Shown here: positions 1-64,000 of the stretch, in pieces
Position numbering within the stretch: position 1 is the stretch's first letter
Layout of the letters: each line of letters opens with the position of its first letter
Source of the DNA: an uncultured delta proteobacterium
Lineage (GTDB): Bacteria; Desulfobacterota; Syntrophia; Syntrophales; UBA2185
Direction of reading: 5' to 3'
Length of the DNA: 64,000 nucleotides
NCBI GenBank assembly: GCA_963695875.1
Contig: CAVOID010000010.1
Location: 128,001-192,000, forward strand
The notes under the pieces: model-generated
What the model was told of the DNA's origin: nothing
The model's input: the letters and a program-made list of their open reading frames with translations, nothing else
Database searches by the model: none
Made by a program: the position numbers and the translations under genes

Positions 1-2
1 TC

Positions 3-293
3 TCCCGTAAGGACATCGAAGATGCGGGAGCACGTGATGAACATACTGAAGGCTTTGTTGACATACCCCGTTCCATTCAGGGAGTCGAAGTGTCTATCCT
101 TTTTACTGAATTATCGGAGCATGAATTTAAGTTAAGCCTCCGATCTAAAGGAAAGGTCAATGTAGAACGTGTTGCCAGCACATTTGGGGGAGGTGGGCAT
201 ACTAATGCCGCCGCTTGCCATATAAATGGAAATTTCAGCACCGTTTTATATCGAGTTTTAAACGCAATTAAGGACCTTTCATTAAATCCATGA
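3..293 (+). CDS. nrnA: DHH/DHHA1 family phosphoesterase (NrnA-like), 3' part only
   Basis: Open frame from window edge; C-terminal SLRS...FGGGGH.NAA DHHA1 motif; usual position upstream of truB. Confidence 0.8.
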   Translation, partial: SRKDIEDAGARDEHTEGFVDIPRSIQGVEVSILFTELSEHEFKLSLRSKGKVNVERVASTFGGGGHTNAAACHINGNFSTVLYRVLNAIKDLSLNP

Positions 294-1310
294 ATGGTAT
301 CGTTGTGACCGACAAACCTTCCGGTAAAACGTCTTATGATGTCGTCGAGGATGTCAAAAAGGCCCTCTCAGTTAGAAAGGCCGGACATACAGGTACCCTG
401 GATCCAATGGCAACAGGTGTCCTGCCTGTTTGTATAAACGAGGCAACGAAGTTAGTACAATTCTTTTCAATGGACACGAAAGACTACAGGGCGACCATGT
501 TACTGGGTGTCAAAACAGACACCCAGGATATAGAAGGTAAGATTATCGCTCGTAATGACCCATATGTCGGACTTACACGACATAGAAAATGTTTTTAATC
601 GCTTTATCGGGAAAATAGAACAGGTACCTCCCCGGTATTCAGCTATAAAATTTAAAGGTAAATCTCTCTATAAATGGACGAGGAAAGGTATTGACTATCG
701 AACCCCCACCAAGAATTGTGGAAATATTACAACATCGTGATCGACGAACTGAAATTGCCCTATGTAACCTTTTCAGTTTCATGTTCAAAGGGTACTTATG
801 TCAGGTCCCTGTGTTCCGATATCGGTGATATATTGGGATGTGGCGCATGTCTCGCGAGTTTGCGAAGAACAAGGAGTGGCATTTTTTTTGAGGCATCTGC
901 AGTATCACTTGAAAGTATTGATGAAGCAACGGGGGAAAGACTATCAGAGCACATTATACCCCTGATTGATGCCCTGCCGAATATTCCGGTAATTTATGTC
1001 GATGAAGCATTTGCTAAGAAATTGAGGGACAGGTTATCAACCAATTGCTGAATCTTTCAACACATATCATATCCCTTCCCTTGCAGCCGGAGATATGATA
1101 AAATTTATGGATAAAGATAATAATCTTGTCTCCATTGCGAAATTGCTTTATGCATCTGACCAGATCAATAAACTGGATGGCATGATACAATTTGTTAAAA
1201 TTTTAAGAATTTTTAATAACGACAAAGAGACATTCAGGACAGATGCAAAATTATCATTTGCCAATAGTCACAAACAACTAAATTTTGGGGAGGATATAAA
1301 GCGGTGTTAG
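290..1310 (+). CDS. truB: tRNA pseudouridine(55) synthase, split by about 3 indels (3' end approximate)
   Basis: [26 protein letters not shown] and [10 protein letters not shown] motifs across consecutive ORFs 290-598, 555-740, 716-1051, 1095-1310. Confidence 0.9.
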
Positions 1311-1570
1311 ATTCTGAAAAGAGAAAGGAAGTCATTAACAATTTCCAATTGCATGAAGTGGACACTGGATCTCCTGAAGTCCAGATAGCTCTCCTCAGCG
1401 CCAGAATAGAGTACCTGACGGAACATTTCAAAATGCATAAAAAGGATCATCATTCTCGCAGAGGTCTCTTGAAACTCGTCGGGAAGAGAAGGCGTATTCT
1501 GGATTATCTTAAGAAAAAGGACTTGGAGAGATACAGGAGTGTGATTCAGCGTCTGGGTCTAAGAAAATAA
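1304..1570 (+). CDS. rpsO: 30S ribosomal protein S15
   Basis: [39 protein letters not shown] start. Confidence 0.98.
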
Positions 1571-1714
1571 TCCCGGACCCAATTTTGTTGACGGAAAAGC
1601 ATGAAGAGAAAAAGATGTATTTCGATTGCTGGTTCGTCCCTAGTTTGTTACTGTATCCGCAAATATAAGGAAAATATATACAGCCATGAATTATAATGAT
1701 GAGAGGAAAAGTAC

Positions 1715-3836
1715 ATGAATAACACGTTTAAAATAGATTTCGCAGGAAGAAGCATTTCCATTAAAACAAACTACATGGCGGGTCAGGCCGATGGATCGGT
1801 CCTCGTAACCTATGGTGATACGGTCGTCATTGTAACCGCAGTTTCACTTAAGAATAAAAGAGAGGGCGTTGATTTCCTACCCCTGACAGTCGATTATCAG
1901 GAGATGACGTTTGCGGCTGGAAAGATCCCGGGAGGTTTTTTTAAGCGGGAGGGGCGCCCCAATGAAAGGGAAATATTAACATCACGTATTATTGACAGAT
2001 CGATCAGGCCCCTTTTCCCGAAAGGCTATTTCTTCGAAACGCAGATCGTGGCAACAGTACTGTCCGTGGATAATGAAAATGATTCTGTCGTGACAGCCTT
2101 GCTTGGTGCCTCTGCGGCGCTTGAAATCTCGGATATCCCTTTCAACGGACCTATTGCCGGTGTACGAGTTGGTCGTAGTGACGGCTCATTTATATGTAAC
2201 CCTTCATCAGATATCCTGGAGAAAAGTGATCTCAATCTCTTTATCGTTGGAAGAAAAGTATCACCCGGTTCCGGAGGTAAGGAATTTGATATTAATCTGG
2301 TGATGCTTGAAGGTGAAGCTCTTGAGATAGAAGAGGACGTAATTGTCAATGCTATCAATTTTGGCCTGGAATCAATACGGCCAGTAATTGAACTTCAGGA
2401 TCATATACGCCAAACAATAGGGAATGAAAAAAGAGCTGTAGAGAAAATTACCGTAGACGAAGCCCTTTTATGCAAAGGTTACTGAAGCTGCCACAGACAG
2501 CCTGAAAGAAGCCTATACCATATCGAGAAAGCTCGACCGGCACAAAAAACTTGATTGGATAAGAGAAAAGATAATCAAAGAATTAAATGCTGAGGATGAC
2601 AAGATCGGTCACCAAATAAGAAACATCATATCGGACCTGGAACGGCAAATAGTTAGAAACATGATTTTACATGAGAAAAAGAGGAGTGATGGAAGATCTA
2701 CTATGGATATCAGACCGATCAGTTCCGAAGTGGGAATTCTACCCAGAGCGCACGGATCAGCGCTCTTTACCAGGGGTGAGACCCAGGCCCTTGCAGCCCT
2801 CACACTCGGTACATCTTCGGACGAACAGAGGCTGGATTACGTAAGTGGGGAAGAAATGAGAACTTTTATTTTGCACTACAATTTTCCCCCTTACTGTGTA
2901 GGAGAAGCAAAGCCCTTAAGGAACCCGGGGAGAAGAGAAATCGGTCATGGTGCCCTCGCCAGAAAGGCTTTATTACCTATTTTGCCCTCCGTAGAAGTTT
3001 TCCCCTACACGATAAGAATTGTCTCTGAGATCCTGTCTTCCAATGGTTCATCATCAATGGCCACAGTCTGCGGCAGCTTGCTTTCCCTCATGGATGCGGG
3101 CGTACCGGTAAGGGACTTCGTTGCCGGAATCGCCATGGGGTTATTAAAGGAAGATGATAAGGTTGCAATCCTTTCCGATATCATAGGTGATGAAGACCAT
3201 GCAGGCGACATGGATCTCAAAGTATGCGGAACGAAGAAGGGAATCACGGCCTTGCAGATGGACATCAAAATTGGCGGGCTGAATGAAGATATATTAAGAA
3301 GCGCTTTATACCAGGCGAAGGAGGGGCGTTTTTTTATCATCGAAAAACTCAGGGATACAATTCCAGAACCGAGGGAAGACATATCTCAATATGCTCCTCG
3401 GATTACAACCCTCAAGGTAAGACCGGAAAAGGTGAGGGATGTGATCGGCTCCGGCGGGAAGAATATCAGGCAGATCATCAATGAAACAGGTGTTACCATC
3501 GACGTGGAAGATGACGGTACTGTGACCATTGCATCGAATGATGCAGAAGCGGCATCGAGAGCCGTGGCTATGGTTAAGTGGTTGACCGAAGACGCAGAGG
3601 TGGGAAAGACTTATCGTGGCATCGTCAAGAAAATTGTAGATTTTGGGGCCTTTGTCGAAATATTGCCGGGCACTGAAGGCTTGGTACACATATCACAGCT
3701 ATCCAAGGAAAGGGTTAAGAAAGTAACCGACATCCTCCAGGAAGGGGAAGAAGTAACGGTTAAGGTACTTGAGATCGATAAGCAGGGGAAGATTCGGCTT
3801 AGCAGGAAGGATGCACTGGGTGCCAATGCGCAATAA
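1715..3836 (+). CDS. pnp: Polyribonucleotide nucleotidyltransferase (one frameshift near 2480)
   Basis: [49 protein letters not shown] and S1 domains; follows rpsO. Confidence 0.97.
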
Positions 3837-5103
3837 GACCGTTCTTCCTAACGGTGTCAGGGTCATTTCCGAAGAGATCAATCATGTCAGGTCAATATCC
3901 ATAGGGGTCTGGGTGCAGAGCGGTTCCCGTTACGAAGACTCTGCCACAAACGGAACAGCTCATTTTATCGAGCACATGCTCTTTAAAGGGACTAAGAACA
4001 GGTCTGCATTTGATATTGCTTCAGCGATTGATTCTGTCGGTGGGATGATGAATGCCTTCACTGGCAAGGAACTGACCTCATTTTATATAAAGATACCGGA
4101 CTATCATCTCACTATGGCAATAGACCTTCTTGCCGATATCTTCATAAACTCACGTTTTGATGAGGAAGAAATCAGAAAAGAACAATCGGTGATCCTTCAA
4201 GAAATAAAAATGGTCGAGGATTCACCCGATGATTATATTCATGATTTTTTTGAAAGTGTATTCTGGAATGGCCACCCCTTAGGTCTTCCAGTTTTGGGAA
4301 CAAAGGACTTAATAACGACATTAAATAGAGAAACTCTTCTCACATTCTTCAATGAACGATATACTGGTGATAATCTGGTACTGGCTGCTGCGGGTAATCT
4401 GAAACATGATGAATTGGTTGATCTGGTAAATCAGTCCTTCGGATCTATACCGGGAAAATCTCTCAAGTCTCAAACGAGCGAACCAGTGGTATCATCAAGG
4501 GCAGCCATCCTCAAAAAAGATCTGGAACAAGTGCATGTGATAATCGGCACTATTGCCCCTTCTGCGATAAATCCAAAAAGATACTCGAGCTTTATATTAA
4601 ATGCAGTTCTTGGGGGTAGCATGAGCTCGAGACTGTTTCAGGAAATCAGAGAAAAAAGAGGGCTTGCTTATGCAATCCATTCCTATCTTAACCCGTATAT
4701 GGATACAGGTTTTCTAGGTGTATATGCGGGAACTGGTGAGGACAGGATTCAGGTTGTTATCAGTCTGATTCTTGAAGAATTGAAGCGGTTACGTGATGAT
4801 CCCTTAACTGAGAAAGAAATGACACAAGCCAAGGAACTGATCAAGGGAAACTTTCTGCTCTCTATGGAGAGCACTGATAATCGTATGATCAAGTTGGCCA
4901 AGAATGAAATATTTTTTGGACGGTTTATTCCTCCGGAAGATATTATGGCCTCTGTAGATGCTGTTTCTGCAGAAGATGTTAGGAATCTGGCTTTTGAAAT
5001 CTTCAATCCTGACATCATCTCCCTGGTTGCCATGGGAATGATTTCAGAAAAGGATATTTCTCTGGCTACCATAAAGGAAAAGAGTTTTAAGAATGACATT
5101 TGA
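3826..5103 (+). CDS. M16 family zinc peptidase
   Basis: [11 protein letters not shown] inverted zinc motif; [16 protein letters not shown]; common neighbour of pnp. Confidence 0.93.
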
Positions 5104-5109
5104 GTTCTT

Positions 5110-5559
5110 ATGATGGAAGAAATCACAATACCAATTCAAAATTTGTCGGACTGTGAAGACATATACTTTCCAAGATATATGACCGAATTTTCGGCAGGTA
5201 TGGATATCTTTGCAGCGGTGGAAGCAGATGAGACAATACTTCCGGGTCAGAGAAAGGTGATCCCCACAGGAATCGCGATTGCGCTGCCGGCAGGTTATGA
5301 AGCTGAAATAAGGCCTCGCAGTGGTCTTGCTGTAAAAAATGGTGTGACGCTGGTTAATTCTCCTGGAACTATTGATGCAGATTACCGTGGTGAGATCGGA
5401 ATAATCATGATTAATCATGGGGAAAATCCTTTTATTATCAGGAGGGGTGATCGTATAGCGCAGATGATAGTACATCGGGTTTGTAGGGTTTCATGGATAG
5501 CGTGTCAGCAGCTTGATACAACATCAAGAGGGAACGGAGGATTTGGTCATACCAAGTAA
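5110..5559 (+). CDS. dut: dUTP diphosphatase
   Basis: [33 protein letters not shown] motifs. Confidence 0.96.
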
Positions 5560-5576
5560 ATGAGGATGGGCATCTC

Positions 5577-6758
5577 ATGAAAAAACTCAGAGTAAATAAA
5601 ACGTATAAAGAGATCAATGAGAAGATCAAACAGGGAAAGGCCGTTGTTGTAACTGCTGAAGAGATGATCGATATAGTTGAGAGACATGGTCATGTTGATG
5701 CAGCCCGAAAGATAGACGTCGTCACAACTGGTACATTCGCTCCCATGTGTTCATCAGGTGCATTTCTAAATTTTGGCCATACCTCTCCAAGGATAAAGGC
5801 CTCAAAGATATGGCTCAATGATGTATTTGCCTATGGTGGTATCGCCGCGGTGGACTGCTATATAGGCGCAACTGAGGTTGTCGAAGGAGACCCCCTCAAC
5901 AGTGTCTATCCTGGGGAATTCAATTACGGAGGCGGACATGTCATCGAGGATTTGGTCGCCGGTAATGTAATCAGATTGCGTGCAGAAGGCTATGGAACTG
6001 ATTGCTATCCTGCGACGGAAATACGAAAAAAATATTACTATTAATGATTTAAGAGACGCTATTCTCTTCAACCCGCGAAATGCCTATCAGAATTATAGTT
6101 GCGCTGTTAACATGTCTGACAAAACAATTTATACTTATATGGGAGTTCTGAGACCCCGCATGGCTAACGCCAATTATGCTACATCGGGACAGTTAAGCCC
6201 ACTATTTAATGATCCCTATTACATGACAATTGGTATCGGGACGAGAATCTTTTTGGGAGGATGCCAAGGCTATGTATCCTGGCAAGGTACGCAGCATAAC
6301 CCCGAACGTTGTTAGAGGTAAAAATGGTGTCCCGAAAGAGGGCGCAGGAACTATTGCAACAATAGGAAATCTCAAAGAGATGAGTCCTGAATGGCTTGTA
6401 GGTGCGAGTATGTTAGGATATGGAGTTTCCCTTTACGTCGGGATAGGCATTCCGATCCCCATCTTGAACGAAGAGATGGTACGTTACACCTCTGTTAAAA
6501 ATGAGGATATCTATACGCAGGTTTATGATTATAGCATGAATTATCCGAAAGGTGGTGCTCTAAAAAGCCTTGGCGAGGTAAATTATAAGGAACTCTTCTC
6601 GGGTGTCGATAACATTAAACGGTAACAAGATTATTACCGCTTCTTTATCCAGTTATTATAAAGCAAAAGAAATTGCCCATATTCTCAAAGAGTGGATCGA
6701 ACGGGGAGAATTTCTTCTCGGTCAACCACAGCAGTTACTTCCTTCCGTAACTCAATAG
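5577..6758 (+). CDS. DUF39 homocysteine biosynthesis protein (aspartate-semialdehyde sulfurtransferase type), split by indels
   Basis: EINEKIKQGKAVVVTAEE, DVVTTGTFAPMCSSG, YGGGHVIEDLV, GTDCYP, NPRNAYQNY, IGIGTRIFLGG across ORFs 5577-6044, 5980-6315, 6230-6625. Confidence 0.85.
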
Positions 6759-6768
6759 TCCACAATAG

Positions 6769-6860
6769 TTTCGTTAAAAGTCCACCTGCCGGGATTATCC
6801 CCTGAAGGCGGAGGCAGGGATAGCCTTCCACCGCCTTCTTCTTCATCCTTCAGCATAACA
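6769..6860 (-). repeat. Degenerate family A miniature element with CCTGCC...GGCAGG insert
   Basis: TTTCGTTAAAAGTCCA and CTTCATCC match the reverse complement of the right end of the 36284-36460 element. Confidence 0.45.
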
Positions 6861-7143
6861 ACACACATTACGCTTGCTTCATGTCTCAAGTGAGTTTACC
6901 ATGAGCCCGTATGAAGGAGGTACCTTCTCTTCCGAGTTTCTGAAACAATGAACCATCTCGTATTCAATATCTTTGCAACTTTTTTAGATAATAAACAGTT
7001 TATAATGTTGTATACATAAATAATGTAAATTTATTTTAAAGTTTTACCGATTAAGTTGGCGAAAATAAGCTTACATAAAGACAACTTTGATCAATATTAA
7101 TCAATTTTAAAATATATTGTAATCATGAATGATCATTTATCGC

Positions 7144-7180
7144 TTGACATAAGTTATAGTTAGTGTATAAGTTCTAACTA
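7144..7180 (+). promoter_or_regulatory. Sigma70-type promoter with overlapping palindromic operator
   Basis: TTGACA(7144)-16 nt-TATAAG(7166); TAGTTAG(7157-7163)-N10-CTAACTA(7174-7180). Confidence 0.6.
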
Positions 7181-7201
7181 AGGCAATACTTTTCAAACGG
7201 A

Positions 7202-7394
7202 ATGAGTATGAGAAGAAATAAAGTTAAACAGCTTCGTGAAGCTATTCCTCTAAGCATTGCCGAACTTGCGAGAAGAGCAGGTTTAGCGCCTCAAACCGTA
7301 ACAAAAATGGAAAAGGATTTACCAACACGAAAGTATTCCGAATTGAAAGGTCGCAAAAGCATTGCAAAAAAAATATGAAGATGTTTTTTTGTGA
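7202..7394 (+). CDS. Small XRE/Cro-type helix-turn-helix protein (not in ORF track; frameshift near 7349)
   Basis: Own translation: MSMRRNKVKQLREAIPLSIAELARRAGLAPQTVTKMEKDLPTRKYSELK/VAKALQKKYEDVFL*. Confidence 0.8.
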
Positions 7395-7464
7395 GCAGCA
7401 TGACAGATATTTATACATAATTTATATACTTTTTAACAGCTTGAATGGAAATGATCGGTATCGA

Positions 7465-7732
7465 ATGAAAATAGGCAGATATCTTATTGTGTTTGTTTTC
7501 TTGATGAGTATGCTCATTACTTTCGGAAAAAGGGGGCTCATTGACAACTACGCGATGAAGGAACGATTAATGGCTCTTAAAGAAAACAAATCATGATATT
7601 GCCCTTGAGAACATGGAATTGAGTAGAAAGGTCGTGCTGCTCAAAAGTGATCTTCAATATATAGAAATGGTAGCACGAAACGAACTCGGAATGGTCAGGA
7701 AGGGAGATCTTATTTATCGATATTCAAAATGA
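7465..7732 (+). CDS. ftsB: FtsB/DivIC septum formation initiator family protein (frameshift near 7590)
   Basis: N-terminal TM, FGKRGL, coiled coil, then YIEMVARNELGMVRKGDLIY in shifted frame. Confidence 0.75.
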
Positions 7733-7765
7733 ATCTCGATTATAATAATCTACGACGGTGATCTT

Positions 7766-8889
7766 ATGTTAAATATTAAAAATCTTATTATCCGAGGCAA
7801 AAAGATATCTTTAAGATCGATCTGTTCGCCGAGGCAGTAAGCAACTGGTTGGGCTTGACATAGGATCAAGTTCTATAAAACTTGCTGAAATACAAGAAAC
7901 CCCAAAGGGGTACATTCTTAACCGGTTTTCCCAAATGCCTTTGGAAAAGGGTGTAATCGTAGATGGCATACCTGTGGAACCGCAGGAATTAGCCATGAAA
8001 ATTAAGGAACTATTCAAACAATCCGGTTGTAAGAAGAAAGGTGTTGTAATCTCTCTTTCTGGACATTCCGTCATTAGTAAAAAAAGTAAACTTTCCCACT
8101 CATGGATGAAGAATGAGTTGCGTGATCTGATAAAAGATGAAGCAGGCAAATATCTGCCGTTCGATAATATGGAGGCAGTGAGCTACGATTTTCAAATCCT
8201 CGGCGAAAATGAATTCAATCCTAATCAGATGGATGTTATTATCGTCGCAGCAAAGAAAGATATTGTCTCCGGTTATACTGATGCCATTCAACGAGCGGGG
8301 TATTTACCCGTGATCATGGATGTAGATTCCTTTGCACTCGAAACCATGTATGAAGAGAATTATGAATTTGAAGACAACGAAATGGCCGTTCTCATTAATA
8401 TAGGGGCAAGTATCACGAACATAAACGTCCTTAAAGGCGGCGCGTCGATCTTTACCAGAGATTTTACTCTGGCGGGAAATTCCATAACTGAAGCAATTCA
8501 GAAGAAGTTAGGCGTGACGTTTGAAGAGGCGGAAAGAATAAAAATCGAAGGTCCCGGCGGCAATGAATCGGCAGAAAGAGAATTCCAGCAAAGTCTCCTC
8601 TCATTATGCTGAACCTATCTGTTCAGAAATTGAGAGGTCTGTCGATTATTTCAGGTCAACCTACGGCGGAGAATATATAAAGCACGTTCTCCTTTCCGGC
8701 GGAAGTGCAAAAATCCCAGGTATAGTAAATGACCTGACTCAAAGACTTAGCGTTGAAGCAGAAATTGCCAATCCCTTTAAAAAAATAGGATACAATATAA
8801 AGACCCTTGATCCAGCAACAATCGAAGAGATTAAACCAATCGCCACAGTAGGAGTCGGGCTGGCATTAAGAAAAGTAGGTGACAAATGA
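7766..8889 (+). CDS. pilM: Type IV pilus assembly protein PilM (indels; start approximate)
   Basis: LVGLDIGSSSIKLAE, INIGASITNI, LLSGGSAKIPG, VGLALR. Confidence 0.93.
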
Positions 8890-9431
8890 TCAGGATTAAT
8901 CTTCTTCCTTATCGGGAAAAGGGAAAAAAAGAGGACCTAACACGGCAGATTGTGATCATTGCCATCACTTTCATAGTCTTTCTCCTCGCGATCGGCTCTT
9001 TACAACTTTATCTCAGTATGAGTATCAGCTCTCTCGAAAAAAACATAAAAATCAAGGAAGAAACTCTTGCTCGTCTGAATAAGATCGTTGTTGATATAGA
9101 AACTTATAAGAAAGACAAGGCGCTTCTGGAGAAAAAACTCGCCATTATCAATAACCTCGAAGAAAATCGTCTGGCGCCCGTTCGTATGCTGGACGAGTTA
9201 ACAACGCTGGTTCCCATACATGATGTCTGGCTTGAGAAATTAACCGAGAAGGGAACAGATACTACTTTTGAAGGTATGGCCAGAAATAATATCGCCGTTG
9301 CACACTTTATGAAAAACATGGCTGGATCCACCTTTATCAAATCTGTCGATTTAGTATCCACAAAGGAAAAAGAGATATCCGGCATCAAATTGCAGCAGTT
9401 TGTTATATCGTGCGTGAAGAAGAAGGGATAA
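8886..9431 (+). CDS. pilN: Type IV pilus assembly protein PilN
   Basis: MIRINLLP N-terminal motif, TM, coiled coil; follows pilM. Confidence 0.93.
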   Translation: MIRINLLPYREKGKKEDLTRQIVIIAITFIVFLLAIGSLQLYLSMSISSLEKNIKIKEETLARLNKIVVDIETYKKDKALLEKKLAIINNLEENRLAPVRMLDELTTLVPIHDVWLEKLTEKGTDTTFEGMARNNIAVAHFMKNMAGSTFIKSVDLVSTKEKEISGIKLQQFVISCVKKKG

Positions 9432-9438
9432 TAATTGT

Positions 9439-10130
9439 ATGGCTATCACCCTGGATGATATCAAAAGAATGCCCCCAAAGCGTAAGGCATTGATTGTCTT
9501 TATAATATATCTTGCTTATAGGTGGGGCATATTTTTCCATAATCATGCAACCATCAATACAGCAAAAAGGGACTCTCGAGGCAAAGTTATCCGATATTGA
9601 GGCAAAGGTCGTAGAGCAGGACCGCATAGCAGCCCAAAAGGAAAAATATGCCAAGGAAGTTGATGCGCTTAGAGAAACATTAAAGCTTGCCCTGACAAAA
9701 CTACCCGATCAGCGTGAGATTCCGGGTCTCTTATACGCTGTAGCACAGGCGGGAAAAGATGCCGGTATCGATTTTCTCTTGTTCGAACCAAAACAATCTG
9801 AGAAAAAACCCCAGGACACACAGCAGGCGGGGGTGAAACCTGCCGATAAAAAAGCAGCCGACACTAAAGGTGCTCCAGCGAAACAACCTGAAGATCAATT
9901 TTATGAGGAAATACCCGTTAAGGTGACGGTTAGCGGTAGATTTTCATAGTACCGTTGTCTTTTTTGAAAAGGTTGCGAAGCTTCCCAGGATTATCAATAT
10001 TGAAGATATAACCATGTATCCAGGGAAGGAGATAAAGGGTTTGGGACGGCCTATAAATACGTCTTGTGTGATAAAAACTTACATGTTCGTGGAAAAACGG
10101 GATGAAAAAAAAGTCGATGAAAAAAAATAG
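9439..10130 (+). CDS. pilO: Type IV pilus assembly protein PilO (indels)
   Basis: KLPDQREIPGLL, FYEEIPV, VAKLPRIINI; operon position. Confidence 0.88.
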
Positions 10131-10656
10131 AACCGCAGCTTGCATAACAAAAATGTTTCTGTCTTTGATTGTCGTGATGTGGGCATCCTCGTCTATCGCG
10201 GCTGAACCAAAAGCAGCAGATACAAAAGGGACTGATGTACAAGCAGTTGAAACGAAGGTAGCCGATCTCAAACCAGCCCCTGAATACAGATACAATCCTA
10301 TCGGAAAACCGGATCCTTTTAAACCCTTTATAGATCTGGAAATCGATCTCAAGAAAAAGCTGGAACACCCAAAAGCCCTCCCGATTTCACCACTGCAAAG
10401 GGTGAGTGTCGATCAATTCAGGGTGGTAGGCATCGGAGGTGATGACCACTCCAAAATAGCCATGGTCCAGGATTTTAAGGGGAAATTTTATCCCATCTTT
10501 TTGGGAACCTATATTGGCCTGAACAGTGGTAGAGTAGTACAGATACTGGCAGATCGTGTCATCGTCGAAGAAAAGGTCAAATTAGAGGCCAAAAAGACGA
10601 AGACAAGTAGGATTACGATGAAGCTTCACAAAGAAGAAGGTGAGGGAAAACCATGA
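10102..10656 (+). CDS. pilP: Type IV pilus assembly protein PilP
   Basis: YNPIGKPDPFKP, SPLQ, GTYIGLNSGRV motifs. Confidence 0.88.
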   Translation: MKKKSMKKNRTAACITKMFLSLIVVMWASSSIAAEPKAADTKGTDVQAVETKVADLKPAPEYRYNPIGKPDPFKPFIDLEIDLKKKLEHPKALPISPLQRVSVDQFRVVGIGGDDHSKIAMVQDFKGKFYPIFLGTYIGLNSGRVVQILADRVIVEEKVKLEAKKTKTSRITMKLHKEEGEGKP

Positions 10657-12407
10657 AAAAAAATATACCATGGATTGTATTTTTGACTGCTTTTGTAATA
10701 TTTATTGGTAATGCCGAATTCGCAAGGAGTGCACCGCCTGAGGCGGCAAATACCCCGCAGGTTTCCGCGCACTAAGGAACAGACGGCAGATTTTGGATAT
10801 CTTGAAAGTGTAACATTTGAAAAGATGAACGGCAAAGAGCGCATTACCATTGTTGCATCCAAACAGTCCGGTGTTGATGTCGAAGCCCTGGCCGGTAATG
10901 GCGTTCTTGTAAAAATGGCAAAAACATTTGTGCCCGAGGAGCTCAAGCAGCCCTTAGGTGAGGGAAAGCTTGCCAATGTAATCAACGTTGTTCCTGCCCA
11001 AAAGACATCCGATGGCCAGCAATGGGCCCAAATCACGATAGCCCTTAGAGAGCGGGTCCCCTATAGTGTCAGTCAGGCAGGTAAGAATATTTTTATTGAT
11101 TTCAATGTAAGCAGCCTGGAGAGTAAACTGCCTGAAGCTCAGCAAAAAGCAGCGGAGGCTCCCAAAGAAACAGCCAAGAAAGAGGTGAAGCCTGCTGAAA
11201 GGCAGAACCGACAAGGACAAAGAAGCGAAGAGGTCTGCAAGCCGTAGGATATCCCTTGATTTTCAGGATGCAAGCATAAAGGCAGTACTGCGGTTATTGG
11301 CTGAGGAGGGAGGAGTCACTATTGTCTCCGGGGATGATGTCAAGGGAAATGTGACCCTGAGCATGAAAAAGGTCCCCTGGGATCTGGCACTCAATAGCAT
11401 TTTAGACGTTCAAGGTCTTATTAAAAAGCAGACGGATGATGTGATCACCGTCATGACCGTCGAAAGAGTGAAAAAAGACCAGGCAGACCGAAAGGCAGCT
11501 GAAGAAGATCGTCTCAAAGCCGAGGCCATCGCCAAAAAGGCAGAGCAGGAACGCCTGGAAGAAAGAGGAAGACTGAGACAGGTAGCCATAGAGGCAAAAA
11601 TTGTGGAGGCCAATGACACTTTCGTCAGAAACCTCGGCGTACAGTGGGGAGGTGTGTCCTATAACAGGATCGGTGACTATTCCTACGCCTTGACGGCTGG
11701 GACAAACCCCACATCGGCTCGAACCAGGACATGGTCGTATCCGGCGGCTATCCCATTTACAGATGTAACTACTGGACAAGCCAATACAGACCGCTGCCCT
11801 CAATTATCCAGCGACAATTGCATCGCCGACATTCGGTCTCGTTATCGGAGGGATGAATGCCGTGCTTGAGGCCCAGATTGCTGCTCTCGAATCAAACAAT
11901 ATGATCAAAATTGTTTCGTCACCAAAAGTTACTACAATGGATAATGTCAAGGCAACGATAAAACAGGGGCAGGAGATTCCCTACATTACGATCGACAAAG
12001 ATGGAAACAGGAGTATAACCTTCAAAGAGGCAGTTCTGAAGCTTGACGTCAAACCGAAGGTCACACCCGACGGCACTATATCCATGGAGATCAAGGCATC
12101 AAATGATGCCGCAGATTACACCCAGGCCGCACTTTTAGGCGGTAACCCTCCGATCAATAAAAACGAAGTTGAGTCTAAAGTTGTTGTTCAGGATGGAGAT
12201 ACTATTGTCCTCGGAGGAATATTAATAACAAACGATCAAAGCGGCGTGACCGGTGTTCCCTGGTTTCAGAAGATACCGATCCTAGGCTGGTTATTCAAAA
12301 CAGAAAACCTGAGCAAAAACCGAAAACAGCTCATGGTATTTATCACCCCGAAGATCATAAAGGGAGAAGCTCTGGGAGAAAAACCTGAAAAACCAAAAGG
12401 GGGATAA
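10653..12407 (+). CDS. pilQ: Type IV pilus secretin PilQ (several indels)
   Basis: ISLDFQDA, VPWDLAL, QVAIEAKIVE, LGVQWG, IKQGQEIPY, GVPWFQKIPILGWLFK, VFITPKI. Confidence 0.93.
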
Positions 12408-12437
12408 AGTGTCTCGCTTCTTTGTGCTGCTCTAAAC

Positions 12438-12480
12438 AAAATTAGACCTTTGCATTAAATGTGCAAAGGTCTAAAATTTT
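12438..12480. terminator. Hairpin/terminator after pilQ
   Basis: Perfect 13-bp inverted repeat TTAGACCTTTGCA / TGCAAAGGTCTAA flanked by A/T runs. Confidence 0.7.
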
Positions 12481-12692
12481 GTCACGAGATGAAGACCATT
12501 AACAAAGATCTCTGCAGTCCCCGGTGACAAGCACTGGCGGCACTTTCACATAGATAGCTGCGATAAATTAAACCTTAGACCCCTTCGACTCGTCTCAACA
12601 AGCTTAGGGACAATTCGACTAAATCCTTTTTCTCTGGAATTTTAACGAAAAAGGCCAAGTCTTCTTAAATTAAAAATTTTGAAAGTAGAAAA

Positions 12693-13464
12693 ATGATCAA
12701 TTTAAAGATAATAAAATGTGCTATAATCACAGTATATCTTATTACTATGATTGCATGTGCAACCAGTCCATGGAAGCAGGAACAGGCAGATTCTCACATG
12801 AATATCGGGGTTGCCTATTTGGGATCAGACCGCTACAACGATGCATTAAAGGAATTCTTAGAGGCGGAAAAATTCTCGCCGCGCGACCCTCAAGTCCACT
12901 ATTATTTAGGTATCACGTATCGCGGGAAAAAACTTAATGACAAGGCTATCGCTGAATTTAAGAAGACATTGTCCCTAAAGCCTGACTATTCGGAAGCTTA
13001 CAATAATCTGGGAACAATCTATCTGGACATGAGGTTATGGGATGATGCCATAGATTCGTTTAAAAGTGCACTTTCCAACATGCTCTATGAAACTCCTGAT
13101 AAAGCATTCTTCAACATGGGATTGGCTTATCATGGAAAGGGAGAATACCAGAAGGCCCTGAATGCGTATAAGGAGGCAAAAAACAGGACACCTCATACGA
13201 TCCCCGACTCTGTGATAGACTTCTATATGGGGATAAACTGTTATGACCAGGGGGATTCGGAAAAGGCGGTTCAATATTTCGAGGCATCACTGAATGGAGC
13301 CCCCGCATTTCTGGAGGCCCAATCCCGGTACTGGTTAGGACAGTCTTATATCAAAATGCGTGATCCGGGAAAAGGCAAAGGCAGAGTTTAAGGCCGTTAT
13401 TAAAATTTCGCCGGAATCGGATTTGGGAAAGGCAGCCAGAAAAAGCCTCGATTCTATTCGTTAA
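12693..13464 (+). CDS. TPR lipoprotein, probable secretin pilotin (PilF/Tgl-like); frameshift near 13375
   Basis: Lipobox-like IAC after signal peptide; TPR repeats (YSEAYNNLG, FFNMGLAY); downstream of pilQ. Confidence 0.8.
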
Positions 13465-13501
13465 GGCTATTCGTCAGGACATTCGTTAAGGAAAATACTA
13501 A

Positions 13502-13529
13502 GGGGTCAGGCCGTCTTAGGCCTGACCCC
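13502..13529. terminator. Hairpin between convergent pilotin and pilY1 genes
   Basis: GGGGTCAGGCC-GTCTTA-GGCCTGACCCC perfect 11-bp stem. Confidence 0.7.
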
Positions 13530-13574
13530 AATTTGTTTAACTTCAATTCGGCTTTTTGCGAGGTAATCAGTTTT

Positions 13575-16500
13575 TCACTGTATCCGCCGGTCTTTCCAGA
13601 AAAGGATGTTGACCGGGTTGACGACTCCACCAACAGAACCGCCACCCGTATTACTGCCAGCACCACTAGCACCACCACCAGCAACACCACCAATACCAGT
13701 CACACCACCGCTTACTGTAATATAGAGATCAACATCGACAGTCTTTCCCGGTTGCGGTGGCGACAGCGAAATAGTGGGGGCGGCGGCTATCCCCTCACCG
13801 ATCTTCGTACTCATCGTCCCACCGGAAAAAGCACCGGCCCCTGACGTGTACTTTATCTCATAGAGGTATGCATCTCCACCCTGGTTCTGGTCGCAGCCAG
13901 TAGCAGTTGTCGGTACGAATGTCGTGAAATATACTATGCCGCTAAAGATGGCGGGATCGGCTAAAACCTTCTCACCCGCATGTGGCAAGCTGATATAATA
14001 CCCGTTCGTATTATTGATGCAGTTACTATCGCACGGTGTGCTTTGCGTTACTGCGGTCAGATTACCGATACTGTAATTCGGTTGCTGGTTGGTACGGTCA
14101 TTGTCCATAAGGGCAAATAATTTACCCCCCTTGGCTGTACTTCTTGGATCTGTTTTATCTCCCGTACCCCAGAACACCCAGAGATTCTGCGCCCCGTCCC
14201 AGGTTACGGATGGAACCGTGAATACAGGATCTGATGAAGAACCACTGAAGAGACGCCCTCCTTTCCAATTGCCGATGCCGCAGGTCGCCCCATCCATCGC
14301 TTTGCAGAACGTAAAGCGCCAAATGTTCCCCCCCAGGTCTCCTATATAGGCCGTATCGATAAACCCATCGCCGTCCAAGTCCACGATAGCGGTAGCGGCC
14401 GGTACGGCCGATTTTATATTCGGATTCGTATATCTCCAGAGGATTGTTCCATCCCTCAAGTCAAAGGCAAAAAATCCCTTTCCCCTGGTGTCACTGCAAG
14501 CGCCTCCCCCGGAGCAGTCTACAATGTTGTAGCCTCCACCGATAAATCCGACCCATCTCTCGTTGCCGCCGATCCGGACCCTGCCAATCATCACTTCACT
14601 CCAGGGGTCTCCCAGATAGGGGGCATCCAGGGTTGTGTTAATGGGGTTGCTGCCGCCCAGATGCCACATAAAGGTCGGAGCCAGGGTTTCAGTGATGTCA
14701 AGTGCGTAATAACCGCAGTTATACGGATATGTTATGCCTGTTGTAGTATTATAATAAACTGGACTAAAGTTCGAATCACAGGAGGAAACTGAACTCCATA
14801 AGGTGGAAGTGGGGGCGGACGAGGAGCCGCCTCTGCCTTCTCCAAAGACCAGGATTGTATGCCAATCAGCTGGATTCTTGGCTGTCCCGTCACCGGAGCC
14901 GAGCCAGACGTTATCTGCCGTCAACGACCCATCGACAAAGTACTGGTGAGTCTCCGTCGTAGGGTTTGTCATATGAGAGATCATCTTCAAATTGGGCAGA
15001 AGGTTCGGCGGAATGAAACTCCATGCCTCTGAAAGACCATCGGCATGGAAGGCGTGAACCTGGCCGTCATTTGCTCCAACCGCGACTATCCGCTTATTAT
15101 TAAGACAGGGGTCGGCGGATGTGCGGCAATGACTTGCCCGGAACATGCCAAAGGCGCGATTTCCATCGCGGAGGTCATCGAAATAAGGATTCGGCGATCC
15201 CACAGTGATCGGTGCCGCCCGGAACACATCACCCAGCTTGAAGACATTTTTGGTACCCCCTCCGCCAACTGTGTAATCAGGATTAAAGACTGAGTCTCCC
15301 CGGATGTAACCGACGACATTGTCTCTATGCGCATTATCTGCAACGCCCAGAATCGCCGGGGTGATGATTGCCGTAATGAAATTTGGGGGAGTGAAGGTAC
15401 AGCTGCCGGCCGTACATGTCCATATTTGTCGGTTGGCAGCAACTGTATTCTGGAGAACTACCCCGGCATCACACGGTGTGGTGCAGGCGGGGTGGGCTCC
15501 CGAAGCGGAGGTGCAGCAACCGATGGAGCCATTGTCATTGATCGCGAACTTTTTCAGGTGCCCGTGCCAGAAGGGTTCACCCTCTATGGGTTCGAAGGAA
15601 GCTTCATACATAAAATTTTCGTCCTGGGTACGGGACGACTGAACAGATGCCTGGGTAAAGGAATAGGTCGCCGCGCTGATAACCTGCATGGCCTGGCGCA
15701 GCGCCGCATCAAGTGCATCAGCATCGGCGGCAACAAAGGCATATCCTCTAAGTTTATTAGTCGCAGGGTCATTGGACGTTGCACAGTGACCAGCCCCTGT
15801 ATCACCGTCTGAATCATTGCATGTGGCGGTCACCGTCCCTGAAGTATTACAGCTGGTTCCAGAGGGAACATAGCCGGTAGTGCTGCCTGACGGCGCCTCA
15901 CTGGGGTTTATCGTCCCGCCGTAATACGCCATCCAGTTGAGGGTATTAATGAGGTAGTGAGGCATACCCGCGCCTAATCCGATAACGAAGACCTTGTATC
16001 CCGCATCAGCTAATGCCTTGGCCTTAGCCACGGATTCCCGCCTGGGCACGTACATATCGCTTCGGGAATCGCTACCGGTACCGTCCCCGCCGCATGCATA
16101 GGTATCCTCACCATCTGTGATCAGGATGACAAATTTATTGCGACAGGCCGCGAAAGTGTCTACACCCTTGTGATAGTCGAGATAAACTTTTGCCTCATTA
16201 AGCGATGACGCCAGGGGAGTCCCGCTATTAGGAGTTTCGCCCACGACACACTCCTTGGTACCTGAACAGGACGTCACCGTAGAAGCACAACTGGTGGAGT
16301 TATTACAGTATATCTGCTGGTATTTTGTAACGGAACCACTCGCGGTACTGATCGGCCATACGAGTTGTATATTTCCGCTGTTGTAATCCCCTCCTGTATC
16401 ATTACCGTTCTTGAATCTCATGAATCCTATCCTGACGGCGAGGGCGCAATAGTCATTATCGTCGATAGTGCCGCTGCTATCGGCATCGAGGATACCGAAG

Positions 16501-16925
16501 ATGGCCCGCTTGGCGATCTCCACACGGCTGCATTTGGTGCCAAATCCAGCGTGCGAAGAAGTTCTATAAAACGGCCCCGAGCAAGAAGTATTGGAGTATC
16601 TCGGCACTGAACTCCCACCGTAAGGATCGATATTAGCACAGGGCTTGGTATGGCCCGCACCACTACTTGCGTAATATGCAGTGTCATCTCCGCAATTACG
16701 GGAGCTACTTATGTACAAATCACCACCTGGCGGCGGCCAAAACATACTCCCTGACAAGTCCAGGAGGATCAGGGCATCAGGGCTCACGTTTGCGGTAAAC
16801 AGCTCTTCCTCGCCGCTCACACCTGTTGTACAGGTGGTCTGGGCTGACGAAACACCTGTAAAGGATAAGACACATATAGTAGTAATAATGCATATAAAAA
16901 ATGAGTGAATCTTCCTGTTTCTCAT
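13575..16925 (-). CDS. pilY1: PilY1/PilC-type pilus tip adhesin with vWA domain and beta-propeller
   Basis: Signal peptide; MIDAS-like LLDLSGSM, TPLA, ILITDGED; VGANDGQVHAF, YFVDGS, DLDGDGFIDTAYIGDLGGNIWRF. Confidence 0.92.
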   Translation of the reverse strand: MRNRKIHSFFICIITTICVLSFTGVSSAQTTCTTGVSGEEELFTANVSPDALILLDLSGSMFWPPPGGDLYISSSRNCGDDTAYYASSGAGHTKPCANIDPYGGSSVPRYSNTSCSGPFYRTSSHAGFGTKCSRVEIAKRAIFGILDADSSGTIDDNDYCALAVRIGFMRFKNGNDTGGDYNSGNIQLVWPISTASGSVTKYQQIYCNNSTSCASTVTSCSGTKECVVGETPNSGTPLASSLNEAKVYLDYHKGVDTFAACRNKFVILITDGEDTYACGGDGTGSDSRSDMYVPRRESVAKAKALADAGYKVFVIGLGAGMPHYLINTLNWMAYYGGTINPSEAPSGSTTGYVPSGTSCNTSGTVTATCNDSDGDTGAGHCATSNDPATNKLRGYAFVAADADALDAALRQAMQVISAATYSFTQASVQSSRTQDENFMYEASFEPIEGEPFWHGHLKKFAINDNGSIGCCTSASGAHPACTTPCDAGVVLQNTVAANRQIWTCTAGSCTFTPPNFITAIITPAILGVADNAHRDNVVGYIRGDSVFNPDYTVGGGGTKNVFKLGDVFRAAPITVGSPNPYFDDLRDGNRAFGMFRASHCRTSADPCLNNKRIVAVGANDGQVHAFHADGLSEAWSFIPPNLLPNLKMISHMTNPTTETHQYFVDGSLTADNVWLGSGDGTAKNPADWHTILVFGEGRGGSSSAPTSTLWSSVSSCDSNFSPVYYNTTTGITYPYNCGYYALDITETLAPTFMWHLGGSNPINTTLDAPYLGDPWSEVMIGRVRIGGNERWVGFIGGGYNIVDCSGGGACSDTRGKGFFAFDLRDGTILWRYTNPNIKSAVPAATAIVDLDGDGFIDTAYIGDLGGNIWRFTFCKAMDGATCGIGNWKGGRLFSGSSSDPVFTVPSVTWDGAQNLWVFWGTGDKTDPRSTAKGGKLFALMDNDRTNQQPNYSIGNLTAVTQSTPCDSNCINNTNGYYISLPHAGEKVLADPAIFSGIVYFTTFVPTTATGCDQNQGGDAYLYEIKYTSGAGAFSGGTMSTKIGEGIAAAPTISLSPPQPGKTVDVDLYITVSGGVTGIGGVAGGGASGAGSNTGGGSVGGVVNPVNILFWKDRRIQ

Positions 16926-17123
16926 AAGGCCTCCTCATAGAGTACCGTTTAAAAAAACCATATCCCTCAAGTCATACCTGCCCTGATAACAGTATTTGAG
17001 AGCAGGCTCGGTCGAGGACCAGCCGCCGTTACCCGCAAAGGCAAAGAGCGGGGAACTATACAAAGCCGCATCAATCGAGGCAAGACATAAAAGAAAACGA
17101 ATGAGCCGTCAGCAACTCTACAC

Positions 17124-17600
17124 TTAATCACATTGAACAGGACCGTAGCCGATCTCCGTTTTTATCCTTACCTGCGTATTATATGCCGTGTTCCTCCCGA
17201 TCACATCGAGATCATACCTCTTCAGCTTCAAACTGCCCTTTTTTATATCGGACCCTCCTCTTGGATCGGGGACACATTCGGGAGGCGCTGTAGGAAACTT
17301 TGCAGGATACAAAATGGAATAATTAGACATGCCGTCTGCCCTGTTTTGGTCCACCTGCGCTGCAATGGTAACTGTATTGATATTAAACGTCTGTTGAATG
17401 GCATGAATGCCTTCCTCTGCGGCAATAAGCGCCCTCTTGTCACCGACAATTTTTGCGCTTACCCTGATGTCCTGGGTCGACAGAGAAAAAACCAGCAATC
17501 CCAGGGCCAGGAGGATCAAAGAGGCCATTATAGCCGCGACGAGGGCAAATCCCGCCTGGGAATTCTTCAATCGCAAGGCTATCTGAATATTTTTATGCAT
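17124..17600 (-). CDS. pilX: Minor pilin PilX-like
   Basis: Prepilin site G|FALVAA lacking Glu5 as in PilX; ALIAAEEG motif; position before pilY1. Confidence 0.8.
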   Translation of the reverse strand: MHKNIQIALRLKNSQAGFALVAAIMASLILLALGLLVFSLSTQDIRVSAKIVGDKRALIAAEEGIHAIQQTFNINTVTIAAQVDQNRADGMSNYSILYPAKFPTAPPECVPDPRGGSDIKKGSLKLKRYDLDVIGRNTAYNTQVRIKTEIGYGPVQCD

Positions 17601-17613
17601 GTTCCCTCGAAAT

Positions 17614-18429
17614 CTAATATTTGTAAAAAATATGGTTTTTCAGGGTCTCGCGGCTGGAATAAATCATCCTTCGCCTCTGTTTTGTGTCCGGATTGATTTC
17701 TTCCGTCTCAACAGCCAGGGTAATCTCTATCATTCTCAGATCATGAATTTGATTGTCAGTCAAATTGCCGCCAGCGCCGGGGACAACAGGATTCCCAACC
17801 GCGTCGAAGTAACGGAAAATCGGAATTACCGGATTGAGGTCAGCATTGATGACCCTTACCGTGAGGGGATGCAGGCTTGCAACACTGTCACCAAGAAAAG
17901 ATTGAGCCCCCCCGCAGTTTGTTTCTCTCGTGATGTACCGATCTCCACCGGCTGTCACATAGTTATACCTGATAATCTCGTTGGTTTCGGCAGGACCACC
18001 CATAATCTGTCCGTTACCATCTGGCAGATTATAACCATCCAATCTATCGGAAATGTCCATCTGTACGGTGATCGACGTCGTTGTCGCTTCCTGAATGCCG
18101 CGCCGCTGGCATCTGGTGTCCAAAGGTAGTGGGCAGGAGTTTTGGTCGCAGCACAGTGTAGCACCGCAACCTGCGCCGCGCCAAAATCTGTCGACGTTAC
18201 CTGTTACGGGTTCCTGTCCAAAAAGCGGGTTATAGGATGCCATCCTGATCTCCATGGCCATAATCTCCAGGGTGCCTCGCACATCCTGTTGGGCCATAAC
18301 CTTTCTCTCTATGCCGCCGGACGATCTCAGCGCCGACTCGATCGCCATGCCTATTGCGAACACTAAAATCAGCGAAACCGCCGCTGCAACCAAAAGTTCA
18401 ATAAGTGTAAAGCCTTTTGTGTTTTTCAT
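17614..18429 (-). CDS. pilW: Minor pilin PilW-like
   Basis: KG|FTLIELLVA; EIRMASY motif. Confidence 0.82.
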   Translation of the reverse strand: MKNTKGFTLIELLVAAAVSLILVFAIGMAIESALRSSGGIERKVMAQQDVRGTLEIMAMEIRMASYNPLFGQEPVTGNVDRFWRGAGCGATLCCDQNSCPLPLDTRCQRRGIQEATTTSITVQMDISDRLDGYNLPDGNGQIMGGPAETNEIIRYNYVTAGGDRYITRETNCGGAQSFLGDSVASLHPLTVRVINADLNPVIPIFRYFDAVGNPVVPGAGGNLTDNQIHDLRMIEITLAVETEEINPDTKQRRRMIYSSRETLKNHIFYKY

Positions 18430-18965
18430 CTTACACTCACACAGCTCCGGGGTCTATTTATATCATACGCAGGATCGTAGCTGTAAGGACCCTGCAGTGA
18501 CACGATAGCGCTTTCAACAAGATTCCTGAGACCAGGTACCATCGGGTCACGCCACGTAACTGTGACCTGGACCCGATACACTTTAACATTTGTGACTGTG
18601 GCGCCAGGAGGATCGGGGAGAGTCGTGTCATTTATTACGGTTGTGACCGTATATTGCGCGTCCCCTGCATCCGGAACTCCTGCAGCTACGCCACTGGCAT
18701 ACACTTGGTAGTTTGCTGGGTAGTTTGGTAATGAATTTTGACAGGTAGCCAGGGGAATGCAGCTATTCATTACGCATGTCTCTCTTTTCTCAAGCTCTTT
18801 ATGTAATATCCCCGCAGCCCTGCCCAGATAATCCGACTTTCCGACCAATTTCCACGCCGACGGCTGCATTGACAAAATGGTCAAAACGCCGAAGGCAACC
18901 AGAAATATGGCAATGACCACCTCGATCAGGCCGATACCTCGTTTATTTGATATCAAACTTAACAT
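18426..18965 (-). CDS. pilV: Minor pilin PilV-like
   Basis: RG|IGLIEVVIAI; VQVTVTW motif. Confidence 0.8.
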   Translation of the reverse strand: MLSLISNKRGIGLIEVVIAIFLVAFGVLTILSMQPSAWKLVGKSDYLGRAAGILHKELEKRETCVMNSCIPLATCQNSLPNYPANYQVYASGVAAGVPDAGDAQYTVTTVINDTTLPDPPGATVTNVKVYRVQVTVTWRDPMVPGLRNLVESAIVSLQGPYSYDPAYDINRPRSCVSVR

Positions 18966-19410
18966 AGGTTCTTCCCGTCATACTGACAGTAATTTTGGCA
19001 GTAGAATGTCTGCTGTTCTCAAGTACAACGTTATCCTCACCTAATGCTGATACGGCACCTCTTGCAAAAAAATCAACCTGCGGCCCCCCGCCGAAATCGG
19101 CATTTTGGATTACAATATCCTTACCGAATTCTGAGAGAAGCTTGGGAACAACCGGACCAGGAGGGTTGCCTACATTCTGTATAGTATAACTATTTCCGCC
19201 ATTGACAAAAGTGATTCGATATGTTGTGCTTTCAGAAATCGCCCTTTCCTTACAGATAGCAAAATCAGATGCAACATCCCTTGCCGCCGACCTCAGATTT
19301 TTGTTTATCGTGTAGTTGACCAAATTTAATCCTGCAACAGCGCAAATGATTCCAATTAAAATAACGACAACGAGCAGCTCAATGAGTGAAAATCCTTTAC
19401 AGCGTTGCAT
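18943..19410 (-). CDS. Minor pilin FimT/FimU (GspH-like)
   Basis: KG|FSLIELLVVV; ERAI, FFARG and TGR motifs. Confidence 0.82.
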   Translation of the reverse strand: MQRCKGFSLIELLVVVILIGIICAVAGLNLVNYTINKNLRSAARDVASDFAICKERAISESTTYRITFVNGGNSYTIQNVGNPPGPVVPKLLSEFGKDIVIQNADFGGGPQVDFFARGAVSALGEDNVVLENSRHSTAKITVSMTGRTYVKFDIK

Positions 19411-19411
19411 A

Positions 19412-20218
19412 TCACTTCTTTCCGTCGATGAGATTTGTCAGTTCAGCCTCGGGCATAGCCCCTTCTCTGAGCCGTCCATCGGGCAGTATCAGTGCGGGAG
19501 TTCCCGATATACCGAAAGATGCGGCAAGCTTCATGGAGCTGTCAATCTCGTCGGTTGCACACTCTGTCTTGGGTATCTCCTTCTTTTCGAAGTTGTCCTC
19601 AAGCATCTTCAGGGATTTATTGCAAACTATGCTTTTTGCCTTCCAATAAGCATCCTTATGAAAATTTAAAGGGAAGAACTTGATATAAAAGGATACGTCC
19701 TTCCTTTTTGCGACAATCTGTTTCATGGTTTGATGCAGTTGGCCGCAAAAGGGACAATCCGGATCTGTAAAGACGACTACTTTCTTGGAAGCGCCGCTCT
19801 CGCCCAGGATGAGGGCATTATCCAGCGGTACTTTCGCTATATCGATCCTTTTCTTATCTTGAAGCCTCCGGAGGCTCTCCTGCCTCTTATCAGACATATT
19901 GGCAACTTCTATCAAAGAACCAAGGATCAGGAACTTTTTATCTAAGCCGAGATAAAAAATCCCCAAACGTCCCATATTATCGATGGCTATTTCACAAAAC
20001 CCCTTAATGGGACTCTCTGTGATGCTCAATACCTTTGCGTCGGAGGCATTGAGTTTCATCAGAACGTCTTTAATCCCTTGATTGCCGAGACCGATACACC
20101 CGTTCTTATCCTTGCTGTTGTCTCCTTCAGAAGCAATAACATATCCTGAATAAATAGGTGAAAAAAGCAAAGCCCAAGATAGGCTTATTACAGCAAGAAA
20201 TAAACCCTTTTTTATCAA
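19412..20218 (-). CDS. dsbC: DsbC family thiol:disulfide isomerase
   Basis: Signal peptide; SPIKG.EI dimerisation domain; VFTDPDCPFC; GISGTP cis-Pro loop. Confidence 0.9.
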   Translation of the reverse strand: MIKKGLFLAVISLSWALLFSPIYSGYVIASEGDNSKDKNGCIGLGNQGIKDVLMKLNASDAKVLSITESPIKGFCEIAIDNMGRLGIFYLGLDKKFLILGSLIEVANMSDKRQESLRRLQDKKRIDIAKVPLDNALILGESGASKKVVVFTDPDCPFCGQLHQTMKQIVAKRKDVSFYIKFFPLNFHKDAYWKAKSIVCNKSLKMLEDNFEKKEIPKTECATDEIDSSMKLAASFGISGTPALILPDGRLREGAMPEAELTNLIDGKK

Positions 20219-20406
20219 AACATCCTCCCTGCTAACATTTCATAGAAGCGCTTCTATATCTCACACTCAAAGCAGGAAATCAAGAAAATCGATCCCTTAT
20301 AAAGTCTAAATGGCATGTTGTTACGGCTGGCAGGGTTTCACACGGTATATTGGTGGCCTTTAATAAAGATGCCTTAAGCTGCGCCGTCATAGAAGGTAAT
20401 TTCAAT

Positions 20407-20498
20407 AGTCCGGCAGCCCTGCTACCATATCCACATCATGGACTTAGGTCAGTAGCTTTACGTCCCGTCCTTTCAGACAGTTTGCCTTTTTCAAGACT
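20407..20498 (-). ncRNA. c-di-GMP-I (GEMM-I) riboswitch
   Basis: Minus strand reads AAAAGGCAAACUGUCU-GAAA-GGACGGGACGUAAAGCUACUGACCUAA...UAUGGUAGCAGGGCUGCCG, matching the GEMM-I layout with GNRA tetraloop and receptor. Confidence 0.88.
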
Positions 20499-20955
20499 TT
20501 ATATTTTCAAAGAATTTCTAGCTCTATTTCAAGATATTTATTGATCCCTCAATATGGTATATCGGGAAAAATAAGAAAATCTTTAAATAAATTTAATCAT
20601 ATTTTGAATATTAAAATCAAACTATATCAGACTTTATAGAAGCAATTAACATACCAGATATTGACGATATGCGACTCCTACGAAAGAGGGAGCCCTATCG
20701 CTTTTGATACCGATAAATTAGATATTTTAATACATATCGAGTTGCAGGAAATTTTCTCACATAGTTAATGAAAAATAGGTAAATTTCACCAATTATAAGT
20801 AAAATTCACCTTGAAATTAGTCTCATTTATCGGTGATTATTTCAGCTTAAAAAGTGTGGATTTCTTGCTTGACACACTATGGGTGCTGTGTTACAGCTCT
20901 CAGCGGCTTAGGACTTCTGTGGGAAAAATCGTCAAGATTTAAGATACATGAGCAT

Positions 20956-21651
20956 ATGGACAACAGTGCCATTAAAGAAAGAGAAGAGTTTCTTTCTAGA
21001 GCGGAAGCCTATATAGATCAGAGTCTTTATAAAGAGGCGCTGCATATAGCTGAATCATGGCTCAGGCGTTTCCCGATTGACGCTGATGCACATATTATTC
21101 GCTGTCATGCATTGCTGAGGATGGGAAATCTCGAAAAGGTAAACGAGATTCTCGATGATGTAGAGAATACGGTACTTCAGTTATCCCGCATATATAATCG
21201 CATCGGAGATCTCTGCCTGAAAGGTGGACTGACCCGAGAGGCGATAAAGTTTTATCAGAAGTTTGTCTCTCTTAACCCAGACTCGCCAGTTACAAAAGAT
21301 GTATCGGAGAAAATCAATGCACTCATATCAATTGTAGATGCATCCACCAGGATCAATGAAAATATATATGACAATATTGATCATGTCCCATCTGATTTCT
21401 ACACCACAACCCTCGAGGAACTTTATATGACGCGAGGTCATATTGACATGGCTGCTGATGTTCTCAGTGAGATCCTCAGAAGAGAACCGGAAAATGAACT
21501 GGTTGCAGCTAGGTTAAGAGATATAAAAGCAATGCAAAATGACAGGATGAGAGAAGAAACGCATTTACGTATATCGCAAAACGAGGAGGTTATTCAAGAA
21601 CTTACAAGGTGGCTTAAGAACGTTGACAGGTTAAAGAGCTATGCACCATAA
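20956..21651 (+). CDS. TPR-repeat protein
   Basis: Helical TPR-like repeats, TTTLEELY..RGH motif; start chosen at MDNSA within ORF 20854-21651. Confidence 0.7.
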   Translation: MDNSAIKEREEFLSRAEAYIDQSLYKEALHIAESWLRRFPIDADAHIIRCHALLRMGNLEKVNEILDDVENTVLQLSRIYNRIGDLCLKGGLTREAIKFYQKFVSLNPDSPVTKDVSEKINALISIVDASTRINENIYDNIDHVPSDFYTTTLEELYMTRGHIDMAADVLSEILRREPENELVAARLRDIKAMQNDRMREETHLRISQNEEVIQELTRWLKNVDRLKSYAP

Positions 21652-22729
21652 CTCTCCGGTACCTCCTGAGAGGATATCTAAGATTCGGCTGAAACTCAAA
21701 GCCCTTGATGTGGATGCGTTACTTTTTCTTGATATAAAGAATATCCGCTATTTGACGGGTTTCGCAGGCAGTGACGGGGCACTTATGATATGCGAAAAGC
21801 ACAAGCTACTCCTGGTCGATGGCCGTTATATAAATCAAGCGAAAAAAGAAGTCGAGGACGTGGAAGTTGTTGAATATCGGGAAAAGGTAGATGGAATTGA
21901 GGCCGTTCTTTCAGATGGCAGATTAAAATCTATTGGGTTTGAATCAACGGCGATGAACGTCAGCACTTATATGAAACTGAAGGAGAAGCTAAGAGCTGTT
22001 GCGTTAAAGCCGATGTCTAACGAAATAGATGCCATCAGGGCTATCAAAGATGAGGAAGAAATAGCCTGTATCAGGAAGGCAGCAGAGATATCATTTCAAG
22101 CCCTTACCGCTGTTTGCAACCTTATAAAGCCAGGCGTCAAAGAGAAGGATATTGCTATAGAGTTGGAATTTCGTATAAGGAAATGTGGTGCAGAATTGGT
22201 ATCCTTTCCTACCATTGTTGCAACGGGAGCGAACTCAGCACAACCGCATGCAGCCCCAGGATCGCGCGAGATTGAAAATGGAGATATCGTCATGATTGAT
22301 TACGGGGCTGTATATTTTGGTTATCATTCTGACGAAACTTGTACATTCGTTGTTGGACATGCGGGTAAAAAACAAAAAGAGGTATACTCACTTGTCAAGA
22401 AAGCACACGACAAGGCACTGCAAGCGATCAAACCAGGCATAGCGTGCGGAGAAATTGACCACATCGCAAGATCTTGTATTGAGGTTGGAAATCTGGGGAA
22501 ATTTTTTACACATGGCACAGGACATGGTGTTGGTCTTGACGTTCATGAGGCACCACGGATAGCAGACAAATCAGTAAATATCCTTGAAGCGGGAATGGTT
22601 GTAACCATAGAACCCGGCGTCTACATCCCTGACCTATGGGGCATCCGTATTGAGGATATGGTTTTAGTTAAAGAAGGGGGTGGTGAGGTCTTGACAAAAG
22701 TACCAAAGGACCTCACGATACTGCACTGA
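21641..22729 (+). CDS. Xaa-Pro aminopeptidase (M24B)
   Basis: NIRYLTGF, IDYG, YHSDETCT, HGTGHGVGLDVHEAP, TIEPGVY, GIRIED. Confidence 0.93.
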   Translation: MHHNSPVPPERISKIRLKLKALDVDALLFLDIKNIRYLTGFAGSDGALMICEKHKLLLVDGRYINQAKKEVEDVEVVEYREKVDGIEAVLSDGRLKSIGFESTAMNVSTYMKLKEKLRAVALKPMSNEIDAIRAIKDEEEIACIRKAAEISFQALTAVCNLIKPGVKEKDIAIELEFRIRKCGAELVSFPTIVATGANSAQPHAAPGSREIENGDIVMIDYGAVYFGYHSDETCTFVVGHAGKKQKEVYSLVKKAHDKALQAIKPGIACGEIDHIARSCIEVGNLGKFFTHGTGHGVGLDVHEAPRIADKSVNILEAGMVVTIEPGVYIPDLWGIRIEDMVLVKEGGGEVLTKVPKDLTILH

Positions 22730-22769
22730 TTACAAAAATTAATAAATTCATATATTAGGGTGTTGTGAT

Positions 22770-23168
22770 ATGAAGGTATTTCCGGATGATCTTCTTTACA
22801 ATCGGGAACACACATGGGTAAGGGTTGAAGGCGAATTAGCTACCGTCGGTATTACGGATTATGCCCAGGAGAACCTGGGAGAGATCCTTGCTGTTGAACT
22901 ACCCGAAATAGATTCTTATGTGGAACGGGATGAGCCCTTTGGAACCATAGAATCTGCGAAGGGTGTTTTCGAACTTATTTCACCGGTTAGCGGCGAGGTA
23001 ATAAGTGTCAATGAAGATATATTGGACGACATTGGCATTATCAACAGTGATCCTCATGATACAGGATGGATGATCGTTATAGGTATGAAGGATTTGGAAG
23101 AGCTTGACGATCTTCTGGATTCCAGGGAATATCATGATTTTGTACTTAAGGAAGCGGAAGGTGGCTGA
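22770..23168 (+). CDS. gcvH: Glycine cleavage system H (lipoyl carrier) protein
   Basis: HTWVR, GITDYAQ, IESAK lipoyl lysine, SPVSGEV, INSDP. Confidence 0.93.
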   Translation: MKVFPDDLLYNREHTWVRVEGELATVGITDYAQENLGEILAVELPEIDSYVERDEPFGTIESAKGVFELISPVSGEVISVNEDILDDIGIINSDPHDTGWMIVIGMKDLEELDDLLDSREYHDFVLKEAEGG

Positions 23169-23177
23169 CTCTTATTC

Positions 23178-24023
23178 ATGATATGGAGATTCATTCCTTA
23201 CAAGAAGTTGAGTGCCTTTGAAAATATGGCCATTGATGAGGCCATATTTCGGGAAAATCAACTGATAGATGCAGCACCGACTTTAAGATTTTACAGCTGG
23301 TCTCCGCCATCCATATCCTTGGGATATTTTCAGGAAACTTCAAAAGAAGTCGATGTTGAAGAGTGCAGACGTTATCACATAGATATTGTTCGGCGTCCAA
23401 CGGGGGGAAAGGCTGTCCTTCATGAGCATGACCTGACCTATGCAGTTGTCGCAAAAGAGAATAATCCCCTCTTCCCGCCGGACATTCTCGGAACATATAG
23501 AGTCATTAGTGGGTGTATATCAGATGCTCTGTCAGAGCTTGGTATCAAAGCTGAGATGGCAGATGACGGAAGAGCATCTCAAGATGAACTATTAAAGGCC
23601 TCCTGTTTTTCATCACCATCCCGGTATGAGCTCCTGGTTAAGAAGCGAAAAATATGCGGCAGTGCACAGGTGAGGTCACGTGGTGTTTTCCTTCAACATG
23701 GTTCAATTCTGCTTGATTTTGATCCCGTCAAAACCTGCGCTGTCCTGCTGTCGCGCCACAGTGATCGCGAAAGGCATGTCAAGCAGTTGCGAGAATCTGT
23801 TACATCAATCTATGAACACATCGGCCCCACAGTGAATGTAGCAATGATCTGCCATGCTTTGAGAAAAAATTTTGAGAAAAAATTAGGAGTTGAATTGGTT
23901 CAGAAAGAGATGACTCCCGAAGAGGAGATTCTTAAGACACAGCTGATGCGTGATAAATATATGAATGACAAATGGAATTTGGAAGGCAAGGGTGCCATAA
24001 GTGGATATAAATACTCTAATTAG
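23178..24023 (+). CDS. Lipoate-protein ligase / octanoyltransferase (LplA/LipM family)
   Basis: NMAIDEA, RRPTGGKAVLH, KICGSAQ, LQHGSIL. Confidence 0.9.
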   Translation: MIWRFIPYKKLSAFENMAIDEAIFRENQLIDAAPTLRFYSWSPPSISLGYFQETSKEVDVEECRRYHIDIVRRPTGGKAVLHEHDLTYAVVAKENNPLFPPDILGTYRVISGCISDALSELGIKAEMADDGRASQDELLKASCFSSPSRYELLVKKRKICGSAQVRSRGVFLQHGSILLDFDPVKTCAVLLSRHSDRERHVKQLRESVTSIYEHIGPTVNVAMICHALRKNFEKKLGVELVQKEMTPEEEILKTQLMRDKYMNDKWNLEGKGAISGYKYSN

Positions 24024-25062
24024 AAAGGAGGTGCTGAAGCAGGAAGGCTACCGCGCCGATTTCACATCCTGTCATGTTAAACTGGATGCAAATGAAAATC
24101 CTTTCACTATTCCGCCCTCCCTCAAGGAGAATTTATTCGAGGAGATGAAAAAGGTCTCCCTGAACCGGTATCCGGAACCCGGTGCCCTTCTTATCAGAAA
24201 ACGATTTGCCGAACACTACGGTGTAGACGAAGACATGATTATGATTGGTAACGGATCTGATGAACTTATTCAGATCCTGTGCAGCGCTTTAGTGGATTCA
24301 TCTTCATTCGTCATGGTACCGGTGCCCACTTTCGTCATGTACAGGATTATTGCTTTGAATACATGTCATGCAGTTGAGGAGGTGCCCCTCGATGCCTCAT
24401 TTGATTTGGATCAGGGCACGATGCTTGATCGGGTTTCCGCAAAATCTCCTGTGTTGGTATTCTTGAGTTATCCCAACAGTCCTACCGGCAATTGCTTCAA
24501 CGAAAGGATTGTAGAAGCTATTATAAGAGCATCGGCAGGCATTGTGGTAGTTGATGAGGCATATGGCAGCTTCTCGGGGAAAACCTTATTACCTCTATTG
24601 AAGCAGTACGACAATGTGGTCATTTTGAAAACCCTTTCCAAGGTAGGACTTGCCGCCATGAGAATAGGCTTCTTGATCGGTCCTTCTTCCCTCGTTAATG
24701 AACTTGATAAAGTTAGGCTCCCCTATAATATCAATACCCTTTCACAAGTTGCAGCCGGTTTTTATCTAAATCACATTGACATTTTTTTAAGCCAGACTGC
24801 AGAGGTTATTGTAAGACGGGAACAACTCTTGGAAGCTTTAAGAAAAATTGAGGGCATTCATCCCTATCCGTCTGATGCGAATTTTATTTTTTTTAGTTGC
24901 GACTTTGATACAGATAGAGTATATAGATCGCTAATTCAGAATGGAATTCTTATAAAGAATTTGAACGGTCCTGGAATCTTGAAAAATTGTATGAGAGTAA
25001 CCGTGGGAAACCGCGAAGAAAATGAAGAATTTCTAAAGGCATTAAGGAAAATCCTTATTTAA
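24001..25062 (+). CDS. hisC: Histidinol-phosphate aminotransferase
   Basis: KLDANENP, NRYP, GNGSDELI, PNSPTG, VDEAY, KTLSK. Confidence 0.92.
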   Translation: MDINTLIRKEVLKQEGYRADFTSCHVKLDANENPFTIPPSLKENLFEEMKKVSLNRYPEPGALLIRKRFAEHYGVDEDMIMIGNGSDELIQILCSALVDSSSFVMVPVPTFVMYRIIALNTCHAVEEVPLDASFDLDQGTMLDRVSAKSPVLVFLSYPNSPTGNCFNERIVEAIIRASAGIVVVDEAYGSFSGKTLLPLLKQYDNVVILKTLSKVGLAAMRIGFLIGPSSLVNELDKVRLPYNINTLSQVAAGFYLNHIDIFLSQTAEVIVRREQLLEALRKIEGIHPYPSDANFIFFSCDFDTDRVYRSLIQNGILIKNLNGPGILKNCMRVTVGNREENEEFLKALRKILI

Positions 25063-25094
25063 GTAAGGAGTGTGGTTTAATATAAGTAACAGCA

Positions 25095-25162
25095 CAGGGT
25101 AGTATACGGCAAGGTTCATGTATTATTATGTCTGGCGCCGTACTGCCCTTTTTTTGTTTTTT
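25095..25162 (+). terminator. Probable intrinsic terminator after hisC (large loop)
   Basis: AGGGTAGTA..CGGC pairs with GCCGTACTGCCCT, followed by a long T run. Confidence 0.5.
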
Positions 25163-25247
25163 CAATATCTTTAATTGACATATGTACATTAAGTGTAACA
25201 AATAATGAATTATTTTATTATAAAAGATAAAGAAAGGAAGGGTTGTT

Positions 25248-25439
25248 TTGGAAGTAAAAGTATACGACAATGACATAGAAAAAGCCTTGAAAATCCTTAA
25301 GAACAAACTTTCAAAAAGTGGGTTGTTCAAGGAACTTAAATTGCGCAGAGCCTATGAAAAGCCCTCAGTAAAGAGGAAGCGCAAAGCCATCGAAGCACGC
25401 AGGCGTTATGCCAAGGTTCAGCGGCGTAGAAGTTACTGA
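25248..25439 (+). CDS. rpsU: 30S ribosomal protein S21
   Basis: IEKALK.LK, YEKPSVKRKRK. Confidence 0.95.
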   Translation: MEVKVYDNDIEKALKILKNKLSKSGLFKELKLRRAYEKPSVKRKRKAIEARRRYAKVQRRRSY

Positions 25440-25515
25440 CAACAGAACTTTTATGCGACAGCATCATAATTTAACGAAAGCGGGGATTCCTGGCCAATGC
25501 TACTAGTCCCGGAAC

Positions 25516-26178
25516 GTGCTCAGTATGGATGAAAAACAATATCTGGTTGACGCTTTATCCATCGAGGAGTCTTGGCGGATATTCCGCATCATGGCTGAAT
25601 TTGTGGAAGCCATTGAAACTCTTTCCCAGGTGAAGCACGCTGTCACTATTTTTGGATCAGCAAGGGTTCTTCCCGACGATCCATACTATAAGAAGGCAGA
25701 GTATCTTGCAGGGAAGCTTGCGGAGAATGGCTTTAGTGTGATTACGGGAGGTGGTCCCGGCATCATGGAAGCGGCCAACAAGGGTGCCGCAGAGGCTGGC
25801 GGCAAATCGGTAGGAATGAATATCCGACTCCCCTATGAACAGAAACCAAACCCATATGCCAATACAATTATCGAATATAAATATTTCTTCATTCGTAAAG
25901 TGATGTTTGTCAAATATGCCGTAGCTTATGTGATCCTGCCGGGGGGGTTTGGGACCATGGATGAGCTTTTTGAGGCCATGACTCTGATTCAGACAAAAAG
26001 AATAAAATGCTTTCCTGTCATTTTGATGGGAAGTGACTACTGGAAGGGTTTAATTGACTGGATAAGAAACACTATGCTTCAAAACGACAAAATTGAACCT
26101 TGTGATCTCGAAATTATACACGTCATTGATGATCCTGACGAAATAGTCAAACATATTAAGAAATTTGTCATTCTCTAA
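25516..26178 (+). CDS. LOG family nucleotide phosphoribohydrolase (TIGR00730-like)
   Basis: IFGSAR, TGGGPGIMEAANKG, PGGFGTMDE. Confidence 0.92.
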   Translation: MLSMDEKQYLVDALSIEESWRIFRIMAEFVEAIETLSQVKHAVTIFGSARVLPDDPYYKKAEYLAGKLAENGFSVITGGGPGIMEAANKGAAEAGGKSVGMNIRLPYEQKPNPYANTIIEYKYFFIRKVMFVKYAVAYVILPGGFGTMDELFEAMTLIQTKRIKCFPVILMGSDYWKGLIDWIRNTMLQNDKIEPCDLEIIHVIDDPDEIVKHIKKFVIL

Positions 26179-26253
26179 AAACTCTGTGGCATTTAATCTG
26201 ACACGCTATAACCAAGATACAATTAACCCTGGCTAAAAAGAGCTGCGGTCAGC

Positions 26254-27620
26254 ATGATTGATGTTGAAAAGATACTGACGGATCTTAAGAAAGGGAGTAA
26301 ATCCCCTTCGCCTTGTTATTTCCTCTACGGTGAAGAAGAATATCTTGTCAAAGATGCCCTGAATAGAATCATAGCGACTATCCTTCCTGCAAGCGACAGA
26401 GACCTGAATCTCTTTTTCATGGATGGAGAAAACGAAGACATAGACATCCTGTGCGAAACGATTCTGACACCTCCTCTCATTCCGGGGAAAAAAATTGTCG
26501 TATTAAGAAATACCCGTCTATTCCAATCCAGAAAAATCCTCCCAGAAATAATACAAAAAATGCGCAGCCATTTTGAAAAGGATCCCGACACGGCAGCAAA
26601 GTACTTTATGCACTTTCTAAAGATAACGGGCTGGAACCTCGATGACCTAAGAAATGACGGTTGGAAGAAAATAACAGACGAAGACTGGCAAAAAACTGTT
26701 GAAGGGGATGATGGACATGATCGAGAAACCTGGCTTCCCGGAATAATAGAGGTTTGTGTCAGCCGCGGGATGGATGTGAGTCAAATTAAGGATGATACGG
26801 ATCGCCTCGAAGATATCCTGGAAAAGAGGCATCCCAGAAGGAAATCACCTGATCATGACTGCGGAAACGGTGGATAAAAGAAAGAGACTTTTCAGGATCA
26901 TATCCGAGATCGGTGTAATCCTTCATTTTTCTCAGGTGAGAGGTGAGACCAGGCAGAAGAATGCCTTGATAGGTACGGCTAAGGATCTTTTGGCTAAAAC
27001 CGGGAAAAAACTTACGCAGGATGCGTGGATCGCGATCGGCAAAAAAACAGGTTTTAATCTCGCTGATTCTATGGGAGCCCTGGAAAAGTTAATCGCTTAC
27101 ACGGGTGAGAGGATGTTGATTGAGGATTCAGATGTCGAAGAGGTTGTGGGAAAGACAAAGGAAAATACCGTATTCGATTTAACAAGAGCACTCGTCGATA
27201 AAGATCTTAACATGGCCCTCTTCAAACTTGAAAGACCTTTTCGATCAGGGTGTTAACCACTTATTAATACTGTCGATGATAGCGAGGGAAATCAGATTTC
27301 TCCTCCATGCCAAGACGTTTATTAGATCGGGGAAGCTTAGCTCCTTTCATCCGAACATGGACTACGACCTTTTCCAAAAGTCCGATTATCCGGTCATCCA
27401 GGAATTGATCGGCAATACAGGGAAGAAAGGGAGCAGAGGGGATCTAGGTTCTCAACATCCCTATGTTGTTTATAATGCCCTGAAAAATTCATATCGATTC
27501 TCATATGAACACCTGGTAAAATATCTTGAAGACCTCGTCGATATGGATATCGCCTTCAAGACAACAACGAAAGACCCACGGTTTCTGCTGGAGCGCTTTA
27601 TCATTAATGTATGCACATAA
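26254..27620 (+). CDS. holA: DNA polymerase III delta subunit (two frameshifts)
   Basis: YFLYGEEEYL, VDKRKRLF, LEKLIAY, TVFDLT, HPYV, FLLE across ORFs 26254-26877, 26792-27256, 27228-27620. Confidence 0.82.
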
Positions 27621-27654
27621 ACACTAAAGAGTGGTTTAAAAATCATGCTTTTTC

Positions 27655-27821
27655 CAGGCTGTTCAAAAATGTATGGATCAAGGCACTCCCTTCGACATGC
27701 TCAGGATAAACTCACCCGAGGAATGACAGGTACACAGAAGTATGTTGAATAAACCTGCCCCGGACTTGATCCAGGAATGGGCGCAGTGCAATATAACAGA
27801 TGGGCATTTTTCAACAGCCTG
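27655..27821 (+). mobile_element. Family A MITE-like element with nested palindromic modules
   Basis: 17-bp TIR CAGGCTGTTCAAAAATG / CATTTTTCAACAGCCTG (1 mismatch); internal CCCTTCGACATGCTCAGG and CCTGCCCCGGACTTGATCCAGG modules. Confidence 0.7.
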
Positions 27822-27827
27822 TATAGA

Positions 27828-28365
27828 TTAAAGCTTCCGGATTCTTACTCTTGCCGCCTTTTTTTTCCGGGAAAGTCTCCTTGATGGTCCTTTCTTCTTT
27901 ACATTTGCCGTAGTTTCATCCTCCTTATCCCTGTCACATCTTTCTTCAGTATAGGAGGATGGATCAGGCAGACCGGTTTTAAGCCTGCTGATAAGCTCTT
28001 CGAACTCCTGGGAAGATATTGCAGTCCCTCCTCTTCGAATGACAAAATTGGCAATATCCCTGTCCGATGTGACGACAACGATTTCTTCTCCCATTTTTTC
28101 AACCCTTCGCTTGATGACATCATCTGCCTTCTCACCCCTCCGAGAATAAATGATGTCAATGCCCTCCTGTCGATCTCGCTCTTCCTCGGCAGGGCCGCTT
28201 TCCCAGCCGTCAAAGACAACAGTCACCTTATGTCCCTTTTGCTTCCTATACACTGCTATGAAGCGTATCAGAGCCTTTCGGCCTTCTTCTAGGCTGAATC
28301 TCTCATACCGCCTCAGTGCAATCGGATTGTCTTATCAGGTTATACCCGTCGATAATAATATGCAT
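27828..28365 (-). CDS. YacP-like NYN domain RNase (frameshift near 28318)
   Basis: MHIIIDGYNLI start read by hand; VVFDG, ADDVI, VVTSD motifs. Confidence 0.85.
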
Positions 28366-28693
28366 TATAGTTCATACCAATTTTATTTCATCCAGAAAGG
28401 TGAGACACTTTTCCTACTATAGAAAAGCTTGGGCATCCCACTCGACATAATTTATTATCCGTGCAATTCCGGTTTTTACTTGACCTCAGTACTATGCTTC
28501 TGCTATTTTTTACTCGTTTTTATATTAGAAGGTTCTTTACAGGTCAATCCCTACCATAATAATCTCCTGCAAGAGAGTATTAATAATATAATACTACCAT
28601 GGCTTAGCTAAGATTTAAATGATCATTAACCGTTTTAATATCTACATAAAACCTTCAACTTCGAGTAACTTTTAAAATACAAGGAGGGGCGAT

Positions 28694-30337
28694 ATGCCAG
28701 AGAAAATCTATCAGCCGGGAGAATGTTACAAGTATCAACTAATCCTCAAACATTTGCTTGAGACCCCCCTTTTCTTTGCCCCAGATCAGCAGATCGTTTA
28801 CAGAGATAAAGTTCGTCTCACATACAGAATGTTTAATGAGCGCATCCACAGATTGGCCAATGCTCTAAAATTACTGGGTGTCAAGATGGGTGATACGGTT
28901 TGTGTGTTTGATTATGACAGCCATCGTTATCTGGAGTGTTTCTTTGCCATACCTATGATGGGAGCGGTTCTTCATACTCAGAACTGGCGGTTATCTCCGG
29001 AACAGATCCTCTACACAATGAATCACGCGGAGGATGATGTTGTCCTGATCCATTCCGATTTTTTACCCATTCTGGAGGCGATAAAGGATAAACTAACCAC
29101 CGTCAAAAAGGTTGTCCTGATCACCGATGATGATCAAAGACCGGCTACAAAGCTAAATATCGATATAGAGTATGAAGAGATGCTGCGGGGAGCATCCAGA
29201 CATTATGATTTTCCTGATTTAGATGAATATACGAGGGCGACAACATTTTATACCACTGGAACAACAGGAGCCCCAAAGGGTGTTTATTTTTCCCACAGGC
29301 AACTTGTGCTTCATACACAGGCAGGCCTAATCGGGTTAGGCGCCTATGAATCGGTTGCCAGATTCCGGTCAAATGATGTTTACATGCCGATTACCCCCAT
29401 GTTTCATGTCCACGCCTGGGGAATCCCCTATATTGCAACCTTGCTGGGTGTGAAGCAGGTCTACCCCGGCAGATACGAGCCAGAGATGCTCATGAAGCTT
29501 ATCTTGACAGAGAAGGTCACTTTCTCCCACTGTGTTCCGACGATTCTTCATATGCTTGTGAGCAGTCCCGCAGTCAAGAAACTGGACTTGTCCAAATGGA
29601 AGGTGATTATCGGTGGTTCGAGGCTTCCTAAGGGACTGGCTAAGGCAACAATGGATCTGGGAATTCAGATTTTTTCCGGTTACGGGATGTCAGAGACCTG
29701 CCCGGTGATCTCGCTGGCAAATCTTAAGCCGCACATGCTTGATTGGAACAAGGAGAATCAGATAGATAAATTGATCATGACGGGACTCCCGATACCATTT
29801 GTGTACGCGAGAATTGTAGATCATTCAGGAAAAGATGTGCCGCATAATGGCGAATCGACAGGCGAGCTAATTTTAAGAGCACCGTGGCTGACAGAAACTT
29901 ATTTCAACGATCCTGAAAGGACCAAGGATTTATGGAAGGGTGGATGGCTTTACACGGGCGATGTAGCTAATATTGACCCGGCTGGGTACATTCAGATTAC
30001 GGATAGGACCAAAGATGTTATCAAGACAGGAGGGGAATGGATTTCTTCTCTCGAACTGGAGAATCTGATCAGCCAGCATGAGGCCGTGTCGGAAGCGGCA
30101 GCGATCGGTATCCCTGATGACAAATGGGGGGAGCGACCTTTATTGATCGTTGTCCTGAGACCTGAATACAAAGACAAGGTCAGCAATGAAGACTTGCAGA
30201 AATTCATGGCGAAATTTGCAAAAGAGGGCAAAATCCCGAAGTATGGTGTGCCTGATCGCTACCTCATCGTTGATGGGATTCCCAAGACCAGTGTAGGTAA
30301 GATTAATAAAATTCAACTGAGAAAATTATATGGATAG
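28694..30337 (+). CDS. Fatty acid-CoA ligase (AMP-forming)
   Basis: YTTGTTGAPKG, MFHVHAWG, GYGMSET, TGD, DRTKDVIKTGGEW, PKTSVGK. Confidence 0.93.
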   Translation: MPEKIYQPGECYKYQLILKHLLETPLFFAPDQQIVYRDKVRLTYRMFNERIHRLANALKLLGVKMGDTVCVFDYDSHRYLECFFAIPMMGAVLHTQNWRLSPEQILYTMNHAEDDVVLIHSDFLPILEAIKDKLTTVKKVVLITDDDQRPATKLNIDIEYEEMLRGASRHYDFPDLDEYTRATTFYTTGTTGAPKGVYFSHRQLVLHTQAGLIGLGAYESVARFRSNDVYMPITPMFHVHAWGIPYIATLLGVKQVYPGRYEPEMLMKLILTEKVTFSHCVPTILHMLVSSPAVKKLDLSKWKVIIGGSRLPKGLAKATMDLGIQIFSGYGMSETCPVISLANLKPHMLDWNKENQIDKLIMTGLPIPFVYARIVDHSGKDVPHNGESTGELILRAPWLTETYFNDPERTKDLWKGGWLYTGDVANIDPAGYIQITDRTKDVIKTGGEWISSLELENLISQHEAVSEAAAIGIPDDKWGERPLLIVVLRPEYKDKVSNEDLQKFMAKFAKEGKIPKYGVPDRYLIVDGIPKTSVGKINKIQLRKLYG

Positions 30338-30348
30338 GAGGACGAGAA

Positions 30349-31491
30349 ATGGATTTTGAATTGACCGATGAACTGAAGATGTTGAAGGAGATGGCATATA
30401 AATTTGCCTTGGCCGAGTTTTCGGAAGCATCTCATGAATGCGATGAGGACGAGAAATATACTCCGGAGATCCGTAAGAAAGCAGCAGAAAATGGTCTTGT
30501 CGGAGCCTGGATTCCCGAAGCATATGGTGGCGCGGGTGCAGGTTTTTTAGGCAATGCCATCATAACCGAAGAACTGTCCAAGGTGGACATGGGAATTGGA
30601 TTAAATGTTGTCGCTGCTACATTTGGCTGTGAATCTATATTGCACTTCGGCTCGGAACAACAAAAAAAGAAATATCTCCCTCCTGTATGCAGAGGGGAGC
30701 AGGTCAGTGCCGGGGCCTTTACAGAACCTAATGCTGGTACCGACGTCGCAGGATACAGAGCAAAGGCTCTGAAAGACGGAAGTGACTATATCATTACTGG
30801 AAACAAGATGTTCATCACTAACGGGAGTGTCTGCGATTTCATGGTTGCCCAGTGTATTACCAACCCGGAAGAAAAGAAGCACAACAGTTTCAGTCTCATT
30901 ATAGTTCCCTCTGATACCAAGGGGATAACCCGAAACAAGATCCATGGGAAGATGGGCATCCGGTCCAGTGACACGGCAGAAATCGCTTTTGAGGATGTGA
31001 GGGTTCCGCAGTCCAATTTGGTCGGCAAGGCAGGCAACGGTTTCCGCCAGTTGATGCACTTTTTTGATACAACCAGGGTGATGGTTTCGGCCCAGGCACT
31101 TGGACTTTCTGAAGCATGTCTGGAGACAAGCATTAAGTATGTAAAGGAGAGAACGGCATTTGGCGCCCCCTTGGGTTCCTTCCAATTAACTCAGATGAAA
31201 CTTACCGAAATGGCAATTAAGATAGAGGCGCTACGAGGGCTTATCTACAAAGCGGCCTGGCTGGTCGATGAGGGCCGTCCTGACTATACATTGGCCGCAA
31301 TGGCAAAATACTTCGGTGGGCAGACAGCCGTGTTCTGTGCTAATTATGCAGTCGAACTTCACGGCGGGTATGGCTATATTGACGAGTACAACGTCCAGAA
31401 ATGGTACCGAGATGCGAAGATTCTTGAGCTTTACGAAGGAACCAAGGAAGCCGAGATCATGACCATAGGCAGAATTCTACAGGCGCGGTAG
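30349..31491 (+). CDS. Acyl-CoA dehydrogenase
   Basis: FTEPNAGTD, GNKMFITNG, KMGIR, HGGYGY, LYEGT. Confidence 0.95.
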   Translation: MDFELTDELKMLKEMAYKFALAEFSEASHECDEDEKYTPEIRKKAAENGLVGAWIPEAYGGAGAGFLGNAIITEELSKVDMGIGLNVVAATFGCESILHFGSEQQKKKYLPPVCRGEQVSAGAFTEPNAGTDVAGYRAKALKDGSDYIITGNKMFITNGSVCDFMVAQCITNPEEKKHNSFSLIIVPSDTKGITRNKIHGKMGIRSSDTAEIAFEDVRVPQSNLVGKAGNGFRQLMHFFDTTRVMVSAQALGLSEACLETSIKYVKERTAFGAPLGSFQLTQMKLTEMAIKIEALRGLIYKAAWLVDEGRPDYTLAAMAKYFGGQTAVFCANYAVELHGGYGYIDEYNVQKWYRDAKILELYEGTKEAEIMTIGRILQAR

Positions 31492-31501
31492 CTGTACAAA
31501 G

Positions 31502-31678
31502 AATCCCCCGTGCCCCTTTGAGACTGTGTCACAATGTCATTATGAGGCGTGAAACGATCGAAGCAATCTCGTAACGAGCTAGAGATAAAAAGATTGCAAC
31601 GCTCCCTTTGGTCGCTGACAATGACAAATAAGAATTGTGGCACTGTCTCCTTAATAGTAAAGTGGGCATGGTGGATTT
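31502..31678. repeat. Triple-nested palindromic element (family C halves, 16-bp TIR element, family B core)
   Basis: AATCCCCCGTGCCCCTTT...AAAGTGGGCATGGTGGATTT enclosing GAGACTGTGTCACAAT...ATTGTGGCACTGTCTC enclosing TGTCATT...AATGACA. Confidence 0.7.
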
Positions 31679-31815
31679 TTAAATTTTGAATCTATATTAC
31701 TTGTCCAAGATAGCCTTCCTTAGTAAGACGCTTGACAGAATAGTCAAGAAAGCCCATGAGCCCGGCCATATTTAAAATGATTCCTGGCGAGTCTAAACCA
31801 CACTACTGATAATCG

Positions 31816-33117
31816 ATGTACACACTGTATAACATCCTGCTATTGATAGCAGCCCTTTTTGCTTTCCCCTATTATGCATTAAAGATGATGCTGACGGGAA
31901 AGTACAGAAAAAGCATCGGGCCAAAGTTCGGCTTCATCAGACCTGAATCTTTTACTAATATGAAAGGCAGTCCCAGGATATGGATGCACGCCGTATCGGT
32001 CGGTGAGGTGACGGCTGCTGCCCCTATTGTTGCTTCCCTCAGAGAACATTTTCCTGAAGCCTGCATCATACTATCAACCAGCACAGAAACAGGCCAGGAG
32101 ATGGCTCGCAGGATTGTAACCGCAGCCACGTCTTTCATATATTATCCCCTTGACATTCCCTTCGTAGTCAGAAAGGTTATCAGCCAGGTGAACCCCGATA
32201 TCTTCATCCTGACAGAAACGGAACTCTGGCCCAATTTTATCAGGACATGCAAAGAACGAGGCGTGAAGGTCATTATGGTCAATGGACGCATCTCGCCCCG
32301 CTCTTTTAAGAAATATGCCATGACGGTTTTTTTCTGGAAAAGCATCTTGAACGCGATCGATGAAGCGGGTGTGATTTCAGAGATTGATGCCGAGAGGCTT
32401 AGTCAGCTCGGCATGTTGCCATCGAGAATTCACATATTGGGAAACGCAAAGTACGACAGTCTGGCAGCGAATGCATCTCCGGAGATTCAGGAAGAGATGG
32501 AGAGAAAGTTGAATCTTGCAAAAGACGACAGGGTCTTTGTAGCGGGAAGTACTCACGATGGTGAGGAAAAAATCATCCTGAACGTTTACGGAAAACTCCT
32601 CAAGACATACCCCGACTTCAAATTGATTATTATCCCCCGGCATCCCGATAGAGGGCAGTCAGTCCTTGCCATGGCTAAAGAGGCTGGAGTTAACGATTGC
32701 ATAACAATGACAGAAATCAACAGTGGAAAACAGCGGGCCACAGAACGCGTCATCATCATCGATGTCATTGGCGAACTTTTCAAGGTATATAGTCTAGCTA
32801 CCACTGTCTTTTGCGGAGGCTCCCTTGTGCCAAAAGGTGGGCAGAACATCCTCGAACCCGCTGCATGGGGCAAGGTCATCTTTTATGGACCTTACATGGA
32901 AGACTTCAGAGACGAAGAAGATCTTTTAGAAAAGACCGGTGCTGGGATAATGGTTAGAAACGGTGAAGAATTATTGGGTGGTATTTTGAGGCTCATGGCT
33001 GATCCTGATGCACTCTCCAAGAAAGGAGAGGATGGGCGCAAGATTGTGTCCGCAAATATGGGTGCCGCTCAACGATACGCAGGAATGATCAGGCGGCACA
33101 TAGCATCCAATGCTTAA
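31816..33117 (+). CDS. waaA: 3-deoxy-D-manno-octulosonic acid transferase
   Basis: WMHAVSVGE, ETELWPN, NGRIS, GSTH, PRHP, GGSLVPKGGQNILEPA. Confidence 0.95.
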   Translation: MYTLYNILLLIAALFAFPYYALKMMLTGKYRKSIGPKFGFIRPESFTNMKGSPRIWMHAVSVGEVTAAAPIVASLREHFPEACIILSTSTETGQEMARRIVTAATSFIYYPLDIPFVVRKVISQVNPDIFILTETELWPNFIRTCKERGVKVIMVNGRISPRSFKKYAMTVFFWKSILNAIDEAGVISEIDAERLSQLGMLPSRIHILGNAKYDSLAANASPEIQEEMERKLNLAKDDRVFVAGSTHDGEEKIILNVYGKLLKTYPDFKLIIIPRHPDRGQSVLAMAKEAGVNDCITMTEINSGKQRATERVIIIDVIGELFKVYSLATTVFCGGSLVPKGGQNILEPAAWGKVIFYGPYMEDFRDEEDLLEKTGAGIMVRNGEELLGGILRLMADPDALSKKGEDGRKIVSANMGAAQRYAGMIRRHIASNA

Positions 33118-33150
33118 CTCAGGACTCCTAAATCCTAATATCATCAAGTG

Positions 33151-33221
33151 TGTCATTTCGAAGGAGCGTAGTGACTGAGAAATCATCAATGTTGAAAAAG
33201 ATTTCTCCTGCGGTCGAATGG
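33151..33221. repeat. Family B palindromic element
   Basis: TGTCATTTCGA...GAGAAATC / GATTTCTC...TCGAATGG; flanked by CTAATATCAT / ATGATGTTAG. Confidence 0.65.
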
Positions 33222-33251
33222 TGCTAATAAAATGATGTTAGCCTCTAATCG

Positions 33252-34151
33252 CTACCCTTCGGCCCTCTTCAGGTATTCATTCCACTTGGTGTCGACCCAC
33301 CTTTGCAGTTGTCTCAACTGTTCGATGCTCATCTTTTTGAATCGTCCCTGTCTTTCCACGTAATTGATGACAGGCAGTTTGTTCCCCTTTTCCGCCAAGG
33401 TCTTGCTTCTGCCGGTGAAACGAAATTTACCGTCCTCAATCTCGAAGAGAACGACGATACCGGTTTCCACGGCAAGTCTCCCGATACGCACGGTGTCCTT
33501 AGGTGCATAGCCCCATCCAGGCGGGCAGGGGACGGCGATCTGCATGTACCGCGATCCCTTGATGCGCTTAGCCTTGACAAATTTATCATACAGGTCAATA
33601 GGATAAGCTGGTGAAGTGGTGGCGAGATAAGGCAGGTCATGGGCTTCCATGATTCGCAGCATATCCTTCTTCGGCTGCTGTTTGGTCAGCACCGGCGTGG
33701 TGGTAGTCAGTGCACCTATTGGCGTGGCGCTGGAACGCTGAGTACCCGTATTCATATACCCTTCGTTGTCGTAACAGACGTAAATGAAGTCCGTACCTCT
33801 TTCGGCTGCCCCGCTCAGGGCCTGGATGCCCATATCGAAGGTTCCTCCATCCCCGGCAATCGCCACGGCCGTGATGTCCGTGCGGTTCAGGGCATTCAGG
33901 CCGGCGACTATACCTGCTGCTGAGGCTGCCGTACTGGCGAATGTGCAATTCAGAGCAGGAATGGTTACGGATGTTGTCGGATACAGGCCGTGGAGAACAG
34001 TCAGGCAGCAGGCCGGAAAAGTCAGAATCGTATTTTCACGTAACGCCTTCAGGACGTAGCGATAAGCCAGGGACAAGCCGCAACCCTGGCAAGCCCTCTG
34101 CCCCGGGAGCATATACTCTTCAATATTTACCTTGAACAGGTTCTCCGGCAT
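33252..34151 (-). CDS. 2-oxoacid:ferredoxin oxidoreductase beta (TPP-binding) subunit
   Basis: ACQGCG, GDGGTFD, YDNEGYMNTG.QRS, PCP.GW. Confidence 0.92.
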   Translation of the reverse strand: MPENLFKVNIEEYMLPGQRACQGCGLSLAYRYVLKALRENTILTFPACCLTVLHGLYPTTSVTIPALNCTFASTAASAAGIVAGLNALNRTDITAVAIAGDGGTFDMGIQALSGAAERGTDFIYVCYDNEGYMNTGTQRSSATPIGALTTTTPVLTKQQPKKDMLRIMEAHDLPYLATTSPAYPIDLYDKFVKAKRIKGSRYMQIAVPCPPGWGYAPKDTVRIGRLAVETGIVVLFEIEDGKFRFTGRSKTLAEKGNKLPVINYVERQGRFKKMSIEQLRQLQRWVDTKWNEYLKRAEG

Positions 34152-34155
34152 ATTT

Positions 34156-35364
34156 TCACTCCGTAAAACAGTTTAACCATTTCGGTCCAGGTTCGTTATC
34201 CCCTGAGGCAATGGCATCTCGTGACGACCGGACAGCTTCGGCAAGCTCCCTCGCCTTGACGTCCCGGCCACCAAGTCCGACAATATAGTTATGGATAGGC
34301 AGACGGATATCCGTCCCGTAAAAGGCCGCCTTGAGTTCGGAACACAGCGCTCCTTCATATCCGTAACTGATCCCCTTTTCGAAGACAACAATAGCCTTTG
34401 TCTTCCTGAAAGCCTTTCTGACTTCTTCTTTCGGGAAAGGCCTGAAGATCCTGATTCCGACAACGCCTGCCCTGATGCCCTCTTCCCTCAGCATATCCGC
34501 TGCCGCAGTAGCCTCGTTGGCTACAGAGCCCATCCCCGTCAAAACCACCTCGGCATCATCCGTCTTGTATTGCCATAACATCCCACCATGATCTCTCCCG
34601 AAAGTCTCGGCGAATGTATGGCCGGTGGTAACAATCACATCACGGGATTCTTCAAGGATCTTCTGGAGCTTGTATCGCATCTCCATGTAACCATCGCACA
34701 GTACACCATCGGCATTGGCCCGGCGCCATGGAAAAAGGACAGGGTTGATATTCATGGGGGTCTCCGGCGACAGTATTGTGTGGGGCTTATAAGGGGGCAG
34801 GAAATCAGATACTAGCTCAGCATCAGGGATCTCCACGGGCATCATCGTATGGGACATAACAAAACCATCATAACAGATCATGACAGGAACATAAACAGAC
34901 TCGGCAATCCGGTATCCTTGGATGATGGAGTCGATGATTTCCTGATTGTCACGGCAGTAAATCTGAATCCAGCCTGTATCGCGCTGTGCGATTGAATCCT
35001 GCTGATCATTGAAAATTGTCCAGGGTGCGCCCACTCCCCGGTTTACGCAGCACATCACAATGGGCAGCCTGGAGCCGGCAGCCCAGTGGATCTGCTCATG
35101 CATGTAAAGAAGTCCCTGGGAACTGGTAGAGGTAAAGACACGTGCGCCCACGGTGGATGCCGATATGCAGACCGTGAGCGCCGAGTGCTCGGATTCGACG
35201 CGGATATATTCAGCCTTGAGTTCTCCGCCCTCAATAAACTGAGAAAGGATCTCCGTCACAGAGGTTTGCGGTGTAATAGGATAGGCGGCAACGACCTGAA
35301 CCTGGCTGAGTTTCGCCCCCAGGGCCGCGGCTTGATTGCCCGTCATGATCTGTACTTCAGCCAT
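34156..35364 (-). CDS. 2-oxoacid:ferredoxin oxidoreductase alpha subunit
   Basis: GNQAAA, AYPITPQT, ESEHSA, SSQGL, RPFP, GLGGRD. Confidence 0.93.
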   Translation of the reverse strand: MAEVQIMTGNQAAALGAKLSQVQVVAAYPITPQTSVTEILSQFIEGGELKAEYIRVESEHSALTVCISASTVGARVFTSTSSQGLLYMHEQIHWAAGSRLPIVMCCVNRGVGAPWTIFNDQQDSIAQRDTGWIQIYCRDNQEIIDSIIQGYRIAESVYVPVMICYDGFVMSHTMMPVEIPDAELVSDFLPPYKPHTILSPETPMNINPVLFPWRRANADGVLCDGYMEMRYKLQKILEESRDVIVTTGHTFAETFGRDHGGMLWQYKTDDAEVVLTGMGSVANEATAAADMLREEGIRAGVVGIRIFRPFPKEEVRKAFRKTKAIVVFEKGISYGYEGALCSELKAAFYGTDIRLPIHNYIVGLGGRDVKARELAEAVRSSRDAIASGDNEPGPKWLNCFTE

Positions 35365-35365
35365 C

Positions 35366-35665
35366 TTACTTAACCTCATTCACCATGGTGATCGCTTTTC
35401 CGGGACATTCCTCTGCGCAGATGCCGCAGCCTTTGCAGTATTCCAGGTTGATCTCCAGGGGAATCGTCGCTTTGATCACCCCTTCCGGACAATAGAGCCA
35501 GCAGAGGAAACATGCGGCCTTTTTCTTGATGCAGGGGATGCACTTGGAAGGATCATGAACCGGTCTCATGTCCCGCCAGTCCCCTGTTTTACCGGCCTCT
35601 CCGACGGCCGGTGTGGCCATGGCGGAAATATTTTCGTCTTTCTTCTTCACAAATGTTATCCTCAC
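35366..35665 (-). CDS. 2-oxoacid:ferredoxin oxidoreductase delta (ferredoxin) subunit
   Basis: KTGDWR..RP, CFLCWLYCP, CKGCGICAEECP. Confidence 0.92.
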   Translation of the reverse strand: MRITFVKKKDENISAMATPAVGEAGKTGDWRDMRPVHDPSKCIPCIKKKAACFLCWLYCPEGVIKATIPLEINLEYCKGCGICAEECPGKAITMVNEVK

Positions 35666-36228
35666 ATGATGGCTTTCATTAAAGTCTGTTCAAATGCATC
35701 CCGCAGGGCCGCGACATTGGCGGCAGAAACCGCGCTGGACAACTTACATTTCAGTCCTTTTTCCATTGCCTCCAGGGATACCAGGCCTGATGCCCTGGCA
35801 AAGGCCCCCAGCATCGGGGTATTGACGATCGGTTTCCCCTCCCTAATCAAGCGGTGTTTCAGAGCAACGCCTCCGGCATTAACTGTGGCAATACTGATTT
35901 TTGCGTTTAGTTGCATGTCATCGGGCTTCAACGGGGTGTTAATGATGATCAGTCCCCCTTCCTTGAGCGTTCCCAGGATGTTTACTACAGAAATTAAAGA
36001 TGGATCCAAAACGACGGAGATATCTGCATGTTCGATTTGCGAGACCATCCGGATAGGATCCGATGATATCCTGGTTGAAGCCGTCAGCGGGGCGCCTCTT
36101 CTTTCCGGGCCGAAGGTCGGCGCAGAGGTGACCCCCTTGAATCCTTGAAAATAAGCTGCTTCAGCCAGAATCTGGGCCGCGATCACAACACCCTGACCGC
36201 CCCTGCCATGCCATATCACTTCGTGCAT
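35662..36228 (-). CDS. 2-oxoacid:ferredoxin oxidoreductase gamma subunit
   Basis: HGRGGQG, FGPERRGAP, NTPMLGA. Confidence 0.93.
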   Translation of the reverse strand: MHEVIWHGRGGQGVVIAAQILAEAAYFQGFKGVTSAPTFGPERRGAPLTASTRISSDPIRMVSQIEHADISVVLDPSLISVVNILGTLKEGGLIIINTPLKPDDMQLNAKISIATVNAGGVALKHRLIREGKPIVNTPMLGAFARASGLVSLEAMEKGLKCKLSSAVSAANVAALRDAFEQTLMKAIM

Positions 36229-36283
36229 ATTACCTGCCCTTCAAGAATTGACGATCTCAAAAAAACAACCCGGTCTAATGACA

Positions 36284-36460
36284 GACTGCTTTGTAAAAAG
36301 CTCCAGAGGCAAGGCGCACGCCTGAGGAATGAGGCGTACAAAGACGTACGCTGTAATAGTTGCGAGGCACAGCCGAAGTAAACTCGGAGATTCCTCGCTT
36401 TGCTCGGAACAGGCTCCGGATGAAGCACAACGCAGCATATGGACTTTTTTACGAAGTCGT
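36284..36460 (+). mobile_element. Family A MITE-like element
   Basis: Ends GCTTTGTAAAAAG / CTTTTTTACGAAGT; core GCAAGGCGC...TGAGGCGTACAAAGACGTACG...CAACGCAGCATATGGA shared with 58407-58530. Confidence 0.7.
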
Positions 36461-36467
36461 AAAGAAT

Positions 36468-36504
36468 AAAAAAAGGCCATGGAATTTTTACCCATGGCCC
36501 TTAG
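36468..36504 (-). terminator. Attenuator terminator upstream of the oxidoreductase operon
   Basis: Minus strand GGCCAUGG-guaaaaauu-CCAUGGCC-UUUUUUU. Confidence 0.8.
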
Positions 36505-36523
36505 GATGATATATGAATGTTTA

Positions 36524-36640
36524 TTATCTTTTCCTAAAAACGACGGGCGCCGGGAATTGACCCGGCAAAAGAAGAGCGAGGAGATACAAGCGATCTTCAC
36601 TCAATCTGTTAAACTCTCTTCTTTTTATACTGCTTGTCAT
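36524..36640 (-). CDS. Putative leucine-rich leader peptide (38 aa; below ORF-track cutoff)
   Basis: Own translation MTSSIKRREFNRLSEDRLYLLALLLPGQFPAPVVFRKR*, lying between a promoter and a terminator. Confidence 0.65.
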   Translation of the reverse strand: MTSSIKRREFNRLSEDRLYLLALLLPGQFPAPVVFRKR

Positions 36641-36671
36641 TTTCAGGAACACTCTGTAACAATTTTTCGCG

Positions 36672-36700
36672 AACATAGAATAAATGACGGTCTATGTCAA
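36672..36700 (-). promoter_or_regulatory. Sigma70-type promoter for leader and oxidoreductase operon
   Basis: TTGACA-17 nt-TATGTT on minus strand. Confidence 0.65.
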
Positions 36701-36720
36701 CAGGTAAATTTTGGGAAACC

Positions 36721-38658
36721 TTATCGGGTCTTTGTATTTTGAGTAAGGGCAACTTGAAGGTTGTTGTACGCCTCCTTATAGTCCGGCCTTATCCATAGCG
36801 CCTCCCGAAAATGGGCAATAGCCTCAGTCACTTTACCCTTGCGAGCCAAGGCAATTCCTAGATTGTTGTGCGCTTCCGCATAATCAGGCTTTATCTCCAA
36901 GGCCATCGTAAAATATTTCCCGGCCTCATCATGATTTCCTTGTTTGGCCAATACCCTTCCCAACAGATACGGTATCTCCGGATCAGAAGGGAGAATCTTG
37001 AGTGCCTCACGTAACTGTGAAACAGCATCATCGAGATTCCCCTTCTGCATCAGGGCAATGCCCAAATTTTTGTGCGCTTCTGCATAGTCAGGCTTGGCCT
37101 GCAGCGCCTTATAGAAATAGGTCATAGCCAGATCATGATTTCCGCGCATCGCGGCATTTACACCAAGGTTGAGGTTCGTTTTCGCGTCGGAAGGCTTTAT
37201 CCGGATCGCCTCCAGAAATTGCGAATTAGCCTGATCAAGATTTCCAATGTGCACGAGGGCTAGCCCTAGGTTGTAGTGCGCCCAGTAATTATTCGCAGTA
37301 ACTTTTACAGCATGCTCATAGAGGGCAATATCGTCCCGCCAATATCGGACCTGAACCCACGTAACAATTATCAGGATGGAAAGGGATGTTGAAGCGAGCA
37401 AAACGAGCGCATTCCTGCGATAGGGCCATTTAGCCAGGAGATCGGGAACACCCCAGGCAATCATGATAAAGAGACCGATGTAAGACACGTAGGTATATCG
37501 ATCAGCCATGGATTGCAGTCCCACCTGCACCAATCCGATCACCGGTACCAGCGTTCCCAAGTACCACAGCCATCCCACAATCAGATAAGGTTTTTTTAGC
37601 ACATATAGAAGAAGTATAGTAATGGATACGAGCAGCAACCCGGCTCCGGCAACCTGCCATACGGCCAGGGCGTCTCCCGGATGAGGATAAAAGATGGCCA
37701 GGTTTGTAGGCCAGAGCATCTTTCCTATGTATGCGGCATAAGATACCAAGGCATTTTCTATCCGGGCTTGAAGTGAATACTGTTCTATGGATTTCACGAC
37801 TCCTGTCCGTGACTGGACGATCAGGACCACAATACTTGCCCCTGCCGCCATGACAAAAAGAGGCAATTTTTCTTTGACCAGAGGGATAAGAAGGGACCAT
37901 TTATAAACAGAAGTTGGTGCTTTCTGAGTCTGGACCTCATTCCTTACTATAACCTTTTGATGTTTCTTTTTCTTGTCCGCACGCCTTTGCGTTTCGGATT
38001 TGTCGGGACGGCTGGATATGCCTGATTTTTGCATATCTAATCGGCCGAGAGGCCAGTAATCAAGAAGCAGGAGTATAAAGGGCAGGGTAACCAGCATTTG
38101 TTTTGCCATGAGACCCAGGGCAAAAAAAAGAACGACCGGCAAATATCGGCCTGCTTTAGGATTTTCCACATAGCGGACGTAACAGAATATGGTAAGGAAT
38201 AAGAAAAGGGTGCTGAGGACATCCTTTCGTTCTGATATCCACGCCACGGACTCTACGTGGAGTGGGTGGATGGCGAAGAGCGCTGCAACGAAGGCGCTCT
38301 GCCATATCGCTCCCGTCATCCGCCTGAAAACCAGAAATAATAAGAGGGTATTCGCAATGTGGAATACAAGATTGATCAGATGATGGCCCCCAGGTTTCAG
38401 ACCGAATAGCTGGACGTCCATCATATGGGACAACGATGTCAACGGATGCCAGTTGAACGCATGCACAGACGTGAAAGCCCACGCCACGCCGTCGACGGTC
38501 AATCCATTCCGGACATGGTAGTTCTCCGTAACATATTCAGGGTCATCGAAGGTGATAAAGCCATCATTCGTAACCTGCCAGAAAACTGCAAAGGTAACTA
38601 CCGCCAGAAAAAGACATATGAATAACGCGAGTCGATTGTCATGTATTTTATCAGTCAC
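36721..38658 (-). CDS. TMTC-like GT-C fold membrane glycosyltransferase with C-terminal TPRs
   Basis: FDD in first loop, WHPLT, HPLHVESVAWISERKD, MADRYTY, many TM helices, TPR tail. Confidence 0.8.
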   Translation of the reverse strand: MTDKIHDNRLALFICLFLAVVTFAVFWQVTNDGFITFDDPEYVTENYHVRNGLTVDGVAWAFTSVHAFNWHPLTSLSHMMDVQLFGLKPGGHHLINLVFHIANTLLLFLVFRRMTGAIWQSAFVAALFAIHPLHVESVAWISERKDVLSTLFLFLTIFCYVRYVENPKAGRYLPVVLFFALGLMAKQMLVTLPFILLLLDYWPLGRLDMQKSGISSRPDKSETQRRADKKKKHQKVIVRNEVQTQKAPTSVYKWSLLIPLVKEKLPLFVMAAGASIVVLIVQSRTGVVKSIEQYSLQARIENALVSYAAYIGKMLWPTNLAIFYPHPGDALAVWQVAGAGLLLVSITILLLYVLKKPYLIVGWLWYLGTLVPVIGLVQVGLQSMADRYTYVSYIGLFIMIAWGVPDLLAKWPYRRNALVLLASTSLSILIIVTWVQVRYWRDDIALYEHAVKVTANNYWAHYNLGLALVHIGNLDQANSQFLEAIRIKPSDAKTNLNLGVNAAMRGNHDLAMTYFYKALQAKPDYAEAHKNLGIALMQKGNLDDAVSQLREALKILPSDPEIPYLLGRVLAKQGNHDEAGKYFTMALEIKPDYAEAHNNLGIALARKGKVTEAIAHFREALWIRPDYKEAYNNLQVALTQNTKTR

Positions 38659-40332
38659 TGGGAGGACAACCTTGATTCGATGGGATTCACCCCCGGCCGG
38701 GTCTTCCGGGTCTGATTGATAAGTGTCTCCATCTTCTCAACGAGAGGTGGAAGTGATTCAGGATGGAGAGCAGATATTGCTAAGGCGTCAAACATCCGGC
38801 AGAGATTTTTAAGGATTGCTTTGTCGGGAAAGCGATCCTCTTTGTTAAAAACGCGGATGGTCGGTTTTCTAATTATGTCGAGTTCCTCAAGTATCTTCTC
38901 GACTGCCGCTATGTGACTCTCAAAATTCGGGTTGCTGACGTCAATTACATGAAGCAGGACATCGGCTTCCTGGAGTTCATCGAGGGTCGCTCGGAAGGCA
39001 GCGAAAAGATCCCGGGGAAGATCCCGGATGAATCCCACCGTGTCGGTTATGATGGCTTCCGTATCCCGCGGGAAGCGGAGTCGCGAGCTTTTGGGATCAA
39101 GTGTCGCAAACAGGCGGTCCTCTGTAAAAACGTCGCTTTTTGTAAGTGTATTCAGGAGAGTGGATTTGCCTGCATTTGTGTAGCCGACAATGGAGATGAC
39201 GGGAAGTCGCATCCTCTCCCGTTTGATCCGGCGCTGTCCCCTTGCCTTTTCAATCTGCCTGGAGCTCCCGTTCGAGGCGGTGGATTCGATCCCTGACACG
39301 GCGCCGGTTGATCTCAAGCTTTGTCTCTCCGGGCCCCCTTCCCCCGATGCCTCCCGTAAGCCTTGACATGGCCGTGTTTTTCGTAACCAGCCTGGGAAGC
39401 AGGTACTTCAACTGGGCGAGCTCTACCTGGAGTTTGCCTTCCATGCTGTGGGCGCGCCGGGCAAAGATATCGAGAATTACCTGGGTGCGGTCGATGACTT
39501 TCATCTCCGTAAAATCGGCAATCGATCGGATCTGCGCCGGTGTCAGTTCATGGTCGAAGATGAGGAGATTGGCGCCTATCTGCAAGGCCCGGATGACAAG
39601 CTCCGAGATTTTTCCCCTGCCGAGGATGTATCGGGGATCTATCTGCTCACGGTACTGGATGACTGTATCGAAGACCTCAACCCCGCATGACCGGGCAAGT
39701 TCCTTCAGCTCGTTGAGAGAGGCCTGGCTGTCAGCAAGGGGATTCGTCTCCACGCGGATTAGAATGGCACGGTCGACGGAATCTACTTTCCGGGTCTTCT
39801 GCTTTCTTGCAAATTCGCTCTCCAGGGTCTGGATGAAGGCGGCAAAGTCGAGGTGCATCTCCGACGGCCGGTCCTTCTCCATGATAAACCAGTATCTCCC
39901 TTCCGGGTTTTCCGGGATCAGATGGGCCGTGTGGGCATACCCGGGCAGTCCATCCTCCTCCGCCTCAACGGCACAGACGAGATCGAGGCGCAGGAGCGCC
40001 AGGTCCGTCAGGTCATCGGTGGTGAGACCCTCGCCGTTTAGATGGGTATGGATCAGGCGAAGTCCCTTGAAGCGGGTGGAAGAAGAACGAAACCCGTCGA
40101 GGCCGGGGATCATGATTTCCTTGTGTGAACCGACTATCACGTAGGCGATCTCGCCTCTGCGGCTGATCAGGATGCCGATCTGACGGTTGATTTCCCGGGA
40201 AAGAGAGGTAAGTGATCTCGCCAGTTCGTGGGTAACGATGCGTTCCGGAGGTACTTTCCTCCGGTAGAGCTGATCGATCCTTCTGATCTGTTCCGCCCCG
40301 AGACCGGTCAGGTTGCCATAGACTCTATCGAT
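38655..40332 (-). CDS. hflX: GTPase HflX, long N-terminal form (frameshift near 39255; start uncertain)
   Basis: LIHTHL, DRTQVILDIFARRA, GGRGPGETKLE, GYTNAGKST, DTVGF, NKED. Confidence 0.93.
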
Positions 40333-40549
40333 TGCCGGCCCCCTTGCTTTCAGCCGCCCGTGCCGCCATTCTCCTGGCCAGGCGTTCCTCATATCTTTCC
40401 CGGCTGTGGAAACTGGTGCGCCCTATCAACTTCTTCGGATTAAGAGCCCCGCATGCGGGACAGGCGAGACCTTCCTGACCTTCCCCGACTTTCATAAGAC
40501 GTTCAAAGATATGCTTGCAGGTACTGCATTCAAATTCATAGATCGGCAT
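40325..40549 (-). CDS. FmdB family zinc-ribbon protein
   Basis: MPIYEFECSTC...CPACG. Confidence 0.88.
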   Translation of the reverse strand: MPIYEFECSTCKHIFERLMKVGEGQEGLACPACGALNPKKLIGRTSFHSRERYEERLARRMAARAAESKGAGNR

Positions 40550-40639
40550 GTAAAACTCACTACGTTTTGATCAAATGTCATAATTCTAAATATGATTCTC
40601 AATTCACATTGAGATACTTTAATTTCAAGCGACTCACTT

Positions 40640-40711
40640 TGTCATTACGAGCAAAGCGAGAAATCTTGTCTTCTTATGTTATCAAGATTTCTCCCTGCGG
40701 TCGAAATGACA
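40640..40711. repeat. Family B palindromic element
   Basis: TGTCATTACGA...GAGAAATCTTG / CAAGATTTCTC...TCGAAATGACA. Confidence 0.7.
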
Positions 40712-40787
40712 ATCTTGTAAAGAGATCTAAGATTTTAATTAAAATTAACATACAGTAATTTGCGGGTCAAGGGGGATTTTGGTCATG

Positions 40788-40820
40788 AAAAAACCCCGGA
40801 GGGTTATCCCCCCGGGGCTC
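40788..40820 (-). terminator. Intrinsic terminator after porin gene
   Basis: Minus strand CCCCGG...CCGGGG stem followed by U run. Confidence 0.75.
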
Positions 40821-40850
40821 TTTGTGGTTAAACGTCCAATAACGACCGGA

Positions 40851-42311
40851 TTAGAAGCTGAGGGTCAGCTTGTGCGTCAAGAGATAGTCGTTATTGACAG
40901 TAGCTGCGGCCTGGGTGCCTTTCCAGAAGTCACCTGCCCAGAGGTAGCCGAACCCGACCATGTAGCTCAGGTTGTCATAGATCTTGTACGTTGCCGTAAG
41001 ATCACCTTCCCAGCCGTAGTCTTTAGAAATCCAGCCGTTGTGTCACGGGTTTATCCGCTTTTGCCCAGGTGACGGCCAGCCTTTACATCCAGTTTGGGTA
41101 TAGGCTTGATGCCTACGAATACCTGCACGATATAGGCATTGCTGATACCGGCGGCGCCCGTTGACGAGTTATTGTCGGGGGCCAACTGCAGTCGGCATAA
41201 CGGGCATCAACCCAGACCGCCGTTCCATCTCATCGAATCGTAGTTGAAGAGCATCAGGCAGGGGTTGAAGTCAGTGCCGCCAGGCTGACCGGCCGTATTG
41301 GTTGTGTTGGGCGAGCCGGAGACTGCCGGGCTGTCACCCTCTACATAGACGAACGTAGCGCCGACATAGGCCGGTTTGATATCTACGCTGGCCATGGCAT
41401 AACCGGACCAGCCATTGAGTGTGACATCACCGTGTAGTGTTGAACGGCATCGCTTTCATAAGCGACTGTCTTGCCGTAACGGTAAATGACCTCACCCTCT
41501 GTATAGACGGGACCAAACTGCGCCTTCCAGTAGGGCAGGAACAGCCAGTACTTCGTTTTGTACCCGTTGTCCGACCGGAGCAGTAGGTCGCACCGCTGGT
41601 GGTAGTCATTCCACACGTACTTGACGAGGAGACCGGCATTCCCCTTGGCCCAGGTGTAGACGAAGGCGGCCGCGGGGGCATCCTCCTGCGCATCTACCTG
41701 CGCACCGGCATTACTGGGACTGATTGAAGGGGACTGGGTTTCGTTCCCTCGTACCAGTCATAGCAGGGCTATAAGTGTCCAGGGACCGGTGAAGTAATCG
41801 TATCTGATCCTGGGACCGAAAACGAGGTCGCCGGAATCACCGAATGTAGGTGCCCCATGCGGTCTGCGTCTGGTAACCAACCCTCACACGGCCGCCGAGG
41901 ATATTGGCGGTCACATACACATTGTTGAACCTGATGTTTTCCAGCTTCCTGGTTATAGGCTTCCTGCTGAGCCGTACCAGTGGCACTAAAAGGGTTGATT
42001 CGTCTATGGTACGATGTTGTATGGCCAACGCCCCATACCCTTTCCATGATATCGGCCCTGGTCACCAGTTTCAGGCCTTCCGCTACCTGGAAGTCCGTCT
42101 GAAGCCTTAACCTCTGCCACATATCGGATATGGATGCACCCTCACGGGAGCTCGACTGTAGCCAGTATCATCATCTTGACAGGGCGCGGTTGCTGTCGTA
42201 ATAACCCTGTACGATATACGTGCCGCTGAACTTCACGTCAGCGCCCAATACGGGCATGGTGAAGGCCATGATCAGCCCAACTGATAGTAAAACTATCCAA
42301 AACTTTCTCAT
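40851..42311 (-). CDS. Outer-membrane beta-barrel porin-like protein, heavily frameshifted
   Basis: MRKFWIVLLSVGLIMAFTMPV signal, DVKFSG start, QRLRLQTDFQVAEGLKLVTR, C-terminal LTHKLTLSF with terminal Phe. Confidence 0.75.
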
Positions 42312-42473
42312 TTTTTTCCTCCTGTTTACTGTTTGTTAAATCGATCTTTCCGGGCATGTAGAATGAAAGATCATCCTTTTCTCAAACTACTTTTCCGGCC
42401 TGCGGGGTTTCCCGAGGCCTCTTCATTGAACCCTTTATCACCTCCTTTCTTTGAAGTTCCTAATTCTTGAAAT

Positions 42474-42502
42474 TTTCTAACACCGCCAAAATTCATTGTC
42501 AA
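42474..42502 (-). promoter_or_regulatory. Sigma70-type promoter of porin gene
   Basis: TTGACA-17 nt-TAGAAA on minus strand. Confidence 0.55.
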
Positions 42503-42524
42503 GAATTTTTGCCGGCATTTAAAA

Positions 42525-42571
42525 AAATCCACTCTTGACCCCCCTTTGCTAAAGGGGGGATGGGGGGATTT
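42525..42571. repeat. Family C palindrome
   Basis: AAATCC...CCCCCCTTT-GCT-AAAGGGGGG...GGATTT. Confidence 0.65.
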
Positions 42572-42741
42572 CCCACGGGAGCTGGTCTAATAATCGCCCC
42601 CGGTCTTGTTTTGCCTAGCAATCCGTGTACCAACAAGAAGATCCATTCCTTCCGGAAGAGTTTCAATACCTGTAATGAACTGAAAATAAAAGGGAAAATA
42701 CCTAAAAAAGTTCAGCCGCAGGGGAAAAAGAAGATTATGTA

Positions 42742-42896
42742 TGAGAATTTTGAGAAGCTGCATCTGATGCCATTGCGACCAATCAATTGTCATTTCGACC
42801 AAAGGGAGAAATATTATAAGCTATTGACAATACTAAATATTGCCACGTCGCTTCACTCCTCGCAATGACCTGGTGTGCAACTATTCAAAATCCTCA
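42742..42896. repeat. Family B element inside an outer imperfect inverted repeat
   Basis: GTCATTTCGACC...CGCAATGAC (42789-42869) within TGAGAATTTTGAGAAGCTGCA / TGCAACTATTCAAAATCCTCA. Confidence 0.65.
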
Positions 42897-43025
42897 AACG
42901 TGAACCAGGAGTGTGTCAAAAAGAACACACAATAAATTGATTAGCTTGAATTTTTACAACATGATTTGATAATTTTTTATCATGTCCATATCCATTTTAA
43001 TAAAAGCTTAGCATAATCCAGAGCA

Positions 43026-43104
43026 GTCATTGCGAGTGAAGCGAAGATATCTCGTAATCAATTGATATAATGAGATCGCTACGTCGCTATCACCTCGTGA
43101 TGAC
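43026..43104. repeat. Family B palindromic element
   Basis: GTCATTGCGAG...ATCTC / GAGAT...CTCGTGATGAC. Confidence 0.7.
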
Positions 43105-43192
43105 TCGCGACGACTATGCAACGATTTTCTAAGTATGTCAGCCCAGCATTGCAAGACAATTCACCGATCAGCATAAGAAGAGGAAATTATAA

Positions 43193-43220
43193 GTCAACCT
43201 AATTATAATTTAGGTTGACA
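43193..43220. promoter_or_regulatory. BirA operator overlapping -35 box
   Basis: GTCAACCTAA-TTATAAT-TTAGGTTGAC palindrome; right arm contains TTGACA; about 30 nt before birA. Confidence 0.85.
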
Positions 43221-43251
43221 ATTAACCGAGTGGGATGATAAGAGCGACGCC

Positions 43252-44232
43252 ATGTCCACAAAGCAGCAATTACTCATCTATTTAAAAGAGGGTAAGGGAA
43301 CCTGGGTCTCCGGGGAATCACTGGCCCATAAAATGGCTATTTCCCGCACGGCCATATGGAAACATGTCCGTAACTTGAAAGAAGATGGCTATGTGATCGA
43401 ATCATCACCGAAAAAGGGATATCTCCTCCGGCAGGCTTCGGACCTGCTTCTTGTAAATGAAATCCAGGAAGGGCTGAACACCAGTGTTTTCGGCAAGAGG
43501 GACATTGCTTATTTCAAGGAAACAGACTCAACCAATTTGAGGGCGAAATTTTTGGCGAGTGACGGCGCACCTGAGGGAACAGTGGTTGTCGCGGAGAGTC
43601 AAACACGGGGAAGGGGCCGAAGGGGGAGAAGCTGGTTTTCACCCTCGGGAGAGGGTATCTATACCTCCATCATTCTGAGACCTTCCATATCCCCGAATGA
43701 AGCACCCAAGCTGACCTTGATGGCATCGGTTGCAGTTGCGGAAGCCTTACTTTCCATGACATCACTAGATATAAATATCAAATGGCCCAATGACATCCTC
43801 GTCAAAGGCAGGAAGATTGCCGGCATCCTGACGGAAATAAGCATGGAAATGGATAGAATTGATTATATAGTCATTGGCGTAGGCATCAATGTAAATACAC
43901 CTCGCAAAAGCCTGCCCCCCGATATCCGGGACATAGCAACTTCCGTTTTCATGGAAACAGGCAAACCCTTCCCCAGAATTGCCCTGCTGCGTGCATATCT
44001 GGAGTGGCTGGAAATATATTATGAAACATTCAAGACCAAGGGCTTTGAACCTGTCATGAATCGCTGGAAGAGCCTTGCTGATATAATCGGACATCGGGTT
44101 AGTGTGGATATGATCGACCGTGTGCGCGTCGGAGAAGTTCTCGATGTAGATAAAGACGGCTTCCTGATCCTCAAAGAACAGGGAGGCGCGCTTGAGAGGA
44201 TAATTTCCGGAGACGTCACCTTACTTGAATAA
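43252..44232 (+). CDS. birA: Bifunctional biotin ligase / repressor
   Basis: N-terminal HTH (SGESLA, SRTAIWKHV), STN, GRGRRGRSW, KWPND, KIAGIL. Confidence 0.97.
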   Translation: MSTKQQLLIYLKEGKGTWVSGESLAHKMAISRTAIWKHVRNLKEDGYVIESSPKKGYLLRQASDLLLVNEIQEGLNTSVFGKRDIAYFKETDSTNLRAKFLASDGAPEGTVVVAESQTRGRGRRGRSWFSPSGEGIYTSIILRPSISPNEAPKLTLMASVAVAEALLSMTSLDINIKWPNDILVKGRKIAGILTEISMEMDRIDYIVIGVGINVNTPRKSLPPDIRDIATSVFMETGKPFPRIALLRAYLEWLEIYYETFKTKGFEPVMNRWKSLADIIGHRVSVDMIDRVRVGEVLDVDKDGFLILKEQGGALERIISGDVTLLE

Positions 44233-44314
44233 TGGGTGAAGCGTTCCTTATATTGTGTGTCATTCGGACCAAAGTATGTCCCACTGGAGTTTAGACAGGA
44301 AGGAGAAATCATCA

Positions 44315-45692
44315 ATGGCAAGGAATCGCCAGAAAAGACTGGAAAATGACGATAAAAAATACATCTGGCATCCCTTTACCCAGATGCGGGGTTACATGAA
44401 GGAAAAGGCCCTGATCATTGAGGAAGGGGAAGGATGCATCCTAAAGGACATTGAGGGCAATTGTTATATCGACGGTGTTTCTTCTCTCTGGACAAATGTT
44501 CATGGGCACAGAAAGGAGCAACTTGACCGTGCCCTGAAAGAACAGGTTGACAAGATTGCCCATTCCACCCTGCTGGGGCTCTCCAATGTACCGGCAATAA
44601 GACTGGCCAAAAAATTAATCGACATTGCTCCCAAAGGGTTGACAAAGGTATTTTACTCCGATAACGGTTCCACCGCCAATGAAATAGCCCTGAAGATGGC
44701 CTTCCAGTACCACCAGCAGGCTCCAACGGGTAATCGCAACAAGAAAAAATTCATTCGCCTTTCCAATGCCTACCACGGAGATACGATAGGGTCTGTGAGT
44801 ATCGGAGGTATCGATCTTTTCCACTCCATGTATAAGGACCTCCTTTTCCCCTCGTACAGGGTGGATGCCCCCTACTGTTACCGCTGCGCCTTCGGGAAAT
44901 CATATCCTTCCTGTGATCTGTATTGCCTGACACCATTGGAAGAGATCATGAAGGGTCACAACCGGGAGATTGCAGCCCTGGTGATAGAGCCGGTCGTCCA
45001 GGGGGCGGGGGGAATCCTTGTCCAGCCGCCGGGATACTTGAAAAAGGTGAGAGAACTCTGCACTCGCTACAAAATCTTCATGATCGCCGATGAAGTGGCC
45101 GTCGGTTTTGGCAAGACGGGGAAGATGTTCGCCTGTGAACATGAAGATGTTGTACCGGATATCATGGCCCTGGCCAAGGGGATTGCGGGAGGATATCTGC
45201 CGCTTGCGGCCACACTCGTGACGGAAGAGATCTACGAGGGATTCCTGGGAGAGTTCGAAGAGTTCAAAACCTTCTTCCACGGACATACCTTTACGGGAAA
45301 TCCCCTGGCCTGTGCAGTCGCCCTTGCCAATCTTGAGGTCTTCGAAGAGGAGCGTACCATGGATAACCTCCAGAAGAAAATTGTCCATCTTAAGAAAAAG
45401 ACTAAAGCCATTTACCGAACTCGCCCACGTCGGCGAGGTGCGCCAGTGCGGATTCATGGTGGGTATCGAGCTTGTTGCGGATAGAAAGACAAAGGAACTT
45501 TTCCCCATTGAGAAGAGAACCGGTCATAGAGTCATTATGGAAGCAAGAAAAAGGGGCGTGATCATCCGTCCCCTGGGGGATGTAATCGTCCTGATGCCGC
45601 CGCTCAGCATTTCTGCAGGGGAGATCGATCAGCTCTGTGACGCGGTATACGAGTCGATCCGGGTTGTCACTGAGGGGCGGGGAAAATCGTGA
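44315..45692 (+). CDS. bioA: 7,8-diaminopelargonate synthase (frameshift near 45395)
   Basis: [43 protein letters not shown]. Confidence 0.93.
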
Positions 45693-45813
45693 CGTCCGAG
45701 ACGCCCAGCATACCAAGCGGCAGGACAAACATCGCGCTAAACTGCACGGCTGTAAGACGGGCGTCTTACCTGTCTATAACGAATGAAATCAGTATCAGGC
45801 AGAGTACTGACCG

Positions 45814-46122
45814 ATGAACATCGAAGGAACTAACAAGGATACCTGGGAGGGTGTATTTTATTTTTCTCCCGATGACAGCATCTACCGGGATCATTTCCCC
45901 GGTTATCCGGTCGTCCCGGGAAGCCTGATCGTCCATGCCTTCCTGCAAGCGGCAGCAGAGGCCGGCATCACGGAAGAGTGTCGCTCACTGGAAAATTTCC
46001 GCTTCCGGGAGTTTCTCACCCCCGGTCGTTATTCATTTCGTATAGAACGTCAGGAGGACCGGTTGAGCTGCCTGATTTATCGCGGTCCGAAGAAACTGGT
46101 TACAGGAGCCTTGGGACAATGA
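45814..46122 (+). CDS. Hotdog-fold 3-hydroxyacyl-ACP dehydratase-like protein
   Basis: DHFPGYPVVPG motif, FREFLTPG. Confidence 0.8.
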   Translation: MNIEGTNKDTWEGVFYFSPDDSIYRDHFPGYPVVPGSLIVHAFLQAAAEAGITEECRSLENFRFREFLTPGRYSFRIERQEDRLSCLIYRGPKKLVTGALGQ

Positions 46123-46863
46123 ATTTGAAATTTTCCGGGATGCGCGCCCTGCTTTTGGGGGGTACCTGCGAACTTGCCCTTACCCTGGCTAGCTTCATGA
46201 TCGAGTACCTCTCTTTTTCCGATCCTGACATACAGGAACGACAAAGGACAAAACGTCATCAAAAAAGCCCTGCCGCACATGGAAGGAAAATACGACACCC
46301 GTTATCTGGACTTCGGCGACCGCGATTCGCTGGACTTACTCTTCTCTTATATTGGTGACGATCTTGATTTTGTGGTTGATTTTGCCCAAGGAAACTATGA
46401 AAGCCTCATCGCGCAGGCGGATAGGGATAGTGTGTATCGATATTTTAGCGAGAATGTCTCCTTTCGTGCGGAGGTTTTGAAAATGGCAGGGAGGGTCATG
46501 CTGAAGAAAAGGAAAGGGAGGCTCGTCTTTATTTCATCAACGGCAGCCCCAAAGCCCAACCCTGGTCAGGGATTTTATGCCGCTGCAAAACTGGCTTCCG
46601 AGGCCCTTTACCGGAATATGGGACTGGAACTGGGGAAACGCGGTATCACCACGGTAATTCTGCGCCCCGGATATGTCGATGCCGGAAGGGGAAAAGAATA
46701 TCTTCAGGAACAGGACGGGAAAATCCTCGAGACGGTGCCGATAAAGAGGGCGATAACACGAAATGAGATTGCGGAAACTATTCTTTTCCTTCTTTCCGAC
46801 AGCGCCGCCGGCATGAACGCCACGGAAATTACCATGGACGGCGGTTTATCATATAGGAAATGA
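46119..46863 (+). CDS. SDR, 3-oxoacyl-ACP reductase-like (frameshift near 46210)
   Basis: ISS, YAAAK, PGYVD, MDGG; atypical N-terminal GGTCELA. Confidence 0.82.
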
Positions 46864-46885
46864 GGGAAATAGCTTTGAGGGTTAC

Positions 46886-47257
46886 ATGGATACTTTTGCA
46901 GAGATAAAGAAGATACTAGTAGAACTCCTTGATCTTGAAGGCGGGGAGATTATGCCGGAGACCTTTTTGATAAAGGAGTTGGGCGCCGAATCCATCGATC
47001 TTCTGGAGCTTGCGGTCGCCATAAACAGTCGCTTCAAAATCGCCGTAAGGGATGAGGCTATTTTTCTGACACGTTTCCGCCTGCATATAACCGAAGCTAC
47101 ACAGCAGGGAAAAGAAATCGTCTCTTATCTTGCCGGGAAATACCCACATCTTACGGAAGACCGGATTACCAAAATCGTCGCACACATCGGTGAAGGACCT
47201 CAATTGCAAATCAAGGATCTGATCAGCTACATAACGTGTCAGTTACAGGCGGTTTGA
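46886..47257 (+). CDS. Acyl carrier protein, extended (123 aa)
   Basis: ELGAESIDLLEL phosphopantetheine-Ser motif. Confidence 0.82.
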   Translation: MDTFAEIKKILVELLDLEGGEIMPETFLIKELGAESIDLLELAVAINSRFKIAVRDEAIFLTRFRLHITEATQQGKEIVSYLAGKYPHLTEDRITKIVAHIGEGPQLQIKDLISYITCQLQAV

Positions 47258-47265
47258 AAACTTAT

Positions 47266-47901
47266 ATGGAGACGCCTCTGGACAAACTGATTCAAGGAAG
47301 AAGAAGCATCCGGAAATATAGGCCGGATATTCCTCCAGAAGAATGGATAAAAAAGATGATCATGACGGCAATGAAAGCGCCATCGCCGACAAACAGTCAG
47401 CCTGTGCGGTTTATCCGTATACTCACCCCGGAATTAAAGGAACAGTTGCGCCAAGCCATGGAACACGGAAGGGAGTGTTTACTAGAGACTGTTAAAGATG
47501 CCCCCAGTTCCAAAAGATTAAGAAATTGGATCACCGCCTACTTTAGGTTCTCGGAATTCATGTTCCATGCACCCATTCTTTTTGCCGTGGGTACAACCGC
47601 GACCTTCGTCAGTCTTTCGGAAAGGCTCTTCCGGGCCGGCATGAGAGAACAGGGACACAAAAAACACAGGGATGTAGATATCGCTGTGGGTCTGGCGCTG
47701 AAAGGATATCTGTTAAAGGGGGAAGATCTGGGTCTCGGTTCCTGCATTCTTACCGCCCCTCTGATTTTCATCGAGGAGCCGGAAACGATTTTTCCTTTGA
47801 AAGGAATAGAGATCAAGTGCTTTGTGACCACGGGATATCCCGATGAAGAACCGGATTACATCAAAAGAAAAGATTTTAATGAAATCTACAGGGAAATCTG
47901 A
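47266..47901 (+). CDS. Nitroreductase-family flavoprotein
   Basis: RRSIRKY, APSPTNSQP, LGLGSC, GYP. Confidence 0.88.
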   Translation: METPLDKLIQGRRSIRKYRPDIPPEEWIKKMIMTAMKAPSPTNSQPVRFIRILTPELKEQLRQAMEHGRECLLETVKDAPSSKRLRNWITAYFRFSEFMFHAPILFAVGTTATFVSLSERLFRAGMREQGHKKHRDVDIAVGLALKGYLLKGEDLGLGSCILTAPLIFIEEPETIFPLKGIEIKCFVTTGYPDEEPDYIKRKDFNEIYREI

Positions 47902-49132
47902 ATTGAAGAGAAGAATTGTCATTACTTCAGTGGGGATTATCTCCTCCCTCGGCCATCAGCATGCTGAGATTATACAAAATCTCAAAGAGGGAAAAGTTAA
48001 TTTTGCCAGGCCCGTCTTTGATAATGACGTCGTTATCGCGCCTGTGGCGAACTTCAATATCCGGGATCATACGGGACGTTTCAAGGACGGCCGCTATCTT
48101 AGCCGGGGTGCTAAGTTTGCCGTTGCCGCCGCGATGGCGGCAATAAAAAATTCAGGTTACAAAAAGGAGGATCTGGCAGAAGGGGGGCTTTTCGTCGGCA
48201 CAGGCCCGAACCTCGATATCGGCGGCGAATTCCCGGATGTCCATGGAGGAAACATTGACCGGGAAGACCTCCAGGCCTTGTGGATTCTGAAATTTCTTCC
48301 CAACACCGCCGCATCCATTATCGCCAAACTGGCGGGGATCCATGGAGAGAACCTGACGGTATCTACCGCCTGTTCGGCGTCCCTGCAGGCGATCGGTGAA
48401 GCCTTTCGCAAAATAAAAGCAGGATATCTAGATTTTGCTATTGCCGGGGGAGGAGATTCACGCCTGAGTCCCGGAGGGATTCTGGCCTACAAGAAGGCGG
48501 GCGCCCTATATGCCGGCAACAGTGATCCCGAAAAGGCAAGCCGGCCCTTTGATTGCAACCGAAAGGGCTTTGTGCCCGGTGAGGGAGGCGCCTTTTTCCT
48601 TCTGGAAGAATTGGAAAGGGCCAAAAAGCGGGGGGCGCGGATATACGGCGAAATCTGCGGTTACGCGAGTTCCCTGGATGCTTACAACATGACGGCCCCG
48701 GAAAGGGAAGGGAAGTGGGGAAGGATTGCCGTGCTTTCTGCCTTGCGGGAAGCGGAAATGTCCCCCTCGCAGATCGACGTGATTTCCACACACGGAACGG
48801 GAACATTTCTAAACGATGCCAGGGAGGCCGATCTCATCGGGGATATCTATGCAGGCTGTAGCCCCCGGGTAATGGCCCTGAAGTCCTGGATCGGGCATAC
48901 CGCGGCCGCCTGTGGCACCATGGAGCTTGCGATCTCTTTGATATGCATGCAGGAGAATTACCTTCCCGAGATCAGGAACCTGCAGGAGCCCTGCCACAGG
49001 GAAATCAACTTTGTGCGGGAGGGAGGAAGCTTTTCTTTTGGTACGTGCACCATTGAAAATTTCGGTTTTGGCGGGCAGAACAGCGTATTGGTTGTAAAAC
49101 GGAGCAATGAACTTTCTTGCGCAGGACTTTAG
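47879..49132 (+). CDS. Beta-ketoacyl-ACP synthase (FabF-like)
   Basis: TACSAS, SRPFD, GEGG, HGTGT, KSWIGH, NFGFGGQN; Cys-His-His triad intact. Confidence 0.92.
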   Translation: MKSTGKSELKRRIVITSVGIISSLGHQHAEIIQNLKEGKVNFARPVFDNDVVIAPVANFNIRDHTGRFKDGRYLSRGAKFAVAAAMAAIKNSGYKKEDLAEGGLFVGTGPNLDIGGEFPDVHGGNIDREDLQALWILKFLPNTAASIIAKLAGIHGENLTVSTACSASLQAIGEAFRKIKAGYLDFAIAGGGDSRLSPGGILAYKKAGALYAGNSDPEKASRPFDCNRKGFVPGEGGAFFLLEELERAKKRGARIYGEICGYASSLDAYNMTAPEREGKWGRIAVLSALREAEMSPSQIDVISTHGTGTFLNDAREADLIGDIYAGCSPRVMALKSWIGHTAAACGTMELAISLICMQENYLPEIRNLQEPCHREINFVREGGSFSFGTCTIENFGFGGQNSVLVVKRSNELSCAGL

Positions 49133-49163
49133 TCCTGCATATGAAAGCAGGCCCTTGCCATAA

Positions 49164-49256
49164 CGTAGTTGCCAGGGAGTGAAACAACCGAAGCAATCTC
49201 CCAATGCATTAGAAACAAGGAGATTGCTACGCTCCTTGAGGGTCGCTCACAATGAC
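49164..49256. repeat. Family B element inside biotin operon
   Basis: GAAGCAATCTCC / GGAGATTGCTAC inner stem, ends CAATGAC; close to the 31535-31626 copy. Confidence 0.65.
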
Positions 49257-49315
49257 CAAAAAAGATGATTACGTCATAATCTGGCTATTGAAATGACATC
49301 TATCGAAAATATCAT

Positions 49316-49768
49316 ATGGATGTGGAAATTGTAATTGATACAGGACTGAAGGGTTTTGTAATACTCGACCGGGTTTTGGAAGTCAGCACTTCCCAAATTG
49401 TCGGTGTCCGATCATTTTCAGATGACCCAGTCTTTTTGGGTCTGGAATCACTCGCCCAGCTTGGTGCGTATCATATCCGTTATCTCACAGGTTTTTCCAG
49501 ACACGTCTTTCTGATTAAAATCTCATACTGCAGTCTCCCTCGTGGAAAAGTTATGGATGGAGAACATCTGCTCTCCGGAAACCTTCGCCATCAGAGCGAA
49601 GCTTCCTTTCTTTGTCACCTGAAGGCGGAAAAAGAGAATAGAACGATCGTAGAGGGGGAATTTCTCTATGCCGCAGTTGACTACGATCATAATTTCCAGA
49701 GTGAAAATTTGCGTCACCACTACACAAAGGTATTTTCATGTTTGCAGAAAGATATAAAAACAGGTTGA
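49316..49768 (+). CDS. Second hotdog-fold dehydratase-like protein
   Basis: FVILDRV and LESLAQLGA, FabZ-like, without the HFP motif. Confidence 0.65.
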   Translation: MDVEIVIDTGLKGFVILDRVLEVSTSQIVGVRSFSDDPVFLGLESLAQLGAYHIRYLTGFSRHVFLIKISYCSLPRGKVMDGEHLLSGNLRHQSEASFLCHLKAEKENRTIVEGEFLYAAVDYDHNFQSENLRHHYTKVFSCLQKDIKTG

Positions 49769-50889
49769 TGATTCAAAAGACCACTGGTCTTTACCGTAAT
49801 CCGCCGGAGGTGAGTACGAAGGAGGGGAAATATCTCCTCATGGGGAGTAGCAGGGTTCTCAATTTCGCCTCCAATGACTATCTGGGACTTAGCGTCTCCG
49901 GGGAAATGCGGCAGAAGGCGGCCCGGAATTTCCAAAAGTACGGTACATCATCTTCCTCCTCGCGTTTAGTATCCGGCAACTACTCGGTAATCAACGAAGC
50001 GGAAAAAGCATACGCATTATATTTCGGGTATTACGACACTTTATTTTTCCCGAGCGGTTACCAGGCAAACATGGGAGTACTCTCCACCTTCCTGGAACGG
50101 GGAGACACAGTTATATTCGACAAGCACATCCATGCCAGCTCCGTCAAAGGAATGACCATGAGCGGCGCTGATTTTTACGGCTATAATCACAATTCCATGT
50201 CCCATCTTGAAAAAAGACTAAAAGCACACAGCAATGGACAGGTCGCAGTTTTAACGGAATCCATCTTCAGCATGGATGGAGATGTTCTTGATGCCGCCGG
50301 CTTAAACAATTTAAAAAATCATTACGGCTTTCTGACAATCGTCGATGAGGCGCACGCTTTTGGCGCCGCAGGTTTCGAGGGACGGGGCTTCGCCGGTTCC
50401 GTCGCGGATATTGCCGTGGGCACATTCGGGAAGGCCTTCGGCTTTTTCGGCGCCTTTGCGCTTCTTCCCGAAGGGTTTAAGGAATACCTCTTTAATTTCT
50501 CTTCCCCTCTCATTTATACCACAACACTCCCGGAAGCACATGCCGCCACTGCTCTGGACATCCTGGGAATCATGGAACGAAGTGAAGACAGGAGAAAAGA
50601 CTTGAGAGGAATCAGTCAATTTATGAGGGAAGGCTTGCGTCGCGAGGGGTTTCAAGTTACCGGTGATGCCCACATTCTGGCGCTCATGGTCGGGGATGAG
50701 GAAAAAGCGGTGAGGCTTTCCCGGCGGCTCCTGGAAAACGATATATTCGTCCTTCCGGCCCGGTACCCGACAGTTCCTCTCGGTCATGCCATATTGAGAA
50801 TAAGCCTCACGGCACTGCTGGAAGAAGAAGACGTCAAATCGTTCATTGCTCACTTGAAGGAAACCAATAGAGAGTTCGAAAAATCCTGA
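49738..50889 (+). CDS. bioF: 8-amino-7-oxononanoate synthase
   Basis: NFASNDYLGL, SRLVSG, SGYQAN, HAS, ESIFSMDGD, DEAH, TFGKA, PTVP. Confidence 0.92.
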   Translation: MFAERYKNRLMIQKTTGLYRNPPEVSTKEGKYLLMGSSRVLNFASNDYLGLSVSGEMRQKAARNFQKYGTSSSSSRLVSGNYSVINEAEKAYALYFGYYDTLFFPSGYQANMGVLSTFLERGDTVIFDKHIHASSVKGMTMSGADFYGYNHNSMSHLEKRLKAHSNGQVAVLTESIFSMDGDVLDAAGLNNLKNHYGFLTIVDEAHAFGAAGFEGRGFAGSVADIAVGTFGKAFGFFGAFALLPEGFKEYLFNFSSPLIYTTTLPEAHAATALDILGIMERSEDRRKDLRGISQFMREGLRREGFQVTGDAHILALMVGDEEKAVRLSRRLLENDIFVLPARYPTVPLGHAILRISLTALLEEEDVKSFIAHLKETNREFEKS

Positions 50890-50931
50890 ATCTTGAATCC
50901 TTTTAGAAACTAAATTGGAAAAGAACTAAAA

Positions 50932-51625
50932 ATGGACAATCTATTTGTGGTGGGGACTGATACAGGGGTGGGGAAGACCGTGCTTTCTCTTCTCTTGATG
51001 AAATTCTTTTTTTCTCGGGGATATAACCCTTTTTATCTGAAGCCAGTGCAGACCGGATGCAAGGATCCAAATGACGTCGACAGTGACGCAAGGTTTATTT
51101 ACCGTTACGTTGGGCAGTTAAAAGATAAGGACCCGGCTGATTCCGTAATCTATTGTTTTAAGAATCCTAAGGCCCCCATTTTTGCCGCCCGTGATGAAGG
51201 CAAAGCAATAGACTTATCGGTTATAATAAAAGCAGTAGTTGAAAAGGCCAGCTCTTACTCGCCTCTTATTATTGAAGGAGCGGGCGGTGTCCTCGTCCCG
51301 GTGGTCGGAGGTACTTTTGTGGCTGACTTACCGATGCTAACAAATGCCAGAGCCGGTTATTGCCGCACGGGCGGGATTGGGAACTATCAACCATACACTT
51401 CTTACCATTGAAGCCCTGACTCGCAGAGGACTTGCACCTTTAGGAGTCGTTTTAATCGATGCGGCGAAAAAAGAAACGCCGCCGGAAATGGTCGCAGAAA
51501 ACATACTGGCCATAGAGGAGGCCTCCGGTGTGAAAGTGACCGGTGTTATCGGCAGAATAATGGAATTTTGCCAACCGCCGCAGGATTGCTATCTGCCGAT
51601 TTCAAAAATGTTTGGTAAATTGTGA
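50932..51625 (+). CDS. bioD: Dethiobiotin synthetase (frameshift near 51350)
   Basis: GTDTGVGKT, KPVQTG, EGAGG, LGTINHTLLT. Confidence 0.93.
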
Positions 51626-51679
51626 TTGCCCTTAAAGATCCTTTCTTATCATCCATCTATAAAATATAAAAAAATTATC

Positions 51680-51754
51680 TTGACATCAATCAATTAATCC
51701 TGTAATTCACATAACAACGACATGACTGATAGTCATATAATGACTCTTAGTCAT
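51680..51754 (+). promoter_or_regulatory. Promoter plus tandem palindromic operators upstream of acs
   Basis: TTGACA(51680)-17-TAATTC; ATGACT-GAT-AGTCAT (51722-51736) and ATGACT-CTT-AGTCAT (51740-51754). Confidence 0.65.
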
Positions 51755-52109
51755 CATGAAAAATATATACTTGATAGTTTCTAAATAATAATTATTATGA
51801 TACGGAAAGATGTCTTGTCTAAGGATTAATTTCATGATACGTAAAACAATAATTTATTTAGATTCAAAATATTTAGATAATCTTAATATTATTTATAAAT
51901 CTTTTAATATTGATATATGCCAATTTCCTGATGTAAGTTTCCGCATCATGGGCAAAACCTGAGCACCATCATTCCCGAATAGGGAGATTCCAGAACCACA
52001 CTGACAAACGTGGATTCCCGTTTTTACAAGATTTATGCAGCATGCATATAGAGAAATTTGATTCAATGTCAATATGTAAAGATACAGAAAAGGGAGGTTA
52101 TATATAAAC

Positions 52110-54086
52110 ATGGGAGAAGCGGAAAAGATTGAACTGAAGGAAGTATATCCTGTTCCCGGTTGGGTTCGCAAGCAGGCCTACATCAAATCACGAGACGAAT
52201 ATGAGAAGCTGTGGAAGCGTTCCATAGAAGATCCTAACGGCTTCTGGTCGGAGATTGCCTCTGAGTACGTGGAGTGGTTCAAGAAGTGGGACAAGGTAGA
52301 AGACTTTAACTTTGATGTGAACAAGGGTCCCATTTACGTCAAGTATTTTGAGGGAGGCAAGCTCAACGTCTCCTACAACTGTTTGGACAGGCATCTGAAG
52401 ACGAGGGGTGACAAGATAGCCATTCAGTGGGAGGGGAATGATCCGGGAGAGGACAGGGCATATACATACAAGGAACTCCATAGGGAGGTATGCAAGTTTG
52501 CCAACGTCCTTAAATCCCTGGGTGTGAAGAAGGGGGACAGGGTCTGTTTCTTTCTTCCCATGATCCCGGAGCTTCCCATCGGGATGCTGGCCTGTACCCG
52601 TATTGGCGCGATACACGGTGCGGTGTTTGGTGGATTCAGCGCAGATTCTCTACGGGACAGGATTCAGGACAGCGGCTCCAAGGTACTGGTGACCTGTGAC
52701 GGGACATTCCGTGGCGCCAAGGCCGTTCCCCAGAAGACAAATGCCGACGAGGCGGTGAAGACATGTCCTTCCATCGAGAAAGTCATCGTGGTGAAGAGGG
52801 TGGGTGAGAAGATAGCATGCAGCATGCAGAAAGGCAGAGACCTGTGGTGGCACGAGGAGATGGCGAAGGCGAGCGACGAGTGTAAGCCGGAGTCGATGGA
52901 CGCTGAAGATCCCCTTTATATTCTGTATACATCAGGCTCCACGGGAAAGCCGAAGGGTGTCATGCACACAACCGGCGGGTATCTTGTGTTTGTAGCATAT
53001 ACTCACAAGATGATATTCGACTACCATGAGGAAGACATTTTCTGGTGCACTGCCGACATCGGCTGGGTGACGGGACACAGCTACATTATTTACGGGCCGC
53101 TTTGCAACGGCGCCACCTCGGTGATGTTTGAGGGAGTGCCGAACTACCCTGATGTAAGCCGTTTCTGGAAGGTTGTGGAAAAATATAAGGTAACGATCTT
53201 CTACACCGCCCCTACGGCCATCCGTGCCATTGCAAAGGAGGGAAGCGACTGGGTAAAGAAGGCGGATCTATCCACCCTGCGTATCTTGGGTACGGTGGGC
53301 GAGCCCATCAATCCGGAGGCATGGAACTGGTACCATCACAATATCGGACGGGACGAGTTACCCATAGTTGATACATGGTGGCAGACGGAGACGGGGGGCA
53401 TTCTGATCACGCCGCTCCCGGGCGCCATTGATCTCAAGCCCGGCAAGGCTACGGTCCCCTTTATGGGGGTATGGCCTGCCATTATCGATGAGAATGGTGA
53501 GGAGATCACAGAGACTGTTGCGAGCGGGCCGCTGTGCATCAAGAAGCCCTGGCCGGGGATCATGCGGAGTGTTTATGGCGATCCCCTGCGGTTCCAGGAG
53601 AATTACTTTATACAGCGTCCCGGATTCTATTATACCGGTGACGGTGCTACCAGGGATGAAGACGGCTATTATCAGCTCATGGGCCGGATTGATGATGTCA
53701 TCAACGTATCCGGGCACAGATTGGGGACTGCGGAGATCGAGAGCGCCCTGGTTGCCCATGAGAAGGTGGCTGAGGCTGCCGTGGTCGGGTATCCCCATGA
53801 TCTCAAGGGTCAGTCCATCTATGCCTATGTGACCCTGAAGACGGGAGTGGAGAAGTCAGACGCATTGAAGAAGGAGCTGGTGGCGCATGTCAGGACTCTG
53901 ATCGGGCCCATTGCTACACCGGAGAAGCTTCAGTGGGCCGATGGCTTGCCGAAGACCCGCAGCGGTAAGATCATGAGGAGGATATTAAGGAAGGTAGCGG
54001 CGAATGAGATCAGTGAACTGGGAGATACTACTACCCTGGCCGATCCTTCCGTCGTTGACGATATCGTGAAGAACAGGGTGCTATAA
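52110..54086 (+). CDS. acs: Acetyl-CoA synthetase (AMP-forming)
   Basis: [47 protein letters not shown]. Confidence 0.97.
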
Positions 54087-54109
54087 AATATCTAAGGAAG
54101 GAGGAAGAC

Positions 54110-54880
54110 GTGAACATTGTTGCATGCGTAAAGCAGGTTCCGGACACGGAAACCCTGATCAAGGTGAAACCTGATGGATCGGGGATTGATGAGACTGGTA
54201 TTAAATGGGTCATGAACCCTTATGACGAGTTTGGTGTCGAAGAGGCCCTGAGATTGAAGGAAAAGTATGGTGGCGATGTCACGATAGTAACACTTGGTCC
54301 AGCGAGGGCACTCGAGGCACTCAGAACCGCCCTTGCCATGGGCGCTGACAAGGGAATATATGTCAATGACCCGGTTTTTGATAATGTAGATGCCTATACT
54401 GTAGCAGCGGCCCTGGCAGCAGCCATCAAAGGTATTCCACATGACATTATCTTTTGCGGACAGCGGGCGATTGACGACGACTCCGGTCAGGTTGGAGCTA
54501 TCTTGGCTGAACTTTTGGGTATCCCTCAGGTAGTCGTTGTCACAAAGGTCGATGTCGAAGGCAAATCCGTCAAGGTGATAAGACCTATCGAAGGTGCCCA
54601 GCTTCTTATAGAGAGTCCCCTGCCATGTGTGATAACAGCCCAGAAAGGTTTGAATGAGCCTCGTTATGCATCCCTTCCGGGTATCATGAAGGCCAAGAAG
54701 AAACCAGTTGATACCAAGGTCGCCACAGGGCTGGGTGTGTCCGTCGACGTAAAGGCAAAGATCGCTAGAACCCTTCCACCCCCGGCCAGGCCTCCAGGAA
54801 AGATTATCTGCGGCGAGGAACCGGCAGAAAAGGCCAGAGAACTGGCCAGACTGCTCAGGGAAGAGGCAAAAGTTATATAA
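54110..54880 (+). CDS. etfB: Electron transfer flavoprotein beta subunit
   Basis: CVKQVPD, NPYD, ALAMGAD, GQRAIDDDSGQVG, NEPRY. Confidence 0.95.
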   Translation: MNIVACVKQVPDTETLIKVKPDGSGIDETGIKWVMNPYDEFGVEEALRLKEKYGGDVTIVTLGPARALEALRTALAMGADKGIYVNDPVFDNVDAYTVAAALAAAIKGIPHDIIFCGQRAIDDDSGQVGAILAELLGIPQVVVVTKVDVEGKSVKVIRPIEGAQLLIESPLPCVITAQKGLNEPRYASLPGIMKAKKKPVDTKVATGLGVSVDVKAKIARTLPPPARPPGKIICGEEPAEKARELARLLREEAKVI

Positions 54881-54904
54881 TTATCGACTATGGAGGTGTA
54901 AAAA

Positions 54905-55882
54905 ATGGCTAAAGGTGTATGGATCGTTGCAGAACAGAGATACGGAGCCTACCGGAAAATCAGTTTTGAACTGGCCAGTACGGCCAGGAAACTTGCGGAC
55001 CAGCTTGGAGAAGAAGTTGGTGCTATTCTGCTTGGTTCCGGGATTGAGGCATTGGCCGGTGAGTTAGGGAAATACGGAGTCGATAAAGTATATGTAGCTG
55101 ACAATGCCCTTTTAGAACCCTATACTACTGATGCCCACGCTGCGGCAGTTGCCCGGCTGGTGAAGGAAAATAATCCCTCTATTCTGCTTTTCGGCGCTTC
55201 CGCTCAAGGCAAGGATCTTTCTGCCCGCCTTGTGGGCAAGCTGGCGACAGGAATGGCAACAGATTGTGTTGATGTGAAGATAGTGGACGGCAAATTGCTC
55301 GCTTTAAGGCCCATGTATGCCGGTAAATGTTATGGTGAAGTCTTAACGTCGTCTTTCCCCCAGATGGCTTCTTTGCGGCCTAATGTATTTCCCGCCGTTG
55401 AAAATTCTAAGACGCCGGAAGTAATCAAATTCGACCCCGGCCTTGATCCAAGCCAGTTGAAAACGAAGGTACTTGAAGTACAGAAGGACACGGCAGGGAA
55501 GGTTGACCTGACCGAGGCTAATATCATTGTATCCGGCGGACGCGGGATGAAAGGACCGGAAAATTACGTAATATTGGAAGAACTGGCAGATGTTCTGGGA
55601 GCAACGGTCGGGGCATCCAGAGCAGCGGTGGATGCGGGTTGGAGGCCCCAGAAGGATCAGGTTGGGCAGACTGGAAAGATCGTTTCCCCCAATCTTTATG
55701 TAGCCTGCGGCATATCCGGTGCAATCCAGCATTTGGCCGGCATGGGTACTTCTAAATACATCGTAGCAATTAATAAGGACCCGGATGCTCCGATCTTCGC
55801 GCGGGCTGATTACGGAATCGTAGATGATCTCTTTAAGGTTGTCCCGGAACTTACAAAAGAGGTTAAGAAACTGCTGGCTTAA
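54905..55882 (+). CDS. etfA: Electron transfer flavoprotein alpha subunit
   Basis: [41 protein letters not shown]. Confidence 0.96.
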
Positions 55883-56050
55883 TTAAGAGCTTTGTGCGAG
55901 GCGCTCAGCGTGGCTCTAAATCTTTTTTCGCGTTTCATGATGAAATTTAACAAACCAATTAAAATGGATGGTTTTATAAATACCCATCAGAGAGAAAAAA
56001 CATTTGATTACCCGCTCAGGACCACTTGCGCAAAGAGGTTATAATAATAC

Positions 56051-56078
56051 GGGGGCGTGTGTGACGCCCCCTTTTTTT
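56051..56078 (+). terminator. Intrinsic terminator-like hairpin just before the DUF224 gene
   Basis: GGGGGCGT-GTGTG-ACGCCCCC-TTTTTTT. Confidence 0.7.
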
Positions 56079-56094
56079 GAAAAAAAGAGGTGTT

Positions 56095-58224
56095 ATGGAA
56101 CTGTCAAAGTTTTCAGTTGGCAACGAGGGTAGAGAGGTCTTCTGGAATGCTGAGAATTTTGAGGGGCTTCTTTTTGTCTTTACGGCTGTCGCGCTGGCCA
56201 TTTTTGCTTACGGGATTTACAAAAGGTGGCAGATGTGGACTGCCCTCGGCAAACCGGAGGTCAGAAATGATAACATTAAGGAACGAATTAAACTGCTCCT
56301 CCTTAATGGTCTGTTTCAGATTAAGACATTCAGAGACGCCTATCCAGGCGTTATGCACGGCTTGATCTTTTTCGGGTTCCTAGGCCTGATATTCGGTGCT
56401 GCATTTGATGCTACGGAATTTCATGTTGGCGAGCCGTTTGGCGCTCCCTTCTTGATAGGAAAATTCTATCTTATATTTTCTTTTCTTATGGAAGTATTCG
56501 GTTTATTTGTTCTTATAGGGATTTTTATAGCTGCGGAAAGGAGATATATTACAAAGCCTGATCGTCTTGGGTACAAGGAGAAGTCCGACAATACACCTGA
56601 TGACGCAATCGTCCTCATTCTGCTCGGAGGCATAATTATTACAGGATTTATCATTGAAGCGTTAAGAATTCACGTCACTGATCCTCCGTGGGAGGTCTGG
56701 TCTTTTGTCGGTTACACCCTGGCAAAGGCATTTTCAGGCATCGATCATGGCACGGCAAGAATAGTTCACAAGGTGATGTGGTGGACTCACACCTTCATCG
56801 CTCTGGGTTTCATCGCCTACATCCCTTACTCAAGGCTGCTGCATATCATCACCACTCCTGCCAATCATTTCATGGCTTCGTTAAAACCAGTAGGAAACAT
56901 TGAACCGATACGCGATTTTGAAACGGCAGAATCCTTTGGTGCGGGACAACTCGAAGATTTTACCTGGAAACAGATATTTGATTCCGATGCATGTACGCGC
57001 TGCGGGCGGTGCCAGGATGGTTGCCCGGCCTATCTGTCCGGGAAACCTCTGTCGCCAAAGAAAGTAGTACAGGATTTGAAAACTTACTGGCTTGAGAGGG
57101 CTCCATTGGTGTCAGCAGCGAAGAAGGCCGGAAGTAAGACAGGAGAAGGCGCGGTACCCGAAATACCGGCCCCGGGAAAAACAATGGTGGGAGAAGTGAT
57201 AGATCTGCACGAACTGTGGGCCTGCACAAACTGCATGTACTGCATGGAACATTGTTCGTCCTCAATCGAGCATGTTCCGAAGATCGTAAATATGAGACAG
57301 TACAAGGTTCTGACGGAAGCGGATTTTGCCCCCGAACTTCAGTTGACCTTCAGGAACATGGAGAATAATTCTAACCCCTGGGGTGTCGGTTCTCACATTC
57401 GAGCCGACTGGGCAAAGGATTTAGGTATCAAGACACTTGCTGAGGATCCAGATGTTGAGTATCTCTTCTATGTAGGATGTGCCGGATCATTTGATGACCG
57501 GGGAAAGAAGGTATCTGCGGCATTTGCAAAGATCCTGAAGGCAGCCGGTGTAAGCTTTGGTATTCTCGGTACTGAAGAGGGCTGCTGTGGCGATTCAGCT
57601 ATGCGGGGTGGAAATGAATATCTCTCACAGGCCCTTATGCAGGCTAATATCGAGGTCATGAACGGCTATGGTGTTAAGAAAATAATCTGTACATGTCCTC
57701 ACGGTTTTAATACCCTGAAAAAGGACTATCCCCACTTCGGTGGAAACTACGAGGTTTATCACCATACGGAGATCATCTCTCAGCTGATTGCTGCCGGGAA
57801 GATCACCTTTAAAAAACCCGTTGAAGGCCTATTCACCTATCACGATTCCTGTTTCCTCGGCAGATACAACGACATCTACGATCAGCCCCGAAAGATTCTA
57901 ACTGCCGTTCCCGGCATGAAGCTGGCAGAAATGGAGCGGAAACTCGATAAGAGCTTCTGCTGCGGCGCAGGCGGGGCGAGGATGTGGATGGAAGAGCATG
58001 ACGGTGAAAGAATCAATAACATGAGGACCGATCAGGCTATTGCCACAAATGCCGGTAATATCGCCGTGGCATGCCCGTTCTGTCTGACCATGATGAGTGA
58101 CGGAATCAAAGCCAGGGAAAAGGAAGAAAAGATGGCTTCATTAGACATTGCCGAGATTGTCTGGCGTGCCATGGGTCTTGAAGAAGAAAAACCGCCTGTA
58201 GATGTGTGTGCACCCACTAAATAG
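56095..58224 (+). CDS. Membrane FeS/CCG oxidoreductase (DUF224, ETF:quinone oxidoreductase-like)
   Basis: NarI-like TM domain with His ligands (MHGLIF, WTH, LLHI), CTRCGRCQDGCP, CTNCMYCMEHC, two CCG motifs; follows etfBA. Confidence 0.88.
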   Translation: MELSKFSVGNEGREVFWNAENFEGLLFVFTAVALAIFAYGIYKRWQMWTALGKPEVRNDNIKERIKLLLLNGLFQIKTFRDAYPGVMHGLIFFGFLGLIFGAAFDATEFHVGEPFGAPFLIGKFYLIFSFLMEVFGLFVLIGIFIAAERRYITKPDRLGYKEKSDNTPDDAIVLILLGGIIITGFIIEALRIHVTDPPWEVWSFVGYTLAKAFSGIDHGTARIVHKVMWWTHTFIALGFIAYIPYSRLLHIITTPANHFMASLKPVGNIEPIRDFETAESFGAGQLEDFTWKQIFDSDACTRCGRCQDGCPAYLSGKPLSPKKVVQDLKTYWLERAPLVSAAKKAGSKTGEGAVPEIPAPGKTMVGEVIDLHELWACTNCMYCMEHCSSSIEHVPKIVNMRQYKVLTEADFAPELQLTFRNMENNSNPWGVGSHIRADWAKDLGIKTLAEDPDVEYLFYVGCAGSFDDRGKKVSAAFAKILKAAGVSFGILGTEEGCCGDSAMRGGNEYLSQALMQANIEVMNGYGVKKIICTCPHGFNTLKKDYPHFGGNYEVYHHTEIISQLIAAGKITFKKPVEGLFTYHDSCFLGRYNDIYDQPRKILTAVPGMKLAEMERKLDKSFCCGAGGARMWMEEHDGERINNMRTDQAIATNAGNIAVACPFCLTMMSDGIKAREKEEKMASLDIAEIVWRAMGLEEEKPPVDVCAPTK

Positions 58225-58255
58225 AATACTTACCGAGAAAGAATAGCTGCTCTTT

Positions 58256-58291
58256 AAAAGGCCCCTGACTGCTGGAGTTCGGGGCTTTTTT
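58256..58291 (+). terminator. Intrinsic terminator
   Basis: GCCCC.GACT...AGTTCGGGGC-TTTTTT. Confidence 0.7.
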
Positions 58292-58406
58292 GTGGCAATT
58301 TAAACAATATTGTTTTAAGAATTATAATCAATATAATGATGGTATCGTTAGTAATGTCAGTATTCTAAACCTGAACCAAGAGATGTGTTTAAAGCACGCT
58401 TTTTAG

Positions 58407-58530
58407 CAGGCTGTTGAAAAACATTCAGCTGCAAGGCGCGCAAGACCCGAGTCGTGAGGCGTACATAGACGTACGTTGAACGACTAAGGGCCCAGCGCAA
58501 TGCCGCAGATGGATGTTTTTCAACATGTCC
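58407..58530 (+). mobile_element. Family A MITE-like element, minimal form without inserts
   Basis: TGTTGAAAAACATTCAGCTGC / GCAGATGGATGTTTTTCAACA (19/21); core TGAGGCGTACATAGACGTACG. Confidence 0.72.
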
Positions 58531-58556
58531 CACCACCACAAGAGAAAGGAGGGTGC

Positions 58557-60263
58557 ATGAATATGGACGGAGAGATTAAGTATATGGACAAACCATGGCT
58601 GAAATCCTACGAAAAGGGTGTACCGGCAACGATTAATTACAAAGAGCTTTGTATGCCGGACTTTCATGGACAGCGACGGCGCAGGCCTTTCCCGATAAGA
58701 CAGCCCTGATCTTTCAGGGTTACAAGCTGACGTTCAGGCAGTCTAAAGAAATGGTGGACCGATTTGCGACATGCCTTACTGATTTCGGTATCAAGCCAAG
58801 GGATGCCGTAGCGATCCTTCTTGCCCAATTTGATCCCCTGCGTTATTGCCTATCTTGCCATACTGAAGGTCGGTGCGATCGCGGTCATGAACAATCCCCT
58901 CTATACCAACCACGAGCTCGATCATCAGTTCAATGATTCCGGGTCCAAGGCGCTGATCACCCTTGATCTTCTGGCAAACCGCATGATTGATCTCCGGCCA
59001 AAAACCAAGATCAAGCAAATCGTGTATACATCGATCGGTGATTATCTTCCCTTCCCCAAAAATCTCCTTTTCCCGCTCGTGGCCAAGAAGAAAAAGCTCG
59101 CTGCCGATGTCAAACCGTCGACGGATGTGTTTGCATGGAAGGAGTGCATCGCCAGATACCAACCGAACCCGCCAGCCGTTCAGTTGGGTTTTGAGGATGT
59201 GGCCATGTATCAGTACACGGGAGGAACAACAGGGGTATCCAAAGGCGTAATGCTCACCCACGCCAACCTGAGCAAACAGGTGCAGCAGATAGAGGCCTGG
59301 TTTCCCGGATTTGACAGGGGAACCGAGATCATGCTGGGAGCTCTTCCCTATTTCCATTCTTTCGGCTTGTCCACATGCGATGAATTTATCTGTCTATCAG
59401 GGATGGACACAGATATTGATTCCCAGGCCCCAGCCTCAACCTTTGCTCGAAGCCATCAGAAAATTCAGGCCGACGTTCGCTCCGCTGGTGCCGACCATGT
59501 ATATCGGAATGCTCAATCACCCCGATCTGAAAAAAACAGATATGAGCTGCATCAGGGGAGCCTTCTCCGGAAGCGCTCCCCTGCCCGTGGAAGTCATCCA
59601 TGACTTTGAGAAAATGACAGGGGCCATAATTGTCGAGGGATTCGGACTGACGGAAACTACACCTGTGACCCATATCAATCCTTTCGGCGGTGTCCGCAAG
59701 GTGGGCAGCATCGGTATCCCTATTTCAGACACTCAGTGCCGCATTGTCAGTCTTGATGACGGCGTGACAGACGTGCCTTTGGGAGAGCCTGGGGAAGCTG
59801 ATCATCAAGGGACCGCAGGTCATGAAGGGCTACAAGGACATGCCGGAAGAAACGGCGAACACCCTTCGGGATGGCTGGTTATATACGGGGGATATCGCTA
59901 CGATGGATCAGGACGGATACTTTTACATCGTGGACCGGAAGAAGGACATGATTATCTCCGGCGGCTTCAATATCTACCCACGGGATATTGATGAGGTATT
60001 TTACCAGCACCCCAAGGTGCAGGAAGCGTGTTCCATCGGAATTCCGGATCCGAAAAGAGGGGAAAATGTGAAGGTATTCGTCGTTCTCAAGGAAGGTGAT
60101 GACAGCAACAAAGGAAGAACTCATAGAATTCTGCAAAACAAGGCTTGCAACCTACAAGCTTCCGACGGAGATTGAATTCCGCAAGGAACTTCCAAAAACA
60201 AACGTGGGTAAGATCCTTCGCAAGCAGCTTAAGGCCGAGGAAATGGAGAAACGAAAAAAGTAG
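58557..60263 (+). CDS. Long-chain fatty acid-CoA ligase (FadD-like), several indels
   Basis: [50 protein letters not shown]. Confidence 0.9.
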
Positions 60264-60294
60264 TTAGTGTACGTAATAGGTAGTCGTGCTTGGA

Positions 60295-60336
60295 AAATCC
60301 CCCATCCCCCTTTGATCAACGGGAGATGGGGGATTT
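60295..60336. repeat. Family C palindrome between convergent genes (may act as terminator)
   Basis: AAATCCCCCATCCCCC...GGGAGATGGGGGATTT. Confidence 0.65.
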
Positions 60337-60339
60337 ATT

Positions 60340-61551
60340 TTATGCCCCAAACTTCTCCAGCCTTCTGGCATGCGCCAAGGCAAGTCCCATGAGATGAACC
60401 ATCGGCATTCTTCCCAGCCCGCCGCAGATACAGTCCCTCTCACCAAATTTTTCCACCCGATCCGGCCTGCATGTCGCTGAATATAGCAGTACCGGCAATG
60501 GATGCCAGCTATGGGAGGCAAGGGCTGCCGGCGTTGAATGATCACCCGTCACCACTAAGACATCAGGATTTAGTTCCGTAACCAGAGGAATCAGGGAATC
60601 CACTTCTTCGATCACCTTCACTTTGGCATCGAAATTCCCGTCCTCACCTCTTGAATCGGTTGGCTTCACATGAACGAAGAAGAAATCGTATTTCTCGTAA
60701 TTTTTACGGAGAGCCGAGATTTCCTCTTCAATTGTCACGGGCTGCGGACCTATAACCATTCCCAGAAGCCGGGCAATGCCGCGGTACATGGGATAACCGG
60801 CAATGGCCAGGGCGTTAAGACCAAAGCGTTCGCTTATGTATGGATACCTGCGGTAGCGGGAATAACCCCGGAGAAGCATCATATTCGCCTTACTTTCATC
60901 GGCAAGTACTCCCCTGGCTTTATCAATCAGACTCTGAAGAATGATTGCTGTTTCCTCTGCTTCCGGAACCAGGGCTTTCGGAGGTAAGGCTGAAAGACCG
61001 GTCTTCTGAGGGTCTGTTTCCTGGATATTCTCACAGAGCCTGTCTCCCCTGAGGACTAAGAGTGCACGGTGTTCCCTGACTGGTTCAAAGATAACCTCCA
61101 CATCCGATATTTTCCGGATATTCTCCTGAAGCTTCCTGCAGATTCGCTTATTGGTATCGTTGTCAATCCGGCCGGCTCGCCGATCGATGACAACACCAGC
61201 CTTATCGATTGTGGCAAAGTTGATTCTGATCAGCAAGATCGCGCTCAGTCATGGGGTAATCGATCCCGGCTGCCTCCAATATTCCCCTTCCGATGTTGTT
61301 TTTCACGGGGTCATAGCCAAAGAGGGCAAAATGGGCAGGACCGCTTCCTGGTGTTATTCCATATCCAACTGGATCCAAAAGACCACATATGGATCTTTTA
61401 GCCAGAGCATCCATGTTGGGCGTCTTTGCTGCTTCCAGTTCCGTCTGATCCCTGCCCACCCATCGGCAGACCGCCAAGGCCATCCATGATGAGAAAAATA
61501 ATCTTTGTGTCATTTTTTACCACCAGGCTTATCAATGAATTCCGGATCCAT
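60340..61551 (-). CDS. apgM: 2,3-bisphosphoglycerate-independent phosphoglycerate mutase, archaeal type (indels)
   Basis: [44 protein letters not shown]. Confidence 0.9.
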
Positions 61552-61592
61552 AAGCAGCACCTCAAAAAATTTAAGAATTTATATGACAATGA

Positions 61593-61771
61593 ACAGCTTC
61601 GTAAAAAGAGTAAGGTTCAAGCCGCGCATGGTTCGATTGGCTCACCATGACTGTAAATAAAGCCTGTCCTGAACTTGTCGAAGGACAGTATGCAGAGCAA
61701 CGCAGCAAGAGCCTGCCTGGCCCCCGCATACGCGGGGTAAACTTCGGCAGGGGGACCATTCACGAAGCTGT
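61593..61771 (+). mobile_element. Family A MITE-like element with three nested modules
   Basis: Ends ACAGCTTCGT / ACGAAGCTGT; GCAACGCAGCA core; inserts TGGTTCGATTGGCTCACCA, CCTGTCCTGAACTTGTCGAAGG, CCTGCC...GGCAGG. Confidence 0.65.
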
Positions 61772-61780
61772 CATAGCACC

Positions 61781-63072
61781 TCACACTCTTTCCAGCACTA
61801 TCGCCATACCCTGCCCTCCACCGATACACAGGGTAGCCAGACCGAGATTCAGGTTTTTCTTTTTCATCTGCATGGCCAGGGTATAGGTGATTCTGGCACC
61901 CGTACAACCGATAGGATGACCAAGGGAAATACCACTGCCATTGATATTACATTTGTCCAAATCGATCTTCAGTTCTCTGATGCATGCTATTGCCTGAACA
62001 GCAAAGGCCTCATTCAGTTCAATCAGATCGATGTCTTTCATGGTGAGTCCAAGTTTCTTGAAAATCTTCCGCGTCGCCGGGATGGGTCCAAGACCCATGT
62101 AAGCGGGGTCAACACCACCAGCGGCAAATCCTTTGATCTTCGCCAGAGGCTTCAGACCCAGTTCCTTCGCTTTTTCCGCACTCATGACCACCACAGCTGC
62201 GGCACCGTCATTGATGCCGGATGAGTTCCCGGCCGTTACGGTTCCCCCATCCTTCTTGAAGGCAGTGGGCAGTTTGGCCATCTTCTCGAAGGAAGTGTCC
62301 ATGGGCCTTTCATCAACTTTAAACACTTTGGGATCACCTTTTTTCTGAGGAATAACAACCGGCACAATCTCTTCGGCATACGTTCCGTTGGCGATAGCAG
62401 CCCTTGCCCTTTGATGACTCATAAGGGCAAGTTCATCCTGTTCCTGTCTCGTGATCCCGTATTTTGCCGCGATGTTCTCCGCAGTAAAGCCCATATGATA
62501 GCCGTTGAATATTTCATAAAGACCGTCAAACACCATGATGTCCGTAATCTGCCCGAAGGGCATACCCATGCGATATCCCCAGCGGGCGTCTGGTAGGCCG
62601 AACGGTGCATTGCTCATGTTTTCCATGCCCCCGCAACAATTGCATCTGCATCTCCGCTCTTGATGATCTGCGTCGCCAGCGTTATGGCCTTCATACCCGA
62701 CGCACACACCTTATTGACTGTAAACGCGTTGGTCTCCTCCGGCAAGCCGGCATAAATGCTCGCCTGTCGCGCCGGATTCTGTCCAAGAGCCGCCTGGATC
62801 ACGTTTCCCATGATGCATTCATCAAAATAGACCGACTTCAAACCCTTGTCATAATCGTAATATTTTTTATTGATGTCGGTCATGTCAAAGTCTCCGAAGA
62901 CATCAGGGCGGCTGGATTTCACAAATTCACTGATAGCCGGCCGCAGTCCTGCTCTCTTGACGGCCTCCTTGATAACGAGCGCACCAAGATCAACCGTCCT
63001 CACTCCATTCAGTGCACATCCGAAACTGCCAACGGCAGTTCTTGCACCACTCACAATCACAACTTCTCTCAT
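61781..63072 (-). CDS. Acetyl-CoA C-acetyltransferase (thiolase), frameshift near 62630
   Basis: [43 protein letters not shown]. Confidence 0.94.
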
Positions 63073-63139
63073 CTTAAATCCTCCTTAAATTAATAAAGCA
63101 TTACGCTTAATTTGCTTTCAAAGAATAATCTGCTAATCG

Positions 63140-64000
63140 CTATGAAGGACTCTTCGCATCAAGCGATTCTACAAATTCTACTTCCCGCGGCACTTTATAG
63201 GAGGATAGATAGGTCCTGCAATGTCTTGTAATATCCCTTTCTTCTGCCGGCACATCCGGATTCCGAACAATCAGGGCCTTTACAATTTCTCCCCTTAACA
63301 GATCGGGTTTGCTGACAACCATGGCGGCCTTAACCGCAGGATGAAGTTCCAGAACCATCTCAACCTCCCGCGGATAGACATTGAAACCGCTTGTTATAAT
63401 CATCCTTTTTTTACGCCCGGTGAGGAATATGTATCCAGCCTCGTCAATCCTCGCCAGATCACTTGTATGGAGCCAGCCGTTCCTGATGACACGAGCGGTT
63501 GCCTCCTCATCCTTGTAGTAACCCTTCATCACATTCTCACCCCTGATGACAAGCTCTCCGATCTCGCTGCTTGGAACCTCATTATCCTGGTCGTCAAATA
63601 CCTTTGCCTCAACACCGGGAATAACAGTTCCGATTGATCCCGGCTTGTGCACCATATCCCGTCTGCCCACAGAACATACAGGGGATGCTTCTGTAAGACC
63701 ATAGCCTTCTCTCAAGATGACGTTAAATTTCTGCTCGAACACCGGAATAAATTCAGGCGGCATCGTTGAACCACCGGTAATGCAAAAATCTATTGAACTG
63801 ACATCATATTTTTCCGCATCGTTATGCATGATCATGCCCAAAAAAAGCCTGGGTACAGCGGCAATATAGGTGACTTTTTCCTTCTCGATAGTACTGAAAA
63901 TGGCATCCATGGTAATCCGATCCAAGCAGATACGATACTGGCACCAATTCGGATGGCAGCTAACATATTGGCCACAGCACCGAAGGCATGAAACAGAGGA
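63140..64000 (-). CDS. AMP-dependent acyl-CoA ligase, 3' part (runs off window)
   Basis: PLFHAFG near window edge, EGYGLTEASP, GWLHTSD, GRKKRMIITSGFNVYP. Confidence 0.88.
   Translation of the reverse strand, partial: SSVSCLRCCGQYVSCHPNWCQYRICLDRITMDAIFSTIEKEKVTYIAAVPRLFLGMIMHNDAEKYDVSSIDFCITGGSTMPPEFIPVFEQKFNVILREGYGLTEASPVCSVGRRDMVHKPGSIGTVIPGVEAKVFDDQDNEVPSSEIGELVIRGENVMKGYYKDEEATARVIRNGWLHTSDLARIDEAGYIFLTGRKKRMIITSGFNVYPREVEMVLELHPAVKAAMVVSKPDLLRGEIVKALIVRNPDVPAEERDITRHCRTYLSSYKVPREVEFVESLDAKSPS

Follow-up and report, generated by a model that had tools for sequence, protein, structure and literature searches.

A biotin operon of known type with a putative dedicated fatty-acid-synthase-like pimeloyl module in a Syntrophales genome

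How could the pimeloyl thioester needed for biotin synthesis be made by an organism whose biotin operon carries six genes resembling a type II fatty acid synthase (FAS)? The operon lies in a window of 64,000 nt, the whole stretch of DNA that was analysed, from a metagenome-assembled genome of the Syntrophales (Syntrophaceae; 2.86 Mb, 16 contigs, 82.6% complete). We consider it very likely that the operon is functional, repressed by BirA and of the "Desulfovibrio-type", with a dedicated six-gene type-II FAS-like pimeloyl-thioester module, and that its frameshifts are assembly errors. The features are as follows.

43193..43219, no strand: BirA operator, GTCAACC-N13-GGTTGAC, 33 nt 5' of the birA ATG
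43252..44232, + strand: birA, bifunctional biotin ligase and repressor, 326 aa; HTH_11, BPL_LplA_LipB and BPL_C (Pfam), TIGR00121 at 221.9 bits, birA_repr_reg matched
44315..45692, + strand: bioA, DAPA aminotransferase, frame broken (ORFs 44255-45484 and 45312-45692); two frames match TIGR00508, the N-terminal part with 477 bits and the C-terminal part with 70 bits
45814..46122, + strand: hot1, short FabZ/FabA-like hotdog protein, 102 aa; PF07977 (FabA), E 1.2e-7
46119..46863, + strand: FabG-like SDR, candidate 3-oxoacyl-ACP reductase, frame broken (ORFs 46119-~46205 and 46279-46863, two frames); adh_short_C2 E 1.3e-25, TIGR01830 E 7.3e-24 (C-terminal part)
46886..47257, + strand: putative dedicated extended ACP, 123 aa, Ser36 in an ESID motif; PP-binding, E 7.3e-7
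47266..47901, + strand: nitroreductase-family flavoprotein, candidate enoyl-ACP reductase; PF00881, E 3.9e-21
47903..49132, + strand: FabF-like KAS I/II, TTG start, Cys-His-His triad; ketoacyl-synt N and C domains, ORF opening at 47843
49093..49324, no strand: strain-specific 232-nt segment between KAS and hot2, replaced by 18 nt in contigs of metagenome runs X2, X3 and X4
49316..49768, + strand: hot2, second hotdog protein, 150 aa; AF2 model (pLDDT 88) closest to FabZ structures (Foldseek)
49738..50889, + strand: bioF, 8-amino-7-oxononanoate synthase; Aminotran_1_2 E 9.9e-53, best family TIGR00858 at 325.3 bits, under its cut-off of 426.45
50932..51625, + strand: bioD, dethiobiotin synthase, frame broken (ORFs 50932-51411 and 51344-51625); TIGR00347 match divided between two frames (95.7 and 27.7 bits)

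The open reading frames and their Pfam and NCBIfam matches give the order birA-bioA-hot1-SDR-ACP-nitroreductase-KAS-hot2-bioF-bioD 3' of the palindrome, in agreement with the first-pass annotation, which had placed a BirA palindrome at the head of these ten genes. The overlapping or close spacing that it described is also found: hot1 and SDR share an ATGA, the overlap between hot2 and bioF is 31 nt long, and 1 nt separates the nitroreductase stop from the KAS start. It had rightly looked for bioB outside the window; the gene lies on another contig (C13:14668-15573, - strand, 400.6 bits). Downstream, the next gene begins 485 nt past bioD. The window around the operon also encodes acyl-CoA ligases, an acyl-CoA dehydrogenase, ETF and a thiolase.

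The operator is a perfect inverted repeat, GTCAACCTAA-N7-TTAGGTTGAC, with arms that are 100% complementary. It is the sole GTCAACC-N11-16-GGTTGAC site with fewer than two mismatches in the genome, the remaining 42 sites listed having two mismatches each. The same half-sites precede the operon in 23 of the 37 related loci for which 350 nt or more of upstream sequence is available, spaced by N14 in 17, N15 in six and N13 in none; the spacing here is N13, and the published deltaproteobacterial BirA sites read TTGTcAACC-N14-GGTTgACAA (PMC545781, Table 1).

In most related loci, the module lies next to bio genes. Among 64 related loci found with a hot2 profile, bioA is immediately 5' of hot1 in 38/42 and bioF immediately 3' of hot2 in 59/60, and the exact six-gene order is kept in 42/45. 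We also compared 41 genomes of the order, including the source genome, for the co-occurrence that the same annotation had suggested checking: the module KAS (at least 58% identity) occurs in 25 of them and hot2 in the same 25, all of which have bioB. BioC over the cut-off was found in none of the 41 genomes, and bioW in a single genome, which lacks the module. Searched against 150 genomes sampled across the phylum, the hot2 profile gave no other match, so that either the module is rare or the profile is narrow.

As the first-pass annotation had stated for the window, no member of the three families searched, bioC, bioH and bioW, was found over the cut-offs in the source genome; at 82.6% completeness, these missing matches are no proof of absence. 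No P450 was found in this genome either. A separate housekeeping FAS II set is present (acpP-fabF, fabD, fabH, fabG, fabZ). The earlier proposal of a dedicated module that makes pimeloyl-ACP in place of BioC/BioH/BioW is supported by the position of the genes, the conserved BirA site, the separate FAS II and the lack of BioC, BioH or BioW matches over the cut-offs, but the module is not fully stand-alone, as it has no FabD, AcpS or proven enoyl reductase.

The operon type is already known, as the "Desulfovibrio-type" extended bio cluster, here in the variant with the nitroreductase inside the cluster. The first-pass annotation had mentioned earlier sightings of Fab-like genes in biotin operons, and these are indeed reported in PMC545781 and PMC10102598. 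The pathway type was predicted in 2004 by Rodionov, and a dedicated FAS-like module for the pimeloyl precursor is the published hypothesis for such clusters (PMC545781). In an RB-TnSeq study of D. vulgaris (Trotter 2023), mutants in DVU2558-2565 were specifically defective without biotin, and clusters carrying a nitroreductase were reported in Syntrophobacter and Desulfobacter (PMC10102598). No published enzyme activity, product or primer for such modules was found in the literature searched.

The carrier and the two putative reductases lie side by side. The SDR has an intact reading frame of 247-267 aa in relatives. In the ACP, E35, S36, I37 and D38 are invariant (n=49 sequences), and its AF2 model has seven helices (pLDDT 94.3), suggesting an extended carrier distinct from the housekeeping AcpP encoded elsewhere (C4:159563-159787). 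The best Foldseek matches of the model are ACPs, with tight superposition over only about 56 residues and E values of at least 0.008. The nitroreductase ORF opens at GTG 47236, and the ATG at 47266 agrees with the starts of its relatives. Its nearest NCBIfam families are BluB and the FbiB C-terminal domain, which reduces dehydro-F420-0, and its PDB sequence matches include 3gfa, iodotyrosine deiodinase and two C=C-reducing members of the fold, FbiB (4xom) and the enone reductase CLA-ER (4qlx).

These last two matches are consistent with an enoyl-ACP reductase. It is possible, if somewhat doubtful, that a housekeeping FabK-like enzyme carries out this step instead and that the flavoprotein serves another redox step or cofactor supply. 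The genome has two FabK-like open frames (269.9 and 260.6 bits, both under the cut-off), so the nitroreductase need not be the enoyl reductase, and Trotter et al. allow either enzyme (PMC10102598). The nitroreductase is missing from the cluster in 4 of 48 related loci, but in the other 44 it lies between ACP and KAS, and biotin synthesis in D. vulgaris specifically requires a nitroreductase, mutants in DVU1220 having a specific defect without biotin (PMC10102598).

The KAS matches T. thermophilus FabF (1j3n, E 9.8e-60), its TACSAS, HGTGT and GHT motifs falling on the catalytic Cys, His and His, respectively, and shares 31.5% identity with E. coli FabF. Aligned with the latter, the module enzymes have Arg at A193 (48/49), Tyr at F202 (49/49) and Lys at A204 (47/49), Trp at both F133 and M337 (49/49), and a P-N-L insertion just before I108. 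Mapped in this way, by sequence alignment only, Arg, Tyr and Lys would surround the FabF "back gate", which lies at about C7-C8 of the bound acyl chain (PMC9006962), suggesting that the acyl pocket has been remodelled.

A C5 diacid would also be compatible with these basic residues, which bears on a second alternative: a single elongation round, primed as in the BioZ logic by a glutaryl thioester from catabolism (syntroph pathways for benzoate, lysine or glutarate). Glutaryl priming is feasible, as BioZ shows (PMC7645780), and the catabolic genes mentioned above are encoded nearby. Nevertheless, we regard this as unlikely. The KAS belongs with the KAS I/II enzymes and not with the CoA-primed KAS III, the cluster has no acyltransferase for the transfer of glutaryl from CoA to ACP, and the catabolic genes are outside the operon. 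The conserved full set of reductase, dehydratase and possible enoyl reductase is a weaker argument, since one round would need it too.

Between KAS and hot2, the 18-nt version of the junction makes the KAS stop overlap the hot2 start at ATGA, and the same overlap is seen in related locus L031. Run X1 has a word depth of 30.8 in the bin 49115-49396, the region of the 232-nt segment, and one 77%-alike copy of this segment occurs at 31546-31633 of the window.

The two hotdog proteins appear to divide the FabZ catalytic pair. In hot1, which matches E. coli FabZ with 95.6% probability (hhalign), H27 pairs with the His of the FabZ HFPG motif and H41 with the FabZ Glu. H27 is invariant (n=44 sequences), and the column at the FabZ Glu has H in 26/43, E in one and D in one; as Glu is missing in 41/43, hot1 alone lacks the catalytic pair. 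For hot2, no match was found in Pfam or NCBIfam, but the best Foldseek matches of its model to FabZ structures have TM scores of 0.62-0.72 at 13-20% identity. Its E44 is invariant (n=44 sequences), and the motif ExxAQ[LI]GA occurs in 61/64 sequences. A weak hhalign match to E. coli FabZ (30% probability) places E44 on the FabZ Glu and a Ser on the FabZ His; comparison of hot1 with hot2 was not significant. We infer from these alignments that hot1 (His only) and hot2 (Glu only) may carry complementary halves of the pair. The two are also predicted to form a heterodimer, with a complex score of 0.88 against 0.00 for the best control, passing a mark reached by 116/157 solved complexes and 2/215 mismatched pairs. 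At least 95% of contacts are shared between prediction runs, the partner pLDDT is at least 86, and the predicted interface includes hot1 25-31 and hot2 38-44. Likeness to solved FabZ homodimers may be a source of this score.

Hot2 might instead be a hotdog thioesterase or a chain-length gatekeeper that stops elongation at C7, which seems improbable to us. The FabZ His is missing from hot2, which sits between KAS and bioF and either overlaps or is translationally coupled to each of them, and 4-hydroxybenzoyl-CoA thioesterases appear among its Foldseek matches from rank 39 (E 1.6e-5); the first 38 matches listed are FabZ, however. The aligned invariant Glu, the lack of Glu in hot1 and the heterodimer prediction all favor a dehydratase subunit, and free pimelate would require BioW, which was not found in the genome.

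The window sequence as given encodes broken bioA, SDR and bioD, which the first-pass annotation had missed. Sequence alignment with three relatives shows one extra base in each. The extra base of bioA is near 45392, relative to L030, L031 and L032, the gene being single-frame in L030-L034; it is absent from one contig of run X4 (depth 2.41), the sole contig covering this site. Near 46205 in the SDR, contigs of all four metagenome runs (X1-X4) have one base fewer, as do contigs of X2, X3 and X4 near 51352 in bioD. The contigs used in this comparison are from other samples or strains. At least nine other genes of the window are split likewise, including those for TruB, PNPase, HolA and HflX, and the housekeeping fabF is spread over three frames. 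We read the extra bases as assembly errors, not decay, because relatives and independent metagenome contigs lack them and housekeeping genes are split in the same way; the low completeness despite an assembly in only 16 contigs points in the same direction. Real frameshifts, in a decaying operon copy of a biotin auxotroph, would fit the three of ten operon genes that are out of frame, but are highly improbable given essential genes split alike across window and genome, the absence of all three bases from independent contigs, an operon intact in all relatives examined, and a window with otherwise 78-90% protein identity to same-genus relatives and no stops or deletions.

For a working operon, we infer every step of the following cycle. 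The special ACP would be loaded with malonate by the housekeeping AcpS and FabD. The Cys-His-His KAS would take a malonyl primer with a free carboxylate, and later a glutaryl primer, each being condensed with malonyl-ACP; the omega-carboxylate might be held by the Arg/Tyr/Lys cluster near the I108-F202 back gate position, and the two Trp might shorten the pocket and thereby set the chain length at C7. The 3-oxo group would be reduced by the FabG-like SDR, and water removed by a heterodimeric hot1-hot2 dehydratase whose single, composite active site would combine His27 of hot1 and Glu44 of hot2. The enoyl thioester would then be reduced by the FMN nitroreductase-fold protein or by the housekeeping FabK-like enzyme. 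Two rounds would yield pimeloyl-ACP for condensation with alanine by BioF, and BioA, BioD and the unlinked BioB would complete biotin. The known BioC/BioH route proceeds through methylation and demethylation, whereas the module proposed here would dispense with both.

Ten genes were called on the + strand behind a single palindrome (43193-51625), and six of them, referred to here as the module, lie between bioA and bioF. The Pfam and NCBIfam searches, together with the fold of hot2, bear out the gene content and order on which the first-pass annotation had based its reading of a birA-headed biotin operon with embedded genes resembling those of fatty acid synthesis (FAS).

Features of the biotin operon, in order
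43193-43219: perfect palindrome, GTCAACCTAA-N7-TTAGGTTGAC
+ strand: birA, with HTH, ligase and C-terminal domains (Pfam, NCBIfam)
+ strand: bioA (TIGR00508, 477 bits)
45814-46122, + strand: hot1, short FabZ/FabA-like hotdog protein of 102 aa (Pfam, NCBIfam)
46119-46863, + strand: SDR, FabG-like (Pfam, NCBIfam)
+ strand: ACP, PP-binding carrier protein of 123 aa (Pfam, NCBIfam)
+ strand: nitroreductase-family protein (PF00881, E 3.9e-21)
47903-49132, + strand: KAS, FabF-like ketoacyl synthase (Pfam, NCBIfam)
49316-49768, + strand: hot2, ORF of 150 aa, no family match in Pfam or NCBIfam
49738-50889, + strand: bioF (TIGR00858 as top family, 325.3 bits)
+ strand: bioD, closing the ten-gene run (Pfam, NCBIfam)

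Three of these genes, bioA, SDR, and bioD, are each spread over two frames. A DNA alignment with three relatives shows that the window has a single additional base at each of the three breaks, and the same genes are each single-frame in five relatives. Near-identical metagenome contigs lack the base at 46205 in four of four public runs, the base at 51352 in three runs, and the base at 45392 in one run, on a single contig with a depth of 2.41; these contigs come from other samples and show intact alleles, not the source reads. When 60 further ORFs of the window were searched against Pfam, TruB, PNPase, PilM, HflX, the secretin, and a thiolase proved to be split in two, HcyBio and HolA in three pieces, and one acyl-CoA ligase in four (examples at 290-1051, 1715-3836, 5577-6625, 26254-27620, 38655-40392, 58649-60175, and 61781-63072), and the housekeeping fabF on contig C4 is likewise in three frames. 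The intact relatives, the split housekeeping genes, and the independent contigs without the extra bases argue against the three frameshifts marking pseudogenes, and because of the same three observations the clear reading of the evidence taken together is assembly error. Indels, often of a single base, occur about once per few kilobases in this 16-contig assembly (completeness 82.6%), so that automatic gene calls are fragmented and intact pathways are under-reported, a practical warning for gene calls made from it.

An extra T at 47903 was ruled out as a fourth frameshift, since it sits at the KAS start, which reads TGA-A-TTG in the window and in metagenome run X2, and TGA-ATG in runs X3, X4, and part of X1. 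We also observe that KAS and hot2 are parted by a 232-nt segment with two hairpins (49093-49324), which contains promoter-like hexamers at 49288-49315 and has a copy, 77% alike, at 31546-31633. Three metagenome runs carry 18 nt in its place, giving an ATGA stop/start overlap that is also present in a relative of the same genus. The segment looks like a small strain-specific insertion.

The operon is an instance of an already known cluster type, and adds nothing categorically new on the pimelate question. The cluster type was predicted in 2004 as a new pimeloyl-CoA route in Desulfovibrio (PMC545781), and in D. vulgaris, the one species with such evidence, RB-TnSeq showed a specific requirement for DVU2558-2565 and for the nitroreductase DVU1220 when biotin was lacking (Trotter et al., PMC10102598). 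The latter paper proposes that malonyl-ACP is elongated on a specialised ACP, with no methyl esters, and describes the biochemistry as still to be defined. The dedicated elongation to pimeloyl-ACP put forward in the first-pass annotation is the published model, which has genetic support. Our literature search found no later biochemical work on the cluster type, and in the literature searched the DVU gene names occurred only in the paper of Trotter et al. and its preprint.

The cluster of D. vulgaris Hildenborough similarly holds two FabZ-like genes, a 3-oxoacyl-ACP reductase, a special ACP, and a FabF-like KAS among bio genes, in another anaerobe of the former Deltaproteobacteria. A nitroreductase is associated with it (DVU1220), which in the window operon lies inside the cluster, as is also described for Syntrophobacter fumaroxidans and Desulfobacter vibrioformis (PMC10102598). 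The published clusters have a BirA site ahead and no bioC, bioH, or bioW. Correspondingly, in the window we find FAS-like genes among bioA, bioF, and bioD, a BirA operator, a nitroreductase, and no bioC, bioH, or bioW above cut-off. Membership in the Desulfovibrio type is assigned by this architecture and by the related Syntrophobacter/Syntrophobacteraceae loci L078, L081, L085, and L087, which belong to a group named in PMC10102598. Nevertheless, in Desulfovibrio birA is divergent and the cluster includes bioB (PMC545781), whereas here birA is co-directional and heads the operon, and bioB is unlinked in the genus of the window.

As in the BioC/BioH route of E. coli, two FAS-type rounds would lead from a malonyl primer to pimeloyl-ACP for BioF. 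In E. coli, however, the methyl ester of malonyl-ACP is elongated by the housekeeping FAS, whereas the module has dedicated enzymes and a dedicated ACP, and includes neither methyltransferase nor esterase, so that a free carboxylate must be tolerated. The alpha-proteobacterial BioZ is also a condensing enzyme encoded in a bio cluster and acting on a dicarboxylic acyl chain, but it is a FabH-like KAS III, which is CoA-primed, uses glutaryl-CoA and malonyl-ACP, and leans on the housekeeping FAS. The KAS of the window belongs to the KAS I/II type, has Cys-His-His, and is accompanied by its own reductase, dehydratase, and ACP.

Other pimelate routes were sought in the window's own 82.6%-complete genome with family cut-offs for BioC, BioH, and BioW. 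The best matches were 61 bits for BioC (cut-off 185) and 86 bits for BioH (cut-off 207), BioW gave no match, and no P450 was found. FabH is represented by one good and one fragmented, weak FabH-like ORF, both unlinked to bio genes. The description of the module as a private set holds, as the housekeeping FAS II is found separately, with acpP-fabF on contig C4, fabD on C3, and fabH and fabG on C5; the module itself encodes neither FabD nor AcpS. A second FAS-like group, comprising FabZ-like, FabG-like, and fragmented weak FabH-like genes, occurs far from the bio genes (G000:C3:223496-226015, in the same assembly).

The gene order is well conserved among 64 related loci, with copies outside Syntrophales in Syntrophobacterales, Desulfobacterales, Desulfarculales, and one SAR324 MAG. 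The exact order hot1-SDR-ACP-nitroreductase-KAS-hot2 is kept in 42 of the 45 loci covering it, and in 44/48 the nitroreductase gene is flanked by those for ACP and KAS. bioA is immediately 5' of hot1 in 38/42 loci, and bioF immediately 3' of hot2 in all but one of 60. Within the order, 25 of 41 genomes, own genome counted, have the module KAS (at least 58% identity), and the same 25 have hot2; they comprise all 22 genomes of the family and three other families. Each of the 25 carriers has bioB. BioC was above cut-off in none of the 41 genomes, and bioW was found in a single one, which has no module; seven genomes have bioB and lack the module, one of these being the genome with bioW. These data are compatible with the co-occurrence expected between the module and missing bioC, but with BioC below cut-off in all 41 genomes of the order there is no contrast by which complementarity could show. 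A hot2 profile found no match in 150 other genomes sampled across the phylum, and hence the module is patchy in the phylum or the profile is narrow.

The palindrome ahead of birA is the sole site in the 2.86-Mb genome that matches GTCAACC-N11-16-GGTTGAC with fewer than two mismatches, and its half-sites match the published deltaproteobacterial BirA boxes (PMC545781, Table 1). Of the 37 related loci with enough upstream DNA, 23 have a BirA-like site there, the spacer being N14 in 17 of them and N15 in 6, and the N13 spacer of the window stands alone. It may be a further assembly indel, in this case a deletion; alternatively, it is a genuine change, which could weaken repression. A scan for promoters and terminators gave nothing decisive, with 9 terminator-like sites against 10.0 expected.

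The bioB gene, which the first-pass annotation had noted as absent from the window, is located elsewhere in the genome (C13:14668-15573, 400.6 bits). It is on a contig separate from the operon in all three genomes of the genus (G000, the window's own assembly, and its relatives G001 and G002), and no BirA site with at most two mismatches was found on contig C13. In other genera of the family, bioB is divergent beside birA and the BirA site is common to both (e.g. G007:C1:1367286-1368188).

Further observations concern the surroundings of the operon. The flanks at 52110-58224 and 28694-31491 encode acyl-CoA/acetyl-CoA synthetase-like proteins, an acyl-CoA dehydrogenase, both ETF subunits (beta and alpha), and a membrane-bound Fe-S oxidoreductase with a CCG domain; none of these genes belongs to the bio operon, and such genes typify the syntrophic metabolism of fatty acids or aromatic compounds. 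At 7935-20218 there is a cluster for the assembly of type IV pili, in which pilMNOPQ are joined by genes for a PilY1-like protein of 1116 aa, for minor pilins bearing N-methylation motifs, and for a DsbC-like protein.

The active site of FabZ is composed of a His from one subunit and a Glu from the other. The assignment of hot2 as a second dehydratase is justified by its fold, since the AlphaFold model is a hotdog (pLDDT 88) whose best PDB matches are FabZ enzymes (TM 0.62-0.72, 13-20% identity). Aligned with E. coli FabZ, hot1 (hhalign, 95.6% probability) has an invariant H27 on the HFPG histidine and a variable residue on the glutamate (H in 26/43, with one E and one D), whereas in hot2, whose alignment is weak (30% probability), the invariant E44 falls opposite the glutamate and the residue opposite the histidine is not conserved. 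The catalytic pair is thus not found in one polypeptide, and neither protein reaches the FabZ family TIGR01750 (hot1 25.6 bits, cut-off 155; hot2 no match). These alignments suggest that hot1 and hot2 carry complementary halves of the FabZ pair, which would give a heterodimer with one complete site. Prediction of the hot1-hot2 complex supports binding, with a score of 0.88 against 0.00 for the best control. Of solved complexes, 116 of 157 attain the mark of the pair, and of mismatched pairs 2 of 215 do. The runs have at least 95% of contacts in common, the pLDDT of the partner is at least 86, and the predicted interface includes hot1 25-31 and hot2 38-44. The high score may, however, stem from the solved FabZ homodimers. 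Compared to the FabZ homodimer or hexamer, the pair has the same hotdog fold, with the HFPG-His motif in hot1 and a Glu-x-x-AQ motif in hot2, but the catalytic residues are split over two proteins, only one of the two interface sites can be completed, and hot1 is shortened (102 aa instead of 151 aa). Direct comparison of hot1 and hot2 as possible paralogues was not significant (hhalign, 1.8% probability).

The KAS keeps the Cys-His-His triad and the GFGG loop (C163, H303, H340, and F400, by comparison with 1j3n and E. coli FabF). It scores below the housekeeping-FabF equivalog level (TIGR03150, 280.9 bits, cut-off 493.75). Its identity to E. coli FabF is 31.5%, whereas the housekeeping copy on C4 reaches about 46-57%. 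We compared the pocket in 49 module sequences with about nine housekeeping paralogues and E. coli FabF; one of the ten paralogue loci (L106) was kept despite a doubtful longest ORF. The module sequences have Arg at the position of A193 of E. coli FabF (48/49), Tyr at F202 (49/49), Lys at A204 (47/49), and Trp at both F133 and M337 (49/49 each), as well as a P-N-L insertion directly before I108. The back gate of FabF is formed by I108 and F202, at about C7-C8 of the bound chain (PMC9006962). Polar or basic residues at the back gate would suit the omega-carboxylate of a C5-C7 diacid, and the Arg, Tyr, and Lys, which correspond to Arg187, Tyr196, and Lys198 when numbered from the TTG start at 47903, may have a role in tolerating a free carboxylate.

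The model of the carrier protein has seven helices (pLDDT 94.3), and its tight superposition on ordinary ACPs is limited to roughly the first 56 residues. The bioF product scores below the TIGR00858 cut-off of 426.45, this still being its top family (Kbl, 252 bits), and the name is supported because the gene adjoins bioD; in clusters of this type, BioF may have become adapted to the atypical carrier. All PDB matches of the nitroreductase are distant, the top one being an uncharacterised protein (E 5.6e-11); among the others are the C-terminal domain of FbiB (4xom, E 7.8e-7) and the fatty-acid enone reductase CLA-ER (4qlx, E 3.3e-4). These relatives are compatible with an ene-reductase role. 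CLA-ER and FbiB have the fold family in common with the nitroreductase, but neither works on acyl-ACP; the role of enoyl-ACP reductase is here a hypothesis. Enoyl reduction could instead be carried out by FabK-like proteins, two genes for which occur elsewhere in the genome.

At its boldest, the module could be read as a complete, carboxylate-tolerant mini-FAS, three parts of which would be without characterised counterpart, on an enlarged ACP; taken as a whole, we consider this reading possible, if rather unlikely. The dehydratase would be an obligate heterodimeric FabZ, in which His and Glu from two proteins form a single active site, and the FMN enzyme of nitroreductase fold would represent a new class of enoyl-ACP reductase. 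The KAS pocket, capped by Arg, Tyr, and Lys and shortened by Trp, would take malonyl and glutaryl primers whose omega-carboxylate is free and would stop at C7, and the enlarged seven-helix ACP would separate the pathway from lipid synthesis.

The remaining interest is the chemistry of the cluster, for which the conserved residues give direct tests. To our knowledge, every widely distributed route to the biotin precursor has a known biochemistry except the one by which sulfate reducers, syntrophs, and further strict anaerobes make the pimelate part. The window shows the six-gene form to be fixed throughout one family of Syntrophales, and it yields three hypotheses testable by mutation, which any laboratory reconstituting the pathway can use: a shared site of His27 in hot1 and Glu44 in hot2, a role for Arg187, Tyr196, and Lys198 in KAS, and the nitroreductase as an ene-reductase.
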